DNA from: Solirubrobacterales bacterium
Lineage (GTDB): Bacteria; Actinomycetota; Thermoleophilia; Solirubrobacterales; 70-9
DNA length: 64,000 nucleotides
Assembly: GCA_035472275.1 (NCBI GenBank)
Contig: DATIPH010000031.1
Coordinates: 14,983-78,982 of the forward strand
Reading direction: 5' to 3'
In this document: positions 1 to 64,000 of the stretch, piece by piece
Layout of the letters: every line of letters starts with the position of its first letter
How positions within the stretch are numbered: the first letter of the stretch is position 1
Position numbers and translations under genes: made by a program
Notes under the pieces: generated by a model
What the model was told of the DNA's origin: nothing
The model's database searches: none
The model's input: only the letters and a program-made list of their open reading frames with translations

Positions 1-1
1 C

Positions 2-268
2 GAGCACTGGGAGGCATTGCGCGACGGGGTCGTCGTCTCCCTGCAGGCCGGGATCGACGCCGGCGGCTCCTCGATCGACGACTACCGCGACGGCCGCGGC
101 GAGAAAGGAACGATGCAGGAGAAGTTCCTCGTCCACACCCGCGAGGGCGAGCCCTGCCCCTCCTGCAAGGGCGAGATCGTCCGCATCGTCGTCGGCGGCC
201 GCTCGACCTACTTCTGCCCGAGTTGCCAGGTGAAGCTGCGGCGGAAACCGCGGCGCCGACGCGCATAG
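2..268 (+). CDS. mutM: Formamidopyrimidine-DNA glycosylase (Fpg/MutM), C-terminal fragment; 5' end outside window
   Basis: Frame is open from the window edge. It ends with the Fpg/Nei zinc finger CPSCKGEIVRIVVGGRSTYFCPSCQ. Confidence 0.85.
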   Translation, partial: EHWEALRDGVVVSLQAGIDAGGSSIDDYRDGRGEKGTMQEKFLVHTREGEPCPSCKGEIVRIVVGGRSTYFCPSCQVKLRRKPRRRRA

Positions 269-300
269 TTCGATCCGGTCCGTCGGTCACATTTGGTGAC

Positions 301-1026
301 GTGCCGGGAACCACGGTCAAGACTGAGGCAATCGTCCTCCGCAGCATCCGCTACGGGGAGGCGGACCGGATCCTGCACCTCTACTCGCGCGACCGGGGGC
401 GGATCGGGGCGATCGCAAAGGGTGCCCGCAAGCCGAAATCCCGCTTCGGCGGGCGCTTGGAGCCGTTCTTCCGCCTCGACCTCCTGCTCCACGAAGGCCG
501 CAGCGACCTGATGACGGTGACCGGCGTCACCACCATCGACGGCTACCCCCGGCTGCGCTCCTCCGGCCCGGCGCTGACCGCTGGCGCCCGCGCTTGCGAC
601 GCGTTCCTGCGCCTGCTCGACTCGGCCGAGCCCAACCCGCCCGCCTACAACCTCCTCTGCCGCTACCTGCAGTTGCTCGACGAACCGCAGCAGGAGCCGC
701 GCGGCGCCGGCCTCGAAGCGGCCCTCTCGTTCCGGATCAAGCTGGCGCTGGTTGCCGGCTTCGCCCCGGAGCTCGCCGCCTGCGCGCTCTGCGGCGAGGC
801 CGAGCACCTGGCTGGCTTCTCGGGCGCTGCCGGCGGTGTCGTTTGCTCCAGCTGCGAAGCCGGCTCCTTCCCGCTCACCGAGGAAGCCCACGCGTTCATG
901 GTCGAGGCGCTGGCGAAGCCACTGGCCGAGGCGCCGGAGGCGGAGCCGCTGGCGCTGCGCCAAGTCGAGCGCGCGGTGGGGGAGACCTTGGAGCATCACG
1001 CGCACGTTCAACTCCGGGCGGCCTGA
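301..1026 (+). CDS. recO: DNA repair protein RecO
   Basis: VKTEAIVLRSIRYGEADRILHLYSRDRGRIGAIAKGARKPKSRFGG plus the C-terminal Cys pairs (CALCGE, CSSCE) match RecO. The track start at 223 overlaps mutM; GTG at 301 gives a typical RecO N-terminus. Confidence 0.85.
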   Translation: MPGTTVKTEAIVLRSIRYGEADRILHLYSRDRGRIGAIAKGARKPKSRFGGRLEPFFRLDLLLHEGRSDLMTVTGVTTIDGYPRLRSSGPALTAGARACDAFLRLLDSAEPNPPAYNLLCRYLQLLDEPQQEPRGAGLEAALSFRIKLALVAGFAPELAACALCGEAEHLAGFSGAAGGVVCSSCEAGSFPLTEEAHAFMVEALAKPLAEAPEAEPLALRQVERAVGETLEHHAHVQLRAA

Positions 1027-1152
1027 GACGCCTGCAAACCTGCGCAGCTCGGCGTCGTCGGTCGCTTATGTGCAGAGCACATGCGCTCCTCCTCCTTGAT
1101 CTGTTTGGTTTTCGGCGTCTCAGCCCCGCCCGGGCGGGCCTATGATCGGGTC

Positions 1153-2163
1153 GTGCCCGCCACCGCCACCTTCGAGGACCGGATCCGCGCTTTGGAGGAC
1201 GAGTTCCTCGCCGAGCACGCGACCCGCTCTTATCCTGCCCGCCGTCTTGTCGAGGAGCCGGACAGCCCGCTGCGGACGCCGTTCCAGCGTGACCGCGACC
1301 GGGTCGTCCACTCGAAGTCCTTCCGCCGCCTCAAGCACAAGACCCAGGTCTTCGTTGCCCCCGAGGGCGACCACTACCGGACCCGGCTTACGCACACGCT
1401 CGAGGCCTGCGGGATCGCCCGCACCGTGGCCCGGGCTCTGCGCCTGAATGAGGACCTGACCGAGGCAATCGGCCTCGGCCACGATCTCGGCCACCCGCCC
1501 TTCGGCCACGCCGGCGAGGCGACCCTCAACGCCGCCCTACGCGAGCGCTGCGGGATCGGCTTCAAGCACAACGATCACTCGCTGCGGGTGGTCGAGGTGC
1601 TCGAGCGTGACGGGGCTGGCCTCAACCTCACTGAGCAGGTCCGCGACGGCATCCTCAACCACACCGGGCCCAACAAGCCGGCGACGCTGGAGGGGCGGAT
1701 CGTGAAGCTGGTCGATCGCGTCGCCTACATCAACCACGACATCGACGACGCCGTGCGGGCCGGGATTCTGCGCACCGAGGACCTGCCGGCGGCGGAGATC
1801 GAGCTACTCGGCCCGACCGGGTCGCTGCGGATCGACACCCTGGTCAAGGACATCGTCGAGAACTCGGAGGGCAGCGGCGACATCGTCCAGAGCGAGGAGA
1901 TCGGCGGCGCGATGCTGCGGCTGCGCAAGTTCATGTTCGACCGCGTCTACCTCGGGCCCGACGCCCGCCGCGAGCACGTCCGGGTTGAACGGGCGATGCG
2001 CGGCCTCTTCGACCACTACCTGGAGCACCCCGGCGAGGTCCCCACCTACGACGTCGGGGCCAGCGACTGCCAGCGCGTCGCCGACTACCTCGCCGGGATG
2101 ACCGACCGCTACTGCATCGCCAAGTTCACCGAGCTGACCGTCCCCGAGGAGTCGCGGTTCTAA
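1153..2163 (+). CDS. dgt: dGTP triphosphohydrolase-like HD-domain protein
   Basis: RTPFQRDRDRVVHSKSFRRLKHKTQVF, GDHYRTRLTHTLE and GHDLGHPPFGH are the dGTPase/HD motifs. GTG at 1153 is preferred over the track start at 1081. Confidence 0.85.
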   Translation: MPATATFEDRIRALEDEFLAEHATRSYPARRLVEEPDSPLRTPFQRDRDRVVHSKSFRRLKHKTQVFVAPEGDHYRTRLTHTLEACGIARTVARALRLNEDLTEAIGLGHDLGHPPFGHAGEATLNAALRERCGIGFKHNDHSLRVVEVLERDGAGLNLTEQVRDGILNHTGPNKPATLEGRIVKLVDRVAYINHDIDDAVRAGILRTEDLPAAEIELLGPTGSLRIDTLVKDIVENSEGSGDIVQSEEIGGAMLRLRKFMFDRVYLGPDARREHVRVERAMRGLFDHYLEHPGEVPTYDVGASDCQRVADYLAGMTDRYCIAKFTELTVPEESRF

Positions 2164-3947
2164 TGGCGCTGATCTCGGCCGAGAGTCTGGAACGGGTTAA
2201 GCAGACGGCGGACATCGTCGAGGTGATCTCGGCCCACACCGACCTGCGCCGCCAGGGAGCCCGCTGGGTCGGCCTCTGCCCGTTCCACGAGGAGCGCACG
2301 CCCTCGTTCTCGGTCGATGCCCAGGAGAAGCTCTACCACTGCTTCGGCTGCGGGGTCGGGGGCGACGTGATCAAGTTCGTCGAGGAGAAGGAGGGGCTCG
2401 GCTTCGCCGAGGCGGTCGAGATCCTCGCCGATCGTTACGGGGTCGAGCTCGAGCGCGAGCAGGAGGACCCGCGGGCGGAGGCGCGGCGCCAGCAGCGCCG
2501 CCGCCTCGAGCAGCTGCTGGAGCGGACTGCCGCCTACTACGCCTCCTACCTCTGGGATTCCGAGGAGGCCGGTAAGGCGCGCGGTTACCTCGCCGAGCGC
2601 GGCCTGAATGAGGAGGTGCTGCGCGCCTTCGGCGTCGGCTTCGCCCCCAGCGCCTGGGACAAGATCCTCGTCCGCGGCCAGCAGGCTGGCTTCAGCGTCG
2701 CCGAGCTGCGCGGCGTCGGACTCGTCCAGCGCAACCAGCGGGGCGGCGAGTACGACCGCTTCCGCTCCCGGATCATGTTCCCGATCCGCGACCGCCGCGG
2801 CCGCACGCTGGGCTTTGGCGGCCGCGCGATGCGCTCCGAGCAAGGCGCCAAGTACGTCAACACGGCCGAGACGGACTTCTTCCACAAGAGCCAGATCCTC
2901 TACGGCGTCGATCTGGCGAAAGCGGCGATCGCCAAGGCCGGCCGCGCGGTCGTCGTCGAGGGCTATACCGACGTGCTCGCACTGCGCCAGGCCGGAGTCG
3001 AGGAGGTGATCGCGGTGATGGGGACGGCGATCACCGGTGAGCAGGTGGCGACGCTCTCGGGGATGGTCGACGAGGTGGTGCTCGCGCTCGACGCCGACTC
3101 GGCCGGCCAGGAGGCGATGCTGCGAGCGCAGCGGGTGGCGGCCGGGCGCAAGATGCGACTGCGAGTGGCGGCGATGCCGGCGGGCGTCGACCCGGCGGAG
3201 ATGATGGCCGAGGAGGGGGGCGCGGAGCGCTTCCGCAAGCTGGTCGACGACGCGGTCGAGCTCACCTCCTTCCAGGTCGGACTGGTGCTCGAGGGCACCG
3301 ACGTCGGCTCGCCGGTGGCGCGCGACCGCGCCTTGGAAGATGTGGCGCCGGTCTTGGCCGGGATGGGCGAGTCGGCAAGCCGCGACGAGCTCGTGCGCAG
3401 GGTCGCGGAGCGGCTCGACCTCGAGCCGGCGATGGTGATGGGACGGGTGGTGGCGGCGACGCCGGCTACCGGCGGGGCCGCAGCCGAGCCCACGGCCCCG
3501 CGCCGGAGCGCGCCGGCGCCGCAGGCCCCGCGCCGCGCCGCCGAACTGACCTCGCGTGAGCGCCGCGAGCGGGCGCTGCTGGCGATGTGCATCGCGATGC
3601 CCGACGAGGGCGCCGAGTTCCTCGCCCGCCTCACCGACGCCCACCTCTCGGCGACCGGAGCACAGGCCGCGGCCTGGTTGCGCCAGCACCCGGACGACCC
3701 CGCTTCCAACCTCCCTCAGGACGCCGAGATGGCAGGCCTGATCACCGAACTGGTGATGCTCTCCCGCGACCAGCCCGCCTCGGAAGAGGCGATGGAGCTG
3801 AACTTCCTGCTGCTCGAGCAGCGCCGGATCGAGGGCGACATCGCCGCCGCCGGGGAACGCGGGGACTACGAGCGCCGGGCCGCGCTCAGCCGTGAGCGGG
3901 CGGCGCTGGTGGAACGAATCGCCCACGCGCAGCGGGTCGGGTCCTGA
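2163..3947 (+). CDS. dnaG: DNA primase DnaG
   Basis: Zinc-binding CPFHEERTPSFSVDAQEKLYHCFGCGVGGDVIKFV, followed by Toprim-like EGYTDVLAL. The ATG overlaps the dgt stop. Confidence 0.95.
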   Translation: MALISAESLERVKQTADIVEVISAHTDLRRQGARWVGLCPFHEERTPSFSVDAQEKLYHCFGCGVGGDVIKFVEEKEGLGFAEAVEILADRYGVELEREQEDPRAEARRQQRRRLEQLLERTAAYYASYLWDSEEAGKARGYLAERGLNEEVLRAFGVGFAPSAWDKILVRGQQAGFSVAELRGVGLVQRNQRGGEYDRFRSRIMFPIRDRRGRTLGFGGRAMRSEQGAKYVNTAETDFFHKSQILYGVDLAKAAIAKAGRAVVVEGYTDVLALRQAGVEEVIAVMGTAITGEQVATLSGMVDEVVLALDADSAGQEAMLRAQRVAAGRKMRLRVAAMPAGVDPAEMMAEEGGAERFRKLVDDAVELTSFQVGLVLEGTDVGSPVARDRALEDVAPVLAGMGESASRDELVRRVAERLDLEPAMVMGRVVAATPATGGAAAEPTAPRRSAPAPQAPRRAAELTSRERRERALLAMCIAMPDEGAEFLARLTDAHLSATGAQAAAWLRQHPDDPASNLPQDAEMAGLITELVMLSRDQPASEEAMELNFLLLEQRRIEGDIAAAGERGDYERRAALSRERAALVERIAHAQRVGS

Positions 3948-3991
3948 GTCGGTAAATTCCGAGCGGTCCGGGCTCTTTACCCGGCATCCGG

Positions 3992-4064
3992 TCCGGGGTA
4001 GCTCAATCGGCAGAGCATTCGACTGTTAATCGAAGGGTTGTGGGTTCGAGTCCCACCCCCGGAG
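3992..4064 (+). tRNA. tRNA-Asn (anticodon GTT)
   Basis: Hand-folded cloverleaf: acceptor TCCGGGG/CCCCGGA, D arm GCTCAATCGGCAGAGC, anticodon loop CTGTTAA, T arm GTGGGTTCGAGTCCCAC, discriminator G. Confidence 0.9.
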
Positions 4065-4137
4065 CTTCGCGGCGCTAGAGCTTTTAAGGCGACACGATTG
4101 ATGGCGCATCGCCTTTGTTCATGCGGAAAGCCGGTTG

Positions 4138-4168
4138 CTGTGCGCCAGTCCGTGCGCCAGTCGCCCCG
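4138..4168 (+). repeat. Copy 1 of tandem-motif box CTGTGCGCCAGTCCGTGCGCCAGTCGCCCCG
   Basis: Internal 12-nt-spaced duplication of GTGCGCCAG. A near-identical box lies at 7552-7583. Confidence 0.7.
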
Positions 4169-4219
4169 CCCGGATTCCAAACGCCCTCCCGACCGGGCGC
4201 GTCCATCTGCTTGCCTAGC

Positions 4220-4600
4220 ATGAGGACAACGGAAGCTCTCAAGCTTTCCCGAAAGGCCAAGATGGACGTAACTGGAACCATCGGCACTGCCTGGCGACAT
4301 AACGAGCTCGTTGGCGAGTTCGTGTTGCGTGGCGGCCGGGAGGCAGGAGCGGGAGGCCGGGTTGCGGAGCACGTCGAAATTCTGTTCCCTAGCTTCCTCG
4401 CCGTTGCGATTCGGCCCGAGCTAGAAAAGATTGTGAAAAAGGAACGCCTCCCAGAGGCTCTGATCCTCGACCTGGAGCTTGCCGATGGGAGAAAAATAAG
4501 CGGCTGTGAGGTTGCTGGATTCTGGGGGGGAGAACTCGGGGAGCGCTGGTTCGGAATTGACCTCGACCTCGATGAACTCGCCCGGGAATCTTTGGGCTAG
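4220..4600 (+). CDS. Hypothetical protein (126 aa)
   Basis: Inner ATG of track ORF 4115..4600. No recognisable motif. First ORF of the island. Confidence 0.3.
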   Translation: MRTTEALKLSRKAKMDVTGTIGTAWRHNELVGEFVLRGGREAGAGGRVAEHVEILFPSFLAVAIRPELEKIVKKERLPEALILDLELADGRKISGCEVAGFWGGELGERWFGIDLDLDELARESLG

Positions 4601-4985
4601 CCCCTCAAACCTCTCCCCCGCCAGACTCAGGGCGGGAAGCGCTCCAAGTTAAGAGCCGTCCAGTTTCCCAATCGTGCCGCCCTCTCCCTCTAGCGCCTCG
4701 ATGACACCTTCGCGCGCCGTCGCCAGACGGCTCAGGTTGTAGTGGCTGAGAGATGCACCGCTTACGGCGGAGTTGAGATCTCCCTTTGCGTAGCCGTGCC
4801 AACCTCGCGGACCAAGGCCTTGTCTGCATACCCCGTTTGCTAGCGCGGCGATTCCACCCCGTCTACCAACGTACTTAGGTACTTATGCGCATCGGAATAT
4901 TTGCGAAACAACTGCTTTCAAATGCGACGGCGAGGAAGTGTGGACGGGAGGCCAAGGGCCGCTTGGCCTCGAACTGCGAGAGCCG

Positions 4986-5213
4986 CTAGCTCGCCGCTTC
5001 GCTGCGCGCGACGGCGGCGAGAAGACCGTTGCCGATGCACTCTTCGCGGGCGATTCGCTCCTCGTGCGTGGCGCCGAAAAACAAGCGATCGGCATCCGGC
5101 TGGGGGACCCTTGGCCTGTGGTCTCGAAGCGCTTTCGCCCTACGCAGGAATTCGTCGGCGACCTCTTTGACTCGAGATCTCTCGCTCGAAGAGAGGCAAT
5201 TCTCGGACCTCAT
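4986..5213 (-). CDS. Hypothetical small protein (75 aa) downstream of the methylase
   Basis: Track ORF on the same strand as the methylase operon. No motif recognised; competing ORFs exist in other frames. Confidence 0.25.
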   Translation of the reverse strand: MRSENCLSSSERSRVKEVADEFLRRAKALRDHRPRVPQPDADRLFFGATHEERIAREECIGNGLLAAVARSEAAS

Positions 5214-5264
5214 ACGAACAGCGTACGCCTGCTGTCAGTCGAGATAGCGCTCAAGCGATCGGCG

Positions 5265-6146
5265 TCAAACAGGAGCTACGAAAGCGGCGCCAGCATCGCC
5301 CAGGCCTTCGAGCGTAGAGACCTGTAGCGCTGGCGCGAAGACCGCAAACTCGCGACCGACATGCTGGACGGCCGCGCTGTGAGAAAGGCTGAACTCGGCA
5401 CAGCGGAGCCCCGCGTAAAGATCCTCTGTGACCCGCGGATCGGCGTCGTAGGTAAGAAACCAGCGGCCGCCTTGGCGAAGCAAGGTCGAGAGTCGGACGT
5501 GGTCTTCCCAGTCGAGCGTGTCTAGGTAAAGGTGATCGCCTTTCCCGAGATATGGCGGGTCGGCATAGATGAAGGAATCCGCCTCGCGGACGAACCTTGA
5601 AATGAGGTCAATGCCGTCAACTTCCTCTACCGAGACTCGGCTCTGGTACTGAGCAAGGGCGCGGATACGTTGCGTCAGGCGATCCTTGTCGAAGCGGGCG
5701 TCAATTTTCCACCGGCCGCTCTGGTCGTACCCTCCGATGGGCCGCGCGTCGAGAATCCCGGAACGATTGGTCCGGTTCAGAAAGAACAGAGCGAACCCGA
5801 GCGCTACGTCGTCGTCGGGGCGAGCCAGATAGACCTCGCGCTGCCGATGCCATTCCGCCACGTTGACCTCGCAGTCGCTAAGGCATTCGAGCAGCTCATC
5901 GGGTGATTCGAAGACCGCTCGCCAGAACGCGGCGATTCCGGGGTTCAAGTCATTGATGACGATTTCGTCCACGTACTCATTCACGAGCAGCCGAAGACCA
6001 ACTCCAGCACCGCCCGCAAACGGCTCGATATAGATCGAGGGCCGTGGATTCTGCTGATCGAGCAGGGCTCCAATGAAGGCCGCGAGTCTTCCCTTTCCAC
6101 CCGGATATCGAAGTGGGCTCAGGTATCGCGCCGGGACCCTAGGCAT
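5265..6146 (-). CDS. D12-class N6-adenine DNA methyltransferase (Dam-like)
   Basis: LRYPGGKGRL near the N-terminus, AdoMet motif EPFAGGAGVG, catalytic DPPY (FIYADPPYLGKG). Confidence 0.85.
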   Translation of the reverse strand: MPRVPARYLSPLRYPGGKGRLAAFIGALLDQQNPRPSIYIEPFAGGAGVGLRLLVNEYVDEIVINDLNPGIAAFWRAVFESPDELLECLSDCEVNVAEWHRQREVYLARPDDDVALGFALFFLNRTNRSGILDARPIGGYDQSGRWKIDARFDKDRLTQRIRALAQYQSRVSVEEVDGIDLISRFVREADSFIYADPPYLGKGDHLYLDTLDWEDHVRLSTLLRQGGRWFLTYDADPRVTEDLYAGLRCAEFSLSHSAAVQHVGREFAVFAPALQVSTLEGLGDAGAAFVAPV

Positions 6147-7428
6147 TGTCGTTCAGCGCTTGGAGGAACGGCTCAAGGTTCGCGGCGATCGAGCGAATAC
6201 CTGAGCCGTCGGGATGGAAGTGGGGATTGTGGACGAACCCGTGCAGCGTGGCGACCGCGAACATGCTCGTGCCGTCAGAAAGACCCTGGCGAACCCCCTG
6301 GAACCGTTCGTCCTTCTGAGAGGGATCGACGGCATAGAGCGCGCGCTGAATTCGTTTTTTCAGTTTCCCATCGGTGGCGAGGCCCTTTTTGGCGATGAAC
6401 TGATCTATCGAAAGTTCCAAGATCGCACGGGTCAACAGGGCTGCCGCATTGGGAAGTTGGTCCACATCGACGCTCCGGAACTCCCCCAGGATTAGGTCCG
6501 TGCGTCCCCCGAGTTGGCTCAGGTCAAGACCGGCGAAGGGCCGCGGCGGTTTTTTCGGCCGCTTCGGTTTCTGCGGTTTGGGTTTCGGTTTCGCCTGGTT
6601 GGAGGCGTCCAGGGGTTTTGCAGTTGCTCGGCGCTTGTTCGGGTCGGGTTCTGGCGTCTGTTCTAGGTATTTCTTTCGGTCGGGCTTTTTCCGAATTTCG
6701 CTAACACCGATTTCAGAAGCGAAATCTCCAAGGACGTGCTCCACGAAGGCCTCAAGCTCTTTGGCCGAAAACTGGAAGGACAGGGAGCCGTTGACATCTT
6801 CCATCCCGATTCGCTTGCGGAACTCTTGATCGAGGACAAGGCGGCCAAGGGTCGTGAGGCGTTTGTTGGCGACCTCGGCCACGAGCGTCTGGATCACGTT
6901 GTTCTTTGGGTAGGCCTTCGAGATCTCTTCCAGGAATCGGATAGCCGCCCCAGCCTCACGGCCGGGCTTGGCGAAGCGGTTCGCCGCCATGGCGTTCCAG
7001 GGAACAACGCCCGCACCCTGCGCCTCACCACCATGCCGCAGAACCATCCAGTGTTTTGCCTCTTTGCGGGAAGGGACGATGGCGCAATCAGCCTCGGTTG
7101 GCAGAGGCCCTTTCGCTGCCAGGCGCCGCATCTGTTTCTCGATCGGGGTCCCGTCAGCCAAGCTCGGATTGCTGAGGATCTTCACGACCGCGATCCGTCG
7201 ATTGCCCTCGACAACGGTGTAGTTCCGCCCAGCCTTGATAACCAGAAGTCGATCTATTGGGCTCAGGCTGTTTTTCAGAATGTCCGCAGCGAGAACTGCG
7301 AGCTTCTGTCGCTCGCTCGCGATGAGCGCCGCGATCGCATCTTTTTGAGATGGAACTTTTCCGTGGCGGGGATTTTCCGTATCGAGGAGCAGCTTTCCGA
7401 CCGGGATCGTCTTCATTTCAATGGCCAT
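6139..7428 (-). CDS. ParB/sulfiredoxin-fold N-terminal domain protein with KP-rich linker and unassigned C-terminal domain (429 aa)
   Basis: IPVGKLLLDTENPRH and VVEGNRRIAVVKIL are ParB-N motifs; the linker is KPKPKPQKPKRPKKPPRP. Start taken at ATG 7428 (MAIEMK), since the 134-codon upstream extension of the track ORF looks non-coding. The stop overlaps the methylase ATG by 8 nt. Confidence 0.75.
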   Translation of the reverse strand: MAIEMKTIPVGKLLLDTENPRHGKVPSQKDAIAALIASERQKLAVLAADILKNSLSPIDRLLVIKAGRNYTVVEGNRRIAVVKILSNPSLADGTPIEKQMRRLAAKGPLPTEADCAIVPSRKEAKHWMVLRHGGEAQGAGVVPWNAMAANRFAKPGREAGAAIRFLEEISKAYPKNNVIQTLVAEVANKRLTTLGRLVLDQEFRKRIGMEDVNGSLSFQFSAKELEAFVEHVLGDFASEIGVSEIRKKPDRKKYLEQTPEPDPNKRRATAKPLDASNQAKPKPKPQKPKRPKKPPRPFAGLDLSQLGGRTDLILGEFRSVDVDQLPNAAALLTRAILELSIDQFIAKKGLATDGKLKKRIQRALYAVDPSQKDERFQGVRQGLSDGTSMFAVATLHGFVHNPHFHPDGSGIRSIAANLEPFLQALNDNA

Positions 7429-7436
7429 GGCGCGGC

Positions 7437-7466
7437 AGTATCTCCGGTTACACAGATTTGCGTCAA
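7437..7466 (-). promoter_or_regulatory. Possible promoter of the ParB-like/methylase operon (TTGACG, 18 nt, GATACT)
   Basis: Hexamers read on the minus strand. The -10 element ends 8 nt before the ATG, implying a very short or absent leader. Confidence 0.3.
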
Positions 7467-7551
7467 CATCGTCCAGTGATCGGGAAGCTTCATGTCGGTT
7501 TTTAATTCGCCCTGCAGACCTCAGCGCGCGACCCCGCGAACGGCACCCGCT

Positions 7552-7583
7552 CTGTGCGCCAGTTTGTGCGCCAGCCGGCCCCG
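7552..7583 (+). repeat. Copy 2 of tandem-motif box CTGTGCGCCAGTTTGTGCGCCAGCCGGCCCCG
   Basis: Matches 4138-4168 at 21 of the 23 core positions. Lies about 125 nt upstream of the ParB-like start, next to the hairpin CCGGAAACAGCCGGTTTCC. Confidence 0.7.
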
Positions 7584-7893
7584 GAAACAGCCGGTTTCCA
7601 CCGGCCGCAACCGGGCGAAGCAACGCAGCGTTTTGGCCTGGGCAGCACGGCGCAAACCCAATGCTGATGCCGTAGAACGCCGCAAACCCAGTTGTGGAGC
7701 GGAAGTCCTGGGACAAGACTCGAAACACGATCCAGTGGTGGCCCGAATTCGTGAACTCCACGCTCAACGCTACAAATCCGGCTACGGAGCCGACTGATTC
7801 AGTATGCGTGAGGCGGCTCGAACGCGTCAAGGGGGCCGGCTTTCCCAGCGATGGGCTATCGGAATCGCAGCCGTTCTTTTCTAGGGCGTGAAC

Positions 7894-8301
7894 CTAGAAG
7901 TGCTGCCCGAGAATGAAGCCAACGACCGAGACGACTACACCGCTGCCAATCTGAATCACCCAGGGATGATTCATGATCTGCTTCCAGTGGGACTCATCCT
8001 CGGTTGGCAGCTCGACTTGCGATTCTTGGATCGAGTCACTGATGGCTTTTAGTTCAGGCGGCCCAAGGTGAACCGCTGGGGCAGGAAGCCGGGGCTCGAT
8101 TCGAGGCCCTGGCTTGATCGGTTCTATGTCGATGAACGTACTTGCTTGATTTGCTTCTGCAAGAAGCGATTTGTAGGCAGATGATTCGAGCAGCTTTGCT
8201 CGGATCGACTGCAACGCCAATTCGACTTCCGGCGTCTTGGCCAGCTTGCTTGCGAAGTCCGGCGCTCTTTGGGTCAGCTGCTGAAATAACTCCGAATCCA
8301 T
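7894..8301 (-). CDS. Hypothetical tail-anchored membrane protein (135 aa)
   Basis: Single C-terminal hydrophobic helix WVIQIGSGVVVSVVGFILG. No other motif. Confidence 0.55.
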   Translation of the reverse strand: MDSELFQQLTQRAPDFASKLAKTPEVELALQSIRAKLLESSAYKSLLAEANQASTFIDIEPIKPGPRIEPRLPAPAVHLGPPELKAISDSIQESQVELPTEDESHWKQIMNHPWVIQIGSGVVVSVVGFILGQHF

Positions 8302-8395
8302 GCGGACAAAATCGCAGTCGGATCAGACGGATACTGCGAACGGACCTTCCGGGCGCAGGGCCTAGACCAGCAATAGGAGCAGATCAGCTCGGTGC

Positions 8396-8623
8396 TCATT
8401 TCCCCGACTCCAAAAGGCTCAGCGGCTCCACATCCAGCTTGCCCGCGATCTTCTCGACGTTCTTCAGCGTCAGGTTGCGCTCACCGCGCTCCAGGCCACC
8501 GACATAGGTGCGGTGGAGGCCGAGAGCGGTTGCAAAGTCGGCCTGGCTGAGGCCGCGAGCTTGGCGGTAGGTCCGCAGGTTCTGCCCGACGATGCGTTGG
8601 AGGTCGCCTTCCATTGGGAGCAA
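8396..8623 (-). CDS. XRE-family helix-turn-helix regulator (75 aa)
   Basis: LRTYRQARGLSQADFATALGLHRTYVGGLERGERNLTL is a classic Cro/C1 HTH. Confidence 0.85.
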   Translation of the reverse strand: MLPMEGDLQRIVGQNLRTYRQARGLSQADFATALGLHRTYVGGLERGERNLTLKNVEKIAGKLDVEPLSLLESGK

Positions 8624-8691
8624 TCAAACATGGAAGGGCTGACGAACGCCATACCCAATGAGGCAATTCGCGCTTTGGGACTGCCCCCGCG

Positions 8692-9534
8692 CTAGGGCTC
8701 GGACTGCTCGGCGGGCCGTGCCGGCGGTCCCGGCTGGCCCGGAACCTCCCGGCGCTCCCGTTCAAGTTCAGCTATCTCGTCGTCCGTGAGACCAGGGGAC
8801 AGCGCCTCTTCTTCAGCGCGTACTTCTCTCATTTTTTCATCACGGGCTATGTCTTTTCTCACTAGCTGCTCCCGGAGTTTCACCAGATCCGGGTCAGCGG
8901 CAGCCTTGCGCCCAATAGCGGTCCGATAGAGGCTCGCCTCTTCAGACCTACTGAGGCGCTGGTTGGTGTTCTCGGTGAGACTGGTCAGCCGCTCAAGGCG
9001 ATCCACGATCAGACCAAGGGTCCGCTCCTCAACATTGCCTCCTTGCAACTGGGCCAAACGCATTCCGTCTGAGATCGGGTTGTCGGCTGGATTGGTCAGC
9101 GATGCGCCGAGTTGCGTCTCCAGTTCTTGGCGGGCTACGTTGGCGCTGGCCAAGTCGTTGTGCTTGAAGAAGATGACTCGGGACTGGCCAAGATCAAAGG
9201 GCAGCTTGGTGTCTTCCTCGGCAATCAGGACGACCGGCAGCAGCGCGCCGTGGCGTACTGACAGCTCGTAGTAGACGTTGGGGTTGCCGCCGGTCAGGTC
9301 TGCTACAGCCGCTTTCGCTTCCAGGCAATGCTGGACGGCCTGAGAGGTGATCTGACCAGGCTCACCAACATCATCGGCGCGGAGGGTCTCGAGCCCGTGG
9401 GCCTCCGCGGCCGGTTTGACTATCCAGTCCCGTACGTCGTTCGAGCGCTTGCGGACATCAGTGCCTTGCTCGCCGATCGGCGCAATGAAGAAGCACTCCT
9501 GCTCAAAGTCAGCGGCCATTCCGTTGGCGACCAT
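8692..9534 (-). CDS. Rossmannoid NDT/TIR-like domain protein with charged coiled-coil tail (280 aa)
   Basis: CFFIAPIG strand, then ADLTGGNPNVYYELSVRHGALLPVVLI. This resembles the nucleoside 2-deoxyribosyltransferase/TIR-like core with a conserved Glu. The C-terminal 100 aa are rich in E/R/K. Confidence 0.6.
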   Translation of the reverse strand: MVANGMAADFEQECFFIAPIGEQGTDVRKRSNDVRDWIVKPAAEAHGLETLRADDVGEPGQITSQAVQHCLEAKAAVADLTGGNPNVYYELSVRHGALLPVVLIAEEDTKLPFDLGQSRVIFFKHNDLASANVARQELETQLGASLTNPADNPISDGMRLAQLQGGNVEERTLGLIVDRLERLTSLTENTNQRLSRSEEASLYRTAIGRKAAADPDLVKLREQLVRKDIARDEKMREVRAEEEALSPGLTDDEIAELERERREVPGQPGPPARPAEQSEP

Positions 9535-9573
9535 ATCCGCTGAGGGCGGGACTGCTCATCTCAGGTTTTTGGG

Positions 9574-10191
9574 TCAGCCGCCCGGCGATTCAAAGCCCAG
9601 CAGCGAGATAGTGGCTCGAATGGTCTTGGGATCTTTGGCTTTGGCCAGGCGGGAAGCACTCTCGCCCTGAATCTCCAGCACCTGATCGAGCGCGCCGCTC
9701 AGTAGCGTCATGGCGTCCTCCCAGCCTTGGTCGTCGAGGTTGAGCGGCGTGCAACTCAGGTGGCGGTCGTCGCGGGAATCGAAGGTCTCGTTCTCCAAGG
9801 CAGCCTTGGAGGCGTCATTGATCATCTGAAGACCGGCAACCGAGACGCCATTCTTGGCGTCGTCGGAGAGGGACGCCCAGTTCTCCGCGTTGAGAAAGGA
9901 GCGGGTGACGCCGCGAAAGAAGTGCTCCATTGCCCCCCGGCGCTGCTCGGCTTTGACCAGTTCGACGCAGCCCAGTTCTTCCAGCACACCGACGTGGTAG
10001 CTGACGTTGCCGAGTGGCTCGTCAAGCTCAAGATGAAGTTCCTTGGGGGAGGCCACTCGTTCGTTGAGGATCGCCAGGGCGCGGGCACGCAGGGGGTGTC
10101 CGACGGCCTTGGCCAGGCGGCTGTTGAAGCCGGCATATAGCTCGGATGACGGCTGGTCGCTGCTCTTGGCTCGGTCCTTCTTGGGGGGCAC
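9574..10191 (-). CDS. ArsR-like winged-helix protein with extra C-terminal domain (205 aa)
   Basis: AKAVGHPLRARALAILNERVASPKELHLELDEPLGNVSYHVGVLEELGCVELV is an ArsR/SmtB-type wHTH. Confidence 0.75.
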   Translation of the reverse strand: MPPKKDRAKSSDQPSSELYAGFNSRLAKAVGHPLRARALAILNERVASPKELHLELDEPLGNVSYHVGVLEELGCVELVKAEQRRGAMEHFFRGVTRSFLNAENWASLSDDAKNGVSVAGLQMINDASKAALENETFDSRDDRHLSCTPLNLDDQGWEDAMTLLSGALDQVLEIQGESASRLAKAKDPKTIRATISLLGFESPGG

Positions 10192-10523
10192 GGGGATACA
10201 GCTCCTTCAATAGTCGAGGGAACGATGAGCAATCGACTGTATTCGTGCAACCGGCTTGTGTCCAACTGCAAACGGCCCGAGTTTCTTCACTAGTGGAGGT
10301 CTCTCTACTATTGCCGCTTGGGCTGGGTTCTTAGCGCTCTAGCGAGCGCCTGGCGCTCAGCCGCGCCCTTTCGAGAGCGAAAGGGGGTGACAAAAGTGGC
10401 TATCAAGATCACGGAGCGCGTTGTTCCGGTCCTCGTCACGAAGCTCGGCTAGAGCCGGCAACAGCAGTAGCGGATGGTCTGCCCCAGTCTGGGCGGAGCA
10501 TCCGTCTCTCCGATCGGCGGCGC

Positions 10524-10877
10524 TCAGGACTTCGACGGGCGGTCCTCGATCGCCGCCTTGACCTCGCGGACCTCGCGATCGAGTTGGTCAAGACGAGCGA
10601 GCACCTGCTTCTCGAACGAAGCGCCGCCGCTGACTCGTCCGGCGGCCTGGAGCAGTTCGGTGGCGTCGACCTTGAGGGCGGCGGCCACCCGTTCGATGAT
10701 CTCGTCGGAAGGCGGGCCTTGCTTGCCTAGCTCCAGCCGGGAGAGGTTGGAGGGGCTCATCGGGATGCGCTCAGCCAGCTCGGCCAGGGTGTCGCCGCGC
10801 TTGCGCCGAAGGCGGCGCACCAGGACGCCGAGGGTCTCGGCGCGCTGAGTCTCTTTCTGTCCCTTGGGGCTGGCCAT
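10524..10877 (-). CDS. XRE-family HTH regulator with C-terminal coiled coil (117 aa)
   Basis: LRRKRGDTLAELAERIPMSPSNLSRLELGKQ is an HTH motif. Confidence 0.8.
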   Translation of the reverse strand: MASPKGQKETQRAETLGVLVRRLRRKRGDTLAELAERIPMSPSNLSRLELGKQGPPSDEIIERVAAALKVDATELLQAAGRVSGGASFEKQVLARLDQLDREVREVKAAIEDRPSKS

Positions 10878-11051
10878 GCTCCGCCAATCCCCTGACTACC
10901 GGCTAATAGTGGAAAACCCTAACCTATTCCCGCAAGTCGGGCTATGGCCCGGAATGCGGTAACGTCCGCACCGTGCCTGGCCGGGCTCCACAAAGTCACC
11001 CCCTCGGCCAGGCCACCACTTCAGGCGGGCAGCGACAGAAGGGCGGGAGCA

Positions 11052-11651
11052 ATGCGTGGCAGAGCGTGGCGGCGGTATGCAGTCCTAGCGGTGATCACCG
11101 GCTTGGCGGCGTGGGCGACGGTGCCGGCGACGAGCGTCACCGCAGCGCCGCCTCTCGAGCAAGCCTGCGTCAAGGCCGGACTGGTGCCGCCCGTGGTCAA
11201 AGAAGCCGTCATGGAACACCCCGGCAGCAAACGCGGCCGATTGCAGTCTGTCTCCACCAGCATTGAAGTCCCGGCGATGCCGGAAGAATGCTGGGGCATC
11301 TACCAGCGGCTGAGCGCCGCTGTCACCCAGATTCAAGACCCGCTGCACCACGCCCGCTGGTACAACACCAGCGGCTGTCGCTTCACGGCCAAGGAATGCG
11401 TCGGCATCAGCAAGCCGAACTGGTGGCAGTTGTCCTGGGCCAAGGACGAAGGCGGAATCGCCGGGCTTTACTCGCCGCCGACCGGCCATGAGGGAAAGTT
11501 CCTCTACTACGCCTGCACGCCCGGCAAGGGAGTCACCCACGTCCGGCTGCTGCTGAGGCGCACGATCAGGAGCGTCAGCACGCACCAAGTGATTGGGCGC
11601 AGCCGGATCAATGTCCGCCCAGTGGAAGTGCGAGGGAGGAAGCCATGCTGA
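11052..11651 (+). CDS. Secreted Cys-containing hypothetical protein, paralog A
   Basis: Signal peptide RRYAVLAVITGLAAWATVPATSVTA. Shares CV(K/E)AGL, P(E)xC and QIQ landmarks with the next gene. GGGAG Shine-Dalgarno before ATG 11052. Confidence 0.6.
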   Translation: MRGRAWRRYAVLAVITGLAAWATVPATSVTAAPPLEQACVKAGLVPPVVKEAVMEHPGSKRGRLQSVSTSIEVPAMPEECWGIYQRLSAAVTQIQDPLHHARWYNTSGCRFTAKECVGISKPNWWQLSWAKDEGGIAGLYSPPTGHEGKFLYYACTPGKGVTHVRLLLRRTIRSVSTHQVIGRSRINVRPVEVRGRKPC

Positions 11652-12286
11652 GGCGGGGATACCCCGCCCTGGTGATCATCGCGGGGCTGTTGGCCGGGCT
11701 GACGGTGTCGATGACGGCACCGTCAGCCAGAGCGGAAGACGAACTCGGGCAGACCTGTGTCGAAGCTGGCTTGGCTCGGCCGGGAGCGCTGCACGCCATT
11801 GAAATGCACCGTGCCGGTTTGCGACCGGGCACGCCTGGTCACTACCACTCGCAGGGGGTCTCCGGGGTCTTGCTGTTCGGGGCACTGCCGGAAGGCTGCG
11901 TGCCGTCAGTGGTTCGGACGGCGACGGCGCAGATTCAGATGTGGCGGGGGCGCTGGGTGAATGTCGGAGCAAGGCACGGCAACATGGAAGCCCCCGGCAA
12001 CAGCGAACGAGCTACCAAGCTCTTTGCTGGCCCGACCCATGCGTGGCCAAGCTACGTCTTCAATGAATGTGGAGCTGGTGGGAAGTGGCTGAAAGTCCGA
12101 GCAGTCGTCGGGCTCCAGGTCAAGGACAGCAGCAGCCATGCAGTGCTGGGAGCTCAGCGCTACGTGTGGCCGGTGCAGGTGCATGGAAGCTGCCGGTTGG
12201 CACGGATCAGCAAGAAGCAGACGGCCAGCTACAAAGAAGAATGGGGCCAAGGGAGTGGGAGGGTGCGAGTCGATTCTCCGGGTTGA
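11645..12286 (+). CDS. Secreted Cys-containing hypothetical protein, paralog B
   Basis: Signal peptide ALVIIAGLLAGLTVSMTAPSARA. GAGGGAGGA Shine-Dalgarno. Overlaps paralog A by 7 nt. Confidence 0.6.
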   Translation: MLRRGYPALVIIAGLLAGLTVSMTAPSARAEDELGQTCVEAGLARPGALHAIEMHRAGLRPGTPGHYHSQGVSGVLLFGALPEGCVPSVVRTATAQIQMWRGRWVNVGARHGNMEAPGNSERATKLFAGPTHAWPSYVFNECGAGGKWLKVRAVVGLQVKDSSSHAVLGAQRYVWPVQVHGSCRLARISKKQTASYKEEWGQGSGRVRVDSPG

Positions 12287-12520
12287 TCGCGCGGTTTCGG
12301 GTTGAACTGAGGGCGAAACGAGCCAAGGGCGTCCGGAGGCATAGACACACTGCTGTCCTGTGAGCCCCCTCTCACTTGGCTTGAGCACTAGCCGAGTCGG
12401 CAGCTTCGTCTTGGTAGCCTGCCGCGATTCGTGCGACCCCCTGCCTAGATCTGTGTTGATTCCAGGTATGCACAGACAAAACCTTGTATTTACACAAGAG
12501 TTCTCGCATACTTAAAATAA

Positions 12521-12907
12521 ATGGAGAAATTTCCTGCCAATACCGCTAGCGTTCCCGCATCTCAGGAGTCTGCGCTGCGGTCGTTCTTTGTCCGCCTGCT
12601 GGGACCCCTTGTACGGCAACCTCAGCGGGAGGACGACAAAGCAGTGAGCAACGGCGAAGGTGAACAGGCAGCATCGACGGGCATCACGCTTGAAGATGTC
12701 CAAGCAGAGTTGAACAGAGTGGACGAGGAGCGTCGGAATCGGACGCCCGACTGGATGCCTCAGCCCTTGGAGCTTGGACCACAGCGCTACCCCGACCCCA
12801 GGCTCTGGGGTCCGGAGAATGGGACCGAGGACGAGAGCTACCGAGACTCTCTGAAGCTCCTTCCCAATTTTGAGCCTGCTCACGTGTCGGCCAAGCGCAA
12901 CCGCTAG
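12521..12907 (+). CDS. Hypothetical acidic protein (128 aa)
   Basis: Track ORF, first gene of the A/T-rich cassette, preceded by an A/T-rich promoter-like stretch. Confidence 0.45.
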   Translation: MEKFPANTASVPASQESALRSFFVRLLGPLVRQPQREDDKAVSNGEGEQAASTGITLEDVQAELNRVDEERRNRTPDWMPQPLELGPQRYPDPRLWGPENGTEDESYRDSLKLLPNFEPAHVSAKRNR

Positions 12908-12932
12908 CTCTCCCTCCTTCATCGCTAGCTCT

Positions 12933-14777
12933 ATGAGTTGGGTGGACGCGCTTCGGCGCCTGATGGGTTGGTCTGATCCTGTAGCTGAGTTCAACTTCGA
13001 TATCACCGTGGATCGTGTCGGCTGCCTCGCAGATTTGATCACCCGGCCAACCCGCTATGTACAGCGGCTGGCCGAGCAGCTGTCGTTTGTGCCGACGGGT
13101 GGGCAGCAGTGGGTGCGCACCCTTCAGATTCAGATCCCAGAAACGAGTGGCTCGAAGCAGCCTGACTGGTGGATCATCCCCCTCGGACAGTTCAGTCGCA
13201 AACGCTTTGCCGACTTGGTGGCGCGCGACGCACATGGTCAGCGCCTCAATCTGCTTACGCGAAACCAGCACGGGGACGCTCTCACCGATGTGTTGACCAC
13301 GAACTATGCCTCACAGCTTGATCCTGCCTCGCGGGCGCTGCTGCCTGAGGAACAGCCGAGAGAAGCAGCGCTGCTCCTGCGATCACTCCTCTTTGAGTAC
13401 CTAACGAATCTCGATGTGCCGCCCGACGACGATGACTGGACGCCGGGAGCTAGCAAGCCCGTGCATCAGGTCTCTCAACAATACAAGTCTCTCTTGCTAG
13501 CCCTCAAACTGTCCGACTCCGACAGCGACGCTCGCGCCCAGCAGTTCTTCAAAGAAGTTGCGGAGCAGACCCGGACCGCTCCCTATCTCTGCTGGGTCAA
13601 AGCATCACCCGGCGAGGTAATCAGCGTGCAGGTGACCTACTCCTCAACGGATCCGAAGCATAGCCTCGCACTCGGCAGCTTGTGGGATCTGTTCTTGTCG
13701 ATACTCAAAGGTCTGGTTCCGCTATGGGGTAAAGCCCGGTCGATACGTGCTCGCTGGTTTCGGCAGTATGGACTTGCGCCAATTGACTACGCCTTCGATA
13801 TTCCAAATCAGGCGAGTACTGGCAGCTACTACCTGAGGCTGCAACCTCCAGACAACACCATTTGCTCGTATCTCGATTGGGCGGTTGATGATTCGTTCAA
13901 TGAGGAGAAGGAAGCAGACGGCGCGTTTCCTTCGGCACACATTCACAACAACGACCCAACTCATCCCGAAACCGGCACCCCAGCCGATAAAGGCGATAGG
14001 GCAAGCGAGGCTATCCGCGCCTATCTGCGCTGTGCGCCCCATCACCACAAGCAGATTCTTGGCGCAACGATGCTCAATGTGGTGGTCGTGTGGCTCCTTG
14101 CAAAGGGAGAGCTTCCAATCGGATTTGGAGAGCCATTGCAAGCCCTCATCGCTGCGGCTCCGTCAATTCTCATCGCGTTTCTCGCGCAGCAGCAACGTCA
14201 CTACTACTCACAGGTGATGCGACGGCAACGGGCGATCCTGTGGACCTACTTGTTTATCAGCGTGTCGTTCCTTGTCAGTGTGGCTTTTAGCGCGCAGAGT
14301 CACTCGACGCATGAGAGTGGATTGCCGTGGCTGGCCAACATTGCTGCGTGGGTACTGGCGATCAGCAGTACCGGAGTCTTCTTCTGGCACTTGCCACTAG
14401 GAGGTAGCTATGAACGGGTCATCAAATATCTCACTGATCGCAAGTGGGAAGTCGCTCAGCCTTCGCAAGAGAGCCTAGGACCTGTACGTGCCTTTGGATT
14501 CGACGTGCGGAAGCAGTGGTGGAAGTGGTGGAACGTCAATTTCACGACGAAATGGGAATGCTACGCGGACGCAGTGCGGCAGTACTGCTGCATAATTTGC
14601 ATTCTTGTCGTTGCGTCTATGGGTGGCGCTGCGTTTCTGCTCAGTGAATTTGCGGACTTTTCGCTGAAGCCACAGCCACGCCCCCCTAGCGGGCGCCCAG
14701 TGTTCACCAATGGGCAGGCACCGACGTCGTTGCCGCGTCCAGACACCGAGCGAATAGACTTAAGCCCAACGTGGTGA
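12933..14777 (+). CDS. Large hypothetical membrane protein (614 aa): about 400-aa soluble N-domain plus 4-5 C-terminal TM helices
   Basis: Long ORF in an A/T-rich region, where spurious long ORFs are unlikely. Hydrophobic helices include LGATMLNVVVVWLLA, IAAAPSILIAFLA, ILWTYLFISVSFLVSVAF, IAAWVLAISSTGVFFW and IICILVVASMGGAAFLL. ATG 12933 preferred. Confidence 0.7.
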   Translation: MSWVDALRRLMGWSDPVAEFNFDITVDRVGCLADLITRPTRYVQRLAEQLSFVPTGGQQWVRTLQIQIPETSGSKQPDWWIIPLGQFSRKRFADLVARDAHGQRLNLLTRNQHGDALTDVLTTNYASQLDPASRALLPEEQPREAALLLRSLLFEYLTNLDVPPDDDDWTPGASKPVHQVSQQYKSLLLALKLSDSDSDARAQQFFKEVAEQTRTAPYLCWVKASPGEVISVQVTYSSTDPKHSLALGSLWDLFLSILKGLVPLWGKARSIRARWFRQYGLAPIDYAFDIPNQASTGSYYLRLQPPDNTICSYLDWAVDDSFNEEKEADGAFPSAHIHNNDPTHPETGTPADKGDRASEAIRAYLRCAPHHHKQILGATMLNVVVVWLLAKGELPIGFGEPLQALIAAAPSILIAFLAQQQRHYYSQVMRRQRAILWTYLFISVSFLVSVAFSAQSHSTHESGLPWLANIAAWVLAISSTGVFFWHLPLGGSYERVIKYLTDRKWEVAQPSQESLGPVRAFGFDVRKQWWKWWNVNFTTKWECYADAVRQYCCIICILVVASMGGAAFLLSEFADFSLKPQPRPPSGRPVFTNGQAPTSLPRPDTERIDLSPTW

Positions 14778-14784
14778 TCGTCGA

Positions 14785-15654
14785 CTAGCTGATCCCAACC
14801 CTCTCCCCAAACCCCTGACGGTCCCACTCGCCAACTTGGGCCAAAATAAAGCGCAGCTCTCTTGCTTGCTCTTTGGTTAGGTCGCCGGTCCAGCCGGCTA
14901 GACGAATGAGCGAGTCAGAGTTGTATGTGGCGGTACCGTGGAGAATCGCTTTGCCGTATTGCTCCATGTAGGCGCTTAGCGTGGTGAGTAGCCGAGCCAG
15001 ATACCACAGAGCGCCCACCGATGCATCAGCGTGCTCATGGGCCTTCTCGGGGTCACCTCGGCTGGCTTCCCGGGCAATCACTTCTGCTCGCAACCCGTAG
15101 ACATCACTCCAAATGCGAGAGAGCAAAACCTCATGGTCGGCAGTATCTGAATGAGCAATCTGTTCCTCGGCGATGACCGGCGTGTGACCTGACGCTTCAA
15201 ATGGCTCGCCGTCCTGGGCTCGCCGCACATACTGCAAGCTGTCCTGATGCAGTAGCCAAGCCACTTCTCCGAGTATCTGTGGCTCGATCCGCTTGCGGAA
15301 GTGATGTAGCTCGTAATCGAGGAGGTTGGCGGCATGGCGACGACGCTCAGTCAGCGTCCGGCCACCGCGGGCAACCACGAATAGTCCAGTCGCCGCTTCG
15401 CGGCGCTGCTTCGGCACTATCGCTTTCAGCGTTCCCTTCAACAGGCGTTCTAGTGCATCGACGCGGGCAAGCCGGTCACCTGACCGAACACTGCGGGCGA
15501 TCACCCCATTGAGTTGCAGCAGATCATCGGGCACCTGATCCGGTCGCAGGGGGATCCCCGTGCGCAACACGGTCTTGAGTGCCTCAACAGTGCCTCCCAG
15601 TTCGGCTCCCTCGGGTGGCTGAGACGGTGGTTTCTTGCGCTTCGGGCTACCCAT
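14785..15654 (-). CDS. Hypothetical protein (289 aa), convergent with the membrane protein gene
   Basis: Track ORF. ATG 15654 (MGSPKRKKPP) preferred. No family recognised. Confidence 0.55.
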   Translation of the reverse strand: MGSPKRKKPPSQPPEGAELGGTVEALKTVLRTGIPLRPDQVPDDLLQLNGVIARSVRSGDRLARVDALERLLKGTLKAIVPKQRREAATGLFVVARGGRTLTERRRHAANLLDYELHHFRKRIEPQILGEVAWLLHQDSLQYVRRAQDGEPFEASGHTPVIAEEQIAHSDTADHEVLLSRIWSDVYGLRAEVIAREASRGDPEKAHEHADASVGALWYLARLLTTLSAYMEQYGKAILHGTATYNSDSLIRLAGWTGDLTKEQARELRFILAQVGEWDRQGFGERVGIS

Positions 15655-15656
15655 CC

Positions 15657-15697
15657 ATGCCCAGCATATGCCCACATTGGGAACTTTTAGATGCCCA
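15657..15697. promoter_or_regulatory. Divergent promoter region with three direct ATGCCCA boxes
   Basis: ATGCCCA at 15657, 15668 and 15691, so the spacings are 11 and 23 nt. Lies between divergent starts at 15654 (-) and 15722 (+). Confidence 0.4.
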
Positions 15698-15721
15698 GTA
15701 ACAACCCGGAGGGTCGGAGCC

Positions 15722-15994
15722 ATGACCCCACCACGCATTTGTCCCCCACCGCCGACCGCCCCCGACTGCGGTCTCTTCGACCAGCGCCTCAGCTACGTCC
15801 CGGATGAGCCGCTGCGCCGGGCCGTTCTCATGGACCGGCGCAAGTCCCGCGACCTGGCCGCCTTCGTGTGGGCCGACTTCAACCGTGACCGCCGCCCGGT
15901 GGCTGAGCCAAAGGCTCCCACCCCCACGGTGCCACCGCTTCCCAGGCCGGCGCTGCCCTCCACTTCGATGATCGAGAAAGGAGTTCTGCGATGA
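15722..15994 (+). CDS. Hypothetical Pro-rich protein (90 aa)
   Basis: Inner ATG of the track ORF. First gene of a tightly packed plus-strand operon. Confidence 0.45.
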   Translation: MTPPRICPPPPTAPDCGLFDQRLSYVPDEPLRRAVLMDRRKSRDLAAFVWADFNRDRRPVAEPKAPTPTVPPLPRPALPSTSMIEKGVLR

Positions 15995-16308
15995 ATGAAC
16001 TGCCAGCCCGGCTCGACGGGCTGCGGCCCTCCCGTCAACTGACGCGGGCGACTGCTGCCCAGGAACGAACTGAGTTGGCCGTCTTCGAGCACCATCTTGC
16101 CGCCCGCTATCTCGCAGAGATCGACCGCATCGACTCGACTGCGATCGCAGATGTTGCTGAAGCTGCCCTCGGGGAGGAGATGCGGGTTCTCGACTGGGGC
16201 CTGAGTGAAGCCGGTGACAGCGTTACCAAAGCTGAGTTGGTCTCGCGCAAGGTCAGCTTGCAATCGCGGATCAACAACGCCCGGATCGCCCGGCGCTTCG
16301 GGGGGTGA
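15991..16308 (+). CDS. Hypothetical protein (105 aa)
   Basis: 4-nt overlaps with both neighbours suggest an operon. Confidence 0.5.
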   Translation: MNELPARLDGLRPSRQLTRATAAQERTELAVFEHHLAARYLAEIDRIDSTAIADVAEAALGEEMRVLDWGLSEAGDSVTKAELVSRKVSLQSRINNARIARRFGG

Positions 16309-16577
16309 AGGCGATGTTCGAGCTACTACTGACGATCGTCGCCGGCTCCGGAGCAGGCGCACTCTGTGGCGGCCTGCTGGCCGCCTGGCTGTTGCGGCGT
16401 CACCACCGGACTGAGGACGGTCAGCCCGACGCGTTGGACCCTTGGGTATCGGCCGAAATCGACCGGGCGGCTGTGGAGTTCGCCAACCGCAATGGGCGGC
16501 CGGAGACCGCCCCGCTCATTGCCGACAAGCTCCACCTGTTGCATCACCTGGGCCAGCGTCAAGGAGGCTCAGAATGA
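16305..16577 (+). CDS. Small membrane protein (90 aa)
   Basis: N-terminal TM helix LLLTIVAGSGAGALCGGLLAAWLL. Confidence 0.5.
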   Translation: MKAMFELLLTIVAGSGAGALCGGLLAAWLLRRHHRTEDGQPDALDPWVSAEIDRAAVEFANRNGRPETAPLIADKLHLLHHLGQRQGGSE

Positions 16578-16813
16578 TCTGGGTACTGCTCTTGCTGGCG
16601 GTGGCCTTCGTCGTCTTCCTGGCGTGGCGGAACGGTCAGTCACCGCCACAGCAACGAGACCCAGAAGCCGAACTGAAAGCGGCCCTGGAGTTGCACGCCA
16701 TCCGGCGTCGGCTGGAAGCAGCCGAGCTAAAGCATCAACAGCGCCAGGACGCTGCCCGGCTCAGGCGGGACATTCAGGAGTCCCTGGACGAGTCCGACGG
16801 TCGTGTCTCCTAG
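16574..16813 (+). CDS. Small membrane protein (79 aa)
   Basis: AAGGAGG Shine-Dalgarno 7 nt before ATG 16574. TM helix IWVLLLLAVAFVVFLAW. Confidence 0.6.
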   Translation: MIWVLLLLAVAFVVFLAWRNGQSPPQQRDPEAELKAALELHAIRRRLEAAELKHQQRQDAARLRRDIQESLDESDGRVS

Positions 16814-17318
16814 AACGGCACCCACCGGCTTTCGGCATGAGCCCACGGTCGGCGGCAGCGTCGAGTGGTACACGCCGCCGGAGCTGTTCGCTGCGCTCGG
16901 GCTGACCTTCGACCTCGACCCGGCATCGCCGCCTGGCGGGCTGCCCTGGGTGCCGGCGGTCCAGCACTTCTCCCGTGATGACGATGGTCTGAGTCGTCCC
17001 TGGCATGGCCGGGTCTGGCTCAACCCACCCTACGGTCGGCGAGTTGGCGAGTGGCTCGACCGTTTGGCTGTCCACGGTGATGGCATGGCCCTGGTCTTCG
17101 CCCGCACCGACACCGCCTGGTTCGAGCGGGCTTTCCGGGCTGCCACCGCTGCCTGCTTCGTCCGCGGACGCCTGCACTTCATCAGCGGCGATGGCAGGCC
17201 GGCGCCGGGGCCAGCCGCGGCACCCTCGCTGCTGCTGGCTTACGGCCTGTCATGTTCCCTGGCGTTAGCTGCCTCGGAACTTGGGCGAGTCTGCATCGTG
17301 CCGAAGGATGCTCCGTGA
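16803..17318 (+). CDS. Phage-type DNA N6-adenine methyltransferase (small Dam family)
   Basis: EWYTPPELFAALGLTFDLDPASP followed by VWLNPPYG, the hallmark of the phage Dam-type family. Confidence 0.75.
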   Translation: MSPRTAPTGFRHEPTVGGSVEWYTPPELFAALGLTFDLDPASPPGGLPWVPAVQHFSRDDDGLSRPWHGRVWLNPPYGRRVGEWLDRLAVHGDGMALVFARTDTAWFERAFRAATAACFVRGRLHFISGDGRPAPGPAAAPSLLLAYGLSCSLALAASELGRVCIVPKDAP

Positions 17319-17485
17319 AAGGGCTGGGCTCGACGGCGCTGGTGGCAATGCTCCTGCTGCTTGCCCTAGCGGCGGCCACGCCGTCGCTCATCGCCCTCAG
17401 TGGCGCCCTACTGCCGCTAGTGGTCGTGTTGGCCGTGGCGATCGTCCTGGTTCGCCTGGTCCTTTTCCACACCCGGAATTGGTGA
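17315..17485 (+). CDS. Small two-helix membrane protein (56 aa)
   Basis: GTG overlaps the methylase stop. The sequence is almost entirely hydrophobic (LVAMLLLLALAAA, LLPLVVVLAVAIVLVRLVLF). Confidence 0.45.
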   Translation: MKGLGSTALVAMLLLLALAAATPSLIALSGALLPLVVVLAVAIVLVRLVLFHTRNW

Positions 17486-17648
17486 GGCACAGCGTGATTG
17501 CCCTGCTGTCAATTCCACGCCTTGACCCTCCAACTGAAGGCATCGGACAATGGAAGGTTCGCGTTGGCACCTGGGTTGGTTCCTCACTCCCTCATCCCCG
17601 AAGACGTGGGCGAATGGCAGCACAAGAAACGGGAGAGGAGGTTCCACG

Positions 17649-17804
17649 ATGCCAAGAAATAAATCAACCAAGCCACGCCTGACGCGGGTCAGCGTCGAGC
17701 CAGAGGAGCGAGACGAAATTGACTGGGACCGCTTCGCCTGGGCGCTTCTTCAGCACTGCCGGCTCAAGATTGAAGCTGAAGAGAAGGAAGCGACCGAGCT
17801 ATGA
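17649..17804 (+). CDS. Hypothetical small protein (51 aa)
   Basis: GGGAGAGGAGG Shine-Dalgarno before ATG 17649. The stop overlaps the next gene's ATG. Confidence 0.45.
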   Translation: MPRNKSTKPRLTRVSVEPEERDEIDWDRFAWALLQHCRLKIEAEEKEATEL

Positions 17805-19816
17805 AGCGCCGCTCACTCGACTGGTTCTGCTTGCGCTTTCCGCGCGACCTTGATGAGCCAGCGGTGCTGGCGGCTCTGGCTTCGCTCTCGGGCTTGCCAC
17901 ACAGTGCCCGAACACGACTGGAACTGACGGCGACGGAGACCGGCACTGGCCACCGGCTGGCCCTGAATTCGGCAGCGCTGGAGCCGGTCATCGCCGGGCT
18001 GCGAGCTGCCATGCCGAGTTTGCGCATTGAGCCGATGGACGAAACAGAGCCCAGCTCTGGTGATCGACTCCGGTTGCAACTGTCGCCCCGCGTCAGCGCC
18101 ATTCGCGCCGATGACCTCGGGGCTATCAGCGCCGGACTGCTGTCGGCGCTGTTCCCTCTTCATAAAGGGGAGGTCATTCGACTGAGCTGGGACGTGCGGC
18201 CCGGTGTCCGGCCAGCAATTCCCCTTGAACCTGAACTGAAGCTGGACGGCCGGCGAAGAGTCTTACGCGACAAGCTGGCCGGCCCCGGCCTAAGGGCCAC
18301 GGGCGAGCTGTGCATCAGCGCCAGTAGTCCTGGTCGTCGCCGTCGTCTCATGCAGCGGGTGGTTTCGACCTTGCGTAGCCTCGGCACGCCAGCGGGACGG
18401 CTGGTGGCAGAGCCGGTCTGGCTGGGCCAGTTGTCCTGGCTCCTCGGGCGACGTGGTGACTTCTTTGGAATTCGGGAACTCGCCGCTTGCATTGGCTGGC
18501 CCATCGGCAGCCCGGACATTCCGGGACTGGAACTGGGAGCCGCCCGACGTTTGCCGCCGGGTCGGGCGCTGCCCCGGACTGGCCGACTGCTCGGACACAG
18601 TGATTTTGCCGACTCGTTGTTTGGCCCGGCTCGGCCGGTGGCGCTGTCGGCCAAGGCCTCAACGCGCTCCCTTCACATTTTGGGCCCGACCGGCACCGGC
18701 AAGTCCTCCCTTCTTTGTGACTTGGTGCCAGACAACCGCGTCGAGGATGTCGTCTACCTGGACCTGACCGACCAAACCCATGCGGTCGGCTTCAATCCCT
18801 TTGCTTCCGGCGCCGACCCCTCGCTCATCGCTGACCAACTCGGGGAACTCTTCCAGCGGCTTTGGGAAGACTTCTGGGGACCGAGGACGGCCCGCCTAAG
18901 CCACATGGGACTGCTCACGCTGGCACGGCGGAAGGGCTCAACGCTGCTCGACTTGCCCCGGCTGTTTCAGGATGACCAGTTCCGGGCGGCGGTTTTGGCC
19001 GGGCTCGATGACCCGGTGGGGCTTGGGCCGGACTGGCAGTGGTTCGGCGGTCTCAGTCCAGCCGAGGCCGTCAACGTCACCAGCCCCTTGCTCAACAAGG
19101 CCCGGCAGTGGGTGGCCCGGCCGAACATTCGAGCCATAGTCGGCCAGGCCAGGCCACGAATCACCATGCAGCAAATCATTGCCAAGCGCAAGGTGCTGCT
19201 GGTGCATCTGCCCAAGGGTTTGATCGGGCAGGAGACGGCCCAACTTTTTGGCTGCTTGGTGCTGACTGCCGCCTGGCAGGCGCTAGCTGAACGTACCCGG
19301 CTACCGCCGGAGAAACGGGCTCCCTTCGGCGTCTACGTCGATGAGGTGCAGGACTTCGCGGCTGCCCCAATCCCGTGGGACGAGCTGTTCGCCCAGGGCC
19401 GAAAGTACGGCTGCGCACTGACCGTGGCCCATCAGAATTTGGCCCAACTCCCCAAAGTCTTGCGGGAGGTCATCCTGGCCAACGCTCGCTCCAAGGTGGT
19501 CTTCACGCTTGGCGCGGAAGATGCCCGCATCATGGAGCGGACCTTTGCGCCGAGCCTCAGTGCCGGCGACCTCCAGGCACTCGACGCCTATGCCGTCGCT
19601 GCCATGTTGGCGCTCGATGACGGCAGTACGGCCCGGCCGGTGACGCTCACCACGCCACCGCCGCCAGAGCCCGTGGGCAGTGACGAGGCAGTCCGGGTCG
19701 CCTCGCATCAAAACTACGGTCGGTCACGGGCTCAGCTTGAGCAGGAGTTCCGGCGCCGAGTTGTGCGGCCTGTCACCGAGGCGCCGATTGGGCGGCGGAA
19801 GCGGAGTGGCTCATGA
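17801..19816 (+). CDS. TraD/VirD4-like (type IV coupling protein-like) P-loop ATPase
   Basis: Walker A ILGPTGTGKSS and Walker B FGVYVDEVQDF. The C-terminal ARSKVVFTLGAEDARIMER resembles TraG/TraD-family proteins. Confidence 0.75.
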   Translation: MKRRSLDWFCLRFPRDLDEPAVLAALASLSGLPHSARTRLELTATETGTGHRLALNSAALEPVIAGLRAAMPSLRIEPMDETEPSSGDRLRLQLSPRVSAIRADDLGAISAGLLSALFPLHKGEVIRLSWDVRPGVRPAIPLEPELKLDGRRRVLRDKLAGPGLRATGELCISASSPGRRRRLMQRVVSTLRSLGTPAGRLVAEPVWLGQLSWLLGRRGDFFGIRELAACIGWPIGSPDIPGLELGAARRLPPGRALPRTGRLLGHSDFADSLFGPARPVALSAKASTRSLHILGPTGTGKSSLLCDLVPDNRVEDVVYLDLTDQTHAVGFNPFASGADPSLIADQLGELFQRLWEDFWGPRTARLSHMGLLTLARRKGSTLLDLPRLFQDDQFRAAVLAGLDDPVGLGPDWQWFGGLSPAEAVNVTSPLLNKARQWVARPNIRAIVGQARPRITMQQIIAKRKVLLVHLPKGLIGQETAQLFGCLVLTAAWQALAERTRLPPEKRAPFGVYVDEVQDFAAAPIPWDELFAQGRKYGCALTVAHQNLAQLPKVLREVILANARSKVVFTLGAEDARIMERTFAPSLSAGDLQALDAYAVAAMLALDDGSTARPVTLTTPPPPEPVGSDEAVRVASHQNYGRSRAQLEQEFRRRVVRPVTEAPIGRRKRSGS

Positions 19817-19928
19817 GTCGTCCGCTCGCTCGTCCGCTCGCGTTGAGCTTGGGCCGGCGCAGTTGGCGCTGTCATCAGCCGCTGCGGTTGGTTCTGCCGC
19901 TGACTGGTACTCCAGAAATGGGGTTCCG

Positions 19929-20753
19929 ATGACGACGCGGCGCTATGCCACCACGGCGGCGGTACAGACGCTGGTCGAGCAGGTTGATGACCGTGACCTG
20001 GCCGTCCTCCAGCGGGTCTCGTCCTTGCGATTCGTCAGCGGTGAACAGCTTCAACGCATGCACTTCGGCGGCCACGATGCGGCCCAGGCACGGGCTGCTC
20101 GCCGGGGATTGCTGCGACTCGTCCGGCTGGGTGCCCTGGTGCGGTTGTCTCGCCGGGTTGGCGGTGTGCGCGCTGGGAGTGCTGGCTTCGTCTACCGGCT
20201 GTCGCCGGTTGGGTTGCGGCTGGCTGAAGACCAGGGCTGGCAGCCGGTTCGGACTCGGCGGCGGTCGGACGTGCCGGGGACGCTGTTCGTGACTCATGCC
20301 CTGCTGGTTTCCGAGCTTCATACCCGGCTGGTGGAGCACGACCGAGCCGGGTCCATTGAGCTAGTGAGACTGGTGGCCGAGCCGGGCTGCTGGCGCAGCT
20401 ATTCCGGCAACGGCCACCAGGCGGTGCTGAAGCCGGATAGCTACCTGGAGCTGGGGAGTGGGGAGTACCTGGACAGCTACTTCATAGAGGTGGACCGGGG
20501 GACGGAGGGCAGTTCTGCCCTGGCTCGCAAGACCGGGGACTATCTGGCCTACAAAGCTTCCGGAGTGGAGCAGCGGCGCCACGGCGTCTTCCCACGGGTG
20601 CTGTTGCTGGTGCTGGATGAGGCGCGAGCTGGGGCAGTCTGGGGAGTGATCCGGCGGTTGCCGGAAGGGGCACGACGGCTATTCGCCGTCGCCCTGTTTG
20701 AGGACGTTTTGACAACGCTTCAGACCTCTGAAAACAACCAAAAGACAACTTGA
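19929..20753 (+). CDS. Replication-relaxation family protein
   Basis: N-terminus LVEQVDDRDLAVLQRVSSLRFVSGEQLQRMHF and central LKPDSYLEL..YFIEVDRGTE are typical of this family. ATG 19929 preferred. Confidence 0.7.
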   Translation: MTTRRYATTAAVQTLVEQVDDRDLAVLQRVSSLRFVSGEQLQRMHFGGHDAAQARAARRGLLRLVRLGALVRLSRRVGGVRAGSAGFVYRLSPVGLRLAEDQGWQPVRTRRRSDVPGTLFVTHALLVSELHTRLVEHDRAGSIELVRLVAEPGCWRSYSGNGHQAVLKPDSYLELGSGEYLDSYFIEVDRGTEGSSALARKTGDYLAYKASGVEQRRHGVFPRVLLLVLDEARAGAVWGVIRRLPEGARRLFAVALFEDVLTTLQTSENNQKTT

Positions 20754-20823
20754 AACTTGCAGTGATCCTGCATACTTATATGTAGCATCTGAGACCACGG
20801 ATCAAGTGGAGAAGGGAGAGAAA

Positions 20824-22647
20824 ATGACCACGAAAACCACGGCCGTTGAGACGGCCACCAGCGACGAACCGCTGCCGCTGAGCAAGCGAGCTTTTGTCTA
20901 CCTGCGTGTCTCAACCGAGGAGCAGGCTGGCACCGACTACGATCGGGACGGGCTGTCGCAACTCAATCAGCGGGAAGGCGCTGACGGGAAGGCTGCCGAG
21001 CTTGGGGCGGAGGTCGATAGCGAGTTCAGTGACCCCGGCAAGAGCGCCTTCCGGGAACTCCAGAAGCGCACTGGCTTCCTGGCATTGCTTGAGGAGTTGA
21101 AGCGCCGCAACAAGCATGAGGCCACCCGCATCCACTACGTCATCGTCTGGTCGTGCAGTCGTTGGGCGCGCAACACGATTGATCACTGGCAGGCCCGTGA
21201 GTTGATGCGGGAACTTGGCGTGCGCTTCATCTCCGTCACCGAGCCGATCGTCGGAGAGGACACGCCGGCCGCTTTCCTCTACGAGAGTTCGATCGTCTCG
21301 CAGAACCAATACTTCTCGATGCAGAGCGGGGAGAACGTCAAGCGTGGGCTTTACACCAAGGCCAAACTCGGCGGCACCTACGGCTTTGCCAAGACCGGCT
21401 ACCTGAACCACATCGACCGGCTGCCCGATGGCCGCCAGGTTAGGACGATCGTTTTGGACGAGCAGCGGGCGCCTTTCCTGACGCTCGGCTTTGAGTTGTT
21501 CGCCTCCGGCAACTACTCCATCTCGTTGCTGGTCGAGGAGCTGTACAACCTGGGGCTGAGGACGCGCGGAACGCGCCGGCATCCGGGCGGCAACAAAGTC
21601 GGCACCTCGACCTTGCAGCGAATTCTGCGGGATCCCTACTACGCCGGATGGCTGCCCTACAAGCGCGGTACTGCCGAAGAGGAGACCTTTGAAGGCCGCC
21701 ACCCGGCGCTCACCGATCAGGAGACCTTTGATGCCGTACAGGCCCTGCTGGATCAGAAGCGGGTGGCCCATGAGCGGCCGCAGAAGCGCTCGCACTACTT
21801 GAAGGGCAGCGTCTTCTGTCGGAAGTGCGGCAGCCGTTTGACCTTCGGCGAAAGCACCGGCCGCAATGGGCTGAAGTACCCCTATCTCTTCTGTGCTTCC
21901 CGGATCAACGGCACTAGCTGCACGATGCGCCGCAACATCCGGCCCGACCTCATCGAGCACGAGTTGGTGCCCTGGTACCGCAAGCGGGCCACGCTGAGTG
22001 CCGAGCAGGTCAAGCGGCGCACGGAGGCGCTGGAGCGGCTGGCCCGCGTCAGCCAGCAGGCGGTCGTCCATGTCAAGGCCGTCAAGTCCAAGCTGATCGA
22101 CAAATTGAAGGCTCAGCAGGCCCGGCTACTTCGGTTGCACATCGAAGAGGGCGAGCAGATCTCGCCGGATGCCTTCCGAGAGGAACGGCGCCGCTTGGCG
22201 GCCGACATCAAGGCGGCTGAAAAGTCTTTGGCGGCCACCGAGGAGCAGCTTGATATGGACACCAGCGTGCTGCGCATGGCCCTAGAGCTAGCCGAAGATG
22301 TGGCCGAGGTCTTTGCTGACGCAACGCCTGTCGTGAGACGGGGCTACAACCAGGCGTTCTACAAGCACTTGTGGGTCTGGACCGACAACGATGATCCCAA
22401 CAGCGTCATCAAGCCTGGGCTTGAGAGCGAGTTGACCGAGCCCTTTGCTCTGGTGCTGGCTGGGGACTTCGAGACGAGAGCGCACCAGGCAGCCGAAGCC
22501 ATCGAAGCAATGGGCCGCAATGCAACAGACGCCTCCGAGGAAGCGTCTGTTGCTGTCGATCTCGCCGCTGTTTCGATCTTTGAAGTTATGGCGGAGGAGG
22601 TGGGATTCGAACCCACGAGACCCCTTGCGAGGCCAACGGCTTCCTAG
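20824..22647 (+). CDS. Large serine recombinase (integrase)
   Basis: Resolvase catalytic N-terminus FVYLRVSTEEQ, a recombinase domain, the zinc ribbon CRKCGSRLTF..YLFCASR, then a coiled coil. The last ~19 codons read through a tRNA remnant (VGFEPT). Confidence 0.9.
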   Translation: MTTKTTAVETATSDEPLPLSKRAFVYLRVSTEEQAGTDYDRDGLSQLNQREGADGKAAELGAEVDSEFSDPGKSAFRELQKRTGFLALLEELKRRNKHEATRIHYVIVWSCSRWARNTIDHWQARELMRELGVRFISVTEPIVGEDTPAAFLYESSIVSQNQYFSMQSGENVKRGLYTKAKLGGTYGFAKTGYLNHIDRLPDGRQVRTIVLDEQRAPFLTLGFELFASGNYSISLLVEELYNLGLRTRGTRRHPGGNKVGTSTLQRILRDPYYAGWLPYKRGTAEEETFEGRHPALTDQETFDAVQALLDQKRVAHERPQKRSHYLKGSVFCRKCGSRLTFGESTGRNGLKYPYLFCASRINGTSCTMRRNIRPDLIEHELVPWYRKRATLSAEQVKRRTEALERLARVSQQAVVHVKAVKSKLIDKLKAQQARLLRLHIEEGEQISPDAFREERRRLAADIKAAEKSLAATEEQLDMDTSVLRMALELAEDVAEVFADATPVVRRGYNQAFYKHLWVWTDNDDPNSVIKPGLESELTEPFALVLAGDFETRAHQAAEAIEAMGRNATDASEEASVAVDLAAVSIFEVMAEEVGFEPTRPLARPTAS

Positions 22648-22652
22648 GCCGC
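22589..22652 (-). pseudogene. 3' portion of a class-II (Ser-like) tRNA: anticodon stem-loop, long variable arm, T arm, acceptor 3' strand, CCA; the 5' half is absent
   Basis: Read on the minus strand: GCGGC-CTAGGAA-GCCGT, variable arm CCTCGCAAGGGG, GTGGGTTCGAATCCCAC, CTCCTCC-G-CCA. No complementary GGAGGAG and no D arm upstream. Confidence 0.7.
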
Positions 22653-23909
22653 CGTCCGGCCGGCCGGCGAGCGTGAGGCGGCCAGCTCCTCGACCAGCAC
22701 CGCGCCGCGCACGGCACCGTCGTTCTCCCGGCCCCAGGCGGCGATTCGCTCCGCCCGCTCGGCGAACGAGCGCTCGCGCAGCAGCCGGCGGGCCGCCCAG
22801 CGCAAGGGCGCCGGTTGGCACAGGCGCCAGGGCACGGATAGCCCGCAGCCGGCCCAGTCGACCCGCATCGCCGTCTCGCTCATGTCGCCGGCGACCGGGC
22901 TGACGAGGACCGGGGTGCCGGCGCCGAGGGCGCGGGCAATGGTGCCGTGGCCGCCGTGGGAGATGACCAACGCCGCCGCCGGCATCAGCTGGCTGTAGCT
23001 GAGCCAGTCGACGAGGGCGGCGTTGGCGGGGACCTCGATTGGGCGCTGGGGGACAACGCGGTTGGTCGTCGCCACCACCCGTACCGGCTCGTCGGCGAGT
23101 GCTGCCAGGGCCGTCCGCACCAGGCGGTTGCCGGAGTCGTGGGCGGTGCTTGGGGCGACCAGAACCAACGGCGCCTCGCCCGGCGGCAGCTCGACGTCGG
23201 GATAGGGCTGCTCGAAGGCCATCGGCCCGGTCACCCGCACCCCCGCCGGCCACTGTCGCGGGTACTCGAGCTGGGGGTAGGTGGCGACCAGCGCCAGGTC
23301 GGGGCTGATGCCGCCATGGAGGCTCTCGACCGGCGCCAGGCCCAGGCGCTCACGCTGCTGGTTGAGGTCGCGGCGCCCGTGCTCGAGGCCGATCCGCAGT
23401 AGCCGCTGACCCGCTCGCCAGCCGGCGCGGCCGAGCGGCGTCCGCGGTGCCCGTAGCCCGATTGCGAAGAACGGCAGGCCGGCCCCGACGACCGGGTAGA
23501 TGTGGGGGATCAGGGTCGCCAGCGGCACCCCGGCGCGCTCGGCGGCGAGCGCCGGCGCCAGGGTGAGGATGTCGCTGACGGCGACGTGTGGCCGCAAATC
23601 CTCCAGTAGTGGCAGCAGCGCCCGCGCGGCCTCGGCGGCGTGGCGGCCGTCGTCGGAGTCGGCCCCCGGCGGCGGGAACATCCGGTATTCCTGGGCCGCG
23701 GCGAAGCCGAGCCCGGCGCCCTCGACCGCGGCCCGCCGTTCCTCCCAGGTCTCGACGACGACCTCGTGCCCACGCGCCGCCAGCGCCCGGCCCAGCGCGA
23801 TCGCAGGGAACGCGTGCCCGGCGTCGCCGAAGGCGGCGACGAGGACCCTCAGGGGCGCAGCGGGTGGGTCAGGGTGCGTCAGGTCCCTCGCCCGGGCGGT
23901 TGAAGACAA
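22644..23909 (-). CDS. GT1-family (MGT/UDP-glycosyltransferase-like) glycosyltransferase
   Basis: C-terminal signature ISHGGHGTIARALGAGTPVLVSPVAGD and N-terminal VLVAAFGDAGHAFP. Confidence 0.8.
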   Translation of the reverse strand: MSSTARARDLTHPDPPAAPLRVLVAAFGDAGHAFPAIALGRALAARGHEVVVETWEERRAAVEGAGLGFAAAQEYRMFPPPGADSDDGRHAAEAARALLPLLEDLRPHVAVSDILTLAPALAAERAGVPLATLIPHIYPVVGAGLPFFAIGLRAPRTPLGRAGWRAGQRLLRIGLEHGRRDLNQQRERLGLAPVESLHGGISPDLALVATYPQLEYPRQWPAGVRVTGPMAFEQPYPDVELPPGEAPLVLVAPSTAHDSGNRLVRTALAALADEPVRVVATTNRVVPQRPIEVPANAALVDWLSYSQLMPAAALVISHGGHGTIARALGAGTPVLVSPVAGDMSETAMRVDWAGCGLSVPWRLCQPAPLRWAARRLLRERSFAERAERIAAWGRENDGAVRGAVLVEELAASRSPAGRTAA

Positions 23910-24600
23910 TCTCCGGGATGTAGCAGTTGGGGGAGAGGCGGAGGAGGAAGTGGACCGCCGCGCCGATGTCGGCGGGCTGGATCATTTTCTCCGCCCCGAC
24001 CTCGCTCTTGATGAAGTCGGTCATCGCGGTGTCGACGAAGCCGGGTGCGAAGGCGGTGCACTGGATCCCGGCGCCGGTCGTTTCGCGGGCAGTCGCTTGG
24101 GTGAAGTTGATCACCGCCGCCTTGGTCGCGCCGTAAACGGAGAGGAACACTTGGCCGCCTTTGCCGGCGATCGAGGCGGTGTTGAGCAGGAGCGCCTTGC
24201 CGTGCTCGGCGCCCGCCTCGCGCAGCAGCGGCAGGCCCTCACGGGTGCCGATCACGACCGAGCGCAGGTTGATCGAGAGCTGCATGTCGAGGTGCTTGGA
24301 CTGAATCTGGTCCATCAGGCCGCCGATCCCGATCCCGGCGTTGTTGACGAGGGCGTCGAGGCGGCCGTAGCGCTCCTTGTGGGCAGTGAAGACGGAAACC
24401 AACTGCTCCTCGTCGGAGACGTCGGCGGGCACGGTGAGGACCTCGAAACCGTCGTCGCGCAGGGGGGCGACGGCTTCCTCGAGTTTCTCCGGCCGCCGCG
24501 CCGAGAGCGTCAGCGCATATCCCTCTTCGCCCAGCGCGCGGGCAATAGCGAGGCCGATGCCTCCCGATCCCCCGGTCACGATTGCCGCACGGTCCGCCAT
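23869..24600 (-). CDS. Short-chain dehydrogenase/reductase
   Basis: AAIVTGGSGGIGLAIA (TGxxxGxG) and YGATKAAV (YxxxK). ATG 24600 preferred. Confidence 0.85.
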   Translation of the reverse strand: MADRAAIVTGGSGGIGLAIARALGEEGYALTLSARRPEKLEEAVAPLRDDGFEVLTVPADVSDEEQLVSVFTAHKERYGRLDALVNNAGIGIGGLMDQIQSKHLDMQLSINLRSVVIGTREGLPLLREAGAEHGKALLLNTASIAGKGGQVFLSVYGATKAAVINFTQATARETTGAGIQCTAFAPGFVDTAMTDFIKSEVGAEKMIQPADIGAAVHFLLRLSPNCYIPEIVFNRPGEGPDAP

Positions 24601-24693
24601 ATCCCTCTCCTCGTCGTTCGCAGTCCGCAGCACCCTATCGGCCGCTCAGTGAGGCTGTGGGCGGGAGATGGCCGTGCCTGTGTGCTGAATAAC

Positions 24694-25779
24694 ATGGCCG
24701 CGATGCGTGCCGCCCGCCTCGCCCTTGCCAGCACCTGCCTGCTTGCGGCCGGAGCGCTGCTAGCCGGCTGCGGAGGTGGCGATGACTCTGGCAGCTCGAC
24801 CGCGGCGACGAAGCCGGCACCGAGCCGCCCGGCCCCGGCCAAGGATCAGTTCCCGAAGCCCTTCGGGAGGACGCTGGAGGAACTGGTGAAGATGGCCGAC
24901 GCCCACTCCGAACTGGTGGTGACGCCGGCGGCGCAGGTCTTCTACCCGGGCGAGAACCGCTACCCGTTCGGGATCGCCGAACGCAAGGGCGGGCCGATAT
25001 CCGACGCCGAAGTGGCGCTCTACTACGCGCGGGTTCCTGCCCCCAAGCCCGGGGCCAAGTCGAAGCCCGGGAACAAGGGCCTGGTCGGCCAGGCCCAGAG
25101 CCAGGCGCTGGAACAGCCGGCGGTTGGTCCCTTCCCGGCGAAGATCGAATCGCTGGTGACGAAGCCGGCCTTCCGGGCGAAGACTACGACTGACGATCCG
25201 GACGTCGCCCGCGTCGTCTACTCGGCCCAGATCCCGTTCCCGGAAGACGGCGAATGGCGGATGGCGGCCCTGATCCGCGAAGGAGACGAACTGACCGCGA
25301 CCCTGCTGTCGAGCGCCAAGGTCGGCGAATTCAACTCGATCCCCCGACCGGGGGAGGCGGCGCCGGTGATCCATACGCCGACCGCAGAGGAGGTCGGGGG
25401 GGACCTATCGAAGATCACGACTCGGATCCCCCCGGACACCCTGAACAAGGTTGACTACGCGGAAGCACTAGGAAAAGAACCGATCCTGCTCTTGTTTGCG
25501 ACCCCCCAGTTCTGCCAGAGTCGGGTTTGCGGACCCGTCGTCGACGTGGCCGAGCAGGCACAGCAGGAACACGGAAACGAGGCGGCTTTCATTCATATGG
25601 AGATCTACAACGACAACGACCCCGGCAAGGGCGTGCGGCCGCAGGTGCGTAGATTCCACCTGCCGAGCGAGCCCTGGCTGTTCGCGATCAACCGCAAGGG
25701 CGTTGTCAGCTCCGCAATAGAGGGTGCATTCGGACTTGAATTGATGGACGAAGTTGCCGAAAAGGTGATCGCAGAATGA
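24694..25779 (+). CDS. Lipoprotein with C-terminal thioredoxin-fold-like region
   Basis: Lipobox LLAGCGG after the signal peptide. The C-terminal LLLFATPQFCQSRVCGPVVD is redoxin-like. The track ORF start at 23500 is an antisense artefact. Confidence 0.65.
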   Translation: MAAMRAARLALASTCLLAAGALLAGCGGGDDSGSSTAATKPAPSRPAPAKDQFPKPFGRTLEELVKMADAHSELVVTPAAQVFYPGENRYPFGIAERKGGPISDAEVALYYARVPAPKPGAKSKPGNKGLVGQAQSQALEQPAVGPFPAKIESLVTKPAFRAKTTTDDPDVARVVYSAQIPFPEDGEWRMAALIREGDELTATLLSSAKVGEFNSIPRPGEAAPVIHTPTAEEVGGDLSKITTRIPPDTLNKVDYAEALGKEPILLLFATPQFCQSRVCGPVVDVAEQAQQEHGNEAAFIHMEIYNDNDPGKGVRPQVRRFHLPSEPWLFAINRKGVVSSAIEGAFGLELMDEVAEKVIAE

Positions 25780-26144
25780 GCGACAACGCTGCCCCCGATA
25801 ACACCGAGCTGCTCGAATCCTTCGCCGAAGAGGCGCGTCGCCGCTGCGACGTGATCGCCGCCGGTCTCGCCACCGCGACGACGGACTTCGAGACGATGCG
25901 AGCCGAAGCCCATGCCCTGCGCGGCACCGCCGGCGTCGTCGGCCTGCGCCGCCTCGCCGAGCTGGCCGGCCTGATGGAGTCCGACCTCGCCGAAGCGAAG
26001 AAGACCGGCGTCATCCGCGGCGGCCGCGACCACCAGATCGCCGACGCCGCCAAAGCCCTCGCCGAGGGCGCCGTCGCTGCGGCCAAAGGCGAAGAAGAGC
26101 CTCCCGACGTGGGCCGCTCCCTGGCGCAGCTGTTCAGCGCCTGA
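25776..26144 (+). CDS. Hpt (histidine phosphotransfer) domain protein
   Basis: MRAEAHALRGTAGVVGL contains the Hpt HxLKG-type phospho-His motif. Confidence 0.65.
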   Translation: MSDNAAPDNTELLESFAEEARRRCDVIAAGLATATTDFETMRAEAHALRGTAGVVGLRRLAELAGLMESDLAEAKKTGVIRGGRDHQIADAAKALAEGAVAAAKGEEEPPDVGRSLAQLFSA

Positions 26145-26197
26145 GTCGCGATTCCGACTCGCCGATCCCGCCGATCCCACGCTAGGCTCGCCAGCGC

Positions 26198-26271
26198 GGG
26201 GCGGTAGCTCAGTTGGTCAGAGCACGGGACTCATAATCCCTTGGTCGCTGGTTCGAGTCCAGCCCGCCCCA
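26198..26271 (+). tRNA. tRNA-Met (anticodon CAT; an Ile-lysidine type cannot be excluded)
   Basis: Acceptor GGGGCGG/CCGCCCC, D arm GCTCAGTTGGTCAGAGC, anticodon loop CTCATAA, T arm GCTGGTTCGAGTCCAGC. The G1-C72 pair argues against an initiator tRNA. Confidence 0.9.
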
Positions 26272-26272
26272 C

Positions 26273-26791
26273 TTAGCCAAATAGCTCTTCGACCGAGCGC
26301 CGAAAGGACGGCGGGTCGATCGCGGGAAAGCGATATAGCTCTGGCTCGATTGAGTCGAACTGCGCGAGAGCATCGGCTCTGTCGACCAATCCACTGGCGA
26401 TCATCTCTCTCACGTCGAGCAAGTCCTGTGCGTGGCCCCGCTCTGCCTTGGAAAGAGCCTGGGCAACCGGATCGAAGTGATGGAACGAGATCGTGCCCTC
26501 TCTGCGAATGAAGGGACTTCGCTCCTCCCAGCCGTCGGTGACCGGAATGAAGTCAGATGGGGCGGCAAGCTCGACATTGAGGTTCAACCGCTCCTTCAGC
26601 TTCGGGATCTCGCGTAGCACCTCGTCCTGATCCGGGATCAGCTTGATGTCGACATCGATCGTGCTTGCTCGCCAGCCATTGAGCACCGCGGTCGCGCCAC
26701 CGGTGAGGTAGACCCGGCCCTCGACCTTGGCGGCGCGCCCGAGTGCACACATGAACTGTTCGATATGCGCCGCGTCCGCTAGGTCGCGCAT
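26273..26791 (-). CDS. Minimal nucleotidyltransferase-fold protein (TA-module-like)
   Basis: GRVYLTGGATAVLNGWRASTIDVDI fits the NTase pattern G[GS]-x9-13-DxD. The stop abuts the tRNA-Met 3' end. Confidence 0.65.
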   Translation of the reverse strand: MRDLADAAHIEQFMCALGRAAKVEGRVYLTGGATAVLNGWRASTIDVDIKLIPDQDEVLREIPKLKERLNLNVELAAPSDFIPVTDGWEERSPFIRREGTISFHHFDPVAQALSKAERGHAQDLLDVREMIASGLVDRADALAQFDSIEPELYRFPAIDPPSFRRSVEELFG

Positions 26792-27066
26792 TGGGCCGTT
26801 CGCTCGAAACTGACGAGCCGGCGAATCAGCGCGTTGTACGCGGAGTGAGCAGCATCGCCGGTTTCGCGCATCAGATGGAGATAGAGCTTGTGCTCGGGAG
26901 ATTCGATGGGGGAGGGCAGTCCAATGCCGACCGATCGCAAGCGACCCGCTCCGATCGATACGAGTAGGGCCTCCGTCGTTTCCTCGCCGGCGCTCAGATC
27001 CGCGATGCCGCGTTCAATCAGGTCACAGCCGGGAAAGGCACGCATGCTGTCGGGAACGGCATTCAT
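26779..27066 (-). CDS. Small partner protein of the nucleotidyltransferase (95 aa)
   Basis: Inner ATG 27066 of track ORF 26779..27561. Overlaps the NTase gene by 13 nt. The longer version would overlap the SET gene antisense. Confidence 0.5.
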   Translation of the reverse strand: MNAVPDSMRAFPGCDLIERGIADLSAGEETTEALLVSIGAGRLRSVGIGLPSPIESPEHKLYLHLMRETGDAAHSAYNALIRRLVSFERTAQCAT

Positions 27067-27216
27067 CGGTTCGAGAGTAGCGATCCGACGCCCAGCGGCC
27101 AGCCATTGAGGGCCATAAATGCTTTGTCCCGAAAGAGTTGGGCCGGTTGATGCCTTCGGTCCCAATCCCAACGATGGACTAGGGTCGTCGAGCGCAGTTT
27201 TCGCTGCGTCTAACAA

Positions 27217-27714
27217 TTGAGAGGCGGTCCCTTGGACCCTGTCGGATATGAGCTGTGTACTCCCGAAGGCGGTAAGGGCGGTGGCGTTCGCGCTACTCGT
27301 GGCTTCCGGATTGGCGAGACGGTGATGGTCGGGGTGCTTGAAGGCGAGGTTGCCCGCAATGACTCGCACGCCACCCAGGTAAGTCGCACTAAGTGGGCGA
27401 GGCATGGCGGCCTCGGCCCCAAGGTCAACCACTCGTGCAGTCCTAACTGCGGCGTTGAGCTGAACGAGACAGGCGCCTGCAACTTCGTGGCTCGGCAGTC
27501 GATTTCTGACGGCGAGGAGATCACCTTCGACTACGCGATGCGCAACTATTCGATCGAGCATTTTCCCGGCGGCTGTCTTTGTGGAGCAAGTATCTGTCGC
27601 GGTTCAGTGACCGGCTGGAAGGACCTTCCCGCCGAACGCAAAGCCGCCTACGGGGGCATGGTTGCGCCCTACCTGCTTGAGATCGACCGCGAGTTGGCAG
27701 TCTCGGTCGTCTGA
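27217..27714 (+). CDS. SET-domain protein (putative lysine methyltransferase)
   Basis: GGGVRATRGFRIGETV, NHSCSPNC, GEEITFDY and the post-SET Cys cluster CLCGASICRG. Confidence 0.8.
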   Translation: MRGGPLDPVGYELCTPEGGKGGGVRATRGFRIGETVMVGVLEGEVARNDSHATQVSRTKWARHGGLGPKVNHSCSPNCGVELNETGACNFVARQSISDGEEITFDYAMRNYSIEHFPGGCLCGASICRGSVTGWKDLPAERKAAYGGMVAPYLLEIDRELAVSVV

Positions 27715-27834
27715 GCGCTTCGAGTCTTGCTCGTACGTCCTTGCTGAACCGTTGGGCGGTTCGTTTGCGAACTGTCAGGTTTACGCAGAAGATTCTTATC
27801 CAAACTAGGTTATGGGTCTGGTCCGAGGTAATAA

Positions 27835-29082
27835 GTGACCGATCCGGAGCAAAAGCCAGCCTTCTACGAACGCCGCGGCTTTCAGGGCGCAGTCGCGGTT
27901 GTCGGCTTGCTTACCGCGATCTGGGCGCTCGTCGGGGCGCCGAGGCCATGGCAGGTGGCAACTGAAATCTCGGCTGCGACGGTGACGCTGACCAACACCG
28001 AGATTGTTCTCGACGCCTCGGCGAGCACGGCCGCACGGTTTGGGGCCGGGGGGACCAAGCTGCGGGCCTCACAGGAAGCGGTTGCCCGGTATGTGGCCCC
28101 GTTCAGCATTGAGGGGTTCGCGCTGCGCCGGGCCGGGGGAAACTGTGAAGAATCGGGCGACCTTGCCGTCGGCATGGGCGCCAACCACAGCGAAGACGTG
28201 CGGGATGTGGCGTTCGAACAACAGCCAAAAGGGAAGCTGAACCTCGCCAACGCTGTGCGCCAGGCGGTCGATGACTTCCAGACGACTGCCTACAAGGCAC
28301 CCCAAACGACGAACCGGATCGTGATCTTCACCAGCGGCGAAGACGAATGCGAACGCGACGCGGCAGCCGAAATCCGCGAAGCGCTTGCGTACAGCGAAAT
28401 CGACATAGTCACGATCTTCGCGCTGAATCCGTCGGCTACGGAAATGAAGCACCTGACGAGACTGCAGCGAGCGATTGCGCCGGTAGTGCACGCCACGCTG
28501 AGGACGCCCGAAAACAAGAAGCAGCTCGACCGTGTGGTCAAACAGGTCGCGGTCAAAGCGGCGAAGACGGCCAAGGCCAAGGAGTCGGCTGACAAGACGG
28601 CAGCCTTGAGGTCGAAGTCAGGGGGTTCTCCGCTCGGTGACAACAACGCCGACAACGGCGACGGTGGGCCCTCCGGCGGTCCGTCCGGGCCCGACTCGGG
28701 CGGGGACACCGACTCCGATGGGTCGTCGAGCTCAGGTCAGGCGTCTGATCTCGAACGCCGCCGGCAGGCGGACCGCAAGAAGCACGCCGGCGGAGGCGAA
28801 ACTGACACCGGAGAATGCCCCGGAACCGACGCGAAGGCGACCGGTGCCACTGGAGGGGAAACGACCGAAGCCGCGACCTCGGAACCCGAAGCCCAGGCCT
28901 TCGAACCTGAAACCAAGGCCTCCGAAGCCAACGCCGGCCAGGCAAAGCAGGAATGCGCTGGCGATGGCGCCGAATCGACTGAACCGACGCAGAAGAAGGA
29001 AGCGTCGGGGACGACCACGACGACGCCGGACGAAACGAGCTCGAGCTCGTCGTCGACGACCACGGAATCAGCCAGCCCCTGA
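27835..29082 (+). CDS. Membrane-anchored vWA-domain protein with acidic Ser/Thr/Gly-rich tail
   Basis: TM helix AVAVVGLLTAIWALVG, MIDAS-like VLDASAS, and IVIFTSGED. The last ~170 aa are low complexity. Confidence 0.65.
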   Translation: MTDPEQKPAFYERRGFQGAVAVVGLLTAIWALVGAPRPWQVATEISAATVTLTNTEIVLDASASTAARFGAGGTKLRASQEAVARYVAPFSIEGFALRRAGGNCEESGDLAVGMGANHSEDVRDVAFEQQPKGKLNLANAVRQAVDDFQTTAYKAPQTTNRIVIFTSGEDECERDAAAEIREALAYSEIDIVTIFALNPSATEMKHLTRLQRAIAPVVHATLRTPENKKQLDRVVKQVAVKAAKTAKAKESADKTAALRSKSGGSPLGDNNADNGDGGPSGGPSGPDSGGDTDSDGSSSSGQASDLERRRQADRKKHAGGGETDTGECPGTDAKATGATGGETTEAATSEPEAQAFEPETKASEANAGQAKQECAGDGAESTEPTQKKEASGTTTTTPDETSSSSSSTTTESASP

Positions 29083-29157
29083 CTCGCTCAGCTGATGGCT
29101 GCCGCCTACGTGGCGGAAGTGATCAACAGCAAGTGACCCGCCTGGGGTGACCAGCGA

Positions 29158-30792
29158 CTACTTGAACTGGAAGCTGGTCAGGTCCTGGCCGAAGGTCGGG
29201 TTGAAGATGACCTTGTCGAGGTCGATGTCGCTGGCGACGAAGGTCGCGACCGCGAGGTTGCCGTACGGGGCCCAGGGAGCTTCTTCCATGTAGCTCTTGT
29301 CGAGCGCCGCATATTCAGCCTCCTGCTTGGGCCCGAGCTGCTGCGTCCGCAGCTGGTCGATCTTCGCGTTCAGCGCCGGCACGTCGATCTGCGGCCAGTT
29401 GGTGTTGTTGGTCTGAGCGATACTGGCGCCGTCGAGCAGCGGCTGGAAGAAGTCGTTGGGGTGGGGGTAGTCCTCGAACCAGTTGCCGAAGCCGGTGTCG
29501 AGGTCCGGGGTCGAGGTATTGCCGACGAGCGTGAAGTAGTTGTCGGAGTTGACGATTTTCAACTTCGTTTCGAAGCCGAGTTCCTTGAGGATGCCCTCGT
29601 AGTATTCGCCCGCTTCGTTGTTGGGGCTTTCGGTGTCGGTCCAAACCGTGATCTGGCGGTCCGCCGGGTTGGCTTTGGCGATCATTTCCTTCGCCTTCGC
29701 CATCTCGTGCGGGTAGAGCTCGAATTTCTCGTAGCCCGGCATCCCGGGCGGCAGGATCTGCTGGGTTGGCTTCAGTTGGCCGGCGTAGATCCGTTCCAGC
29801 GCCCGCGAATCGACCGCGTAGTTGACCGCCCGGCGCACTTCGGGGTCGTCGAACGGCGCCTGCTGCGTGTTCATCCAGAAGTAGTAGGTGTTGATCTGCG
29901 GCTCGACCCGGAACTGGGTGCCCTCGAACTTGCTGCGGACCTCGGCGATCCGGTCGGCCGGCGGCGGGTTCTGCATCCAGTCGTAGCGGCCCTGTTCGAC
30001 GTCGTTGACCTGGGTCGAGGGGTTGCGGATGACGGTGACGTCGATCTTGTCGACGTGGCCGCTCGGCAGATCGGGCATCAGCTTCGCGTTGTTTGGCAAC
30101 CACTGCGGATTGCGTTCGTATTCCCAACCACGGCCGGGCTGGGACTTGACGATTGCGTATGGGCCGGTGGCGGGCGGGGGGTCGGCGGAGAGGTCTTCGA
30201 TCGGCGTGCTCGGCGGCAGCGGCGCGACGTACATCAGCCCGAGCTCGTTGGTGAAGGTGCCGCGCGGTTCGACCAGGTGGATGACGATTTCGCCGGTCTT
30301 GTCGTCGGTCTCGATCCCCGGGATCCCGCCCTGCTTGGTTTCGAGGAATTCTTCGGCGCCGACGATGTCGGTGTAGAAGTAGGAGCCGCCGGAGTTGAGC
30401 TTCAGCATCCGTTCGACCGCGAAGGTGAAGTCGGAGGCGCGGACCGGGGTGCCGTCGGAGTACTTGAGGCCCTTGCGCAGGAAGAGCGTGTAGGCCTTGC
30501 CATCGTCGGTCACCTTCGGCAGCGCTTTCGCCAGCCCGGGGACGACCTGGCTGCCCGCCTCACCGCTGGCGTGCGCGTAGGTCAGCAGCGGGATGTAGGT
30601 GTTGTACATCGCCGTGAAGCCTTCGGTGTCGTAGGCGAGCGCCGGGTCGAGGTAGGCGGGGAACGAGGCGTAGGTGGCCCGCAGGGTTCCGCCCTCGCGG
30701 CCGTCCGACGACGAACCGCCGCAGGCGGTGAGGCTGAGCGTGATCGCGACCAGGACTGCGGTCGCAGCGATGAGGGCGAGCGGTCGTTTCAT
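29158..30792 (-). CDS. ABC transporter substrate-binding lipoprotein (family 5, peptide/nickel type)
   Basis: MKRPLALIAATAVLVAITLSLTACGG lipobox and a family-5 SBP-like body. Start at ATG 30792, not the track start at 31263. Confidence 0.85.
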   Translation of the reverse strand: MKRPLALIAATAVLVAITLSLTACGGSSSDGREGGTLRATYASFPAYLDPALAYDTEGFTAMYNTYIPLLTYAHASGEAGSQVVPGLAKALPKVTDDGKAYTLFLRKGLKYSDGTPVRASDFTFAVERMLKLNSGGSYFYTDIVGAEEFLETKQGGIPGIETDDKTGEIVIHLVEPRGTFTNELGLMYVAPLPPSTPIEDLSADPPPATGPYAIVKSQPGRGWEYERNPQWLPNNAKLMPDLPSGHVDKIDVTVIRNPSTQVNDVEQGRYDWMQNPPPADRIAEVRSKFEGTQFRVEPQINTYYFWMNTQQAPFDDPEVRRAVNYAVDSRALERIYAGQLKPTQQILPPGMPGYEKFELYPHEMAKAKEMIAKANPADRQITVWTDTESPNNEAGEYYEGILKELGFETKLKIVNSDNYFTLVGNTSTPDLDTGFGNWFEDYPHPNDFFQPLLDGASIAQTNNTNWPQIDVPALNAKIDQLRTQQLGPKQEAEYAALDKSYMEEAPWAPYGNLAVATFVASDIDLDKVIFNPTFGQDLTSFQFK

Positions 30793-30877
30793 GTGACCCA
30801 GTCGCCTCTCGACAGGGACGGCTGGGGACTTTAATACTGCCGGCTTTCTGTCGGCGCCCGGCAGGTAGGGGTGCAGG

Positions 30878-31729
30878 TCAGGTGGATCGGAGGCGGAGCG
30901 CCGTCTTTTCGAGGATCCCTCGAACGTGCCCCGGCTGGTGCTTGACCTGCCAGTGGGAGAAGCGCAGCGGGGTGAGGCCAGACGCGGTGTGGAGCTGAAA
31001 GCGCAAGGCGTCTCGGGTCTGGGCTGAGGGAGTGCGGTGATAGCGCCACCCGTCGGTCTCGACCACCAGGCCGAGTGAGGGCCAGAAGAAATCGACCTCG
31101 AATTTGTCGTGGAGGCGGACTTTGGTGAGCTCGACGGGGATTCCGGCGGAAGCGGCGATCGGGCGGAAAAGGAGTTCCAATTCCTGGTCTGAGAGGCGGA
31201 AGGTGTCTTTGTCGAGGACCTTGCGCAGGCGCTTGACTCCGGGCTCGCCGGAATAGCCATCAAGCGCCTTGCGCAGCGCGTCGGGGTCGATCAGGTCGCG
31301 CTTGTCGGCCTCGTTGACGGCACGCTCCACTCGGTTGGGCGGTTCCAGGGTGGCGTAGTCGAGCAGGGTGCGGACCGGGGAGGTGACGCCAATCCGGTGC
31401 AGGGTGCCGACGTCATCGCTGGGTAGGGAGAGGCGGCGGTGGACCTTCACGCCGCTGCGGTGGCGTGAGGTGCGCTGGATCACGCTGACTTCGATCAAGC
31501 CATCCCGCTCTTCACCGATCCGATAAAGCGCGGTCGCGCTGCGGTGGCTGAGGTACGCACCTTCCCCGCAGGCCAGAAGCGCCGCCATCCATCTCCCCTC
31601 GGGGGAGAGATCTCTCCTGCCGACGGCGTAGACACCTGCATGGATGGGGTGCAGCCTTCCGCGTTGGATCCTCTGCTCGATCACCTTGGTGGTGAGCCCG
31701 AGCGCCAACAGCTGCCGGCGTGAGACCAC
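30878..31729 (-). CDS. AbiEi-like N-terminal wHTH fused to a DUF559/Vsr-like endonuclease-fold domain
   Basis: VSRRQLLALGLTTKVIEQRIQRGRLHPIHAGVYAV (AbiEi_4-like) and C-terminal VDFFWPSLGLVVETDGWRYH (DUF559-like). Confidence 0.7.
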   Translation of the reverse strand: MVSRRQLLALGLTTKVIEQRIQRGRLHPIHAGVYAVGRRDLSPEGRWMAALLACGEGAYLSHRSATALYRIGEERDGLIEVSVIQRTSRHRSGVKVHRRLSLPSDDVGTLHRIGVTSPVRTLLDYATLEPPNRVERAVNEADKRDLIDPDALRKALDGYSGEPGVKRLRKVLDKDTFRLSDQELELLFRPIAASAGIPVELTKVRLHDKFEVDFFWPSLGLVVETDGWRYHRTPSAQTRDALRFQLHTASGLTPLRFSHWQVKHQPGHVRGILEKTALRLRST

Positions 31730-31789
31730 ACCGTGCTGGCGCCGCGCGAGCGCCCAAGCCGCAGCGCTCCTCCCGCGTCCCTCGCTCCT

Positions 31790-31835
31790 CGTTGGCGATC
31801 TTTTACCCGCTATAGGGGGTAGGAAGTCGCCAACG
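31790..31835. repeat. 46-bp palindromic element, copy A (intergenic)
   Basis: CGTTGGCGATCTTTTACCCGCTATAGGGGGTAGGAAGTCGCCAACG. Its arms are mutual reverse complements at 18/23 positions. It matches copy B at 52604-52649 in reverse orientation. Confidence 0.8.
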
Positions 31836-31854
31836 GGGGAGATTCTCCCTTCTG

Positions 31855-32793
31855 TTAGGTGATCGTCAGCGTGAAGCGGGCCTTGAAGGTCTCTTCGGGG
31901 GCGACGAGGGGCAGGTCGTGGCCGCTGCGCAGGGCGTCGGCGGGGGCGGTCATCGGCTCGAAGGCGATCACGTCGTCCTCGGCGGGGGCGTAGACCTGGG
32001 AGTAGCGGTAGCCCTCGCCGAGGCGCAGCTCGAGCCGGCGTCCGCCGCCGGCGAGGACGAAGGGCGCTCCGTCCGGCGGGGCGCGAAAGGCGTCGTCGAA
32101 GGTCCTGGCGCCAAGCGGCCCGGGAGCGACCTCCACCGGGTCGGTCCTGCCGGTGGGGAGCATCCGCTCGTCGAGCAGGAGCCGCTCAGTGACCGGGATT
32201 TCTAGCTCCCAGGCGTCGCGGGGGACGTCCGGCAGTCGCAGGTAGGGATGGAAGCCGAAGGCGACCGGCACGCTGACCTCGCCGCTGGGGCGGATGCTGA
32301 TCGCGATCGTCAGCTTGGGCCCGTCGAGCGTGGCCTCGTAGCCGATCTGGTGCGGGAAGGGAAAGGCTTCGATCAGGAGGGGCTGGGCGGAGAAATCGAA
32401 GCGGGCCGCGAGGACGCCGCCGTCGGCGCTCGTCTCGTGGCGCTCCACCTGCCAGCCTGCGGCGCCAGCGAGGAGACCGTGCATTGGCAGGCCGGCGGCG
32501 TCGGTGGCAAGGCGCAGGTCGGGCAGCTCGAGATCGACCGTGCCTCCCGCAACCTCGAAACGCCGGCCGCCGAGCCGATTCGCCCACGGGTAAAGCAACG
32601 GGATCCCCATCGTCTTACCGGCCTCCAGATAGGGGCGCAGGCCACCGCGCTGGCCGAGTAGCTCCTCGCCACGGTGGCGCAGCGAGCAGCCGATCATCCC
32701 GCCGCCCGGCGCGAAGGCGACCTCGACGCCGCCCGCCGCCTCGCTGCTCAGGGTCAGTGCCCGCACGCCCTCGACCTCGCGTTCGCCGATCAC
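31855..32793 (-). CDS. Aldose 1-epimerase family protein
   Basis: GIPLLYPWANRL and AFGFHPYLRLP are typical of the mutarotase-like family. Confidence 0.8.
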   Translation of the reverse strand: MIGEREVEGVRALTLSSEAAGGVEVAFAPGGGMIGCSLRHRGEELLGQRGGLRPYLEAGKTMGIPLLYPWANRLGGRRFEVAGGTVDLELPDLRLATDAAGLPMHGLLAGAAGWQVERHETSADGGVLAARFDFSAQPLLIEAFPFPHQIGYEATLDGPKLTIAISIRPSGEVSVPVAFGFHPYLRLPDVPRDAWELEIPVTERLLLDERMLPTGRTDPVEVAPGPLGARTFDDAFRAPPDGAPFVLAGGGRRLELRLGEGYRYSQVYAPAEDDVIAFEPMTAPADALRSGHDLPLVAPEETFKARFTLTIT

Positions 32794-32852
32794 GGCGCCA
32801 GTACATCACGCAGGGCCGCTTAACCGGAGCCGAAGTCGGGAACCAGGAGACC

Positions 32853-33722
32853 ATGCTCGCCGTCGGGTTGCTCTGTGGGATCGCCGCCTCCGTGCTGTTC
32901 AACGTCGGCATCGCCTTGCAGGCGGTCGAGGCGCGGGAAGCCCCGCCGGAGGATGGCCTGCGGGTCTCGCTGCTCTACGGCCTGCTGCGGCGGCCACGCT
33001 GGATCGCCGGTCTCCTGCTCGGCGCGCTCGGCGTCCCGTTCGAGGTCGTCGCCTTCGCCAGCGCCCCCTTCGTCGTGGTCGAGCCGATCCTCGCCTGCGG
33101 CCTCCTGGTCCTGCTCGCGGTGGGCGTGCGGCTGCTCGGCGAGCGCCCCAGCGTCACCGTCGTCCTTGGCGTCGTCGCGATCATCGCCGGCACCGCTCTG
33201 GTCGCCTGGGGGGCGCCGCCGCACGCCGAGCAGCACCGCGGTCCAGCCGCGGTCGTCGCTGTGATGGCGCTACTCGTCGGTGCCTCGCTCGTGCCCTTCG
33301 CCCTGCGGGGCACGCGCTGGGACAACGCCCTCGTACCCAACCTCGGCTCCGCCTGCGGCTTCGCCGCAACCAACGTGGCGGCGAAGCTGCTGGCCGACGA
33401 CCTCGGGAGCAGCCACTATCCGGTGGCGGTCGGCTGGCTGACGGTCGCCGCCTTCGCCGGCGTTGCCGCGACGATCACCGGGATGACGGCATTGCAGCGG
33501 CGGCCGGCGACCACCGTGGTGCCGATCTCGACCGCGGTCCAGACCTTCCTGCCGGTGGCGCTCGAGCCCCTGTTCCTGATCGAGAGCTGGCGTGCGGCCG
33601 AGCTCGGCGGCGGCGTGCTGTTCGCCGGCCTCCTCGTCCTCCTGCTCGGCACCGTGCTTGTCGCCCGCACCCGTTCGGTCAGCACCCTGACCGCCGGCGA
33701 GCCGGCAATCGAGCCGCCCTGA
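32853..33722 (+). CDS. Polytopic membrane transporter-like protein (DMT/NIPA-like)
   Basis: About 9 hydrophobic helices. AGGAGA Shine-Dalgarno before ATG 32853. The track start at 32484 lies antisense to the epimerase gene. Confidence 0.6.
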   Translation: MLAVGLLCGIAASVLFNVGIALQAVEAREAPPEDGLRVSLLYGLLRRPRWIAGLLLGALGVPFEVVAFASAPFVVVEPILACGLLVLLAVGVRLLGERPSVTVVLGVVAIIAGTALVAWGAPPHAEQHRGPAAVVAVMALLVGASLVPFALRGTRWDNALVPNLGSACGFAATNVAAKLLADDLGSSHYPVAVGWLTVAAFAGVAATITGMTALQRRPATTVVPISTAVQTFLPVALEPLFLIESWRAAELGGGVLFAGLLVLLLGTVLVARTRSVSTLTAGEPAIEPP

Positions 33723-33816
33723 GCGGCCGAATTGACGCCTCGATCGAACCCTCACCAAACACACTGTCCACTTACGGTCGGCGAGCCGTTGACCGAAGTG
33801 AGAAAGTTGAGCGTGG

Positions 33817-34617
33817 ATGGCGCAGTGGAACAACGGCAAGCGTTTCGATGGCCGGGTTGCGATCGTCACCGGCGCCGGTGGCGCCCTCGGCGGCGCCGTC
33901 GCCCGCGCGCTCGGCCGCGAGGGGGCGACCGTCGCGCTTGGCTACCGCAGCTCGGAGGACTCGGCCCGGGCAGCGCTGGCTGACGCCGAGGCCGCCGGCG
34001 GGCGGGGACACATCGCCCCGCTCGAGGTGACCGACGCCGATTCGGTCGCCGACTTCGTCGCCGGCGTCGCCGAGCGCTACGGCCGGATCGACGTCGTCGT
34101 CAACGCCGCCGGGCGCATCGACCCCGCGGACGCCGTTCGCTTCGAGGCCTCCGACGCGGGCGCCTTCGCGCAGCTGCTCGACGTCGACCTGCTCGGCAGC
34201 TTCCGGGTCTGTCGGGCGGCCGCCCCGCACCTGCGCGCAACCGGCAACGGCGCGATCGTCAACTTCTCCGGCTCTTACGGCAACGGCACCGTCCAGGAGA
34301 ATGTCGTCAACTCGGTCGCCGTCACCTACTGCGCGGCCAAGGGCGGGGTCCGCGCCTTCACCTCCGCCCTGGCCCGCGACCTGGCGCCAGAGGTCCGGGT
34401 CAACGCCGTCGCCCCGGGGCCGATCGCGGCCAACTGGGAGGACGACTGGGAGATCCCGCAGGAGCACGTTGACCAGGCGCTGGCGATGACGCCGCTGGGG
34501 CGGATGGGCAAGCCGGAGGAGATCGCCGAAACCGTCCTCTACCTCGCTTCCGACGGGGGCGGCTACACGACCGGCCAGGTGCTCGAGGTCAGCGGCGGCT
34601 GGATCCTCGACGGGTGA
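33817..34617 (+). CDS. SDR-family oxidoreductase (FabG-like)
   Basis: VAIVTGAGGALGGAVA and YCAAKGGV motifs. Confidence 0.85.
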   Translation: MAQWNNGKRFDGRVAIVTGAGGALGGAVARALGREGATVALGYRSSEDSARAALADAEAAGGRGHIAPLEVTDADSVADFVAGVAERYGRIDVVVNAAGRIDPADAVRFEASDAGAFAQLLDVDLLGSFRVCRAAAPHLRATGNGAIVNFSGSYGNGTVQENVVNSVAVTYCAAKGGVRAFTSALARDLAPEVRVNAVAPGPIAANWEDDWEIPQEHVDQALAMTPLGRMGKPEEIAETVLYLASDGGGYTTGQVLEVSGGWILDG

Positions 34618-34621
34618 TGGG

Positions 34622-36400
34622 ATGACGGACCTCGACGTAGATCTCGGTGCCCTCCTGCCCTCCGACCTCCCCGATGGGCGCGAGGCGGTCGCCGAGGGTC
34701 GCGCCCTGGCCGCCGGGGTAGAGCGCGCCCGCTCGCTCTTCTGCGAGGCCAATGGCGTCGCCGCCGAGCGCGAGTGGCGCGAACGGGCGCGCACGGAGGG
34801 CTTCGCCTGCACCTGCATGAACATCGGCCTCGCGACCTGGGCGGACACCCGCGAGGCGCTCGGCCGGATCCACGAAGACGCACTCTCGCGCGGAGTGCGG
34901 CCGCCGGACCGCTTCAACCTGATCGCCGAGCGGCGGATGGGCCTACCGAAGGACAAACGGGCGCAGGCGCCGCAGGAGACTGGGCCGGCATTGTGGAGTG
35001 AGCAGGACTGGTGGGACCTCGCCCACACGGTGCCGATCCAGCCCGAGGCGGCGGACAACATGATCGGCGGGCCCGGCTCGCTCGACAACGCGCTCGACGC
35101 GCTGCGGGTCGGGATCACTCACATCGGCGTCCTCTCCCAGTACACCTGGCGCTGGCCCTACTGGGATGACGAGGTGAGCCAGACGATGGCGGTGCTGAAG
35201 GCCGCCGGCCTGCTGTCCGCCTTCAAAGCCGAGGGCGTCTGCTTCGACTCCTATCTCGAGGACGGCTATCCCGGCGTCTTCCACGACTACGCCAACTACG
35301 TCGGCTGGGCGATGCTCGAGCGCTACGTCAGCGAGGAGTTGGTCGGCGCCGCCTACTCCTGCTCCTGGGGTGGCCTCACCCAGGACCCGGTCGTCAAGTC
35401 GGCGGTGACGCTCGCCCTGCACGCGGTCAACCCCGACGCGGTCCCCGCCGGCTTCGTCCAGGGCGACACGATCGGCAACACGCCGGACTTGGACTCCAAC
35501 CTGGCCGTGCTCAGCACCGACGTCCTCTTCATGAAGCTGGTCGACAGCCGCTACCGGCTCGGCGGCGCGCCGATCGCGGTGCCGGTGACCGAGACCGAGC
35601 GCATCCCCTCCTGGGATGAGGTGGCGACGGTGCAGACGATCAGCCGCCGGCTTGAGGAATACGTGCCGCTGGTCGACCCAGTGGTCGACTGGGGGCGGAT
35701 CGAGCGGCTGCGCGACCAATTGGTCGCCGGTGGCCGTCGCTTCTTCACGGCCGCGATCGAGGGCCTGGGCAGCGCCGGGATCGACGTCCACGACCCCGCG
35801 CAACTACTGCTCGTCCTCAAACGCCTCGGCTCCAGCCGCTGCGAGGAGCTGTTCGGAGCTGGCGCACCCGACGAGGGGTTCCCGCGCGGGCGCCGGCCGG
35901 TCCTGCAGACGGACCTGGTCAAGAGCACGATGGCCGAGCGCGAGCGCCTGCTGGCCGAGCTCCGTGGTCGTGGTCAGGAGGACGCGATCCGCGGCATGAA
36001 GGTGCTCGTCACCTCGACCGATGTGCACGAGTTCGCCGAGTTCCTGCTTACCTCGGCCCTCGCCGCCGTCGGCACCGAGGTGATCGACTTCGGGATCAAC
36101 CGCGACCCGGAGGACATCGTCAAGGCGGTGATCGAGACCGACGCCGACGCCGTCGTTGTCACCACCCACAACGGCGTCGCCCGTTCCTTCGGACAGCGCC
36201 TGATCGGCGCGCTGGGGCAGGCGCAAGCCCGGCAGGTCCCGGTCTTCATGGGTGGGGTTCTGAACGAGGACGTCGACGGCTCCGAGATCCCGATCGACGT
36301 CCGCGCCGACCTCAACGCGAGCGGGATCGAGACGCCGGGGACGATCGACCGCCTGGTCGACACGCTGATCGCGCGCCGCGGCGGCGGTGTCCCGGCCTAG
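34622..36400 (+). CDS. Fused mutase-like protein with C-terminal cobalamin-binding domain
   Basis: The C-terminal ~125 aa (KVLVTSTDVHEFAEFLLTSALAAVGTEVIDFGINRDPEDIVKAV..DADAVVVTTHNG) look like a B12-binding Rossmann domain with a DxHxxA variant of the DxHxxG motif. The N-terminal ~450 aa form a large barrel-like domain. Confidence 0.6.
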   Translation: MTDLDVDLGALLPSDLPDGREAVAEGRALAAGVERARSLFCEANGVAAEREWRERARTEGFACTCMNIGLATWADTREALGRIHEDALSRGVRPPDRFNLIAERRMGLPKDKRAQAPQETGPALWSEQDWWDLAHTVPIQPEAADNMIGGPGSLDNALDALRVGITHIGVLSQYTWRWPYWDDEVSQTMAVLKAAGLLSAFKAEGVCFDSYLEDGYPGVFHDYANYVGWAMLERYVSEELVGAAYSCSWGGLTQDPVVKSAVTLALHAVNPDAVPAGFVQGDTIGNTPDLDSNLAVLSTDVLFMKLVDSRYRLGGAPIAVPVTETERIPSWDEVATVQTISRRLEEYVPLVDPVVDWGRIERLRDQLVAGGRRFFTAAIEGLGSAGIDVHDPAQLLLVLKRLGSSRCEELFGAGAPDEGFPRGRRPVLQTDLVKSTMAERERLLAELRGRGQEDAIRGMKVLVTSTDVHEFAEFLLTSALAAVGTEVIDFGINRDPEDIVKAVIETDADAVVVTTHNGVARSFGQRLIGALGQAQARQVPVFMGGVLNEDVDGSEIPIDVRADLNASGIETPGTIDRLVDTLIARRGGGVPA

Positions 36401-36409
36401 GGCACGGGC

Positions 36410-37804
36410 TTGTCCGCTTTCGTCCTCGCCGATTTCGGCAGCACCTTCACCAAGGTGCGTTTGGTCGATCGCGCCGAGGGGCGGCTGCTGGCCCGGGCAG
36501 AGGCGCCGACGACGGTCGGCACCGATCTGATGGACGGCTACGCGGAGGCGTTGGCGGCGGCCCGGTCCGGGCTCGACGAGGCGGTCGAGATCGAGGCCGA
36601 GATCGCCGCCTCCAGCGCCGGCGGCGGCTTGCGGGTGGCGGCGATCGGGCTGGTCGCCGACCTGACCGCGGCCGCGGCACGGCAGACGGCGCTGAACGCG
36701 GGCGCCCGGGTCGGGGCGGTGCTGGCTGGGGAGCTCGACGCGGAGCAGCTGACGCGGCTCGACGCGGCCGCGCCCGAGATCGTCCTCTTCGCCGGCGGCA
36801 CCGATGGCGGCCAGCGCGAGCTGGTGCTCGCCAACGCCCGCCGCCTCGCCGGCCATGGCCTTGCGGCCCGCGTCGTCGTCGCTTGCAATGCGGCGATCGC
36901 CGAGGAGGTGGCGGCCCTGTTCGAGGCGGCGGGGATCGCGGCGACGGTCGCCGCCAACGTGATGCCGGCGCTGGGTCAGCTCGAGATCGAGCCGGCGCGG
37001 GCCGCGATCTCGGCCGCCTTCCTCGAGCATGTGATCGGGGGCAAGGGCCTCAGCGCCAGCCCCGAATTCGCGCGGATGGTGCGGATGCCGACCCCGGAGG
37101 CGGTGCTGACTGCGACCCGGCTGCTCTCGCGCGGTCCCGGTCAGCGCGGTGGGGTGGGGGACGTGCTCGTCGTCGACGTCGGCGGCGCCACCACCGACGT
37201 CCATTCCGATCGCGCCGCGCAGCCGGCGACGCCGGGGATCGAGGAGCCGTTGCTGCCGGCGCCGCCGACCCTGCGCACGGTCGAGGGCGACCTCGGCCTG
37301 CGCGCCGGGGCGCCGGGGGTCGTCGCCGCCGACCGCGGCTGGCTTGCGCAGCGACTGCAGGGCGGAGAGGAGGCGGAGCTCGATCGGGCCGGCGCCGACC
37401 GCGCCAAGCGTCCGGCCTGGGTCCCGGAGAGCGTTGCCGATGCCCACTTCGATCGGCTGCTGGCGACCGCTTGCGTCGCCCACGGGCTCGACCGCCACTG
37501 CGGCACGATGCTGCTGAGCCGCAGCGCGAAGGGGCCGCCGACCCTGGTCCGGGCGGGTCCCGACCTGCGCGAGGTCAGCCGCGTGATCGGGACCGGCGGC
37601 GTCTTCGCCCACGGTGAGGGCGGGGAGGAGGTCTTGCGCGACGGGCTGGAGCGGCGCTCACCGCGCTCGCTCTCGCCGCGCGAGCCGGAGATAGCAATCG
37701 ACCGCGGCTACATCCTCGCCGCCGCCGGCCTGCTCGCTTCGATCGATCCCGAGGCCGCATTCCGACTCCTGCAGAGGGAGGTGTTCGACTGTGTTCAAGC
37801 GTAG
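36410..37804 (+). CDS. glmL: GlmL/MutL-type glutamate-mutase accessory (reactivase-like) protein
   Basis: N-terminal FVLADFGSTFTKVRLVD and VLVVDVGGATTDVH are ASKHA-fold phosphate motifs typical of GlmL. Confidence 0.7.
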   Translation: MSAFVLADFGSTFTKVRLVDRAEGRLLARAEAPTTVGTDLMDGYAEALAAARSGLDEAVEIEAEIAASSAGGGLRVAAIGLVADLTAAAARQTALNAGARVGAVLAGELDAEQLTRLDAAAPEIVLFAGGTDGGQRELVLANARRLAGHGLAARVVVACNAAIAEEVAALFEAAGIAATVAANVMPALGQLEIEPARAAISAAFLEHVIGGKGLSASPEFARMVRMPTPEAVLTATRLLSRGPGQRGGVGDVLVVDVGGATTDVHSDRAAQPATPGIEEPLLPAPPTLRTVEGDLGLRAGAPGVVAADRGWLAQRLQGGEEAELDRAGADRAKRPAWVPESVADAHFDRLLATACVAHGLDRHCGTMLLSRSAKGPPTLVRAGPDLREVSRVIGTGGVFAHGEGGEEVLRDGLERRSPRSLSPREPEIAIDRGYILAAAGLLASIDPEAAFRLLQREVFDCVQA

Positions 37805-38762
37805 GCGGAAGGAGGAGCCGCTGCGGTTGTTCTACGCGGGGGACGTGCACGGCTCGCGCGTCTGCTGGAAGAAGTTCATCAACGCCGCCGCCCACTACCC
37901 GGCCGACGTGCTGGTGATGGGAGGTGATCTGACCGGCAAGGCGCTGGTCCCGATCGTCCGCCGTGGCGATGGCTCCCACCTTGCCCGCGTGATCGGCGAG
38001 GAGCGCGAGGCCCACGGCGCGACGGAGCTCGAGGAGCTGGAGGCGGCGATCGCGACCAACGGCATGTACCCGACGATCGTCAACGAAGCTGAGGCGGAGC
38101 GGCTGCGAACCGACTCCGCCCACCGCGAGCAGGTCTTCGAGCGGGCGCTGCTGGGCGAGCTGACGCTGTGGGTCGAGTTCGCCGACGAGCGCCTTGCCGG
38201 CACTGACACTCGCGCCTACGTGATCCCCGGCAACGACGACCCCTGGTCGGTCGACGCGATCCTCGAGTCGGGGGCCGCGGTCGACGCCTGCGACGAGCAG
38301 GTGCGAATCGTCGGCGCCCACGAGATGATCTCCTTCGGCTACTCCAACCGCACCCCGTGGGACACCCCGCGCGAGCTCGACGAGGAGGAGATCTACACCC
38401 GTCTCAAGGTGCTCGCCGATCAACTCGAGAATCCAAGCGGGGCGATCTTCAATATTCACGTCCCACCGCGTGACAGCAGCCTCGATACCGCCTACGAGGT
38501 TGACGAGGAGCTGCGCTACGTGATGAAGGGCGGCCGGCCCCACGAGATCGCGACCGGCAGCTCAGCGGTGAAGCAGATCATCGAAGAGGTGCAGCCGCTG
38601 CTCAGCCTGCACGGTCACATCCACGAGAGCAAGGGTATGACCAAAATCGGCCGCACCGTCGCAATCAACCCCGGATCGGACTACGGCAGTGGTCATCTCG
38701 ACGGCTGTTTGGTACACCTTGGGCAAGAGCGCGTAGTCAGCCAATACCTGGTCTCCGGGTAA
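37791..38762 (+). CDS. Metallophosphoesterase
   Basis: YAGDVHGS, VMGGDLTGK, GNDDP and LHGHIHES motifs. Confidence 0.8.
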   Translation: MFKRRRKEEPLRLFYAGDVHGSRVCWKKFINAAAHYPADVLVMGGDLTGKALVPIVRRGDGSHLARVIGEEREAHGATELEELEAAIATNGMYPTIVNEAEAERLRTDSAHREQVFERALLGELTLWVEFADERLAGTDTRAYVIPGNDDPWSVDAILESGAAVDACDEQVRIVGAHEMISFGYSNRTPWDTPRELDEEEIYTRLKVLADQLENPSGAIFNIHVPPRDSSLDTAYEVDEELRYVMKGGRPHEIATGSSAVKQIIEEVQPLLSLHGHIHESKGMTKIGRTVAINPGSDYGSGHLDGCLVHLGQERVVSQYLVSG

Positions 38763-38779
38763 TAGTCCAAAAAACTCAC

Positions 38780-40411
38780 ATGTCAGATAACTCAGAGCAG
38801 GGGGGTATGGCGAGAACCTACGCGCGCAAAGCGACGGGTCTGGTGCGCGAGGTCTCACCGTTCTCGACTTTCGTCTTCAACATGGCAGGGCAGCCGACGG
38901 CGATCTTCCTCGCCGTCTCGATCTTCTTTGTCCTCGGCGCCTACCCGGGTGGGTCGATCTGGCTTGGGTTCGCGATGGCGTTTGCGGTCGCGATCGTGCT
39001 CTGTGTCTGTTACGGCCTCTTCACCTCGGCTATCCCCCGCAGTGGCGGCGACTACGTCCTCGTCGGCCGCGTCACCCACCCGGTCGTCGGCCTGATCTCC
39101 TCGTTCTTCTGGATCTCCGGCGTCGTCCTCTCGATCGCGTTTACCGCCTATGCGTTTGTCACCGTCGCCCTCGGGCCCTCGCTGACCGCGGTCGGCCTGG
39201 TCAGCGGCCACAACTCGCTGGTCACCACCGGCGACGACCTCGCCACCGAGTGGGGCTGGCAGTTCGCGATCGGCACCGTCGTGATCCTGATCTCGGCCGC
39301 CCTTCTGGCCGGTGGCTGGCGTTGGACGACGCGGATCATGAATGGCCTTTGGGTCGTGACCATGCTCGGCCTCGCCACCGTCTTCCTCGTTCTCCTCTTC
39401 AAGAGCAAGGACGGGTTCATCCACAGTTTCAACCAGTTCTCAGCCCCGATCACCGGCGAACCAGACTCCTACGACTCGTTGATCAAAGCGGCGGGCAAAG
39501 AAGGAGTCGACCTGAACCCCGGCTTCAGCCTCGACAACACTTGGCCGACCTTCGCCGCCATCGCCAGCCTTTCGCTCTATAGCTGGCTCTCGATCTACAT
39601 CTCGGGCGAGGTCAGGAGGGCGAAAGACACGACGCAGATGAAGATCATGAGCCTCGCCTCGTTCGTCCATATCGGGATCGCGGTGATCCTCGCGATCGTC
39701 TTCTTCTGGAAGTTCGGTCACGACTTCTTCGTCGCAATCAATGCCCTCAGCGAAACCGAAAGCTACCCCTTCGCGGCGCCGCCCTACTACACGTTCCTGA
39801 CCTCGATCGCCGGTGGCAGCGCGCTGCTCGCCTGGTGGCTCTTCATCACCTTCGCGGTTGCCTACCCGCTGCTGATCTTGCCCAACATCACGATCGCCGT
39901 CCGCACCTTCTTTGCCTGGGCGCTGGACGGGATTCTGCCGTCCAGGTTCGCCCGGGTCTCGCCGAGAACCCATGCTCCCAACTATGCGATCGGGCTCACC
40001 GTGATCGTCAGCATCGCTGTCTTGTACTGGGCGGTACGAAACGAAGAAGGGTTCTTCAGTGTCTTAATCGAGGCGGTGATGCTGCAGCTGGTGACGATGA
40101 TCCTGCTTGGGGTCTCAGCGGTCCTGCTGCCGTACCGGCGGCCGGAGATATGGCGTGCATCGGCCACCACCGAGCGTTTCCTCGGAATCCCGATTGTCGC
40201 TCTCGCCGGTGGCCTGACGGCGGTACTTCTGGCCGGGCTCTTTTTCATCTACCTCCACTACCCCGAACTCGGGATCGACAGGGACCATTTCTATCGCGAC
40301 TGCGCGATCATCTTCGGCGCCTCGCTGCTGACCTTCTTCATCGCGCGCTGGGCGCGGAAGCGCCAGGGCGTCGACGTCGACAAACTGGCAACGGAGATTC
40401 CACCTGAGTGA
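38780..40411 (+). CDS. APC-superfamily amino acid/polyamine permease
   Basis: About 12 TM helices and SAIPRSGGDYV, an APC signature-like motif. Confidence 0.8.
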   Translation: MSDNSEQGGMARTYARKATGLVREVSPFSTFVFNMAGQPTAIFLAVSIFFVLGAYPGGSIWLGFAMAFAVAIVLCVCYGLFTSAIPRSGGDYVLVGRVTHPVVGLISSFFWISGVVLSIAFTAYAFVTVALGPSLTAVGLVSGHNSLVTTGDDLATEWGWQFAIGTVVILISAALLAGGWRWTTRIMNGLWVVTMLGLATVFLVLLFKSKDGFIHSFNQFSAPITGEPDSYDSLIKAAGKEGVDLNPGFSLDNTWPTFAAIASLSLYSWLSIYISGEVRRAKDTTQMKIMSLASFVHIGIAVILAIVFFWKFGHDFFVAINALSETESYPFAAPPYYTFLTSIAGGSALLAWWLFITFAVAYPLLILPNITIAVRTFFAWALDGILPSRFARVSPRTHAPNYAIGLTVIVSIAVLYWAVRNEEGFFSVLIEAVMLQLVTMILLGVSAVLLPYRRPEIWRASATTERFLGIPIVALAGGLTAVLLAGLFFIYLHYPELGIDRDHFYRDCAIIFGASLLTFFIARWARKRQGVDVDKLATEIPPE

Positions 40412-40478
40412 CGGGGGCCCGCAGCAGGACCCCGTCTCGGAGGGCGGCAGAATCGCAACCGCCGGCGCCGAGCGGGGG

Positions 40479-41153
40479 TTGCCTCTGCGCCTTGCCGGTG
40501 GTGTCGCCGTCGCCGTTAGTTGCCCGAGCGCAGCGACGCCGCCGCTGCGGCGCGATTACGCCGACATTGACCTGGTCACGCTCAACACGGCGCGCGAGGG
40601 CGTGATTGAGCTGATGACCGGGCTGGGGTACGTCGGGGACCGTGAGTTCAACATGCTGCACGGGCACCGCCGGCTCCTGTTCTGGGATCGTGGCAATGAC
40701 CGCCAGGTCGATGTTTTTGTCGACACGGCGAAGCTTTGTCACACGATCGATTTCCGCCAGCGGGTGGAGGTGGTACCCACGACCCTGGCCCCGGCGGACC
40801 TGCTGCTGATGAAGTTGCAGGTGGTGGAGACGAACGAAAAGGACTTCCTCGACGTCTGCGCGATCCTCGCCGACCATGACCTCAGCGAGGACGAGCGCGG
40901 TGTCAACGCTTCATACATCGCTGAGCTGAGTGCCGCCGACTGGGGTCTGTGGCGTACGCTTGTGATGGTCTCCGAGCGTGGTGAGGAGTTCGCGCTCGGC
41001 TTACCCGGCTTCGATGCGGGTGATCAGGTTGCCGCGCGTCTGCGGCAACTGCGGCGGGAGATGGAGGCGGCACCGAAGAGTCGCGGTTGGAGGATGCGTG
41101 CGCGGGTAGGCGACCGCAAGCGCTGGTACGAGTTGCCTGAAGAGGCCCATTGA
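40479..41153 (+). CDS. Nucleotidyltransferase-fold hypothetical protein
   Basis: LRLAGGVAVAV ... DIDLVT resembles a GG..DxD NTase motif. The frame stays open upstream, so the true start is uncertain. Confidence 0.5.
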   Translation: MPLRLAGGVAVAVSCPSAATPPLRRDYADIDLVTLNTAREGVIELMTGLGYVGDREFNMLHGHRRLLFWDRGNDRQVDVFVDTAKLCHTIDFRQRVEVVPTTLAPADLLLMKLQVVETNEKDFLDVCAILADHDLSEDERGVNASYIAELSAADWGLWRTLVMVSERGEEFALGLPGFDAGDQVAARLRQLRREMEAAPKSRGWRMRARVGDRKRWYELPEEAH

Positions 41154-41237
41154 CCGGCCGGGAGGGGATATGAAGGAAACCAGGAGCATTCACGAACTCA
41201 CGGTGTGGTCTTTCACGCGCGTCGGGAGGGCCGTCCG

Positions 41238-41888
41238 ATGACGCGCCCGCGCCGGGGGGAGCCTCGCGCCAGGACGAAGATCATCGAGGCCAGCCGGCGG
41301 CTGTTCGCCCGACGAGGGTTCTCGGAGACCTCGGTCGGCGACATCGCCCGTGGTGCCGAAGTCGCCCGCGCCACCGTCTACAACAACTTCGACGACAAGC
41401 AGGACATCCTCGCCGCGATCATCAGCGACTACATGACCGGCTACGCCCGGATCTCACAGCGGCTACGCGAAAACGCGCGCTCCGGCCAGACTTCGTTCGA
41501 ACTGATCCAGGAGATGGTCCGCGAGGCATTGGCCTGGCGGGTTGAGAACGCCGACCTGCGGCCGATTGTCGCCGTCGCTCGCAACCTGCGCGGCTCCGGC
41601 TGGGAGGAGGCGAACAAAGCGGCTGACGACTCGATGCTGGGTTGGATCCTCGCCGTCCATGCCGCCGACGAGGCGGCTGGGCTGATCCGCGATGACATTG
41701 AGCTCGAGTTCGGCGTCCGCGCCGCATACGCGATGATCGAGTCGGTGCTCTCCACCTTCGACGTCTCCGCCGGCGAGGAGCAGATCGAGAGCGCGTCTCA
41801 CCAGCTAGCGCTCCTGCACTGGTACTCGATCTGCTCAGTTCCGCCGGCCGACGCCCCGCGCAGCCCGCTCGGCCGCCGGGCGACCTGA
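41238..41888 (+). CDS. TetR-family transcriptional regulator
   Basis: IIEASRRLFARRGFSETSVGDIARGAEVARATVYNNF is a TetR HTH. Confidence 0.9.
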   Translation: MTRPRRGEPRARTKIIEASRRLFARRGFSETSVGDIARGAEVARATVYNNFDDKQDILAAIISDYMTGYARISQRLRENARSGQTSFELIQEMVREALAWRVENADLRPIVAVARNLRGSGWEEANKAADDSMLGWILAVHAADEAAGLIRDDIELEFGVRAAYAMIESVLSTFDVSAGEEQIESASHQLALLHWYSICSVPPADAPRSPLGRRAT

Positions 41889-41923
41889 CACTGCCCCACC
41901 GGGCGACTCCCCGCACGAGACCG

Positions 41924-42035
41924 GTTGGACAAGATTCTCGAACTACACCTGTTGGACAGGATGTAGTGCCTACATGTGGGTTCGCCAGCCCCTTACAGTC
42001 GCGGTTGTCTAAAAGTTTGCTGAACAACCTGTCCA
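41924..42035. promoter_or_regulatory. Candidate TetR operator region: TTGGACA x2, inverted TGTCCAA, and palindrome ATGTAG-TGC-CTACAT
   Basis: TTGGACA at 41924 and 41951, TGTCCAA at 42029, palindrome at 41960-41974. The region lies between the tetR stop and the aminotransferase start. Confidence 0.4.
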
Positions 42036-42098
42036 ATTTGGTACGGTGTGGTCTACCGGGGCCTGGACTCCGCTTGGAGCCGGATCACGGCAAGAGAA

Positions 42099-43475
42099 AT
42101 GCAGACCCGCATCCGAAATCATGCCGAGGTGGATCTCGCGCACCTGATCCACCCGCTCACCGACCACTCGGAGCTCGCCGAGGAAGGTCCGTTGGTGATC
42201 GTGCGCGGCGAGGGATGCGAGCTCGTCGCCGAGGACGGCCGGCGTCTGATCGACGGCTGCGCCGGGCTTTGGACGGTCAACCTCGGCCACGGGCGCGAGG
42301 ATCTGATCGAGGCGGCGACGCAGCAGATGTCGGAGCTTCCCTACGTCTCCACCTTCGGCGGCGTCTCCTCGCCGCCGGCGATCGAGCTCGCCGAGCGGAT
42401 CGCCGACTTGGCGCCGGGCAACCTCAGCGCCGTCTTCTTCGTCTCCAGCGGCAGCGAGGCTAACGAGACCGCGATCAAGCTCGCCCGCCGCCACTGGATC
42501 CGCGACGGCCAACCCTCGAAGTCGATCGTGATCGCCCACGACCGGGGCTATCACGGCCTCTCCGGCGTAACCACGACCGCGACCCGGCTTCCTGCCTACC
42601 ACGGCGACTTCGGAGGCGAAGCGCCCGACGTGGTCGAGGTCTCCGCGCCCTACACCTACCGCTGCGACGCGGGCACGCCCTGCAACCCCGATACGTGCCT
42701 TGTCTGCACCGGGGCGGCGCTGGCGAGCCGGATCGAAGAGCTGGGCGCCGATCGTGTCGCCGCCGTCATGGTCGAGCCGGTTTTCGGCTCGGGAGGCGTG
42801 ATTGTGCCCCCGCCTGGGTACCTGCGTCGAGTGCGTGAGATATGCGATCGCTTCGGCGTGCTGATGATCGCCGACGAGGTGATCACCGGTTTCGGCCGCA
42901 CAGGCTCCTGGTTCGGGGTCGAACACGACGACGTCGTGCCCGACATGATCACCTTCGCCAAGGGCATTACCAGTGGTTACGTGCCGCTCGGCGGCGTTGT
43001 CGTCGCCGACCCAATCTGGGAGGAGCTGCGCGACCCCGAGCGCCAACCGGGATACCTGATGCACGGCTTCACCCACTCCGGCCATCCCGTCGCCTGCGCG
43101 GTGGCGCTGGCCAACATCGAAGCGATCGAGCGCGAGGACCTGCTCGCCCGCGTGCGCGAATCGAGCGCGACTCTCGCCGGCTTGATCGAGCCGCTGCGGG
43201 AGCTGCCGGACGTCGGCGAGGTACGCCAGGCGGGGCTGATGGTCGGGATCGAGCTGGTCCGCGACTGCGAGACCCGCGAGCGTTGGCCCGCCGCCCTCGG
43301 CCGCGGCCGTTCCGCTGCCGCCGAGGCGTGCGACCGGGGGCTGCTGACCCGGGGGTTGCTGGACGACATCCTTTGCCTGGCGCCGCCGTTCACGATTTCC
43401 GACGAGCAGGTGGGCAGGGCGGCCGAAATCCTCGCCGCCGCCATCGAGAGGACCAGGATCGGGGCTGATGGATAG
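42099..43475 (+). CDS. Class III (omega) aminotransferase
   Basis: SGSEANETAIKLAR, MIADEVITGFGRTG and TFAKGITSGY (the PLP-binding lysine). Confidence 0.9.
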   Translation: MQTRIRNHAEVDLAHLIHPLTDHSELAEEGPLVIVRGEGCELVAEDGRRLIDGCAGLWTVNLGHGREDLIEAATQQMSELPYVSTFGGVSSPPAIELAERIADLAPGNLSAVFFVSSGSEANETAIKLARRHWIRDGQPSKSIVIAHDRGYHGLSGVTTTATRLPAYHGDFGGEAPDVVEVSAPYTYRCDAGTPCNPDTCLVCTGAALASRIEELGADRVAAVMVEPVFGSGGVIVPPPGYLRRVREICDRFGVLMIADEVITGFGRTGSWFGVEHDDVVPDMITFAKGITSGYVPLGGVVVADPIWEELRDPERQPGYLMHGFTHSGHPVACAVALANIEAIEREDLLARVRESSATLAGLIEPLRELPDVGEVRQAGLMVGIELVRDCETRERWPAALGRGRSAAAEACDRGLLTRGLLDDILCLAPPFTISDEQVGRAAEILAAAIERTRIGADG

Positions 43476-44934
43476 CGCCGTGGTGAGCCAAAGTGGTCTT
43501 TTCATCGACAACGAGTTCGTCGAGGCCCGTGACGGGGAGATGCTGGAGAGCTTCGACCCGGCGACCGGCGACTCCCTGGGGACGGTCCATACTGCCGGCC
43601 CCGCCGACGTCGACGTCGCGGTCGCTTCGGCCCGGCGCGCCTTCGAGTCCGGCCCTTGGCCGAATCTGACCCCGGCCGAGCGGGGACGACTGCTGTGGCG
43701 CCTCGGCGATCTGATCGAGCGCGACGCCGATGAGCTGGCGCTGCTGGAGACGCTCGACAACGGCAAGCCGATCACCTTCTCCCGTCGCGACGACCTCGCC
43801 CTGACCGCGGAGATGTTCCGCTACTTCGCCGGCTACGCGACCAAGCATCCGGGCCAGACCGTGCCGGTCTCGACTCCCGAGCGCTTCGTCTACACCTTGC
43901 ACGAGCCGGTCGGCGTCTGCGCCGGGATCGTGCCCTGGAACTACCCGCTGTTGATGGCTTCGATGAAGCTGGCGCCGGCGCTGGCCTGCGGCAACACGAT
44001 GATCCTGAAGCCGGCCGAGCAGACCCCGCTGTCTTCCCTGCGTCTGGCCGAGCTGATTCGCGAGGCCGGTTTCCCGCCCGGCGTCATCAACGTCCTCAAC
44101 GGCCCCGGCGCCGTCACCGGCACCGTCCTCGCGGCCCATCCCGGGATCGACAAGGTTGCCTTCACCGGCAGCACCGAGGCCGGGCAGATGGTTTTGGCGG
44201 CCTCGATCCCAAGCTTGAAGCGGGTCTCGCTCGAGCTCGGCGGCAAGTCGCCGAACATCGTCTTTGCCGACTCCGACCCGACCCTGCGCCGCCAGGGGGC
44301 GCTGTGGGGGGTCTTCCACAACATGGGCCAGGACAGCACCGCCGGCTCGCGCCTCTACGTCGAGGACTCGATCTACGACGAGGTGCTCGCCGAGCTTGCC
44401 GCCGATGCCGCCGCGCTCCAGGTCGGGCCCGGCATCGCCCCGGAGACCGAGATCGGGCCAATCGTCACCCCCGAGCAACTGCGGCGGGTCGAGCGCTACC
44501 TGACGATTGCCGCCGCCGAGGGCCGGGTGATCGGCGGTGGCCGCGCCGAAGACGGGGGGCTCGCCGCCGGCAACTTCCTGCGCCCGGCGATCGTCGCCGA
44601 CGTCAGTGCCAACTCACCGGTCGCGACGGAAGAGGTCTTCGGCCCGGTCGTCACCGTCTTCCGCTTTTCCGACGAGGATGAGGCGGTCGCGCTCGCCAAC
44701 GACTCCAAGTACGGCCTCGCCGCCGGGGTCTGGACCCGCGACGGCGCTCGCGCGGTGCGGATCGCACGCCGGCTGCGCGCCGGCACGGTGTGGACTAACT
44801 GCTACGGCGAAGGGGACCCTGCCGCTCCGTTTGGGGGGTACAAGATGAGTGGGCATGGGAGGGAGATGGGGTCTTATGCGATGGACCTTTACACCGAGGT
44901 GAAGAGCGTCTGGATGGGGCTGGAAGGGGCTTAG
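43468..44934 (+). CDS. NAD(P)-dependent aldehyde dehydrogenase
   Basis: VCAGIVPWNYPL, LELGGKSPNIVF and the EEVFGPV motif. Confidence 0.9.
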   Translation: MDSAVVSQSGLFIDNEFVEARDGEMLESFDPATGDSLGTVHTAGPADVDVAVASARRAFESGPWPNLTPAERGRLLWRLGDLIERDADELALLETLDNGKPITFSRRDDLALTAEMFRYFAGYATKHPGQTVPVSTPERFVYTLHEPVGVCAGIVPWNYPLLMASMKLAPALACGNTMILKPAEQTPLSSLRLAELIREAGFPPGVINVLNGPGAVTGTVLAAHPGIDKVAFTGSTEAGQMVLAASIPSLKRVSLELGGKSPNIVFADSDPTLRRQGALWGVFHNMGQDSTAGSRLYVEDSIYDEVLAELAADAAALQVGPGIAPETEIGPIVTPEQLRRVERYLTIAAAEGRVIGGGRAEDGGLAAGNFLRPAIVADVSANSPVATEEVFGPVVTVFRFSDEDEAVALANDSKYGLAAGVWTRDGARAVRIARRLRAGTVWTNCYGEGDPAAPFGGYKMSGHGREMGSYAMDLYTEVKSVWMGLEGA

Positions 44935-44943
44935 GTTTGGCGT

Positions 44944-45024
44944 GGTGGGGCGGGGTGACCCCTCCCAAAACCCGCTCGCTTCGCTCGCTTTTGAGTGTTT
45001 TGGGAGGGGTCACCCCGCCCCACC
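44944..45024. repeat. Perfect 28-bp inverted repeat with a 25-nt loop
   Basis: GGTGGGGCGGGGTGACCCCTCCCAAAAC ... GTTTTGGGAGGGGTCACCCCGCCCCACC, 10 nt after the aldehyde dehydrogenase stop. Confidence 0.85.
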
Positions 45025-45198
45025 CAACGGGAAGCTCCTCTAACCCCACGAGGTCACTAGCTTCCGTTGGCCAAATCACCACCGGATTTTTGGGAGAGCT
45101 TCCGTCCCTCGCAAGCTAAGTGAGAAATTGGGGCGTTATCCGAACCTTGACCGGCTCCGCCAAGCGGAACATCCCAATTCGGAATCCCGATTTCGGTT

Positions 45199-45314
45199 GG
45201 AGGGTCGGGTGGCCCTCGTACGAGCGGCGTCCTGATTTTCGCAGTGCCCGTCAGCGAGAGCTGGGCAGTTAAAGGCGAAAATCCCAGCGAAGGTAGAGGG
45301 CCACCCGACCCTCC
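45199..45314. repeat. Nested long hairpin: perfect 19-bp outer stem enclosing a 9-bp inner stem
   Basis: Outer stem GGAGGGTCGGGTGGCCCTC ... GAGGGCCACCCGACCCTCC. Inner stem GATTTTCGC ... GCGAAAATC. Confidence 0.8.
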
Positions 45315-45329
45315 CCCAAACCCCGATCC

Positions 45330-46406
45330 CTAACCCTTTTTGTGTTTCTCCCGCATCTCGCGACTCTTGACCTTCGCGTCCTTATACGACGACTCCACCA
45401 GAGCCTTGCCGCCACTCCACCCGAACACCCACGAAACGACGATCACCGCGAACAGCACGTCCCAGGCGGAGATCACCAGTTGTTGACCGATCGAGTAGGC
45501 GGTCGCGGTCGAGGCGTCGACCGATCCCGAGAGCGCGGCCGAGTTCATCGCCTGGGTGACGCCGACGCCGCCGGGCGTGGCGGAGACGCTGTTGGAGATC
45601 GAGTTGGAGGCGGTCACGGTGGCGATGTTGTGGAAGGTGACGGGGATCCCATAGGCACCGAGGAAGACACCGACGATCGCCAGTCGGGCCGCGTAGCTGC
45701 CGAGCTCGGGCAGGAAGAGGTCGAGGAAGGTGCGTCGCGGGCTGCGGAGGATGGCGCCGCCCGCCGCGGCCTCTTCGCGCAGCTTGCGCAAGCGCGGCCA
45801 GAAGATGCGCGCCAGTAGCGCCAGGAGGACGATGGCGCCGACGACGATCAGGATCACCAACGCCTCGTGGTCTTCGAGGAAGCCGAGCTTGATCCCGAAG
45901 GAGCCGCTGACCGAGATGAAGAGGTAGAGGTAGAGGCCGACGTTGAAAGCGCTGAAGAAGATCTTCTCGACGATCAGGCCGGAGAAAACCATCGTGAAGG
46001 TGGCGCCGGCGAGCAGCGTCGTGAACATCAGCAGCATCACCCAGGTGCCGATGTTGGCGGGCAGGAAGGTGTTGAGCGCGACCGCAACCGCGTAGCAGGC
46101 GAGGATCAGCCGGTAGGAGACGCGGGCGTGGGGGAGGGCAGCGCGGAGGATCCCGAACCAGGCCAGTGCCGCCAGCGAGGTCTGCGCCGTCTCCAGCAGC
46201 ACCCCGGTGATGACAGCCCAGGGCGGGATCTCGCCGACCTTGCGGAACAAATCCCGGATCCAGTCGCTGGCGGGGACGCCGAGCAGGTCGAGGACAGCGA
46301 TGAAGAGGACGACGGCGCCGATCCAGATCGCGATCCGCGCCAGGCGCCGCCGCACTGGGTTAGGTTGCGGCGGTGATCCCCCCTCGTCGCTGGCTGCCGG
46401 TCTCAC
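45330..46406 (-). CDS. Polytopic membrane protein (UPF0104 / lysyl-PG-synthase TM-domain-like)
   Basis: About 8 TM helices with a basic N-terminus. The family call is tentative. Confidence 0.6.
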   Translation of the reverse strand: MRPAASDEGGSPPQPNPVRRRLARIAIWIGAVVLFIAVLDLLGVPASDWIRDLFRKVGEIPPWAVITGVLLETAQTSLAALAWFGILRAALPHARVSYRLILACYAVAVALNTFLPANIGTWVMLLMFTTLLAGATFTMVFSGLIVEKIFFSAFNVGLYLYLFISVSGSFGIKLGFLEDHEALVILIVVGAIVLLALLARIFWPRLRKLREEAAAGGAILRSPRRTFLDLFLPELGSYAARLAIVGVFLGAYGIPVTFHNIATVTASNSISNSVSATPGGVGVTQAMNSAALSGSVDASTATAYSIGQQLVISAWDVLFAVIVVSWVFGWSGGKALVESSYKDAKVKSREMREKHKKG

Positions 46407-47773
46407 TGGCGCTGACTGTATTGGCGCTCACGGCTGGCGCGGCTCCGTCCGCGGAGGCTGTTCGGCCGAAGCTCGAGCCCTGCAACCTCGGGATGCCACG
46501 GCTGTTTCGATGCGGCCATGTGACCGTGCCGGTTCGCCGCGCTGACCCCGCGCTGGGGACGACCAAGGTCGCCTTCGCGGTCCGTCCCCGCTCCGACCGC
46601 AGCCAGCCGCCCCTGGCGACGATCGTGGCGATGGACGGTGGCCCCGGCTACGCCTCGACGGCCCCGGAATACGCCAGCTCGCTGGTCGCAGCGCTGGGGC
46701 CGCTGCTGCGCCGCCACGACCTCGTCCTCTTCGACGAGCGCGGGACCGGTCGCTCGGAAGCGATCGACTGCCCCGGCCTGCAGGGCGGCCTGGTCCAGGA
46801 ATACATCGCCGTCGGCGAGTGCGCCAACCAGCTCGGCCCGCGCTACGCCGGCTACACCACCGCCGAAGCGGCCGAAGACCTCGAGGTCGTCCGGCGCTCG
46901 CTCGGCCTCGGCAAGGTCTTCTTCTACGGCGACTCCTACGGGACCCTGTTCGGCCAGGCCTACGCCGTCCGCCACGAATCCAGCCTCAGGGGCCTGATCC
47001 TCGATTCCAGCTACCCGGGGACCGACGACCCCTACTACCGCTCGATCTATCCGGCGAGCCTGCAGGGACTGCGAATCACCTGTCGCGTCTCGCCGACCTG
47101 CTCGGGCGATCCGGTCGCCCGCCTCAGCGGCGTGGTGAGGCGCTTCCAGGCCACCCACCGCTCGACCGACGACCTTCTCTCCGTCCTCTTGCAGGCCGCC
47201 TACCTCGCGCCCCGCTCCTACCTCAGCCTTGACGACGGCAACCGCCGCTTCCTCGAAGGGGATCCGCGGCGGCTGAACCGCCTGATCGATTCCGGTCGGC
47301 CCGGCAACGGCGACCCCACCGCCTTCTCCTACGGCCTCGAGATCGCGGTGGAGTGCAACGACTACCCGCTGCTCTGGGACCCGCAGGCGCCGATCGACGA
47401 GCGCATTCGGCAGCTCTCGGTCGCGATCAGCAAAATGCCCCAGAACTACTACGCGCCCTTCACCCGGCGCGAGTACATCCTCTCCTCGGCGGCCCGGCTG
47501 ACCAATTGCCTGGCCTGGCCCGCGCCGCCGGCCAGCGGGCTGGAGCGGCCCGTGCCCTCGGGCTGGCGCGCGTCACGTTCCTTCCCGACCCTGATCCTCG
47601 CCGGCCAGGTGGATAACGTCACCTCGGTCGCGGAAGGGAGAGAAGTCGAGGCGCGCTTCCCACGCTCGCGCTTCTACGTCGTCCCCGATCGCGGCCACGT
47701 CTCTGCCCTCTACTTCCCCTTCCGTTCGCCCGCGGTCGGTGTGATCCGCGCGTTCATTGCGGAGCATTCGTAG
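46373..47773 (+). CDS. Secreted alpha/beta hydrolase (tripeptidyl-aminopeptidase-like)
   Basis: Signal peptide and nucleophile elbow GDSYG. Confidence 0.75.
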   Translation: MIPPRRWLPVSLALTVLALTAGAAPSAEAVRPKLEPCNLGMPRLFRCGHVTVPVRRADPALGTTKVAFAVRPRSDRSQPPLATIVAMDGGPGYASTAPEYASSLVAALGPLLRRHDLVLFDERGTGRSEAIDCPGLQGGLVQEYIAVGECANQLGPRYAGYTTAEAAEDLEVVRRSLGLGKVFFYGDSYGTLFGQAYAVRHESSLRGLILDSSYPGTDDPYYRSIYPASLQGLRITCRVSPTCSGDPVARLSGVVRRFQATHRSTDDLLSVLLQAAYLAPRSYLSLDDGNRRFLEGDPRRLNRLIDSGRPGNGDPTAFSYGLEIAVECNDYPLLWDPQAPIDERIRQLSVAISKMPQNYYAPFTRREYILSSAARLTNCLAWPAPPASGLERPVPSGWRASRSFPTLILAGQVDNVTSVAEGREVEARFPRSRFYVVPDRGHVSALYFPFRSPAVGVIRAFIAEHS

Positions 47774-47898
47774 GCAAGGCGCTTTTGTTCTCTCTGGGTG
47801 TACAAAAGCGCCTTGTCGGGCTGAGCTGACTCGGCGATCGCCGCGGGACTGTCGAAAACCCCGCCCAATCGCCGCCGCGGCCAGTACCTTTGCCGGCG

Positions 47899-49587
47899 AT
47901 GAGAAGGGCTTTCGCGATCGCCGTCCTGCTCGCCCTGGTCGCCTTGTCGGCCCTGGCACCGGCGGGACAGGCGAAGACCGCCTTCACGGACGTCACCGTC
48001 GGCAAGGTGGCGCTGGCGCCGTTGCCCCACGGACGCGGCGTGCTGCTGGTTCGTGTCGCCTATCCGATCGATCTCCTCGGCCGCCGGTTCGACCTCGAAG
48101 TCTTCGTCGATCGCCCGGGCGGCGGGCGCCAGCGCCTGTTCGGAGCCCCGATCGCTCTCAGCGGCGGCCTGCCCCGTACCCCCGAGCGACGGGGCCGGTT
48201 CCGGTTCGTGCACCAGGTCGTCCTCGACGCGGCGCAGACTCGGGCCGCGCGCGAAGCCGGGCAGGTCGAAGTCAAGGCAGACGGGTCGCTCGACGTCAAC
48301 CACGACGGCGTTCTCGAGCTCAGTGCGCAGGGGCAGGCCAGACGTCCGCTGGGAGGTTCCGGCACCCCCGTCTGCGGCACCGTGCCTCTGCTCCGCTCCT
48401 ACTACAGCCGCCGCGTCTCGGTCAAGCTGCCGGCCTGCACGAGCCCGCGGCGCTGGCGGGTCGCGTCCTCTCCCGAACACGGCAGGGTCCGGATCCACAG
48501 CCCCTGGCTCACCTATACCCCGGCGGCGAAGTTCCGCGGCACCGACACGCTGAGCTTGGTCGCGAGCCCGCCGCGAGGCGCCTCGGCCTCGGCGGAACCG
48601 CTCTCCGAACCGGTCGTCGTCCGGGTCGGTAGCGCCGCCCACGCCGTCGTTCGGGCGATGGGGGACTCGGTGACCGCCGGCTTCGGCTACTACGACACCG
48701 GCAGGCCGATGCCCCTGGTCAACCTGCTCGAATGCAAACCGGGCAACGTCAAGCTGATCGATTCCTGCTCGTCGAACTCGGTGGTGGTGAGCAACGAAGC
48801 GAAGGAAGTCGAATACGCGCCCGACTACGGCCTCGCCAACAACATCTCCTGGGCGGCCCAGTGGTCGAACGAACACGGGATCAGCGACTACGAGAACCTC
48901 GCGATCAGCGGCTCGGAGCCGGGCCAGTGGGCCCCCGGCGGCCCCCTGTATGCGACCACTAAGCAGATCGAGTCCGAAGACCCGGACTACATCCTGATGA
49001 CGCTCGGGGCCAACCCGCTGCTCGACGAAATGCTGTTCGGGATCGACAGCATGGGCTGCGCGATCTACTCCGACATCTTCGGCGGCTACCAGGAATGCGT
49101 CGAAGAATCGTTCGCCAAGATCCGCCTCCACGAAAGCCTCGAAGACATCTACCGGGAGCTGGTCAAGAACACCGACGCGACGATCTACCTGATGCAGTAC
49201 CACCTCTCGATCCCCTCGACCGCGCTCGCCTACAGCGCCGTCCAAATCGCCGAGGTGGCGAAACTGATGAACGCCGAAATCGCCAAGGTGGCGAGCGAAG
49301 TGAACCCGCAACGGCTGCAGGTGGTGACGCCGCCGCACTTCAACGTCGGCATCGACCTTTCTCCCGTCTACCCGTCGAAGTACTCGTGCTCGCGGCTCGA
49401 CTACAAGGTCGACGGCCCCAGCGTCCAAATCGGCGCGACCCAGGACGAGCTGCTGATCAGCCACCCGCTCTCGTTCTGCAGGGGTCCGGTCACGGGCCCG
49501 CCGTGGGTGATCACCGGCGACACCGGGATCCACCCCAGCGCCACCGGCTACACCCAGATGGCCTCGCAGATCCCGGCGCCTGAATAG
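47899..49587 (+). CDS. Secreted SGNH/GDSL-family hydrolase with N-terminal extra domain
   Basis: Signal peptide AIAVLLALVALSALAPAGQA, block I AMGDSVTAGFG, block V IHPSATGY. Confidence 0.75.
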   Translation: MRRAFAIAVLLALVALSALAPAGQAKTAFTDVTVGKVALAPLPHGRGVLLVRVAYPIDLLGRRFDLEVFVDRPGGGRQRLFGAPIALSGGLPRTPERRGRFRFVHQVVLDAAQTRAAREAGQVEVKADGSLDVNHDGVLELSAQGQARRPLGGSGTPVCGTVPLLRSYYSRRVSVKLPACTSPRRWRVASSPEHGRVRIHSPWLTYTPAAKFRGTDTLSLVASPPRGASASAEPLSEPVVVRVGSAAHAVVRAMGDSVTAGFGYYDTGRPMPLVNLLECKPGNVKLIDSCSSNSVVVSNEAKEVEYAPDYGLANNISWAAQWSNEHGISDYENLAISGSEPGQWAPGGPLYATTKQIESEDPDYILMTLGANPLLDEMLFGIDSMGCAIYSDIFGGYQECVEESFAKIRLHESLEDIYRELVKNTDATIYLMQYHLSIPSTALAYSAVQIAEVAKLMNAEIAKVASEVNPQRLQVVTPPHFNVGIDLSPVYPSKYSCSRLDYKVDGPSVQIGATQDELLISHPLSFCRGPVTGPPWVITGDTGIHPSATGYTQMASQIPAPE

Positions 49588-49613
49588 ACGAGAACGACTG
49601 GGCGACCCAACAC

Positions 49614-49991
49614 ATGGCGCGGGTTTCGATGCCCACCCAGAAGGAGCTGGTTCGGCTGCGGATCGCGATCCTCAACGGCTGCGTCACCTGCCAGTCGGCG
49701 CGGCTGGCGCCGGAGAGCGTGCCGGAGCAGCAAGCGACCGGGATCTGGAGGGACGACTTCGCCGCCAACCCCGAGTACAGCCCGGCCGAGCGCGCAGCGG
49801 TCGAATTCGCCGAACGGATGGCGGTCGACCACCACGGCATCGGCGACGCCGACGTCGAAGTCCTGCGCGAGCACTTCGACGACGCCGAGATCCTCGAGCT
49901 GATGATGATGGCTGGCCAGTACATCGGCTTCGGCCGCTGCCTGGCGATCCTCCAGCTCGAGGACGTCACCTGCCCGCTGCCGGCGCGCTAG
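49614..49991 (+). CDS. Carboxymuconolactone decarboxylase (AhpD-like) family protein
   Basis: The CVTCQSAR CxxC motif in an AhpD-like context. Confidence 0.7.
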   Translation: MARVSMPTQKELVRLRIAILNGCVTCQSARLAPESVPEQQATGIWRDDFAANPEYSPAERAAVEFAERMAVDHHGIGDADVEVLREHFDDAEILELMMMAGQYIGFGRCLAILQLEDVTCPLPAR

Positions 49992-50005
49992 ACGCGCGCC
50001 GGCAG
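49977..50005. terminator. Bidirectional terminator-like hairpin (12-bp GC stem, 5-nt loop)
   Basis: CTGCCGGCGCGC-TAGAC-GCGCGCCGGCAG between convergent genes. It includes the stop codon of the upstream gene. Confidence 0.55.
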
Positions 50006-50013
50006 GGTCGGCT

Positions 50014-50382
50014 TCAGTTCCCCAGTTCTTCCAGCTTCTTTTTCGCTTCTTCGACGCCCTTTTCAGCCTGTTGCTTGCCTTCTTCGATCCCCTTTTCGGC
50101 CTTCTTGACGCCTTCTTCGATCCCCTTCTTGGCGCTGCCCTTGCCTTCTTCGATCTGTTCCTTGGCCTTTTCGATGCCCTTTTCGGCTTCCTTGGTGCCT
50201 TCTTCGATCCCCTTTTCGGCCTGTTCGGTGCCCTTTTCGATCTGTTCCTTCGCGGTCTGCGTGCTGTCGTCGCTGCCGCAGCCGGACCAGATGACGCCGC
50301 CGGCCATCAGCGCGAACACCGCGACCAGGATCGGGCCGAGGGTTCGCAGCTTGGTGGTCTTGGTCGACTGACCGTCTCTCAT
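50014..50382 (-). CDS. Lipoprotein made of 11-residue amphipathic repeats (LEA/apolipoprotein-like)
   Basis: Lipobox IWSGCGS, then a run of 11-aa units such as AEKGIEEGTKE / AEKGIEKAKEQ / KKGIEEGVKKA / EKGIEEGKQQA. Confidence 0.7.
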   Translation of the reverse strand: MRDGQSTKTTKLRTLGPILVAVFALMAGGVIWSGCGSDDSTQTAKEQIEKGTEQAEKGIEEGTKEAEKGIEKAKEQIEEGKGSAKKGIEEGVKKAEKGIEEGKQQAEKGVEEAKKKLEELGN

Positions 50383-50422
50383 CGTTGATCTCCCACTCGT
50401 TTGCAGTTGCAGAGCGAAGCTA

Positions 50423-50776
50423 TTGCATGTTGTGGACACTTTCAGCGTGGACGAAGCTGAGCTGGACGAATTCGAGTCGCTGGTCGCCGACGCGATAGAC
50501 GGCCTGCCTGAGCAGTTCCAGCGGCTGCTGGTAGAGGTCCCAGTGGTTATCTCCGAACTCGGTTCAGAGCAACAGGCCTACGGGGAGTACTTCGGCGACG
50601 GTGTCGCCCACCAGGGCTTCGAGGACCGGATCGTGATCTACCGCGACACGCTTGAGCGCGACTTCGGCCACGACCGCGCCCGGCTCGCGCGGGAGGTCGA
50701 GCGGACGCTGCGCCACGAGCTCGCCCACCACCTTGGCGGGGAGGAGAGCGACGTCGATCGCCTCGGCCTCGGCTGA
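50423..50776 (+). CDS. Small zincin-like metallopeptidase-family protein
   Basis: HELAHHLG is an HExxH motif in a ~117-aa acidic protein. Confidence 0.6.
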   Translation: MHVVDTFSVDEAELDEFESLVADAIDGLPEQFQRLLVEVPVVISELGSEQQAYGEYFGDGVAHQGFEDRIVIYRDTLERDFGHDRARLAREVERTLRHELAHHLGGEESDVDRLGLG

Positions 50777-50795
50777 GCCGGCGCCAGGCTTGGGA

Positions 50796-51581
50796 TCAGG
50801 CGCCGGCCCGCACCGTGCAGTTGCGGGTCAGCGTGGTTGTGATCTCCCTGCCGTCGGCGAAGTCGAAGGCGCCGCGAGCGAAGGTGAAAGGGGCGCCGGG
50901 GAAGCCGGCGGGGGCAGCGCAGCTCGCGCTGATGTAGCTGCGGCGCTTTCCTTCGAAGGAGTACTGGCGGCCGATCTTCAGCGCGACCCTGGTGATCGAG
51001 CCGAGACCGCCGGCGAGGGTCGGAATCCGGGCAGTCAGCGTCGTACCGAACTTGCCCTTGCCCTGGTGGGTGATCACCAGTGGCAGGACCAGCGTCACTT
51101 GCACCGGCACGGACACGTAGAAATGGAGCAGGAGGGCGGGTTTGCCCTGAAAGAGGCCGTTGAAGACGAGGGCGTGGCCATGGGCGGGGGTCAACTGGCC
51201 GAGGGTTTCGAGCGAGGCGGAGAAACCGCCATGGCCGACCAGCGCCGATCTGCAGCGTCCCATCGCTGCGTTGTCGGTAGTCGATTGCAGCAGCGCCGTC
51301 GTGCAGGTAGGCAAGCCGCGGTTAGAGATCCGGCCGGCGCGGTTGAGGCCGATCTGCAGTTCCCGTAGGGCCGGTGGTCGGGTGCCGTCGGTGGTGCCGA
51401 TCGAGCCTTCGACGCTGACCGTGATCGGCGCCAGCCGCTCGCGGGGCAGCGAGTGCGGCGTGAAGCCGCCCTGGAAGGAGATCCGCAGGTTCCCCTTTTG
51501 GCTCAACTCTCCCTTGGCGATGCCGGCCGTGAGAAGCACGGCAAGCGTCAGCAGCGCGGATATGGCAAGGCGGCGGCGCAT
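50796..51581 (-). CDS. Secreted hypothetical protein
   Basis: Signal peptide MRRRLAISALLTLAVLLTAGIAKG. No family recognised. Confidence 0.6.
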   Translation of the reverse strand: MRRRLAISALLTLAVLLTAGIAKGELSQKGNLRISFQGGFTPHSLPRERLAPITVSVEGSIGTTDGTRPPALRELQIGLNRAGRISNRGLPTCTTALLQSTTDNAAMGRCRSALVGHGGFSASLETLGQLTPAHGHALVFNGLFQGKPALLLHFYVSVPVQVTLVLPLVITHQGKGKFGTTLTARIPTLAGGLGSITRVALKIGRQYSFEGKRRSYISASCAAPAGFPGAPFTFARGAFDFADGREITTTLTRNCTVRAGA

Positions 51582-51632
51582 TCGTTCCCAACCGTCAGTC
51601 TAGGTCGCGGATTCTGTGGCTAGGGTTGAGCG

Positions 51633-53228
51633 ATGGTTGAGTCTGGGGCCTGGGCCGAGCTCTCTGACGGCGACGAGTTCGCCGGCTACCGGATCGAGCG
51701 CCGGCTCGGCCGCGGTGGCATGGGGATCCTCTTCCTGGCGCTCGAGCCCGGCCTCGAGCGGCGGGTGGCACTGAAGTTGATCGCGCCGGAGGCGGCCGCA
51801 GACGACGTCTTCGCCCGGCGCTTCGCCGAGGAGTCAAAGATCGCCGCCTCAATAGAGCACCCGAACGTAGTCCCGATTTACGCCGCCGGTGAGGAGGGCG
51901 GGATCCCGTATATCGCGATGCGCTATGTCGCCGGCTCCGACCTCGGCGTCCGGATCGCCCGCGAGGGCCGGCTCGATCCCGAGCTGACGGTGGCGCTGAT
52001 CGCCCAGGTCGGAAACGGCCTCGACGCAATTCACGCCGCCGGCCTGGTCCACCGCGACGTGAAGCCGGCCAACGTCCTAATCAGCGGCGACGCGGGGGCG
52101 GAGCACGCCTACATCACCGACTTCGGCGTCGCCCGCAACGTCGCCACCCAGTCGGGCCTGACCCAGACCGGCCGCTTCGTCGGCACCCTCGACTACGTCG
52201 CCCCCGAGCAGATTTCGGGCGGCGCGATCGACGCCCGGGTCGACGTCTACGCGCTCGGCTGCCTGCTCTACAAGCTGCTCACCGGCCAAGTCCCGTTCCC
52301 GCGCGAGGGCGAGGCGGCCCGCCTCTATGCCCACCTCAACGACCCACCTCCGAATCCCTCGCTCTACGTGCCGGCGGTGTCGATGGCACTCGACGACGTC
52401 GTCGTCCGGGCGATGTCGAAGCAGCCCGACGACCGCTATCCCTCGGCCGGCGACCTCGGCCGTGCCGCCCAGGCCGCCCTCAGGGGCACCGGGGTCCCGA
52501 TTCCGGAGCGCACCGTCGCGACCGGCGCCGCCGCCACGGTCGAGTCCCAACAGGTGAGGGAGCCCCCGACGGAACCAACGCGGCCCGAGCCCACGCGCCG
52601 TGACGATGGCGATGTTGACCCCCCTATAGGGGGTAAAAAATCGCCAACGAGCGCGAGGCAGCGGTTGCCGGCGCTCGCGGGCGGGGCAGCGGCCCTGGTG
52701 GCGATTGTGGTCCTGATTGTCGTGCTCGCCTCGGGCGGGGGAGGGGGTACCGGCACCGCAGCGACGACGACGCAGGAAGAAACGGCGCCGAAGGAACAGA
52801 CCACCAAGGAAGAAGCGAAGAAACCGAAGTCGGAAACGGATCGCCTCTCCACGCGCGAGCTCGTCGCCGGGGCGGACAAGAGCTGCGAAGAAGCGAGGAC
52901 GACGTACGAAGGGGTGAAAGCCGAATTCGGCGGCACGAAGGAAGCGGAAGAAATCCCCAACGTCGAATTCGCCAAAGAGCTCGTCGGCATCTCCAGCAAG
53001 CAGGTACAGGACCTCGAAGCGCTGGTGCCGCCGAAGAGCAAGGAAGACGAGTTCGACGCCTACCTCAGCTCGCGCCGCCGCGTCGCCGCCTGGGACAGGG
53101 ACGCACTGGCCGCCGCAAAGGAAGGCAACGAAGGCGCATACCGGTCCGCCTATGAACTGCGTACGGAAACGGAACCGGAACGCGAACAGCTCGCTGATGA
53201 AATCGGCTTCAAGGTCTGTAGCCAGTAG
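51633..53228 (+). CDS. Transmembrane Ser/Thr protein kinase
   Basis: GRGGMG, VALK, HRDVKPANVL, DFG and APE motifs. TM helix AAALVAIVVLIVVLA, then an extracytoplasmic C-domain. Confidence 0.9.
   Translation: MVESGAWAELSDGDEFAGYRIERRLGRGGMGILFLALEPGLERRVALKLIAPEAAADDVFARRFAEESKIAASIEHPNVVPIYAAGEEGGIPYIAMRYVAGSDLGVRIAREGRLDPELTVALIAQVGNGLDAIHAAGLVHRDVKPANVLISGDAGAEHAYITDFGVARNVATQSGLTQTGRFVGTLDYVAPEQISGGAIDARVDVYALGCLLYKLLTGQVPFPREGEAARLYAHLNDPPPNPSLYVPAVSMALDDVVVRAMSKQPDDRYPSAGDLGRAAQAALRGTGVPIPERTVATGAAATVESQQVREPPTEPTRPEPTRRDDGDVDPPIGGKKSPTSARQRLPALAGGAAALVAIVVLIVVLASGGGGGTGTAATTTQEETAPKEQTTKEEAKKPKSETDRLSTRELVAGADKSCEEARTTYEGVKAEFGGTKEAEEIPNVEFAKELVGISSKQVQDLEALVPPKSKEDEFDAYLSSRRRVAAWDRDALAAAKEGNEGAYRSAYELRTETEPEREQLADEIGFKVCSQ
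52604..52649. repeat. 46-bp palindromic element, copy B (inside the kinase CDS, in frame)
   Basis: CGATGGCGATGTTGACCCCCCTATAGGGGGTAAAAAATCGCCAACG. The reverse complement of its right arm matches the left arm of copy A at 21/23 positions. Confidence 0.8.
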
Positions 53229-53274
53229 GCGGGCCGGGCAGAGCCTCCAGGCGCCTCCAGTACGTCAGAGGGCA

Positions 53275-53300
53275 CTTACGTAAGAATCTGCTTAAATAAG
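53275..53300. promoter_or_regulatory. Palindromes CTTACGTAAG and CTTAAATAAG upstream of the ArsR gene (candidate operator)
   Basis: Two CTTAnnTAAG boxes 16 nt apart in an A/T-rich stretch. Confidence 0.35.
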
Positions 53301-53315
53301 TCCATCGACGCGGAC

Positions 53316-53708
53316 CTGAAAGACGGACTGGAGCAGCTGGACCTCGCAGCGCGGGCGATTGCCGAGCCGCGGCGGCGGCAGATCCTGTCCCTGGTCCGCG
53401 ACGAGGAGCTCAGCGCCGGCGAGATCGCCGCTCACTTCGACGTCTCCCGCCCGGCTGTCTCCCAGCACCTGACGGTTCTACGCGGCGCTGGGCTGCTGCA
53501 GGAGAGGAGGGAGGGGACGAGCCGCCTCTACCGAGCGCGGCCGGAGGGGCTAGCCGACCTACGCGACTTCATGAACGGATTCTGGACGGACCGACTGGAG
53601 CGGCTGAAGCTGGCCGCTGAGCTGGAGCAACAGAGGAGGAACAAACGTGGCAAACGCAGAGACGATGGACGCGGTCGAGGTCGAGGTGTGGATCGGCGCA
53701 AGCCCTGA
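53316..53708 (+). CDS. ArsR/SmtB-family transcriptional regulator (start codon uncertain, possibly CTG)
   Basis: IAEPRRRQILSLVRDEELSAGEIAAHFDVSRPAVSQHLTVLRGAGLL is an ArsR HTH. There is no in-frame ATG/GTG/TTG between the upstream stop (53226) and the HTH, so the ORF is absent from the track. Confidence 0.65.
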   Translation: MKDGLEQLDLAARAIAEPRRRQILSLVRDEELSAGEIAAHFDVSRPAVSQHLTVLRGAGLLQERREGTSRLYRARPEGLADLRDFMNGFWTDRLERLKLAAELEQQRRNKRGKRRDDGRGRGRGVDRRKP

Positions 53709-54102
53709 AACGGTCTTCGACTTCTTCACCGATTCCGGCCTGATGGTGCAGTGGATGGGCCGCGTCGTAGAGACCGACCCGCGACCGGGCGGCGGCTTCC
53801 GCTGCGAGATCAGGGACGACACGATCGCCTCCGGCGAGTACGTCGCCGTCGAACCGCCCGAGCGGGTCGTCTTCACCTGGGGCTGGAACAGCGAGGACTC
53901 GATTACCAAGGCCGGCAGCAGCACGGTCGAGGTCCTGCTCGCGGCCGAACGTGACGGCACCCACGTGCGACTAATCCACAGCGACTTGGGCAGTGCCGAG
54001 TCGGCGACCAAACACGGTCACGGTTGGCGCCACTACCTCGACCGGCTCGCGATCGCCGCCAGCGGTGGCGACGCCGGCCCGGACAAATTCGCAAACGCAT
54101 AA
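53647..54102 (+). CDS. SRPBCC (Aha1/START-like) domain protein
   Basis: VEVWIGASPETVFDFFTDSGLMVQWMG is typical of the AHSA1 family, which is commonly paired with ArsR. Confidence 0.75.
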   Translation: MANAETMDAVEVEVWIGASPETVFDFFTDSGLMVQWMGRVVETDPRPGGGFRCEIRDDTIASGEYVAVEPPERVVFTWGWNSEDSITKAGSSTVEVLLAAERDGTHVRLIHSDLGSAESATKHGHGWRHYLDRLAIAASGGDAGPDKFANA

Positions 54103-54115
54103 CGAGAGGGAGACG

Positions 54116-54469
54116 ATGGGTAATCCGACGATGTGGTTCGAAATCGCGGCCAAAGACCGCGAGAGCATGAAGGGCTTCTACTCCGGCCTCTTCGACTGGC
54201 AACTGACCGACATGGAGGCGATGCCGTACACCAGCATCGACACCGGCGGCCAGGGGATTCCCGGCGGAATCGGCCAGGCGGAGGGCCACGAGGGCCGCGT
54301 GACCTTCTACGTCGAAGTCGACGACGTTGCTGCGGGATTGGCCAAGGCCAACTCTCTTGGCGGAAGCACGGTGATGGAGCCGATGCCGATCCCGAGCGGT
54401 GAAATCGCCCTCTTCGCTGACCCCGAGGGTCAGATCGTCGGCCTGATGAACATGAACGGGGCCGGCTGA
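54116..54469 (+). CDS. VOC/glyoxalase-family protein
   Basis: MWFEIAAKDRESMKGFYSGLFDW ... IALFADPEGQIVGL. GAGGGAGA Shine-Dalgarno before ATG 54116. Confidence 0.75.
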   Translation: MGNPTMWFEIAAKDRESMKGFYSGLFDWQLTDMEAMPYTSIDTGGQGIPGGIGQAEGHEGRVTFYVEVDDVAAGLAKANSLGGSTVMEPMPIPSGEIALFADPEGQIVGLMNMNGAG

Positions 54470-54489
54470 GAATCGGTCAAGATGGCCGG

Positions 54490-55083
54490 GTGGAGAACCT
54501 GGCGACGCGGCTCGAGGGGGAGTTAGTCGTCCTCGAGCCGCTGCGGGAGTCGCACGCCGAGGAGCTCTGGGGTGCGGCTCAAGCGCCGGAGATCTGGGCC
54601 TGGCTCGCGAACATCGGCGAGGACCGCGAGCTCTTCGACTATTGGATGCGGCTCTCACTCGAGGCGATGGCCGAGGGGCGGGAGGGCGTCTACGTCATCC
54701 GCCGCCGCGCCGACGACGTCGTCCTCGGCAGCAGCCGCTACCTCAACGTGCGCCCGGCCGACCGCGTCGTCGAGATCGGCTGGACCTGGCTCAACCCCTC
54801 CGCCTGGCGCACGGGCGCCAACCTCGAGACCAAACTGCTGCTGTTCGGCCACGCCTTCGAGTCGCTCGACTGCATTCGGGTCGAGCTCAAGACCGATGCC
54901 CGCAACGAGCGCTCCCGCGCGGCGATGGCCGCTCTCCCGGCCCAGTTCGAGGGGATCCTCCGCAAGCACATGATCGTCCCCACCGTCGGCGTCCGCGACT
55001 CCGCCTACTACAGCGTCCTCGACGACGAGTGGCCCGCCGTCCGCGCCAACCTCGAACGCCGGCTCAGTCGTTCCGGTGGGTGA
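54490..55083 (+). CDS. GNAT-family N-acetyltransferase
   Basis: RimJ/RimL-like layout with IGWTWLNPSAWRTGANLETKLLLFGHAFE. Confidence 0.75.
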   Translation: MENLATRLEGELVVLEPLRESHAEELWGAAQAPEIWAWLANIGEDRELFDYWMRLSLEAMAEGREGVYVIRRRADDVVLGSSRYLNVRPADRVVEIGWTWLNPSAWRTGANLETKLLLFGHAFESLDCIRVELKTDARNERSRAAMAALPAQFEGILRKHMIVPTVGVRDSAYYSVLDDEWPAVRANLERRLSRSGG

Positions 55084-55912
55084 GCTTTTCGGCCCGCTGG
55101 CGGACTTCCTCGGTTGCCTCGCGGGTCGCCGCGACCGCCTCGTCGCGGGCGGCGGCGGCGCCCTCTTCGGGCTTGCCGCCGACGACGTCGCGGAACGCTT
55201 CCTTGAAGCGCTCGGTGCGGCGGGTCGGCGCGAAGCGGTCTTCCGCCTTCGCCTGCTTCTGCGGCCGCCGCTCCCCGTAGCGATGCCGCGCCCAGGGTGA
55301 GCGCGGCTTGCCGATCCGGCAGGCGCCGTAGACCGCGACGGGAAAGACGAAAGCGCCGACGACGCCATGCAGGACGCGGCCCTTGAAGAAGCAGACCGCG
55401 ACCACCGAGAAGGCGATCACCGTCAGCGCGACGCTGACGATCACCGTCTCCGCTGAGCCGGACTCGATCGCGACCGGGCTGTAGCCGAGCAGGACCAGGC
55501 ACATCGCGGCGGCGGCGATCACCACCGCGTCGATCGAGCTGCGCCCCTCCGAGGCCCAGTAGACGTCCTCGAGGTGAACCCAGAGCGCGAACTCGTCGAT
55601 CGTCAGGCCGGCTCCGACACCGAAGACGAAGGCGAAGATCTCGGTGTGGGGGCTGCGGCCGAAGGCGAGGAAGCCGAGCGAGCCGGCGATCATCATCGTC
55701 ACGATTCCCCAGACGAGGTGGTGGAGATGGACGCCGCTGTCGCTGACGACGCTCCCCGGCCACCAGGGCACCTTCGGGCTCCGCATCAGCCGGGCGCTGG
55801 TGCGGATGAAGGCGAAGGAGAGCAGGAAGCCGCAGAGCACGAGGAAGAAGCCCTGCTCTTCGTGCTGGACGAGGTTCTCCCAGAAGTTGGAGAAGATCGA
55901 GGCGGTGATCAT
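55064..55912 (-). CDS. Integral membrane protein (282 aa)
   Basis: About 6 TM helices. Start at ATG 55912 (MITASIF), which overlaps the upstream gene's stop. The longer track ORF is an artefact. Confidence 0.65.
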   Translation of the reverse strand: MITASIFSNFWENLVQHEEQGFFLVLCGFLLSFAFIRTSARLMRSPKVPWWPGSVVSDSGVHLHHLVWGIVTMMIAGSLGFLAFGRSPHTEIFAFVFGVGAGLTIDEFALWVHLEDVYWASEGRSSIDAVVIAAAAMCLVLLGYSPVAIESGSAETVIVSVALTVIAFSVVAVCFFKGRVLHGVVGAFVFPVAVYGACRIGKPRSPWARHRYGERRPQKQAKAEDRFAPTRRTERFKEAFRDVVGGKPEEGAAAARDEAVAATREATEEVRQRAEKLTHRND

Positions 55913-56703
55913 GCCGTCACTCCCGGGGCCGAGTGTACCCGCGGCCCGGACCCGTCTTTTTGGTGGATCAGCTCGACCGTGAGCAGCACCGCGGCGACCG
56001 CGAAGGCGGGGGAGAGGACGATGTTGGAGGCCGACTCGGCCAGCCAACCGGCAACTAGCGTGTCCCCGAGCCAGTCGTGGATCAGATGGGCGACGCCGTC
56101 GCCGAGCGCGTCGCCGATCACCTCGACCGGGACCAGCACCCAGAAGACGAACCAGAAGTTCCCACGCACCAGCTCCCAGCTGCGGCGGAAGGCGCCGCGG
56201 ACCGTCCGCTCCTCGATCTCGACGACCGGACCGGCGAGTCCGAGCCAGATGAAGACGAGGACGCCGGGGACGATCAACAGGGCAAACCCGACCGCGACCA
56301 GAATCACGTAGAGGATGTCCAGCGCGATCAGGCGGCGGTAGTTGATCTGGCGGGCGATGTGGGAGAGGGGTGGTGGCCGATCGTGCTCGGGGTGGGTGAG
56401 CGAGATCGCAACGGCACCGCTGAAGAAGACCTCGCCCAGCAGCCCGGTCGTGGTCGCCAGCGCGATCGCGGTGAGCAGTGCCGCGACTTTGATCCCGCTG
56501 TTGAGATCGAGCGATTCGACGTCGACCTGGAGCGCCAGCGCGTCGAGCAGCCCAAGGGGGACGAAGATGACGACGCTGAGCAGCAGCAGCCCCCATTTCC
56601 AGGACCAGTAGGTGTGCCCGATCCGCGCGTAGGTGGATCTCAACCGCGACCGGAGGGACCTCAACCGGCCCGGAATGGACCTCAACCACAGGAGGAGCTT
56701 CAC
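55909..56703 (-). CDS. Integral membrane protein (264 aa)
   Basis: About 6 TM helices. Translationally coupled to the downstream membrane protein. Confidence 0.65.
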   Translation of the reverse strand: MKLLLWLRSIPGRLRSLRSRLRSTYARIGHTYWSWKWGLLLLSVVIFVPLGLLDALALQVDVESLDLNSGIKVAALLTAIALATTTGLLGEVFFSGAVAISLTHPEHDRPPPLSHIARQINYRRLIALDILYVILVAVGFALLIVPGVLVFIWLGLAGPVVEIEERTVRGAFRRSWELVRGNFWFVFWVLVPVEVIGDALGDGVAHLIHDWLGDTLVAGWLAESASNIVLSPAFAVAAVLLTVELIHQKDGSGPRVHSAPGVTA

Positions 56704-56704
56704 G

Positions 56705-57034
56705 CTAACGGCGCCTGCGGCCCGACTTGACCTGGCCGCGTTTCTCCAACCGCGACTGACTCGACTCCGAGGCGGGGACCCGCTTCAGGTTCGATAGCTC
56801 CGGGATCAGGATCTCTTCCGCGCACTGCCGGTGCCAGTGGTGGTGGTCTGTGCCTCCGAGCCGGCGCACGAACTGGACCACGGTGTGCTCATCACCGACA
56901 GCGATATCGCCGTGGCAGCCGGGGCAGCGGTAGAGCTTGCGGGCGATGCCGCGGATCAGCCAGGCCTCGTCGCCCTCTTCGGTCAGGCCCCGCAGGGACC
57001 AGCGGATACTGGGCTGGCCGTCGAACTCGCTCAT
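56705..57034 (-). CDS. Hypothetical Cys/His-containing small protein
   Basis: YRCPGCHGDI ... HHHWHRQC could be a zinc-binding motif. Confidence 0.5.
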   Translation of the reverse strand: MSEFDGQPSIRWSLRGLTEEGDEAWLIRGIARKLYRCPGCHGDIAVGDEHTVVQFVRRLGGTDHHHWHRQCAEEILIPELSNLKRVPASESSQSRLEKRGQVKSGRRRR

Positions 57035-57035
57035 C

Positions 57036-57419
57036 TCAGCGCTTTGACATCCAGGCGAAGCCAGCGGCCATCGCGACGTTGGCGACGCCGGCGAAGTAGA
57101 GGCCGAGCTTGGCGCCGGGCCGACTTACCGCCGGTGACTGGGCCCAGAGCGCGTCGGTCGCGATCTCGGTCCCCCGCAACCAGGCCAGCGATTGCCAGTC
57201 ACCCGCCCGGCCGCGCTTGGCGGCGACCGCGTGAGCGGCGGCGAAGGTGAGCCAGATCGGCCCGCAGCGCCGAAACAGATGCTTGGCGTCGGGCGAGGGC
57301 TCGTCGTGGCCGAGCACCTTTAGCGTCGCCGCCGGGGCCGCGATCGCGGCGCTCCCGAGCAACAAGTCGAAGGCGATCATGTTCATGTTGGTGATGCGAA
57401 GTGCGTCTTCGAGGGTCAT
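57036..57419 (-). CDS. Small membrane protein (4 TM)
   Basis: Hydrophobic helices throughout. Tightly spaced with the downstream gene. Confidence 0.55.
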   Translation of the reverse strand: MTLEDALRITNMNMIAFDLLLGSAAIAAPAATLKVLGHDEPSPDAKHLFRRCGPIWLTFAAAHAVAAKRGRAGDWQSLAWLRGTEIATDALWAQSPAVSRPGAKLGLYFAGVANVAMAAGFAWMSKR

Positions 57420-57470
57420 CAGGCGAGTTTCTCAGAAGGGAAAGCGTCAGGTAGGGCGAAATGGACCGCC

Positions 57471-58322
57471 GTGACCAAGACTGCAACGAAGTCCCCCCAA
57501 CTGAAGAGCCTTTCCGACTACATCCAGGAGCGTTTCGACGAGTTCTCGCGCTCCCAGAAAGACGTCGCCCGCTACATCGTCGATCACCTCGACGAGGCAG
57601 CCTTCCTCACCGCCGAGGAGCTGGCCAGGAGAGCGAGCACCTCGTCATCGACGGTGGTGCGCTTCTCCCAGGCCCTCGGCTTCGAGGGCTACCCGGAGCT
57701 ACAGCAGGCCGCGATCGAGGAGTACCGCACGACGATCGCCGGTCCTGGTGTCGCCGCCGGAGGGGCCCTCTTCTCCTTTGACCACTCCGAGCTCGAGGGC
57801 TCGCTCAGCGCCGACTACTCGAACCTCGAGGAAACCGCGCGCAAACTGACCCCCGAACAGGTCGATGCCTCGGTCTCGGCGCTTGCCACCGCGCAGCGGA
57901 TCGTGATCGTCGGGGTCGACCAGATGGCGTTCTTCGCCAGCTACCTGCGCCACACTCTCAGCCTGCTCGACATCCGGGCCGAGATCGTCGCCTCGACCGG
58001 CGGCGAGTCGCTCCAGCGTCTTGGCCGAATCGACGACGAGACGCTGGTCATCACCCTTTCCGCCGGCCGTGCCCACCCGCTCATATTGCGGGCGATGAAG
58101 CTCGCCCTCCACCGCGGTGCGCGCACCCTGGCGATCTCCGACGCGACGATGTCGGAGGCGGGGGAGCACGCCGAGCTGACCCTCTACTTCTCGTCGAACA
58201 GCCCCAGCTTCACGCGCTCTAATACGGCGCTGATGGCGCTCGTCCAGGCTCTGGCCCACGGCCTCTACGCCCGCGACGAAGCCACGCACAAAGACCGTAT
58301 TAGGGCATACAAACTGAAGTAG
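57471..58322 (+). CDS. MurR/RpiR-family transcriptional regulator (HTH + SIS domain)
   Basis: N-terminal [40 protein letters not shown], and SIS-like [12 protein letters not shown]. Confidence 0.85.
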
Positions 58323-58389
58323 CCCATGCAGGGGTTTTGTCCGGGGCGGCGCGCCGGCCCAGGGGGTGTCCCACGTAATATGGGACGCG

Positions 58390-59277
58390 ATGGCTGAGCG
58401 AGCAACGTTTCGACTGAAGACCGGCCTGGCGGAGATGCTGAAGGGCGGCGTGATCATGGACGTGGTCACGCCTGAGGAGGCGACGATTGCCGAGGAGGCG
58501 GGCGCCTGCGCGGTGATGGCGCTCGAGCGCGTCCCGGCCGATATCCGCCGCGACGGCGGCGTCGCCCGCATGTCCGATCCGGCGATGATCAAGGGGATCC
58601 AGGAGGCGGTCAGCATCCCGGTGATGGCCAAGGCCCGAATCGGCCACTTTGCCGAGGCCCAGGTCCTGCAGGCGCTCGAGGTCGACTACATCGACGAGTC
58701 CGAGGTCCTGACCCCGGCCGACGAGCGCAACCACATCGACAAGCTCGCCTTCGAGGTCCCCTTCGTCTGCGGCGCCACCAACCTTGGTGAGGCATTGCGC
58801 CGCCTCGGCGAGGGAGCGGCGATGATCCGCTCCAAGGGCGAGGCCGGGACCGGGAACGTGGTCGAGGCGGTGCGCCACATGCGTGAGATCACCACTGGCA
58901 TCAAACAGCTTGCGCTGCTGCGCCCCGAGGAGCTCGCCGCCGCCGCCAAAGACCTGCCGGCGCCGCTGGAAGTCGTCCAGGAGGTCGCCTCCGCGGGTCG
59001 CCTGCCGGTGCCCCTGTTCTGCGCGGGCGGTATCGCTACCCCAGCCGACGCGGCGCTGATGATGCAGCTCGGGGCTGAGGGTAACTTCGTCGGCTCCGGC
59101 ATCTTCAAGAGCTCTGACCCGGCGCGCCGCGCGAAGGCGATTGTCGAGGCGACGACCCACTTCAACGACCCCGAGCGCGTCGCCGCCGCTTCGATCGGCC
59201 TGGGCGAGGCGATGCCCGGCCTCGAGATCGGCGACCTCGAAGCCGCCGACGCGCTCCTGCAGAATCGCGGAGCCTGA
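58390..59277 (+). CDS. pdxS: Pyridoxal 5'-phosphate synthase lyase subunit PdxS
   Basis: [26 protein letters not shown] and [16 protein letters not shown] are highly diagnostic. Confidence 0.95.
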
Positions 59278-59280
59278 CCG

Positions 59281-59862
59281 CTGAAGGTCGGGGTCCTAGC
59301 GCTCCAGGGGGACTTCGAGGCTCACGCCCGCATGCTTCGCCGCCTCGGTGCCGAGGTCGACGAGGTTCGCACCGCGGCTGAGATGGAGGGGTTGGATGGA
59401 CTGGTGATCCCCGGCGGCGAGAGCACGACGATCAGCAAGGGGATCGAAGCGGCGGCACTGGAGCCGGCGCTGCGGGCCCATCACGACGCGGGCCGGCCGA
59501 TCCTTGGGACTTGCGCCGGGCTGATCGTCTGCGATGCCGACCACCTCGGTTTCCTCGACGTGACGGCGCGCCGCAACGCCTTCGGGCGTCAGCTGCAGAG
59601 CTTCGAAGCCGAGCTCGAGGTCGAGGGGATCGGCGATGAGACCCTGCGCGCGGTCTTCATCCGCGCCCCCTGGGTCGAGAGCCACGGGCCCGGGGTCGAA
59701 GTGCTGGCCAGCTACGAGGGGCACCCCGTCGCGGTACGCGCGGGCAGTGTGCTGGCCTCCGCCTTCCACCCTGAGCTGACCGACGACCCCCGCTTTCATG
59801 CGATCTTCATGGCGATGACGACGAGTTTCCGCGAGCGGGAAAAAGAGGAGAGTGCGCGATGA
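59281..59862 (+). CDS. pdxT: PLP synthase glutaminase subunit PdxT (start apparently CTG)
   Basis: LKVGVLALQGDFEAH, LVIPGGESTT, GTCAG and FHPE motifs. The conserved N-terminus lies upstream of the first ATG (59332). The gene is in the same frame as pdxS, 3 nt after its TGA. Confidence 0.85.
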   Translation: MKVGVLALQGDFEAHARMLRRLGAEVDEVRTAAEMEGLDGLVIPGGESTTISKGIEAAALEPALRAHHDAGRPILGTCAGLIVCDADHLGFLDVTARRNAFGRQLQSFEAELEVEGIGDETLRAVFIRAPWVESHGPGVEVLASYEGHPVAVRAGSVLASAFHPELTDDPRFHAIFMAMTTSFREREKEESAR

Positions 59863-60968
59863 CCGCAGGCGATCCGAGGACCAAGGCGCTGGCGAAGATC
59901 CTTGTCAACTACTCGACCGAGGTGAAGGACGGGGATGTCGTCTCGATCGACGGCGAGAGCGCCGCGGCGCCGCTGCTGATCGCGGTCTACGAGGAGGTGC
60001 TGAAGGCGGGTGGCAACCCGGTCCTGAACGTCGCCCTCGAGGGACAGATCGCCGCCTACTTCAAGCACGCCTCCGACAAGCAGCTGGAATGGATCTCGCC
60101 GTTCGCCGAGTGGATGGTCGACCACGCCGACGTGCGGATCGCGATCGGCGCCAGCACCAACACGCGGGAGCTCTCCGGGGTTGCTCCAGAGCGGCAGACT
60201 CTGCGCCAGTCCGTCACCGGCGACCTGATGACGCGGGCGATGAAAAGGTCCGCCGAGGGCGACTTCCGCTGGGTCTTCACCCTCTTCCCGACCAGCGCCT
60301 ACGCCTCGGAGGCGGAGATGAGCCTGGCCGACTACGAGGACTTCTACTACGCGGCCTGTCTCGCCGACGACGGCGACCCGCTGACCGCTTGGCAGCGGGC
60401 CTCGGCGGAGACCGAGCGCCTGGCGCAGTGGATCGAGGGTCACCAGGAGGTGCGGGTAACGGCCCCGGGAACCGACATCACCCTTGGTATCGCCGGCCGT
60501 AAGTTCATCCCCTGCGACGGTCGCAACAACATGCCCGACGGCGAGTTCTTCACCGGCCCGGTCGAGGACTCGGTCGAGGGCGAGGTCAGTTTCCACCTGC
60601 CGGCGGTGATCGGCGGCCGCGAGGTCTCCGGGGTGCGCCTGCGCTTCGAGTCCGGCCGGGTCGTCGATGCCAGCGCCGAGCGCGGCGAGGAGTACCTGAT
60701 CACGCTGCTCGACACCGACGCGGGTGCTCGCACTCTGGGCGAGCTCGGGATCGGGACCAACTACGGGATCGACCGCGGCACTCGCGAGGTCCTGCTCGAC
60801 GAGAAGCTCGGTGGCACCGTCCACATGGCGGTCGGCGCCAGCTATCCGGAGTCGGGCGGCGTCAACGAGTCAGCGGTTCACACCGACCTCGTCTGTGACC
60901 TCCGCCTCGGCGGCAAGCTGGAAGTCGACGGCGTGGTGATGCAGGAAGACGGCAGGTTCGTCGTTTAG
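59859..60968 (+). CDS. M29-family aminopeptidase (AmpS/PepS-like)
   Basis: LAKILVNYSTEVKDGDVV..EEVLKAGGNPV and GTNYGI are typical of the family. Confidence 0.8.
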   Translation: MTAGDPRTKALAKILVNYSTEVKDGDVVSIDGESAAAPLLIAVYEEVLKAGGNPVLNVALEGQIAAYFKHASDKQLEWISPFAEWMVDHADVRIAIGASTNTRELSGVAPERQTLRQSVTGDLMTRAMKRSAEGDFRWVFTLFPTSAYASEAEMSLADYEDFYYAACLADDGDPLTAWQRASAETERLAQWIEGHQEVRVTAPGTDITLGIAGRKFIPCDGRNNMPDGEFFTGPVEDSVEGEVSFHLPAVIGGREVSGVRLRFESGRVVDASAERGEEYLITLLDTDAGARTLGELGIGTNYGIDRGTREVLLDEKLGGTVHMAVGASYPESGGVNESAVHTDLVCDLRLGGKLEVDGVVMQEDGRFVV

Positions 60969-60985
60969 CGACGAATCGAGGTTGG

Positions 60986-61213
60986 TCAGGCTTGGGTGAT
61001 CACGGTGGCGATCACGCCGAGGAAGCCGACAACCGCGGTGATCCAGATACCGGCGGCCATCTGCATCAAGGCGCGGTGGTTGGCCGACATTTCGCCACGG
61101 GTCGCCCGGAATTCCTCGCGCATATCCCCGAAACCTCCGTCGACAGACCCCTTGAGGTCGTCGAGTCTTCTGTCGGTCCAGGCCGGTCGCTCTTCTCTCT
61201 CCATCACGGCCAT
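60986..61213 (-). CDS. Small tail-anchored membrane protein
   Basis: C-terminal helix MAAGIWITAVVGFLGVIATVI. Confidence 0.5.
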   Translation of the reverse strand: MAVMEREERPAWTDRRLDDLKGSVDGGFGDMREEFRATRGEMSANHRALMQMAAGIWITAVVGFLGVIATVITQA

Positions 61214-61292
61214 GATGGCACTTTAGCTCGCCTGATGTAACGTCTTGTCGGCGAAATGAAAAGGTTTCGCCAGAGATCCGCGACGGAAGCCG

Positions 61293-61730
61293 CTACTGGT
61301 TCGGGATCGGCGAGCCGGCGGCGAGGAAGAACCAGATCGTCAGCGCCAGTGCAGCCAGCATCACCGAGGCCATCAGGACTGCCTCGACGACGGTGACCGA
61401 GCCGCGCATGGGGGCGGCCTCGCGCATGCTGCGCATCCAGGTCGGCCGCATCGGGCCAAGCTGGTTGGTGCCGGTGATGCGGATGTAGAGGTTGTTGAGG
61501 CGACCGATCAGCCAGGCGATGAAGAGGACCGAAGCGATGATCCCGACCGCGACGACCGCGTACGGCCCGCCGCTCGGGAACTGCGTGTGGGAAACCTTGG
61601 AGGCGATATAGACCCAGCTCAGCGGGATCGCGGTCCTGAGCGAGAAGGCAGCGAGCAGCATCGCGAGAAAGACCACCCCCGCGGCGATCCCTCTCCCATG
61701 ATCGTGAGTATGCGTTGACTCCGTGGTCAT
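61293..61730 (-). CDS. Integral membrane protein (145 aa)
   Basis: Four hydrophobic helices. Confidence 0.55.
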   Translation of the reverse strand: MTTESTHTHDHGRGIAAGVVFLAMLLAAFSLRTAIPLSWVYIASKVSHTQFPSGGPYAVVAVGIIASVLFIAWLIGRLNNLYIRITGTNQLGPMRPTWMRSMREAAPMRGSVTVVEAVLMASVMLAALALTIWFFLAAGSPIPNQ

Positions 61731-61755
61731 CTCCCTACTTCATAGAATGGCACTT

Positions 61756-62505
61756 ATGTCCGGTCATTCGAAGTGGCATTCGATTAAACACAAGAAGGGC
61801 GCCGCCGACGCGAAACGGGGCAAGCTCTTCAGCAAGCTCGCGCGGGCGATCACCGTCGCCGCCCGCGACGGCGGTGGCGACACCGACGGCAACCCGGCGC
61901 TGGCAACGGCCGTGCAGAAGGCGCGCGAAGCCTCGATGCCGAAGGACAAGATCCAGAAGGCGATCGACACCGGCACCGGGGCCGCCGCCGACGGCGCCGC
62001 GATCGAACGGATCGTCTACGAGGGCTACGGCCCGGCTGGCGTTGCCGTGTTGGTCGAAGCCCTGACCGATAACCGCAACCGCGCCAGTGCCGAGATCCGC
62101 TTCGCTTTCACCAGCCACGGCGGCAGCCTTGGCGAGCCCGGCTCGGTTGCCTGGATCTTCGAGAAAAAGGGCGCGATTGCGGTCGATCGCGGTCGTTACG
62201 ACGAGGACGACCTGATGCCGGCGATCGACGCTGGCGCCGAGGATGTGCGCGAGGACGGCGAGCGGCTGACCGTGCTCTGCGAGCCGGCCGACCTGACGGC
62301 GGTGCGGGAAGCGCTCGAGGCGGCTGGGGTCGAGATCGAGTCGGCGACGATCGCGACCGAGCCGAAAAGCTCAGTCGAGCTCAAAGGCCATGACGCCGAG
62401 CGGGTTCTGAAGCTGCTCGACGCCCTCGACGACCAGGACGATGTCGACGAAGTCTTCGCCAACTTCGACATCCCCGAGGACGTGCTCGAGCAGCTGGCCG
62501 CCTAG
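61756..62505 (+). CDS. yebC: YebC/PmpR-family transcriptional regulator
   Basis: MSGHSKWHSIKHKKGAADAKRGKLFSKL is a diagnostic N-terminus. Confidence 0.95.
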   Translation: MSGHSKWHSIKHKKGAADAKRGKLFSKLARAITVAARDGGGDTDGNPALATAVQKAREASMPKDKIQKAIDTGTGAAADGAAIERIVYEGYGPAGVAVLVEALTDNRNRASAEIRFAFTSHGGSLGEPGSVAWIFEKKGAIAVDRGRYDEDDLMPAIDAGAEDVREDGERLTVLCEPADLTAVREALEAAGVEIESATIATEPKSSVELKGHDAERVLKLLDALDDQDDVDEVFANFDIPEDVLEQLAA

Positions 62506-62556
62506 GGACGGCTGCCTCAGGGGAGGCATCCGACCGCGTTTCCAGAATCACTACCC

Positions 62557-63081
62557 ATGCAGGTAGTGATGGGGATCGACCCCGGCGCAGCAAACCTTGG
62601 TTTCGGCATCGTCCGAGTCGAGGGCAACCACATGGTCGCCCTCGACGGCGGTGTGGTCGAAACCACCCCGAATCTGCCGATGGAGCGCCGGCTGGAGCGG
62701 ATCCACCGCGCTCTCACGGAGCTGATCGCCTGGCACGAGCCGAAGTCGATGGCGATCGAGGAGGTCTACTTCGGCAAGAACGTGCGCTCAGCGATGGCCG
62801 TCGGCCAGGCCTGCGGGGTGGCCATGCTGGCCGCCGCCGAGGGCGGTATCGATTGCTTCCAGTACACGCCGCAGGCGATCAAGAAAGCCGTTTGCGGCTC
62901 CGGCTCAGCCGGCAAGGACCAGGTGCAGCGCATGGTCGGCACCCTGCTGCGGCTGCCCGAGCCGCCCAGCCCCGACCATGCCGCCGACGCCCTCGCGGTG
63001 GCGATCTGCCACGGCGGCGGCGACGGACGCCGGCAGGCAGCGGCCAGCGCCGAGCGGGTGGCGGAGCGGGTCGCCGGATGA
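62557..63081 (+). CDS. ruvC: Holliday junction resolvase RuvC
   Basis: GIDPGAANLGFG..., IEEVYFGKN and PDHAADALAVAICH. Confidence 0.9.
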   Translation: MQVVMGIDPGAANLGFGIVRVEGNHMVALDGGVVETTPNLPMERRLERIHRALTELIAWHEPKSMAIEEVYFGKNVRSAMAVGQACGVAMLAAAEGGIDCFQYTPQAIKKAVCGSGSAGKDQVQRMVGTLLRLPEPPSPDHAADALAVAICHGGGDGRRQAAASAERVAERVAG

Positions 63082-63671
63082 TCGCTGCGGTCCGGGGGGA
63101 GGTGATGGTGCGGCGCGCCGACCACGTCGTGGTCGACGCCGGCGGCGTCGGCTACCGGCTGGCGGTCTCCTCGGAGACCCTGAAGGCGGTGCCGGCGGCC
63201 GGGCAGGACGCGTTCCTGCACGCCGAGCTGATCTCCCGCGACGATTCCCTGGCCCTCTACGGCTTCTCTTCCGAGGAGGAGCGAGACCTCTTCCGGCTGC
63301 TGATCTCGGTCAGCGGCATCGGTCCCAAAGTCGCGATCGCGACCCTCTCCGGGGGCAGCGCGCGCGTTCTGCTGCGCGCGATCGCCGCCGGCGACGCCAA
63401 ACGCTTCCAGGCGGTGCCCGGGATCGGCAAGCGGACCTCGGAGCGGATCATCGTCGAGCTGCGGGAGAAAGTGGCGGGTGCGTTGGAGGAAGAGGTCGCG
63501 ATCGCGGCGGCGGAGACCGGTGACGCCCGTGCCCTCGCCCGCGACGGACTCGTCAACCTCGGCTACGCGCCGCTTGAGGCCGAGCAGCTACTCGACGGCA
63601 TCGAGGGCGAGGACCCGCAGCAGCTGCTCGCGGTCGCCCTGCGCAAGGCCGGGACCAGCAAGGCGGCATGA
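63078..63671 (+). CDS. ruvA: Holliday junction branch migration protein RuvA
   Basis: MIAAVRGEV...[22 protein letters not shown] and [12 protein letters not shown] helix-hairpin-helix motifs. The ATG overlaps the ruvC stop. Confidence 0.9.
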
Positions 63672-64000
63672 GCGACTCGCCCGACATCGGCGCCAACCGG
63701 ATCCGCACGCCCGGGATCGGCGAGGAGCCGGTCCCCATCGACGCCGAGGTCAGGGTGCATGACGCCCGCGCGGACGTGCCGGACGAGGACCTTGACCAGT
63801 CCCTGCGGCCGCCGACCCTCGCTGACTTCGTCAACCAGCAGCAGGTGACCGACCAGCTGGCGATCTTCATCGAGGCGGCGCGCGGCCGCGGCGAGCCGCT
63901 CGACCACGTCCTGCTCGCCGGACCACCCGGTCTTGGCAAGACCTCGCTCGCCCACATCGTCGCCGCCGAGCTCGGGGTGCCGATGGTCCAGACCGCCGGC
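63668..64000 (+). CDS. ruvB: Holliday junction helicase RuvB, N-terminal fragment (runs off the window)
   Basis: [15 protein letters not shown]...[18 protein letters not shown] (Walker A). The ATG overlaps the ruvA stop. Confidence 0.9.

What the first reader, a model, noticed from the sequence alone, without database searches (positions are those of the whole stretch)
5265..7428. Translationally coupled ParB-fold protein + D12 adenine methylase: candidate non-canonical restriction-modification-like module
The two minus-strand genes overlap by 8 nt (ATGCCTAG, 6139-6146). The downstream gene is a Dam-like D12 methylase (RYPGGK, FAGGAGV, DPPY). The upstream 429-aa protein has a ParB/sulfiredoxin-type N-domain (LLLDTENPRH, VVEGNRRIAVVKIL), a KPKPKPQKPKRPKKPPRP linker and a ~130-aa C-domain I cannot assign. 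No PD-(D/E)xK, HNH or other classical restriction nuclease is adjacent. ParB-fold domains are known to act as nucleases or NTP-gated DNA clamps, and they occur in DNA-modification systems (for example DndB-type proteins). My inference is that the ParB-like protein is the DNA-targeting partner of the methylase in a self/non-self module. The alternative is a partition or regulatory protein of the island.
Basis: partly seen in the sequence, partly recalled or inferred. Interest (0 to 1): 0.72.

Follow-up and report, generated by a model that had tools for sequence, protein, structure and literature searches.

The report
PD-lambda-5 phage-defence gene pair

Summary
Two minus-strand genes, A (429 aa, 6139-7428) and B (293 aa, 5265-6146), overlap by the 8 nt ATGCCTAG, and every quoted motif is present.

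Both proteins match the PADLOC profiles of one known defence system over their full length: PD-Lambda-5_A (E=7e-103) and PD-Lambda-5_B (E=1.2e-99). Vassallo et al. 2022 found this system in E. coli ECOR7, annotated it 'ParB/HEPN, methyltransferase', and reported broad phage protection.

A has three parts:
- a ParB/sulfiredoxin N-domain with invariant NPR and GNRR boxes;
- a helical middle region, followed by a disordered Lys/Pro linker;
It is a HEPN-like helical bundle (fold hits weak but consistent; recurrent weak DUF4145 hits) that lacks the canonical Rx4-6H motif.

The pair is strongly conserved. B is adjacent to A in 76 of 78 genome loci across bacteria and archaea, and in 36 of 36 phage or prophage contigs with enough sequence.

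In this window the pair is cargo on an 18.6-kb low-GC integrative element beside tRNA-Asn. That element is 100% identical in another dataset, where its right flank differs.

Verdict: a new actinobacterial member of a known system. No mechanism has been shown, here or in the papers I could search.

The parts
6139..7428 (-). Gene A: PD-lambda-5 component A, 429 aa, ParB-fold plus HEPN-like protein
   Evidence: PADLOC PD-Lambda-5_A PDLC04007, E=7e-103, residues 5-427 on profile positions 3-447 of 454; all listed hits are PD-Lambda-5_A models. No Pfam or NCBIfam hit above threshold. phrog_9592, 7.2e-59. AlphaFold2 model mean pLDDT 87.4.
7075..7428 (-). ParB/sulfiredoxin (ParB-CTPase fold) N-domain, about aa 1-118. 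Box I LDTENPRH is at 7363-7392 and box II EGNRR lies within 7174-7215.
   Evidence: Foldseek top hits are ParB and Noc bound to CDP/CTPgammaS (7bnk, E=1.8e-3, prob 1.00) and sulfiredoxin 6ky4 (TMt 0.60). A family profile aligns GNRRlaa with GERRLRA of H. pylori ParB 4umk. N19, R21, G75, N76, R77 and R78 are invariant in 47 sequences of 26-55% identity.
6649..7074 (-). Helical middle region, about aa 119-260, with the invariant motif LRH(132)xGExxG(138)xGxxxW(144) and R196
   Evidence: Secondary structure. Invariant columns. Foldseek alignments to ParB/Noc extend over 230-280 columns but at 12-14 A rmsd, so equivalence to the ParB DNA-binding domain is not established.
6538..6591 (-). Lys/Pro-rich disordered linker KPKPKPQKPKRPKKPPRP (aa 280-297)
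   Evidence: pLDDT below 50 for residues 280-290. Composition is conserved but length and sequence vary across homologues.
6142..6522 (-). C-terminal HEPN-like helical bundle, about aa 303-429. Conserved R334, E338, R380 and T-L-H396-x-x-V-H400-N401; no Rx4-6H motif.
   Evidence: Domain-only model pLDDT 93.9. Most of the better Foldseek PDB hits are HEPN proteins (2hsb TM 0.56/0.59, 4nqf, 1o3u, 1wol, Csm6, sacsin HEPN), but all have E>=1.7. 10 of 35 family members hit Pfam DUF4145 weakly, best 0.0048, on the first long helix. The reference protein is annotated ParB/HEPN and gave a low-probability HHpred hit to DUF4145 (35.6%) on the same helix.
5265..6146 (-). Gene B: PD-lambda-5 component B, D12-class N6-adenine DNA methyltransferase, 293 aa. 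Motif I FAGGAGV is at 6000-6020 and motif IV DPPY at 5550-5561.
   Evidence: PADLOC PD-Lambda-5_B PDLC04018, E=1.2e-99, residues 7-279 on profile 3-278 of 291. Pfam PF02086, 5.4e-17. TIGR00571 dam, 7.9e-15, below its cutoff. Motif positions.
6139..6146 (-). 8-nt overlap ATGCCTAG (B start codon, A stop codon), implying translational coupling
   Evidence: Read directly from the sequence. The same 8-nt overlap occurs in relatives L085 and L086. Overlap or a gap of at most 2 nt occurs in the close clade L001-L004, L006, L007 and L037; more distant relatives have gaps of 20-130 nt.
7437..7466 (-). Promoter-like TTGACG-18 nt-GATACT ending 9 nt before A's ATG; a probable leaderless transcript
   Evidence: Consensus scan. 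GATACTGCCGC is invariant in six loci whose A proteins are 58-80% identical to the window's and whose flanks are unrelated. The leaderless reading is an inference.
7553..7619 (-). Conserved upstream element of 66 nt (7554-7619) containing the tandem repeat CTGGCGCACA x2 (7553-7574); function unknown
   Evidence: 80% identical to L085 9861-9925, whereas other DNA homology is limited to A and B. Repeat found.
4139..4160 (-). Second copy of the tandem CTGGCGCAC repeat, 73 nt from the tRNA-Asn 3' end
   Evidence: Same orientation as the copy at 7553-7574.
4066..22617 (.). The 18.6-kb integrative element that carries the pair as cargo. Its landmarks are tRNA-Asn (3992-4065) at the left, an FtsK/TraG-like ATPase (17801-19816), Replic_Relax (19680-20753), a large serine recombinase (20806-22647) and a 29-nt antisense tRNA 3' fragment (22589-22617) at the right.
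   Evidence: GC is 0.58-0.66 inside the element and 0.70-0.72 in the flanks. tRNAs. Pfam hits. Logan contig SRR9656168_189030 is 100% identical to 4039-22617 and then diverges.

Best explanation
The locus is an actinobacterial-type member of the PD-lambda-5 anti-phage system, carried as cargo on an integrative, probably conjugative or mobilisable, element inserted beside tRNA-Asn.

Shown here:
- Both genes are full-length family members.
- The pair is a conserved two-gene unit across bacteria, archaea and phages.
- B keeps the SAM-binding (FxGxG) and catalytic (DPPY) motifs of D12 N6-adenine methylases.
- A has a ParB-CTPase-fold N-domain whose box I (NPR) and box II (GNRR) residues are invariant, a helical middle region, a disordered basic linker and a HEPN-like C-domain.

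Shown by others, for the E. coli homologue only: the pair protects against a broad phage panel, and it was cloned in a host lacking the mrr region. I take the mrr deletion to mean that the methylase is active in vivo.

Inferred mechanism:
- B marks host and element DNA with m6A at a still unknown motif.
- A is the effector that acts when that mark is missing. The ParB-like domain would act as an NTP-gated DNA-binding or nicking module, and the HEPN-like domain as a second, possibly RNA-directed, nuclease or as the oligomerisation and regulatory part.
- In this clade A appears to be made from a leaderless mRNA, and B's start codon overlaps A's stop codon. Translation of the methylase may therefore be tied to translation of the potentially toxic effector.
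For: - Membership: PADLOC A E=7e-103 and B E=1.2e-99, both full length.
- Reference system: annotated 'ParB/HEPN, methyltransferase', broad protection, delta-mrr host, 'RM+Abi' reading (PMC9519451).
- Pair conservation in genomes: 76 of 78 loci with room have B next to A, 73 of them co-oriented directly downstream.
- Pair conservation in viral contigs: 36 of 36 with room.
- Cassette behaviour: DNA homology to relatives covers only A, B and a 66-nt upstream piece.
- ParB fold and boxes.
- HEPN-like fold.
- Methylase motifs.
- Mobile-element context.
- Family size: 5,937 cluster representatives at E<=1e-3.
- Modification-linked variants of A: a Dnd/Pbe phosphorothioate locus and a P2-like phage with a C5 methylase.
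Against: - No biochemical mechanism for PD-lambda-5 is reported in the papers I could search (19 papers, mostly genome surveys).
- The HEPN assignment is statistically weak (Foldseek E>=1.7, Pfam E>=0.005), and the defining Rx4-6H motif is absent.
- No recognised DNase active site was found in A.
- The window's proteins are only about 24-31% (A) and 35-42% (B) identical to proteobacterial members. I could not retrieve the validated ECOR7 proteins, so activity in this host is extrapolated.
- One full-length A homologue (L045) has no D12 methylase nearby.
Confidence: 0.8

Rival explanations
1. The pair mainly works as an addiction (post-segregational killing) module. It stabilises the 18.6-kb element in the way selfish type II RM systems do, and phage defence is a side effect.
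For: It sits on a recently mobile element that is 100% identical in a second dataset with a different right flank. The cassette recurs next to integrases on unrelated elements. Coupled expression of the effector and the protective methylase fits this reading.
Against: The E. coli homologue was recovered in a selection for phage resistance and protects broadly. Addiction and defence are not mutually exclusive.
Confidence: 0.25
2. This is an abortive-infection system. A's HEPN-like domain is an RNase triggered by infection and kills or arrests the cell. The methylase does something other than mark self DNA, for example it regulates or neutralises A.
For: The C-domain is HEPN-like. HEPN domains are usually RNases in Abi, toxin-antitoxin and CRISPR systems (10.1101/2024.10.26.620412). 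The discoverers read the system as 'RM+Abi'.
Against: The canonical Rx4-6H catalytic motif is missing. The near-obligate link to a DNA-modification enzyme points to DNA-mark discrimination. I could not read the Abi versus direct-immunity classification of PD-lambda-5 because it is in a figure.
Confidence: 0.15
3. The pair helps the element evade host restriction or sets an epigenetic mark. B protects the element's DNA from restriction, as phage and plasmid orphan methylases and ParB-methylase fusions are thought to do. A is a DNA-loading or regulatory accessory with no restriction activity.
For: ParB-fold domains fused to DNA methylases are enriched in prophages and have been suggested to serve anti-defence roles (PMC12704722). 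The element carries a second, orphan-type Dam methylase (PF05869).
Against: The homologous E. coli pair confers defence on the cell. A carries an extra effector-like domain. B-type methylases also pair with other effector-like partners, such as an AAA ATPase in E. coli H1.
Confidence: 0.08
4. A is a ParB-type partition or transcriptional regulator of the island.
For: A has the ParB fold. Conserved tandem CTGGCGCACA repeats lie upstream of A, with a second copy at the island edge.
Against: No ParA was found in the island ORFs scanned. Only 2 of 35 family members gave a weak ParB_N hit, and none hit a ParB HTH or C-terminal dimerisation model. The element is integrated in the chromosome. The repeats are direct rather than palindromic, and they are absent from relatives L001, L007 and L037. 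The strict pairing with a methylase across phyla is not explained.
Confidence: 0.03

Closest known systems
PD-lambda-5 of E. coli ECOR7 (RCQ13837.1 and RCQ13838.1; Vassallo et al. 2022, PMC9519451)
   Same: Two co-oriented genes. A has a ParB-like N-domain and a HEPN/DUF4145-like C-region, and B is a D12 adenine methylase. Both window proteins match the PADLOC profiles for this system over their full length. The system is carried on a mobile element.
   Different: This A is shorter (429 aa). The ECOR7 A is about 500 aa, estimated from its HHpred coordinates. The carrier here is an actinobacterial integrative element with a serine recombinase, not a P2-like prophage. The genes overlap by 8 nt and A appears to have a leaderless promoter. 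Sequence identity to proteobacterial members is only about 24-31% (A) and 35-42% (B). Activity has not been tested here.
GmrSD / SspE type (ParB-like DUF262 NTPase fused to a DUF1524 HNH nuclease)
   Same: A ParB-superfamily NTPase-like N-domain is joined to a C-terminal effector domain in a system that discriminates DNA by its modification state. This is the closest analogy for how A could work (background from PMC12839542, and general knowledge).
   Different: The signature is EGNRR rather than DGQQR or DGQHR, and there is no Pfam DUF262 or DndB hit. The effector is HEPN-like, not HNH. GmrSD-type enzymes attack modified DNA and need no methylase, whereas here a methylase is an obligate partner.
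Classical type II restriction-modification
   Same: An adjacent, co-expressed DNA methylase and a putative effector, with a presumed self mark made by m6A.
   Different: No PD-(D/E)xK, HNH, GIY-YIG or PLD endonuclease is present. The partner is a ParB-fold plus HEPN-like protein.
DndB and the Dnd/Pbe phosphorothioate systems
   Same: A ParB-superfamily protein is embedded in a DNA-modification locus. One PD-lambda-5_A homologue (L045) sits at the end of a pbe-like operon next to dndA, dndE, dndD, dndC and dndB.
   Different: A is not DndB: L045 has its own DndB, the motif differs, and A has an extra C-domain. The window pairs A with an m6A methylase, not with phosphorothioation.
Phage ParB-methyltransferase fusions and the P2 hotspot trio (ParB-N protein, hypothetical protein, C5 methylase)
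   Same: A ParB-fold domain is genetically tied to a DNA methylase on a mobile element. The N-domain of phage vB_EcoM-12474III gp04 is 31% identical to A over 152 aa.
   Different: Those are single-polypeptide fusions, or use a different methylase class (PF01555 or PF00145), and they lack the HEPN-like C-domain of A.

Membership tests
PD-lambda-5 (PADLOC / DefenseFinder definition) | Component A matches a PD-Lambda-5_A profile over its full length | tested here: met
   PDLC04007, E=7e-103, 343 bits, residues 5-427 on profile positions 3-447 of 454. All 25 listed hits (of 26) are PD-Lambda-5_A models.
PD-lambda-5 (PADLOC / DefenseFinder definition) | Component B matches a PD-Lambda-5_B profile (D12 methylase) | tested here: met
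   PDLC04018, E=1.2e-99, residues 7-279 on profile 3-278 of 291. PF02086, 5.4e-17.
PD-lambda-5 (PADLOC / DefenseFinder definition) | A and B are adjacent genes of one operon | tested here: met
   Same strand with an 8-nt overlap. The same arrangement occurs in 73 of 78 genome loci.
PD-lambda-5 (reference system) | A has the ParB-like N-domain plus HEPN-like C-domain architecture | tested here: inconclusive
   The ParB fold is supported. The HEPN-like fold is suggested by consistent but non-significant hits. The reference annotation itself rests on low-probability HHpred hits.
PD-lambda-5 (reference system) | Confers resistance to phage infection | not testable with these tools
   Shown only for the ECOR7 system expressed in E. 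coli MG1655 delta-mrr.
D12-class N6-adenine DNA methyltransferase | SAM-binding motif I (FxGxG) and catalytic motif IV (DPPY) are intact | tested here: met
   FAGGAGV at aa 43-49 and DPPY at aa 196-199. Enzymatic activity and target motif cannot be tested here.
Classical type II restriction-modification | A recognised restriction endonuclease fold (PD-(D/E)xK, HNH, GIY-YIG or PLD) in the partner or a neighbouring gene | tested here: not met
   No such hit in A or in the flanking ORFs scanned with Pfam, NCBIfam, PADLOC and PHROGs.
ParABS partition system | A neighbouring ParA ATPase, a ParB HTH and C-terminal dimerisation domain, and a palindromic parS site | tested here: not met
   No ParA among the island ORFs scanned. 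No ParB HTH or dimerisation-domain hit. Only short direct repeats were found, not a palindrome, and they are absent in several relatives.
Canonical catalytic HEPN RNases | Rx4-6H motif at the start of the last core helix | tested here: not met
   The conserved motif is T-L-H396-x-x-V-H400-N401. The invariant R334 lies 66 residues upstream of H400. Whether they come together in 3-D could not be measured.
DndB / DUF262 (GmrSD, SspE) branch of the ParB superfamily | DGQHR or DGQQR motif and a match to PF14072 or PF03235 | tested here: not met
   The signature is EGNRR. No PF14072 or PF03235 hit in the window protein or in 35 family members at E<=1.

The most novel reading that the evidence does not exclude
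The PD-lambda-5 A protein may be a portable reader and effector of DNA-modification state. Its ParB-fold domain would be an NTP-gated module with a family-specific EGNRR box, and it would license a non-canonical HEPN-like domain that uses R334, E338 and H400 in place of Rx4-6H. It could be plugged onto different modification modules: a D12 m6A methylase as here, a Dnd/Pbe phosphorothioation locus as in L045, and possibly C5 methylases in P2-like phages. That would make it a restriction-enzyme class with no classical nuclease fold.
Probability: 0.25. Interest if true: 0.65.

Novelty: new member of a known kind. Interest (0 to 1): 0.3.

Why it matters
For genome annotation, two genes that Pfam and NCBIfam leave as 'hypothetical protein' and 'DNA adenine methylase' can be named as a validated defence system. 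The surrounding 18.6 kb can be described as a mobile element carrying defence cargo.

For biology, the mechanism of PD-lambda-5 is still unknown. The family-wide invariant residues give concrete mutagenesis targets: N19, R21, G75-R78, H132, G138, W144, R196, R334 and H400. The absence of Rx4-6H, the coupled expression design and the rare Dnd/Pbe-linked homologue are further leads.

None of this makes the locus surprising to a specialist. The system is widespread (about 5,900 clusters at 50% identity) and has already been reported in Actinobacteria.

Tried and rejected
- Direct Pfam and NCBIfam scans of A gave only noise (Frankia_peptide, MraZ). The identification came from PADLOC.
- Profile searches against PDB sequences gave only a marginal ParB hit for the full protein (4umk, E=0.006) and nothing meaningful for the C-domain.
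- I tried to reach the validated E. coli ECOR7 genes through DNA similarity, using a Vibrio homologue as query. Only the methylase part matched, and it led to a different pairing, an AAA ATPase with a B-like methylase. No direct alignment to RCQ13837.1 or RCQ13838.1 was possible.
- A search for long att-type direct repeats flanking the island found none. That is expected for a serine recombinase.
- Exact-sequence look-ups of three island proteins failed, probably because the gene callers chose other start codons. Look-ups of A and of the Dam-like gene worked.
- Correlation of A and B divergence across 72 loci gave Pearson 0.78 but Spearman only 0.26. The signal is driven by the close clade, so I do not use it as evidence of co-evolution.
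- I considered and rejected the partition or ParB-regulator reading, membership of DndB/DUF262, and classical type II RM (see the membership table).
- The discoverers' Abi versus direct-immunity classification of PD-lambda-5 is only in a figure and could not be read.
Full report
OBSERVATION

B runs 5265-6146 (293 aa). A ends at 6139 and encodes 429 aa from the ATG at 7428. B's ATG (6146-6144) lies inside the last codons of A, and A's TAG is at 6141-6139, so the 8-nt overlap ATGCCTAG is real. All quoted peptide motifs are present at the positions given.

The mechanical ORF of A reaches a TTG at 7830. The 7428 start is the supported one for two reasons. Thirty-four homologues begin within a few residues of it. 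A conserved promoter-like element also ends 9 nt upstream of it.

WHAT IT IS

Pfam and NCBIfam recognise B as a D12/Dam-type adenine methylase (PF02086, 5.4e-17) and give nothing for A.

The PADLOC defence library identifies both proteins. A matches PD-Lambda-5_A (PDLC04007, E=7e-103, residues 5-427 on profile positions 3-447 of 454), and every listed hit is a model of that component. B matches PD-Lambda-5_B (PDLC04018, E=1.2e-99, full length).

PD-lambda-5 was found by functional selection in E. coli ECOR7 (Vassallo et al. 2022, PMC9519451). From that paper:
- It is listed as 'ParB/HEPN, methyltransferase'.
- It was cloned in MG1655 lacking the mrr region.

The 19 papers in the searchable library that mention it are mostly genome surveys, and I found no mechanistic study. 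One survey already reports the system in Actinobacteria, mostly on prophages. Another reports it in Pseudomonas genomic-island hotspots.

ANATOMY OF A

An AlphaFold2 model built on 35 homologues is confident (mean pLDDT 87.4). It shows an alpha/beta N-domain, a helical middle region, a disordered stretch at residues 280-290 (the Lys/Pro linker) and a helical C-domain.

N-domain.
- Foldseek places it with ParB and Noc CTP-binding structures (7bnk, E=1.8e-3, probability 1.00) and with sulfiredoxin.
- A family profile aligns GNRRlaa of A with GERRLRA of H. pylori ParB.
- In 47 sequences of 26-55% identity, the invariant residues are N19 and R21 (box I, NPR), G75-N76-R77-R78 (box II), H132, G138, W144, R196, R334 and H400.
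- From general knowledge of ParB CTPases, the box II arginines contact the nucleotide phosphates. Their invariance suggests that A binds a nucleotide.
- The family signature EGNRR differs from GERR (ParB), DGQHR (DndB) and DGQQR (GmrSD). No member hits the DndB or DUF262 Pfam models.

- It was modelled alone with pLDDT 93.9.
- Most of its better PDB matches are HEPN proteins: 2hsb (TM 0.56/0.59), 4nqf, 1o3u, 1wol, Csm6 and sacsin HEPN. None is statistically significant (E>=1.7).
- Ten of 35 family members give weak hits to Pfam DUF4145, a family placed in the HEPN clan according to my own knowledge. The hits fall on the first long helix. A low-probability HHpred hit (35.6%) falls on the same helix in the reference protein.
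- The canonical Rx4-6H motif is absent. The conserved constellation is R334/E338 on one helix and T-L-H396-x-x-V-H400-N401 on another.
- I therefore call the domain HEPN-like and non-canonical, with moderate confidence.

CONSERVATION OF THE PAIR

- Eighty genome loci encode A homologues of 24-60% identity, from Actinomycetota, Bacteroidota, Pseudomonadota, Acidobacteriota, Chloroflexota, archaea and others. Seventy-eight have sequence downstream of A.
- Seventy-six of those 78 have a B homologue next to A. It is co-oriented and directly downstream in 73 and convergent in 3.
- In IMG/VR viral contigs, all 36 loci with a full-length A match and enough room have B adjacent.
- The family is large: 5,937 representatives of 50%-identity clusters at E<=1e-3.
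- DNA-level homology between the window and its 80%-identical relatives covers only A, B and a 66-nt upstream piece. The pair therefore moves as a cassette between unrelated elements, often next to integrase genes.

The exceptions are informative.
- L045 (Bdellovibrionales) has a clear PD-Lambda-5_A protein (E=1.3e-120) and no D12 methylase. It is the last gene of a pbeA-pbeC operon beside dndA, dndE, dndD, dndC and dndB.
- P2-like coliphages carry a protein with an A-like N-domain, then a hypothetical protein and a C5 methylase.
- E. coli H1 pairs a B-like methylase with an AAA ATPase.
- These cases suggest that effector and modification modules can be exchanged. They are single examples, so this is only a lead.

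CONTEXT IN THE WINDOW

- recO, an HD-domain phosphohydrolase gene (dGTPase-like) and dnaG (223-3947) are followed by tRNA-Asn (3992-4065).
- From there to about 22.6 kb, GC falls from 0.70-0.72 to 0.58-0.66.
- That stretch encodes A and B, HTH proteins, a TIR-like protein, a Dam-like orphan methylase, an FtsK/TraG-like ATPase, a Replic_Relax protein and a large serine recombinase.
- An 18,621-bp contig from another dataset (Logan SRR9656168) is 100% identical to 4039-22617 and then continues into different DNA, which reads as a tRNA-Ser-like gene (my reading of 42 nt; ARAGORN was not run on it). This delimits a recently mobile 18.6-kb element.
- No phage structural genes were recognised. I read the element as integrative and conjugative or mobilisable, not as a prophage.

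HOW IT MOST LIKELY WORKS

Shown here: family membership, the domain folds, intact methylase motifs, obligate pairing and mobile-element carriage.

Shown by others, for the E. coli homologue only: phage defence. The need for an mrr-deleted host is something I read as evidence of in vivo methylation.

Inferred:
- B marks resident DNA with m6A, and A acts on DNA that lacks the mark.
- The ParB-like domain would be an NTP-gated DNA-binding or nicking module. This is by analogy with the NTPase and nickase activities reported for other ParB/Srx proteins and with the GmrSD/SspE design (background).
- The HEPN-like domain would be a second nuclease or a regulatory and oligomerisation part.

Expression design. 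In this clade the promoter's -10 element (GATACT) ends 9 nt before A's ATG and is invariant across six loci, which points to a leaderless mRNA. B has no Shine-Dalgarno sequence (my reading of the sequence) and starts within A's last codons. B translation is therefore probably coupled to A translation, which would be a sensible safeguard if A is toxic without methylation.

Confidence: about 0.95 for membership, about 0.8 for a defence or addiction function, and about 0.5-0.6 for the specific methylation-gated effector model.

RIVALS

- Addiction module for the element. This is compatible with the main model and is not excluded.
- Abortive infection through a HEPN RNase. It is weakened by the missing Rx4-6H motif and by the near-obligate link to a DNA-modifying enzyme.
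- Anti-restriction or epigenetic role, with A as an accessory. It is contradicted by the defence phenotype of the homologue.
- Partition or regulatory ParB. There is no ParA, no ParB HTH or dimerisation domain and no palindromic parS; the element is integrated; and the methylase pairing would be left unexplained.

NOVELTY AND SCORE

The object is nevertheless a catalogued and widespread system, so I file it as a new member of a known kind.

What remains of interest is the unsolved mechanism and the leads listed above: the invariant residues, the non-canonical HEPN-like domain, the coupled expression and the Dnd/Pbe-linked homologue. Interest is 0.3.

Noticed in passing
window 4039-22617 (junctions near 4066 and at 22617/22618): An 18,621-bp Logan contig (SRR9656168_189030) is 100% identical to this stretch over 18,579 bp. 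It then diverges: the contig continues into what reads as a complete tRNA-Ser(TGA)-like gene on the minus strand, while the window continues into a high-GC core gene. The window keeps only a 29-nt antisense tRNA 3' end at 22589-22617. The serine recombinase ORF (20806-22647) reads across this junction. The element is bounded by tRNA 3' halves of two different tRNAs in inverted orientation, which I cannot fully explain.
   Followed up: partly
window 7437-7466 (-), and loci L084, L085, L001, L037, L007: A promoter-like TTGACG-18 nt-GATACT ends 9 nt before A's ATG. GATACTGCCGC is invariant in six loci with otherwise unrelated flanks. This suggests a leaderless mRNA for A and an unexplained conserved CTGCCGC after the -10 element.
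   Followed up: partly
window 7553-7574 and 4139-4160 (both on the - strand); L085 9861-9925: The tandem direct repeat CTGGCGCACA (12-nt period) occurs twice in the island. One copy is about 125-145 nt upstream of A, inside a 66-nt element that is 80% identical to the same position in L085. The other copy is 73 nt from the tRNA-Asn 3' end. Together they bracket the A-B cassette and a few small ORFs. They could be an operator or recombinase arm-type sites. Relatives L001, L007 and L037 lack them.
   Followed up: partly
window 8692-9534 (-), with 9574-10191 (-) and about 8396-8614 (-): A 280-aa protein has a weak TIR-effector hit in PADLOC (1.6e-7) and strong hits to phage families of unknown function (phrog_3634, 4.8e-35). 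It is flanked by an ArsR/HTH_20-type regulator and an Xre-type HTH gene. It may be a second defence gene upstream of A on the same strand.
   Followed up: partly
window 16803-17318 (+): A second adenine methylase on the same element. It is phage-type Dam (PF05869, 3.4e-12) and matches the PADLOC 'orphan methyltransferase' model, with no partner gene.
   Followed up: no
L045 925-13250 (MAG Bdellovibrionales OZ253553.1): A bona fide PD-Lambda-5_A homologue (E=1.3e-120) has no D12 methylase nearby. It is the last gene of a PbeA-PbeC operon, facing dndA, dndE, dndD, dndC and dndB. This may be a swap of the modification module from m6A to phosphorothioate. It is a single case.
   Followed up: partly
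L081 3001-6037 (Escherichia phage vB_EcoM-12474III) and L083 2845-5557 (E. coli H1): Two variant pairings. The P2-like phage hotspot next to the portal gene has a ParB-N protein (31% identical to A's N-domain), a 330-aa hypothetical protein and a C5 cytosine methylase. E. coli H1 has an AAA_15/AAA_21 ATPase followed by a methylase 38% identical to B, next to an integrase gene.
   Followed up: partly
L082 4406-5245 (-) (Pseudomonas phage OQ658368.1) and L084 11283-12140 (+): B-like methylase coding sequences are detectable by tblastn (39% and 79% identity to B) but are not annotated or called as genes in the source records. Annotation-based counts would miss these PD-lambda-5 pairs.
   Followed up: no

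Follow-up and report, generated by a model that had tools for sequence, protein, structure and literature searches.

Gene content and mobile context of the locus

The window, i.e. the whole analysed stretch of 64,000 nucleotides from a Solirubrobacterales genome, contains a string of four minus-strand open reading frames at positions 7894–10191. The sequence-only reading had described these frames as co-oriented and separated by 39, 68 and 94 nt, and the ORF listing of the window matches these coordinates exactly. The string and the features around it are as follows:

3992..4065, plus strand: tRNA-Asn, left boundary of the low-GC island
5265..6146, minus strand: PD-Lambda-5 gene B, a D12-class N6-adenine DNA methyltransferase (profile match at 1.2e-99)
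6139..7428, minus strand: PD-Lambda-5 gene A (profile match at 2.2e-102)
7894..8301, minus strand: TM135, a putative ORFan of 135 aa that ends in a hydrophobic helix and has coding-like codon-position GC
8396..8623, minus strand: XRE75, a 75-aa XRE/Cro-type HTH protein (HTH_3, PADLOC Control_protein)
8692..9534, minus strand: 280-aa protein with a predicted NDT/DNPH1/MilB/TIR-like N-glycosidase fold (profiles, AlphaFold, Foldseek)
9574..10191, minus strand: wHTH205, a 205-aa wHTH regulator of the ArsR type whose C-terminal domain is conserved (HTH_20, ArsR/SmtB models)
10396..10452, plus strand: 18-aa small ORF MAIKITERVVPVLVTKLG with a Shine-Dalgarno sequence, its frame conserved in four loci
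10470..10505, no strand assigned: strong hairpin separating the stop codons of XRE117 and the small ORF
10524..10877, minus strand: XRE117, a 117-aa XRE (HTH_31) regulator and conserved upstream partner of wHTH205
17801–19816, plus strand: FtsK/TraD/TrwB-like coupling ATPase, island mobility gene
19680–20753, plus strand: Replic_Relax protein (relaxase-like), island mobility gene
20806–22647, plus strand: large serine recombinase, island mobility gene

The string lies in a low-GC integrative element of approximately 18.6 kb (about 4066–22650) adjoining the tRNA-Asn gene, where the GC content drops from about 0.70–0.74 to about 0.60 at the left edge. No direct repeat of the 3' end of tRNA-Asn was found when one was sought to delimit the island in the window, and the right edge was therefore inferred from the GC content and the recombinase gene. 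Immediately downstream of the string, two adjacent genes with an 8-nt overlap match the profiles of both components of the defence system PD-Lambda-5 (Vassallo et al. 2022); the long ORF at 6139–7830, corresponding to gene A, has its true start at an ATG at 7428 (MAIEMKT...). PD-Lambda-5 is a neighbour outside the string itself and shows no link to the family of the 280-aa protein in other loci. Neither this system nor the mobile element around it had been noticed in the sequence-only reading, which also missed the XRE117/small-ORF module lying directly beyond its coordinates.

Regulatory genes and the membrane protein

The call of an ArsR-like wHTH protein is supported by a match of the 205-aa protein to HTH_20 at 9e-6 and by matches to ArsR/SmtB models, and its whole length is kept in more than 940 homologues. 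In all three close homologue loci (L078–L080), a gene with 68–77% identity to XRE117 lies upstream of the wHTH gene at a spacing of about 330 nt. Between these two regulators lies the 18-aa small ORF, which is preceded by a strong Shine-Dalgarno sequence (GAAAGGGGGTGA) and is convergent with XRE117 and divergent from wHTH205. Its frame is kept in four loci despite synonymous changes and a 3-nt indel, giving a length of 18–19 aa. The hairpin that follows has a conserved outer stem (GCGGATG/CATCCGC) and is probably a bidirectional terminator. More distant wHTH205 homologues (48–56% identity) do not keep the module with XRE117, which is thus limited to a subfamily; an IMG/VR scan for the small-ORF module returned nothing. 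Judged from this conservation of gene order, wHTH205 appears to belong to an XRE117–small ORF–wHTH module and not to the gene of the 280-aa protein. The combination of an XRE gene, a gene for an 18–19-aa peptide and an ArsR-type wHTH gene in actinobacterial islands may represent a switch worth studying.

XRE75 matches HTH_3 at 8e-16, in agreement with its earlier assignment as an XRE regulator. Its best match is the PADLOC restriction-modification Control_protein profile (3.1e-19), and it is capH-like as well. No inverted repeat resembling the C-box palindrome was found upstream of the gene (8624–8691). Further downstream, past XRE75, PD-Lambda-5 follows after one ORFan and 465 nt. In a sister element (L079/L081), an XRE gene 53% identical to XRE75 is located directly after the wHTH gene, with no TIR-like gene between them; downstream of the L081 homologue there are no restriction-modification-like genes.

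TM135 ends in the hydrophobic stretch VIQIGSGVVVSVVGFILG and has a coding-like codon-position GC of 0.62/0.39/0.62. Among 5.8 billion protein sequences, no homologue other than TM135 itself was found, and by this measure the protein is a putative lineage-specific ORFan.

The four genes as a candidate system

The sequence-only reading had proposed that a sensor/regulator, a nucleotide-processing domain and a membrane component form one system. Accordingly, we considered whether a single dedicated novel conflict system is made up of the wHTH protein and the XRE regulator together with the NDT/TIR-like enzyme and the tail-anchored membrane protein. The layout would fit such a system: the genes are co-oriented, the gaps are short, and no terminator-like site was found between the four genes, so that their co-transcription at this locus is possible. 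A candidate wHTH promoter lies at about 10236–10264, from which transcription might run on as far as TM135. The string also sits in a mobile island beside a known defence system, and XRE75 resembles the defence-associated regulators of the C-protein and CapH types.

The comparison with other loci argues against it. In approximately 70 loci of the 280-aa family (22 from genomes and 48 from metagenomes, with other fetched loci also searched by tblastn), homologues of wHTH205, TM135 and PD-Lambda-5 A or B were found in none, and recurrent co-localisation of the four families was thus not seen. An all-against-all clustering of neighbours across the family loci revealed no common partner either, and the Pfam and PADLOC matches of 134 neighbour proteins were heterogeneous. 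Besides that, the conserved partners of wHTH205 are different ones (XRE117 and the small ORF), the sister element joins the wHTH gene to an XRE gene without the enzyme gene, and TM135 is without a homologue anywhere searched. The composition differs as well, with a GC3 of 0.78–0.84 in the three regulators (wHTH205, XRE117 and XRE75) and of 0.62–0.70 in the gene of the 280-aa protein, TM135 and PD-Lambda-5. As the families do not co-occur, the four-gene system is largely refuted, and we regard it as highly improbable. From these sequence comparisons, the four genes appear to be a chance neighbourhood in a mobile island and not a conserved system. What had looked like a new four-gene system resolves into an island mosaic and is therefore not carried forward as a system.

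The reading we favour, and consider reasonably probable, is that the string represents a mosaic whose modules are unrelated, lying in an integrative, AICE-like mobile element of a Solirubrobacterales genome, with the 280-aa protein acting as a single-gene effector. XRE117, the small ORF and wHTH205 would be a conserved backbone module of the element with a regulatory function, and XRE75 would be a C-protein/CapH-like regulator that directly follows the wHTH gene in the sister element. The gene of the 280-aa protein may then be an independent single-gene cargo placed between wHTH205 and XRE75; this apparent insertion is read from one sister element, and the non-coding flanks of the gene did not align with the wHTH–XRE spacer of L081 outside the coding sequence. 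TM135, followed by the RM+Abi-like PD-Lambda-5 system, would complete the arrangement.

Fold and predicted active site of the 280-aa protein

The gene of the 280-aa protein probably starts at Met6 (window position 9519): the NCBI gene model has 275 aa and homologues begin at Met6, too. With this start, the first gap of the string becomes 54 nt. The motif CFFIAPIG, with which the protein had been said to begin, is present (ECFFIAPIG, residues 13–21), but not at the very N-terminus, while the second quoted motif, ADLTGGNPNVYYELSVRHGALLPVVLI, is found at residues 78–104. The N-domain spans about residues 9–165 and is followed by a charged, hypervariable tail, for which AlphaFold predicts helices at residues 168–263, in line with the charged coiled-coil tail suggested earlier.

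Scans against Pfam and NCBIfam gave no match for the protein; at E ≤ 0.1, this covers PF05014 and the TIR models PF01582, PF13676, PF10137 and PF08937. PF05014 was weakly matched by two of 51 family members (5e-4), and the PADLOC TIR effector profile matches the 280-aa protein itself at 1.6e-7. A full-length AlphaFold model had TIR-STING as its top Foldseek match (2e-4), with low TM scores and mixed Ras/flavodoxin matches, and the fold was resolved with a domain-only model of the N-domain (pLDDT 90.3, pTM 0.86). For this model, Foldseek ranked MilB first (6.8e-5, TM 0.65), followed by NDTs, DNPH1 and BcmB, which dominate the top 50 matches; the best match in BFVD was a phage 'CMP/hmCMP hydrolase' (4.6e-14, TM 0.88). 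The proposed NDT/TIR-like Rossmannoid domain is thus well supported by structure comparison and by the TIR profile.

The profile searches required a similar restriction to the domain, since family profiles including the helical tail returned coiled-coil noise only when compared with the PDB. The trimmed family profile matches Rcl/DNPH1 (E=0.019), with VVADLT..NpNVfYEL opposite VVAEVT..GVGYELG, placing E90 on the Glu of GYELG. In DNPH1, this residue (E104) is catalytic (PMC10603095). In addition, a weak phmmer alignment (E-value 1.1) to SfSTING (7un8) sets N86 and E90 opposite N80 and E84 of the TIR domain, whose roles are described in PMC9402430; here, N84, N86 and E90 face the R-x-N-x3-E motif (R78, N80, E84). 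The Glu of the YYE motif, which the sequence-only reading had likened to the conserved Glu of NDT/TIR-like domains, aligns with known catalytic positions of both enzyme types. Across 51 divergent family members, N84, N86, E90, R28, R52, D54 and D114 show no variation. The position of the general acid D80 of DNPH1 is taken by A66, next to a nearly invariant Q65, and since D80 is not conserved the 280-aa protein is not a DNPH1 orthologue.

From these data, the N-domain may be a nucleotide N-glycosidase of the TIR/DrHyd type (NDT, DNPH1, MilB), in which E90 would supply the catalytic carboxylate, with ribose and phosphate held in place by conserved Asn and Arg residues. Oligomerisation or the sensing of a trigger would fall to the variable helical tail. 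Once active, the protein would cleave NAD+ or a (d)NMP hydrolytically at the N-glycosidic bond and thereby deplete or alter nucleotide pools, acting as a stand-alone conflict effector of the abortive-infection type.

Distribution and genomic settings of the family

The 280-aa protein belongs to a family of 15,228 clusters (at 50% identity) of stand-alone proteins that combine an N-glycosidase fold with a helical tail of variable sequence, ranging over actinobacteria, haloarchaea, proteobacterial plasmids and Firmicute prophages. This huge, unnamed NDT/TIR-like family now has a high-confidence predicted fold and a candidate catalytic residue.

Part of the evidence would fit a housekeeping role, in which the protein is a DNPH1/MilB-like (d)NMP N-glycosidase clearing aberrant or modified nucleotides, its presence in the island is incidental and it has no role in conflict. 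NMP/dNMP N-glycosidases are the best structural matches, and the identity of the N-domain among relatives (50–77%) is unusually high for a defence gene. In at least four Solirubrobacterales genomes the gene lies 14–34 nt past an smc-like gene and before ftsY-ffh, and other loci have mostly metabolic genes as neighbours. The idea that these smc-adjacent copies are fragments of a split smc was rejected, as the 789-aa SMC-like protein carries complete N- and C-terminal head motifs.

Other features speak against housekeeping. The DNPH1 Asp80 is missing, the tail is hypervariable, family members are fused to HTH, NUDIX, STAS, GAF and cyclase domains, and two copies occur in one genome (L001, L012). 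Several settings have a mobile or conflict-like character: in L023 the homologue shares a 1.9-kb islet with a HEPN-MNT pair, the islet being bounded by a perfect 42-bp repeat that corresponds to the 3' end of tRNA-Glu; in L027 the gene comes after an integrase; in L029 and L043 a CapP-like M78 peptidase gene immediately precedes it, with an XRE gene upstream. Furthermore, the 280-aa protein matches PHROG 3634 at 4.8e-35, and these distant homologues are reverse-oriented morons in temperate phages of Streptococcus and Staphylococcus. Taken with the structural and positional points in its favour, we consider a purely housekeeping function unlikely.

The fusions to output or regulatory domains (HTH, GGDEF/cyclase, GAF, STAS) would also suit a nucleotide-binding sensor without catalytic function from the TIR/DrHyd/SLOG class, which would make the protein a signalling or scaffold component, and inactive sensor versions of this clade have been described (PMC9503650). 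However, even very divergent members strictly retain the Glu, both Asn and several Arg residues, as is typical of catalytic versions, so that we judge a sensor without catalysis very unlikely. As a member of the mosaic, the 280-aa protein is most likely a putative single-gene nucleotide/NAD+ glycosidase effector, whose activity, substrate and role in defence we infer. A more specific proposal, that the whole family is a single-gene immune effector with an NDT/TIR-like head gated by a hypervariable helical tail sensing phage components, is tentative and rather doubtful at present; if true, it would add a new stand-alone defence family that is absent from PADLOC 2.0. Its island, islet and prophage settings recommend the family for inexpensive single-gene assays of phage defence and of NADase/nucleosidase activity.

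Comparison with known systems

The closest structural relatives are DNPH1/Rcl, MilB, BcmB and the NDTs ('DrHyd', PF05014) with TM scores of 0.54–0.69; they share the strand-loop-helix motif, with E90 on the catalytic Glu. The 280-aa protein differs from them by an additional helical tail of about 110 aa, by the lack of a Pfam match and of the DNPH1 Asp80, and by a locus connected neither with nucleoside antibiotics nor with salvage. Similarity to bacterial TIR NADase effectors (SfSTING/Cap12, CBASS/Pycsar) is seen in the match to the PADLOC TIR profile and in the N-x3-E motif aligning to N80/E84. In contrast to these, the protein has neither a STING or SAVED sensor domain nor a Pfam TIR match, and NDT-type enzymes come ahead of TIR domains in the ranking for the domain-only model. 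Among 18 island proteins scanned with PADLOC, there was no ThsA, CD-NTase or cyclase partner as in Thoeris, CBASS or Pycsar.

In architecture, the 280-aa protein may be likened to single-gene defence proteins in which a TIR domain is joined to a coiled coil, such as B. subtilis SpbK, and to NDT-like retron effectors, which also combine a glycosidase head with a helical/coiled-coil region in one polypeptide; distant relatives of the 280-aa protein are carried by prophages. The domain order of SpbK is opposite, and unlike in retrons no reverse transcriptase or ncRNA lies near the 280-aa gene.

No close relatives of the 280-aa protein turned up in IMG/VR, and tblastn retrieved hypothetical proteins of temperate phages of Streptococcus, Staphylococcus and Enterococcus. 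These are the same hosts as those of the phage family described in PMC9503650, which is compared here together with PHROG 3634 and 10872; the likeness to the published family is one of host range. Between actinobacterial and phage members, identity is only about 30%, and the tails differ.

Genomic setting of the gene string

The ORF listing confirmed four co-oriented minus-strand genes with intergenic gaps of 39, 68 and 94 nt, and the motifs quoted for the 280-aa protein are present in its sequence. The string originates from a Solirubrobacterales MAG and lies in a region where the GC content falls from ~0.70-0.74 to ~0.60 right after a tRNA-Asn gene. This drop, together with the genes for an ATPase, a Replic_Relax protein and a serine recombinase, identifies the string as cargo and regulatory genes belonging to an AICE-like integrative element of ~18.6 kb.

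Features of the integrative element and its left border (window positions)
3992-4065: tRNA-Asn, beside the low-GC element
~4066-22650: low-GC integrative element (GC ~0.60 vs ~0.70)
5265-6146, minus: PD-Lambda-5 B, Dam-like MTase (1e-99)
6139-7428, minus: PD-Lambda-5 A (2e-102), true start ATG 7428
7894-8301, minus: TM135, 135 aa, hydrophobic helix at the C-terminal end
8396-8623, minus: XRE75, 75 aa, XRE HTH
8692-9534, minus: 280-aa gene, predicted NDT/TIR-like N-domain and helical tail
9574-10191, minus: wHTH205, 205 aa, ArsR-type wHTH
10396-10452, plus: small ORF, 18-19 aa (MAIKITERVVPVLVTKLG), between XRE117 and wHTH205
10524-10877: XRE117, 117 aa, upstream of wHTH205
17801-19816: FtsK/TraD-like ATPase
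19680-20753: Replic_Relax protein
20806-22647: large serine recombinase; GC rises again at its end

Among the string products, wHTH205 matches HTH_20 (9e-6) and ArsR/SmtB models in Pfam/NCBIfam scans, and more than 940 homologues conserve its full length. XRE75 matches HTH_3 (8e-16); it fits the R-M controller-protein profile of PADLOC best (3e-19) and is capH-like as well. TM135 shows a coding-like GC content by codon position (0.62/0.39/0.62) and has no homologue but itself among 5.8 billion clustered proteins. The 280-aa gene probably starts at 9519, since the NCBI model comprises 275 aa and homologues begin at the second Met. The regulators stand apart in GC3 as well, with 0.78-0.84 against 0.70 for the 280-aa gene, 0.62 for TM135 and 0.68-0.69 for PD-Lambda-5.

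Downstream of the string, 465 nt of non-coding DNA separate TM135 from gene A of a complete PD-Lambda-5, a validated broad-range system described as compact RM+Abi (PMC9519451). Its two genes overlap by 8 nt, and the 563-aa ORF call for A is over-extended. No Thoeris, CBASS or Pycsar partner was detected in the island by PADLOC.

A repeat of the tRNA-Asn 3' end was not found for this island. At its right edge, the recombinase ORF overlaps at its end with a tRNA 3'-half-like fragment (GGGGTCTCGTGGGTTCGAATCCCACCTCCTCCGCCA, ~22593-22630, minus strand); ARAGORN called no full tRNA there, and the fragment may be an old attachment-site remnant. Besides that, a 30-nt repeat (87% identity) with a tandem TGTGCGCCAG motif occurs just inside the left end (4138-4167) and in the non-coding region upstream of PD-Lambda-5 A (7552-7581), and could be an operator or a recombination site.

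Fold and active site of the 280-aa protein

The sequence-only reading had assigned the 280-aa protein an NDT/TIR-like domain with a conserved Glu, and this assignment held in several independent tests, which agree on the predicted fold. Pfam and NCBIfam scans returned no match to the protein, while residues 36-125 match the PADLOC CBASS 'Effector TIR' profile (1.6e-7). A phmmer search against PDB sequences gave only the TIR-STING protein Cap12 (7un8) at a weak E=1.1, pairing DLTGGNPNVYYELS with SLTKPRDNVVFEFG; by spacing in this weak alignment, N84, N86 and E90 stand opposite SfSTING R78, N80 and E84, the last being catalytic (PMC9402430). The trimmed family profile (alignment A4) matches Rcl/DNPH1 (E=0.019), aligning VVADLT..NpNVfYEL with VVAEVTQPSLGVGYELG and thereby E90 with the covalent nucleophile E104 of DNPH1 (PMC10603095). 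The general acid of DNPH1, D80, has no conserved counterpart: A66 falls at that position, next to the nearly invariant Q65.

The full-length AlphaFold model (pLDDT 81) gave TIR-STING as its top Foldseek match (2e-4), with low TM scores owing to the tail. With the N-domain alone (pLDDT 90.3, pTM 0.86), Foldseek ranked MilB first (6.8e-5, TM 0.65), followed by many NDTs, DNPH1 and BcmB, and BFVD gave as its top match a phage protein of 303 aa that carries the annotation CMP/hmCMP hydrolase (4.6e-14, TM 0.88, 30% identity). Invariant in 51 divergent family members are F15, G21, R28, R52, D54, G60, N84, N86, V87, Y89, E90, F113, D114 and P153. Taken together, the profile, structure and invariant-residue results assign the N-domain, as predicted, to nucleotide N-glycosidase folds of the TIR/DrHyd (NDT-like) class; the putative catalytic Glu is in place. 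Residues 168-263 are predicted to form long helices; this tail is hypervariable among homologues, some of which end in a SEC-C zinc motif.

Abundance and distribution of the family

A word-indexed search yielded 498 relatives, mostly with 55-75% identity over the N-domain, and an exhaustive HMMER search with this domain recovered, at E<=1e-3, 15,228 representative clusters (6,051 at E<=1e-10). Most of the latter search's members have 250-340 aa with the domain N-terminal; longer ones bear NUDIX, STAS, cyclase, GAF, HTH or zinc-ribbon domains. Pfam NDT was matched weakly by 2/51 members. By tblastn, relatives occur on 86 plasmids, some annotated 'TRAFs-binding domain/DUF4071/TPR-containing', and in 45 phage records, chiefly of temperate phages that infect Streptococcus and Staphylococcus. 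Phages SM1 and SAP-26 carry the homologue in reverse orientation within their early and lysogeny region, where morons are typically located. The protein matches PHROG 3634 (4.8e-35) and PHROG 10872, neither with an assigned function, and the phage family of Iyer et al. (PMC9503650) is likely the same. The 280-aa protein is a further member of a known domain kind, in a large uncharacterised family that had been glimpsed computationally before, and its novelty is modest.

Gene neighbourhoods and possible role

The four genes had been proposed to form one system, a reading that the co-occurrence analysis does not support. Across 22 loci from GTDB species genomes, 48 from metagenomes and further gene-called contigs, tblastn detected no homologue of wHTH205, TM135 or PD-Lambda-5 A/B in any compared locus of the 280-aa family, and generic XRE similarity alone in a few. 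In all-against-all clustering of neighbouring ORFs, no family recurred beyond a handful of loci. The 134 neighbours from ~43 loci (Pfam and PADLOC) are heterogeneous and mostly metabolic, with BPD_transp_1 (6 members) and NERD (4) the commonest and defence matches isolated. Those settings that do recur differ from that of the string.

Most likely, the 280-aa protein would be a stand-alone nucleotide N-glycosidase, with E90 serving as nucleophile or stabilising the oxocarbenium intermediate. Ribose would be bound by N84, N86 and D54, and the phosphate of a candidate substrate such as NAD+ or NMP/dNMP by R28, R52 and R119. The variable tail would control oligomerisation or recognition of the trigger, by analogy with other TIR and NDT effectors.

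A serious rival to a role in conflict is housekeeping, namely nucleotide-pool sanitation, favoured by the metabolic neighbours, a strongly conserved N-domain and smc-ftsY synteny: in at least four Solirubrobacterales genomes a homologue starts 14-34 nt after an smc-like gene and is followed by ftsY-ffh. A conflict role is suggested by location in an island, an islet and prophages, by copies under CapP/XRE regulation, by the hypervariable tail and by paralogy in one genome. For example, a CapP-like M78 peptidase gene immediately precedes the homologue in two loci (L029, L043), with an XRE gene upstream, and in another (L027) the homologue comes after an integrase and excisionase. In L023, homologue and HEPN-MNT pair lie in a 1.9-kb islet without integrase, which is flanked by a 42-bp direct repeat, perfect in both copies, of the tRNA-Glu 3' end (5931-5972, 7853-7894). 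After the same tRNA-Glu, a syntenic genome (76-78% nucleotide identity; L081 5947-6019) carries an XRE117-small ORF-wHTH element; this tRNA is an island hotspot.

In L028, the homologue and a 649-aa beta-helix protein lie between two minus-strand AhpC/redoxin fragments of 49 and 83 aa (3433-3582 and 6951-7202), which suggests that the ~3.4-kb segment is an insertion that split the gene. At the smc position of two Solirubrobacterales loci (L002 3616-5985; L031 2617-4986), the gene encodes just 789 aa and is followed after 14-16 nt by the TIR/NDT-like gene; in this SMC-like protein the Walker A, signature (LSGGEK) and Walker B motifs of the head are complete, but its length cannot accommodate the usual hinge and a long coiled coil.

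A conserved regulatory module

In sister element L079/L081, at the tRNA-Glu of the L023 islet, 80 nt separate the wHTH gene from the XRE gene that follows it, which is 53% identical to XRE75, and no TIR-like gene lies in between. The adjacent plus-strand genes for 235 and 213 aa in the window (10944-11651, 11645-12286) match no family, and the N-termini of their products resemble signal peptides; the 213-aa gene has a homologue in L081 (8609-8897, ~70% nucleotide identity) and therefore belongs to a shared backbone. A short plus-strand ORF of the island (16803-17318) matches an orphan DNA methyltransferase profile (PADLOC oMTase, 1e-10).

All three examined loci with close wHTH205 homologues (61-72% identity) have a 117-aa XRE gene upstream, 68-77% identical to XRE117, with the orientation and ~330-nt spacing of the window; the XRE117-small ORF module is absent from the more distant wHTH homologues examined. 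On the opposite strand of this apparent spacer, the small ORF has a strong Shine-Dalgarno sequence, and its frame is kept despite synonymous changes and an in-frame 3-nt indel (variants MAIKSTERIVPVLVTKLG, MAIKQVEQTAPILQITKLG and MAIHKTEHVVPAVSVTKLG). A conserved hairpin lies 3' of it (10470-10505), common to the XRE117 end; counterparts in the relatives are at L078 3738-3810, L079 3729-3804 and L080 3735-3810. The small ORF may encode a peptide component of a regulatory switch.

Follow-up and report, generated by a model that had tools for sequence, protein, structure and literature searches.

RexA/RexB of phage lambda and the Sbash gp30/gp31 pair of mycobacteriophages have a cytoplasmic component with DUF4747 (RexA-like) (PMC6426596), and the cytoplasmic TM2-TM3 loop of Sbash gp31 is functionally critical (PMC6426596). 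Here we describe a conserved, previously unannotated two-gene operon, at positions 12521-14777 of a 64-kb stretch of Solirubrobacterales DNA (the window), with a first gene for a small acidic protein of the cytoplasm and a second for an inner-membrane protein of 614 aa. The operon resembles RexAB and Sbash gp30/gp31 in being a two-gene accessory module on a mobile element in which a multi-pass membrane protein is accompanied by a cytoplasmic component, and the TM2-TM3 loop of the 614-aa protein (QQQRHYY...RRQR), the counterpart of the critical loop in gp31, is among its most conserved segments. By analogy, the proposed logic may be alike as well, with a sensor opening a membrane channel so that the infection aborts.

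The first-pass annotation of the window had delimited open reading frames for proteins of 128, 614, and 289 aa, and these were recovered with the same coordinates and spacing (Table 1), the spacer between the 614-aa and 289-aa genes being 7 nt. Alternative starts for the 614-aa gene are GTG 12942 (611 aa), which is the version entered in the protein database, and TTG 12870 (635 aa); the 289-aa gene could start at ATG 15738 to yield 317 aa. As read from the sequence, the direct repeat CGCTAGCTCT brackets the 25-nt spacer, at 12904-13 and 12923-32, and inspection of the sequence before ATG 12933 revealed no Shine-Dalgarno-like run. A promoter-like TTTACA-18-TAAAAT at 12489-12518, identified solely by match to the consensus, ends 2 nt before the ATG of the 128-aa gene, and a short-leader or leaderless transcript of the module is possible. 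When 12000-16000 was searched against Rfam, the sole match was to PreQ1-III, whose 26 bits fall short of the threshold of 63 and which we judged to be due to chance.

Table 1. Features of the two-gene module and the adjoining gene, in positions of the 64-kb window
Feature	Position	Strand	Remarks
Upstream intergenic region of two-gene module	12287-12520	+	54% G+C
Small acidic partner gene	12521-12907	+	128 aa, pI 5.0, D+E 22 versus K+R 17
Spacer between 128-aa and 614-aa genes	12908-12932	+	25 nt
Large membrane-protein gene	12933-14777	+	614 aa
Soluble N-terminal domain of 614-aa protein	12933-14045	+	Residues 1-371
Membrane module and C-terminal tail of 614-aa protein	14046-14777	+	TM residues 372-573, Pro-rich tail
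289-aa gene	14785-15654	-	Converges on 614-aa gene

A BLASTP network combined with tblastn showed that in 18 of 22 distinct loci the large gene is immediately preceded by a homologous small gene, and in a distant marine subfamily a small acidic gene likewise precedes the large one. The 128-aa protein has no TM segment. It begins with a basic/hydrophobic segment, continues into an acidic Gly/Ser-rich linker, and ends in the conserved motif P-L-x-L-G-P-Q-R-Y-x-D-P-x-x-W-x-P, the protein being largely of low complexity and fast-evolving.

The soluble domain and membrane helices ascribed to the 614-aa protein in the first-pass annotation were borne out by hydropathy and AlphaFold, which agree on a soluble N-terminal region of about 370 residues followed by five hydrophobic helices. 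The hydropathy peaks lie near residues 374-398, 400-418, 434-452, 466-484, and 552-570, and the modeled helices span 372-390, 400-420, 426-456, 466-489, and 540-573. The model has a pLDDT of 83. The N-domain is mixed beta/alpha and mostly scores 85-97, with dips to about 56-79 in a few blocks and to 54-55 at residues 341-360. Since the protein carries no signal peptide, we infer that the N-domain is cytoplasmic. The loop charges, read from the sequence, obey the positive-inside rule, with no K/R in loops 391-399 and 457-465 and four R in loop 421-433.

Alignment of the family revealed invariant residues in both parts of the protein. Those in the N-domain are R91, D94, R110, H113, G114, Y218-L219-C220, D240, G280, P283, S298, Y300, P306, and H336. 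On its cytoplasmic face the membrane module has a cluster of invariant polar residues (H372-K373, H423-Y424, R430, R433, W437, Y439, and G490), with R422 and L489 almost invariant, and N382 and S479 sit within helices. The N-domain is kept in distant relatives whose membrane parts diverge, one of which adds a PAP2 domain.

The 614-aa protein had been described as an orphan, which does not hold, as its relatives number 64 clusters in the protein database and 222 representatives by profile search. The accompanying statement that none of the three proteins belongs to a recognized family stands, as scans against Pfam, NCBIfam, PADLOC, and PHROGs gave nothing significant for any of them. No family among the 5027 models of PADLOC-DB v2 matched the 128-, 614-, or 289-aa protein at E<=0.1, and in the same scan the neighboring PD-Lambda-5 A/B proteins, serving as a positive control, scored 2e-102 and 1e-99. 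A Pfam scan of 36 family members yielded no consistent weak family; SLAC1 was matched by 3 of the 36 (best E 4e-4) and was set aside as hydrophobic noise. Searching the PDB sequences with the single 614-aa sequence and with a profile returned only coiled or designed-helix noise (E>=0.08). With Foldseek, the 614-aa model matched nothing in the PDB or BFVD at E<=1e-3, TM-scores reaching at most about 0.22 and the best BFVD match having an E of 3.2e-3 and a TM-score of 0.16. Ribophorin, M1 peptidase, and Cys-loop receptors appeared among the matches and were rejected as resemblances of layout. The 289-aa model likewise found no PDB match at E<=1e-3 or with a TM-score above 0.21. Relatives were absent from 50,697 phage records and 72,556 plasmids searched by tblastn and from IMG/VR searched by pattern scan.

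The location of these genes in a mobile island, proposed earlier, was confirmed: the island is an 18.6-kb integrative element with a backbone of a coupling-type ATPase, a Replic_Relax protein, and a serine recombinase. The grouping of all three genes into one cassette has to be given up, because the 289-aa gene is a gene of the element backbone and lies outside the module. Its transcription diverges from that of the transfer operon, whose start is at about 15991, and homologues with 60-77% identity hold the equivalent position in loci L019 and L020, the latter having the backbone and the 289-aa gene and lacking the two-gene module. In Svornostia abyssi a homologue is found without the 128-aa and 614-aa genes. 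The 289-aa protein, with at least 139 homologue clusters, is all-alpha (AlphaFold pLDDT 91) and is presumably the element's regulator.

The distribution of the module differs from that of the backbone. In a sample of 401 genomes of the order, the 614-aa family was present in 6 and the ATPase in 29, and only the window's genome had both; none of 13 genomes of the same genus has the 614-aa family. Of 22 loci, 11 have the coupling ATPase within 10 kb of the module, 14 have one or more backbone markers, and 8 are devoid of backbone genes over that distance. Pairwise identities of the 614-aa protein and the ATPase are uncorrelated (Spearman rho 0.00, 28 pairs), as illustrated by L001/L012 (57% versus 36%) and L005/L012 (37% versus 75%). 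The module is exchanged independently of the backbone. In locus L033 it forms a stand-alone insertion, a ~3-kb low-G+C segment between fliJ and fliI of a flagellar operon with no recombinase nearby, around which a search for terminal repeats found only short, chance-level ones. The module is exchangeable cargo, carried mostly on ATPase/Replic_Relax/serine-recombinase integrative elements of Solirubrobacterales-type actinobacteria.

Base composition was also examined. The three-gene block has 58.0% G+C compared to 62.0% for the island, 66.3% for the window as a whole, and 68.0% outside the island. The 3365-nt windows of lowest G+C in the 64 kb start at 11951-12351 and therefore overlap the block. 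Its description as the compositionally most deviant part of the window is accordingly right as regards lowest G+C, and "A/T-rich" applies in a relative sense only, given 58.0% against the 68.0% outside the island. GC3 is 0.65 in the 614-aa gene, 0.74-0.80 in backbone genes, and 0.92 in flanking host genes, and the G+C of the two-gene module is below that of both flanks in 22 of 23 loci.

The module has known defense genes as neighbors. PD-Lambda-5 A/B and a TIR/NDT-like gene accompany it in the window, and those near it elsewhere include type II R-M, a PD-Lambda-3_B match, IetA, a BrxH-like protein, PIN/MazE, and a methylase together with a GHKL ATPase and an Mrr-helicase. This census relied on simple ORF calling of our own with no matched control, and we do not claim enrichment of defense genes.

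By analogy, we consider that the two-gene module may be a conflict system, acting by abortive infection or by exclusion of phages or rival elements, with a probability of roughly 0.35. The conserved operon, its patchiness, its carriage as mobile cargo, the independent exchange, the stand-alone insertion, and the low G+C are consistent with this reading, as is the pairing of the N-domain with divergent membrane parts in distant relatives. The predicted placement of the large domain in the cytoplasm, where an infection sensor would be, is also consistent with it, and abortive infection or exclusion would suit a swappable cargo beside known defense genes. On the other side, such neighbors are expected for the cargo of any mobile element, and the many invariant R/D/H/C/Y residues would suit a catalytic or ligand site no less than a sensor. 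The lack of PADLOC, PHROGs, Pfam, or NCBIfam similarity, of a fold relative in the PDB or BFVD, and of homologues among the phages, plasmids, and IMG/VR likewise counts against a conflict function.

If the module does act in conflict, its cytoplasmic domain of 370 residues would be the sensor. The docking site for this domain would be a basic vestibule of conserved residues (H372/K373, H423/Y424, R430/R433) where the five-helix bundle faces the cytoplasm. Upon a trigger, the sensor would open or oligomerize the bundle, and membrane integrity would collapse. The P-L-x-L-G-P-Q-R-Y-x-D-P-x-x-W motif of the 128-aa partner could mediate binding to the sensor domain, and the partner would either keep the 614-aa protein inactive, as an antitoxin does, or relay the trigger. 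We infer these steps of sensing, gating, and toxicity. The fuller proposal is doubtful, namely a new membrane-acting defense or exclusion system, of a fold absent from the PDB and BFVD, in which a sensor is fused to a five-helix pore restrained by a small disordered partner and which is swappable among the integrative elements of uncultured soil actinobacteria.

The same invariant residues in the soluble domain and membrane interface (R91, D94, R110, H113, C220, D240, H336, H372, K373, H423, Y424, R430, and R433) would serve a membrane-bound enzyme that acts on a lipid or lipid-linked substrate in the inner leaflet and remodels the envelope (in surface exclusion or adaptation, for instance), with the 128-aa protein as a cofactor or chaperone. 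The active site would then be formed by the cytoplasmic domain together with the conserved basic residues at the membrane face. A distant relative, P0295, does carry a C-terminal PAP2 lipid-phosphatase domain (E 9.5e-18), and the homologue P0035 is labeled "putative flippase GtrA" by JGI. However, the GtrA signal is not real: the match of the 614-aa protein to the GtrA/DPMS flippase family (PF04138) has an E of 0.43 and scores 11.2 bits where the cut-off is 26.1, was judged hydrophobic noise, and the family is missing from the list of those matched by most of the 36 members. Moreover, no enzyme gave a fold match (for M1 peptidase, TM-scores were 0.14-0.22 with an rmsd of ~10 A), and glycosyltransferase or lipid-pathway genes are not conserved nearby. 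We regard such an enzyme as unlikely. Less likely again is an addiction module resembling a toxin-antitoxin pair, in which a labile acidic antitoxin and a membrane toxin stabilize the element, the loss of which would kill or arrest the cell. The gene order and spacing fit, with the small acidic protein first and the larger one 25 nt on, as do the low complexity and fast evolution of the partner, the selfish look that the stand-alone insertion and independent exchange give the module, and the PIN/MazE-type modules in neighboring cargo positions. But 614 aa with a conserved 370-residue soluble domain far exceeds what a membrane toxin needs, 28 of the 29 genomes with the coupling ATPase are without the 614-aa family, and the partner has no known antitoxin DNA-binding domain.

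In seven loci (the window, L001, L010, L012, L018, L019, and L034) the module directly adjoins the backbone, always in the same slot and orientation. A part of the transfer apparatus might do so, for instance a mating component or a pore in the membrane that partners the coupling-type ATPase. The distribution largely refutes this very improbable role, since the ATPase (29/401) and the 614-aa family (6/401) overlap in a single genome, their divergence is uncorrelated (rho 0.00), eight loci lack any backbone gene within 10 kb, one module sits in a flagellar operon, and L020, with its backbone and 289-aa gene, lacks the module. Core transfer machinery was rejected because the module is not in most elements of the family and does not co-diverge with the backbone. 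Nor is the 614-aa protein an ordinary housekeeping envelope protein that came to lie in the island by chance; only its being a membrane protein speaks for that explanation, which is refuted by its patchy presence (6 of the 401 genomes from the order, none of the 13 from the genus), its variable contexts, and its foreign composition. The first-pass annotation had named housekeeping homologues and disrupted copies as the outcomes that would tell against its own reading; related copies proved to be intact open frames with no internal stops.

Whatever its function, the module is a clean two-gene unit with invariant residues that can be used for mutagenesis, and the 614-aa and 289-aa proteins both have confident AlphaFold models matching nothing solved. 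The analysis also defines a cargo slot beside the presumed regulator gene (289 aa) of an integrative-element family, provides evidence that the cassette swaps independently of the backbone, and corrects the annotation of the island in that the 289-aa gene goes with the transfer backbone rather than the cargo. Should the conflict reading be true, it would add an uncatalogued membrane-effector system from the poorly studied, mostly uncultured Solirubrobacterales/Thermoleophilia.

Among known systems, PD-Lambda-5 and the TIR/NDT-like gene share with the module the cargo region of the 18.6-kb element and a similarly low G+C, but they are unrelated in sequence, and PD-Lambda-5 is a characterized family whereas the module has no characterized relative. 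The type II toxin-antitoxin and Abi cargo pairs are alike in placing a small acidic protein first, in tight spacing, patchy occurrence, independent exchange, and low G+C, and the gene arrangement of the type II pairs is found here, the 128-aa gene lying 25 nt upstream on the same strand with the pair kept in 18 of 22 loci. In contrast to those pairs, the toxin candidate here is a very large protein embedded in the membrane, its partner shows no recognizable DNA-binding fold, and there is no catalogued homologue. Pentameric ligand-gated ion channels, the top weak Foldseek matches, share a beta-rich N-domain, a four-helix bundle, and an intracellular helical insert before the last helix. With TM-scores of 0.09-0.21 and E>=0.026 in the PDB, this is a resemblance of layout and not a fold match, and as the 614-aa protein has no signal peptide, its N-domain would lie on the opposite, cytoplasmic side. 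Compared to RexAB and Sbash gp30/gp31, neither the 128-aa nor the 614-aa protein has DUF4747 (Pfam, E<=1) or a PADLOC match. RexB is a small four-TM protein encoded directly downstream, whereas the membrane protein here has 614 aa, five helices, and a 370-aa soluble domain, with no RexB-type Pfam or PADLOC match. Unlike in those two systems, a single chain contains both the large soluble domain and the membrane part, and the small acidic partner is encoded upstream.

The three ORFs were read from the sequence with the coordinates and spacing of the first-pass annotation, the 128-aa and 614-aa genes lying 25 nt apart and the 614-aa and 289-aa genes 7 nt apart. With other possible starts the 614-aa ORF would be 611 or 635 aa long; the entry in a public protein collection has 611 aa. 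The three-gene block, at 58.0% G+C compared to 66.3% for the whole window and 68.0% outside the 18.6-kb integrative island, was overlapped by the lowest-G+C 3.4-kb windows of the entire 64 kb. GC3 was 0.65 in the 614-aa gene, 0.74-0.80 in island backbone genes, and 0.92 in flanking host genes. The block is thus the compositional outlier it had been called and the deviation is real, but with these values "A/T-rich" holds only as a relative label.

Coordinates of the three ORFs in the window
Feature	Position	Strand	Basis
Small acidic partner ORF, 128 aa	12521-12907	+	sequence
Membrane-protein ORF, 614 aa	12933-14777	+	sequence
289-aa ORF	14785-15654	-	sequence

A promoter-like TTTACA-18-TAAAAT in the region 12489-12521 stops 2 nt short of the 128-aa gene's ATG, which suggests an mRNA that is leaderless or has a very short leader, or an alternative -10 element, CATACT, at 12507-12512. 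Two copies of the direct repeat CGCTAGCTCT lie between the 128-aa and 614-aa genes (12904-12932); copy 1 includes the stop codon of the former and copy 2 ends directly at the ATG of the latter, before which no Shine-Dalgarno-like sequence was found. At 15790-15891 Rfam matched the PreQ1-III riboswitch below threshold (26 bits versus a gathering score of 63, E 0.03), which was taken as chance.

As the first-pass annotation had surmised, none of the three proteins could be assigned to a family, with nothing significant in Pfam, NCBIfam, PADLOC, or PHROGs. The PADLOC scan itself worked, since the genes at 5265-7830 were scored in the same run as PD-Lambda-5 A/B (1e-99 to 2e-102). None of them is nonetheless an orphan, as the 614-aa protein had been called. 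Homologues of the 614-aa protein fall into 64 clusters (31-49% identity), none with a Pfam domain and all unnamed or "hypothetical" except for one "putative flippase GtrA" per JGI, and a 36-member profile retrieved 222 representatives from 1.84 billion proteins searched. Distant relatives keep the motifs of the N-terminal domain and have divergent multi-helix C-termini, one with an added PAP2 domain. No homologues were found in phage records, plasmid records, or IMG/VR. For the 289-aa protein at least 139 clusters of homologues were counted, with identity up to 78%; named relatives come from Solirubrobacterales/Solirubrobacteraceae MAGs, Baekduia, Svornostia abyssi, and a few other actinobacteria. 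Its clusters are spread over Thermoleophilia and some other actinobacteria and have no Pfam family.

Examination of the compared loci separated the 289-aa gene from the single cassette in which it had been placed. The gene recurs (60-77% identity) in loci L019 and L020, where it lies just upstream of, and points away from, the backbone operon of small genes, coupling-type ATPase, Replic_Relax protein, and recombinase, and in L020, from S. abyssi, homologues of the 128-aa and 614-aa genes are absent beside it. More distant elements carry another divergent gene in this slot, such as that for an HTH_3 and N_BRCA1_IG protein in L001 and L034. Because the slot is shared in L019 and L020 and differently filled in distant elements, the 289-aa gene is a lineage-specific backbone gene. 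Its product was modelled by AlphaFold, with high confidence, as all-alpha (pLDDT 91), with no fold match in the PDB; this uncharacterised protein of the element family presumably has a regulatory role.

The 128-aa and 614-aa genes, on the other hand, always travel together. Every 614-aa homologue examined has a small gene directly upstream, demonstrably homologous to the 128-aa gene at 18 of 22 distinct loci (16 joined via a BLASTP network and 2 via tblastn). The 128-aa protein is acidic as described, though mildly (pI 5.0), and lacks a hydrophobic segment; its family has a common basic/hydrophobic N-terminal segment, an acidic, Gly/Ser-rich linker, and the motif P-L-x-L-G-P-Q-R-Y-x-D-P-x-x-W-x-P. 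In a distant marine subfamily the upstream gene likewise encodes a small acidic protein, of 59-70 aa, with a loosely similar segment, P-L...G...D...W-P.

A coupling-type ATPase lies within 10 kb of the module at 11 of the 22 loci; at least one backbone marker was present at 14 and none at 8. At seven loci (the window, L001, L010, L012, L018, L019, and L034) the module's 3' end adjoins the divergent backbone gene, and at 22 of 23 loci its G+C is below that of both flanks. In L033 (JGI 3300079101 contig, 8907-11902) the pair stands alone in a ~3-kb segment of 53-60% G+C between fliJ and fliI, on the strand opposite to an otherwise intact-looking flagellar operon of 70-76% G+C; the segment lacks convincing terminal repeats, and a recombinase is likewise missing within 10 kb. 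In the window the cargo region includes PD-Lambda-5 and a TIR/NDT-like gene as well, and at other loci it has R-M, PIN/MazE, PD-Lambda-3_B-like, IetA-like, and BrxH-like genes; defence-island enrichment is not claimed, since this census had no matched controls. Three loci deserve separate mention. Beside the module copy of L004 (13938-19412), genes for a DNA cytosine methylase, a GHKL-type ATPase (HATPase_c_3), and an Mrr_cat-DEAD/ResIII helicase form what resembles a restriction-like defence cluster within this cargo region. In L017 (6303-7837) the coupling-ATPase homologue is in three overlapping pieces (6303-7028, 6928-7353, and 7323-7577) beside an intact module, and this backbone copy may be frameshifted or decaying. 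L018 (DASSHG010000009.1), labelled Candidatus Saccharimonadales, carries the module and an element with a coupling ATPase 61% identical to that of the window, which suggests either mis-binning of an actinobacterial contig or transfer across phyla.

The AlphaFold model of the 614-aa protein, a confident one (36 input sequences, pLDDT 83, pTM 0.79), places a mixed beta/alpha N-terminal region before four closely spaced TM helices, followed by two cytoplasmic helices, a long fifth TM helix, and a disordered Pro-rich tail; the five TM helices (residues ~372-573) agree with the four to five anticipated. Since there is no signal peptide and loop charges obey the positive-inside rule, we infer that the large N-terminal domain is cytoplasmic. 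In the family alignment, R91, D94, R110, H113, G114, YLC218-220, D240, SxY298-300, and H336 are invariant in the soluble domain. On the cytoplasmic side of the bundle, H372-K373, H423-Y424, R430, R433, W437, and G490 are likewise invariant and R422 and L489 nearly so; N382 and S479 are inside helices. Foldseek searches of the PDB and BFVD yielded no relative, the top hits (ribophorin, M1 peptidase, and Cys-loop receptors; E of at least 3e-3, TM-score of at most 0.21) resembling the model in layout only. Many homologues (e.g., P0012, P0015, P0017, and P0059) bear a conserved extracytoplasmic C-terminal tail, T-x-W-P-S-x-x-C-K-x-C-N-(V/I)-x-(L/F)-R-F-x-P, suggestive of a tag, disulfide-bonded or exposed at the surface, that marks a subfamily; the window's protein lacks this tail motif.

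The 614-aa family was present in 6 of 401 evenly sampled genomes of the order and in 0 of 13 from the same genus; the coupling-type ATPase was in 29 of the 401, and only the window's genome had both. Among eight elements with both, pairwise identities of the two proteins were uncorrelated (Spearman rho 0.00, 28 non-independent pairs), with 614-aa versus ATPase values of 57% versus 36% for L001/L012 and 37% versus 75% for L005/L012. The module is therefore swapped between elements, not inherited with them. Such exchange, the patchy occurrence, and the varied loci therefore effectively rule out core roles: that the module belongs to the transfer machinery is highly improbable, and a housekeeping function of the 614-aa protein has a negligible chance. 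The invariant polar residues and the PAP2 fusion favor a membrane-interface enzyme, which we consider unlikely, and an addiction module is somewhat less likely still; the remaining probability falls to something else.

The two genes make up a cargo module that is conserved, intact, and horizontally mobile and encodes an uncharacterised membrane-protein family, genuine and new. The initial observation was confirmed and its interpretation partly supported. The module is well suited to experimental screening, yet one among many uncharacterised cargo modules. Our main reading, by analogy and with a probability of about 0.35, is a conflict system in which the soluble domain would act as cytoplasmic sensor, the helical part as membrane effector, and the 128-aa protein as small regulatory partner. 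Since the module showed neither DUF4747 nor RexB-like features, it is not a member of the RexAB/Sbash family; the likeness to RexAB and Sbash gp30/31 (PMC6426596) would lie in the proposed mode of working.
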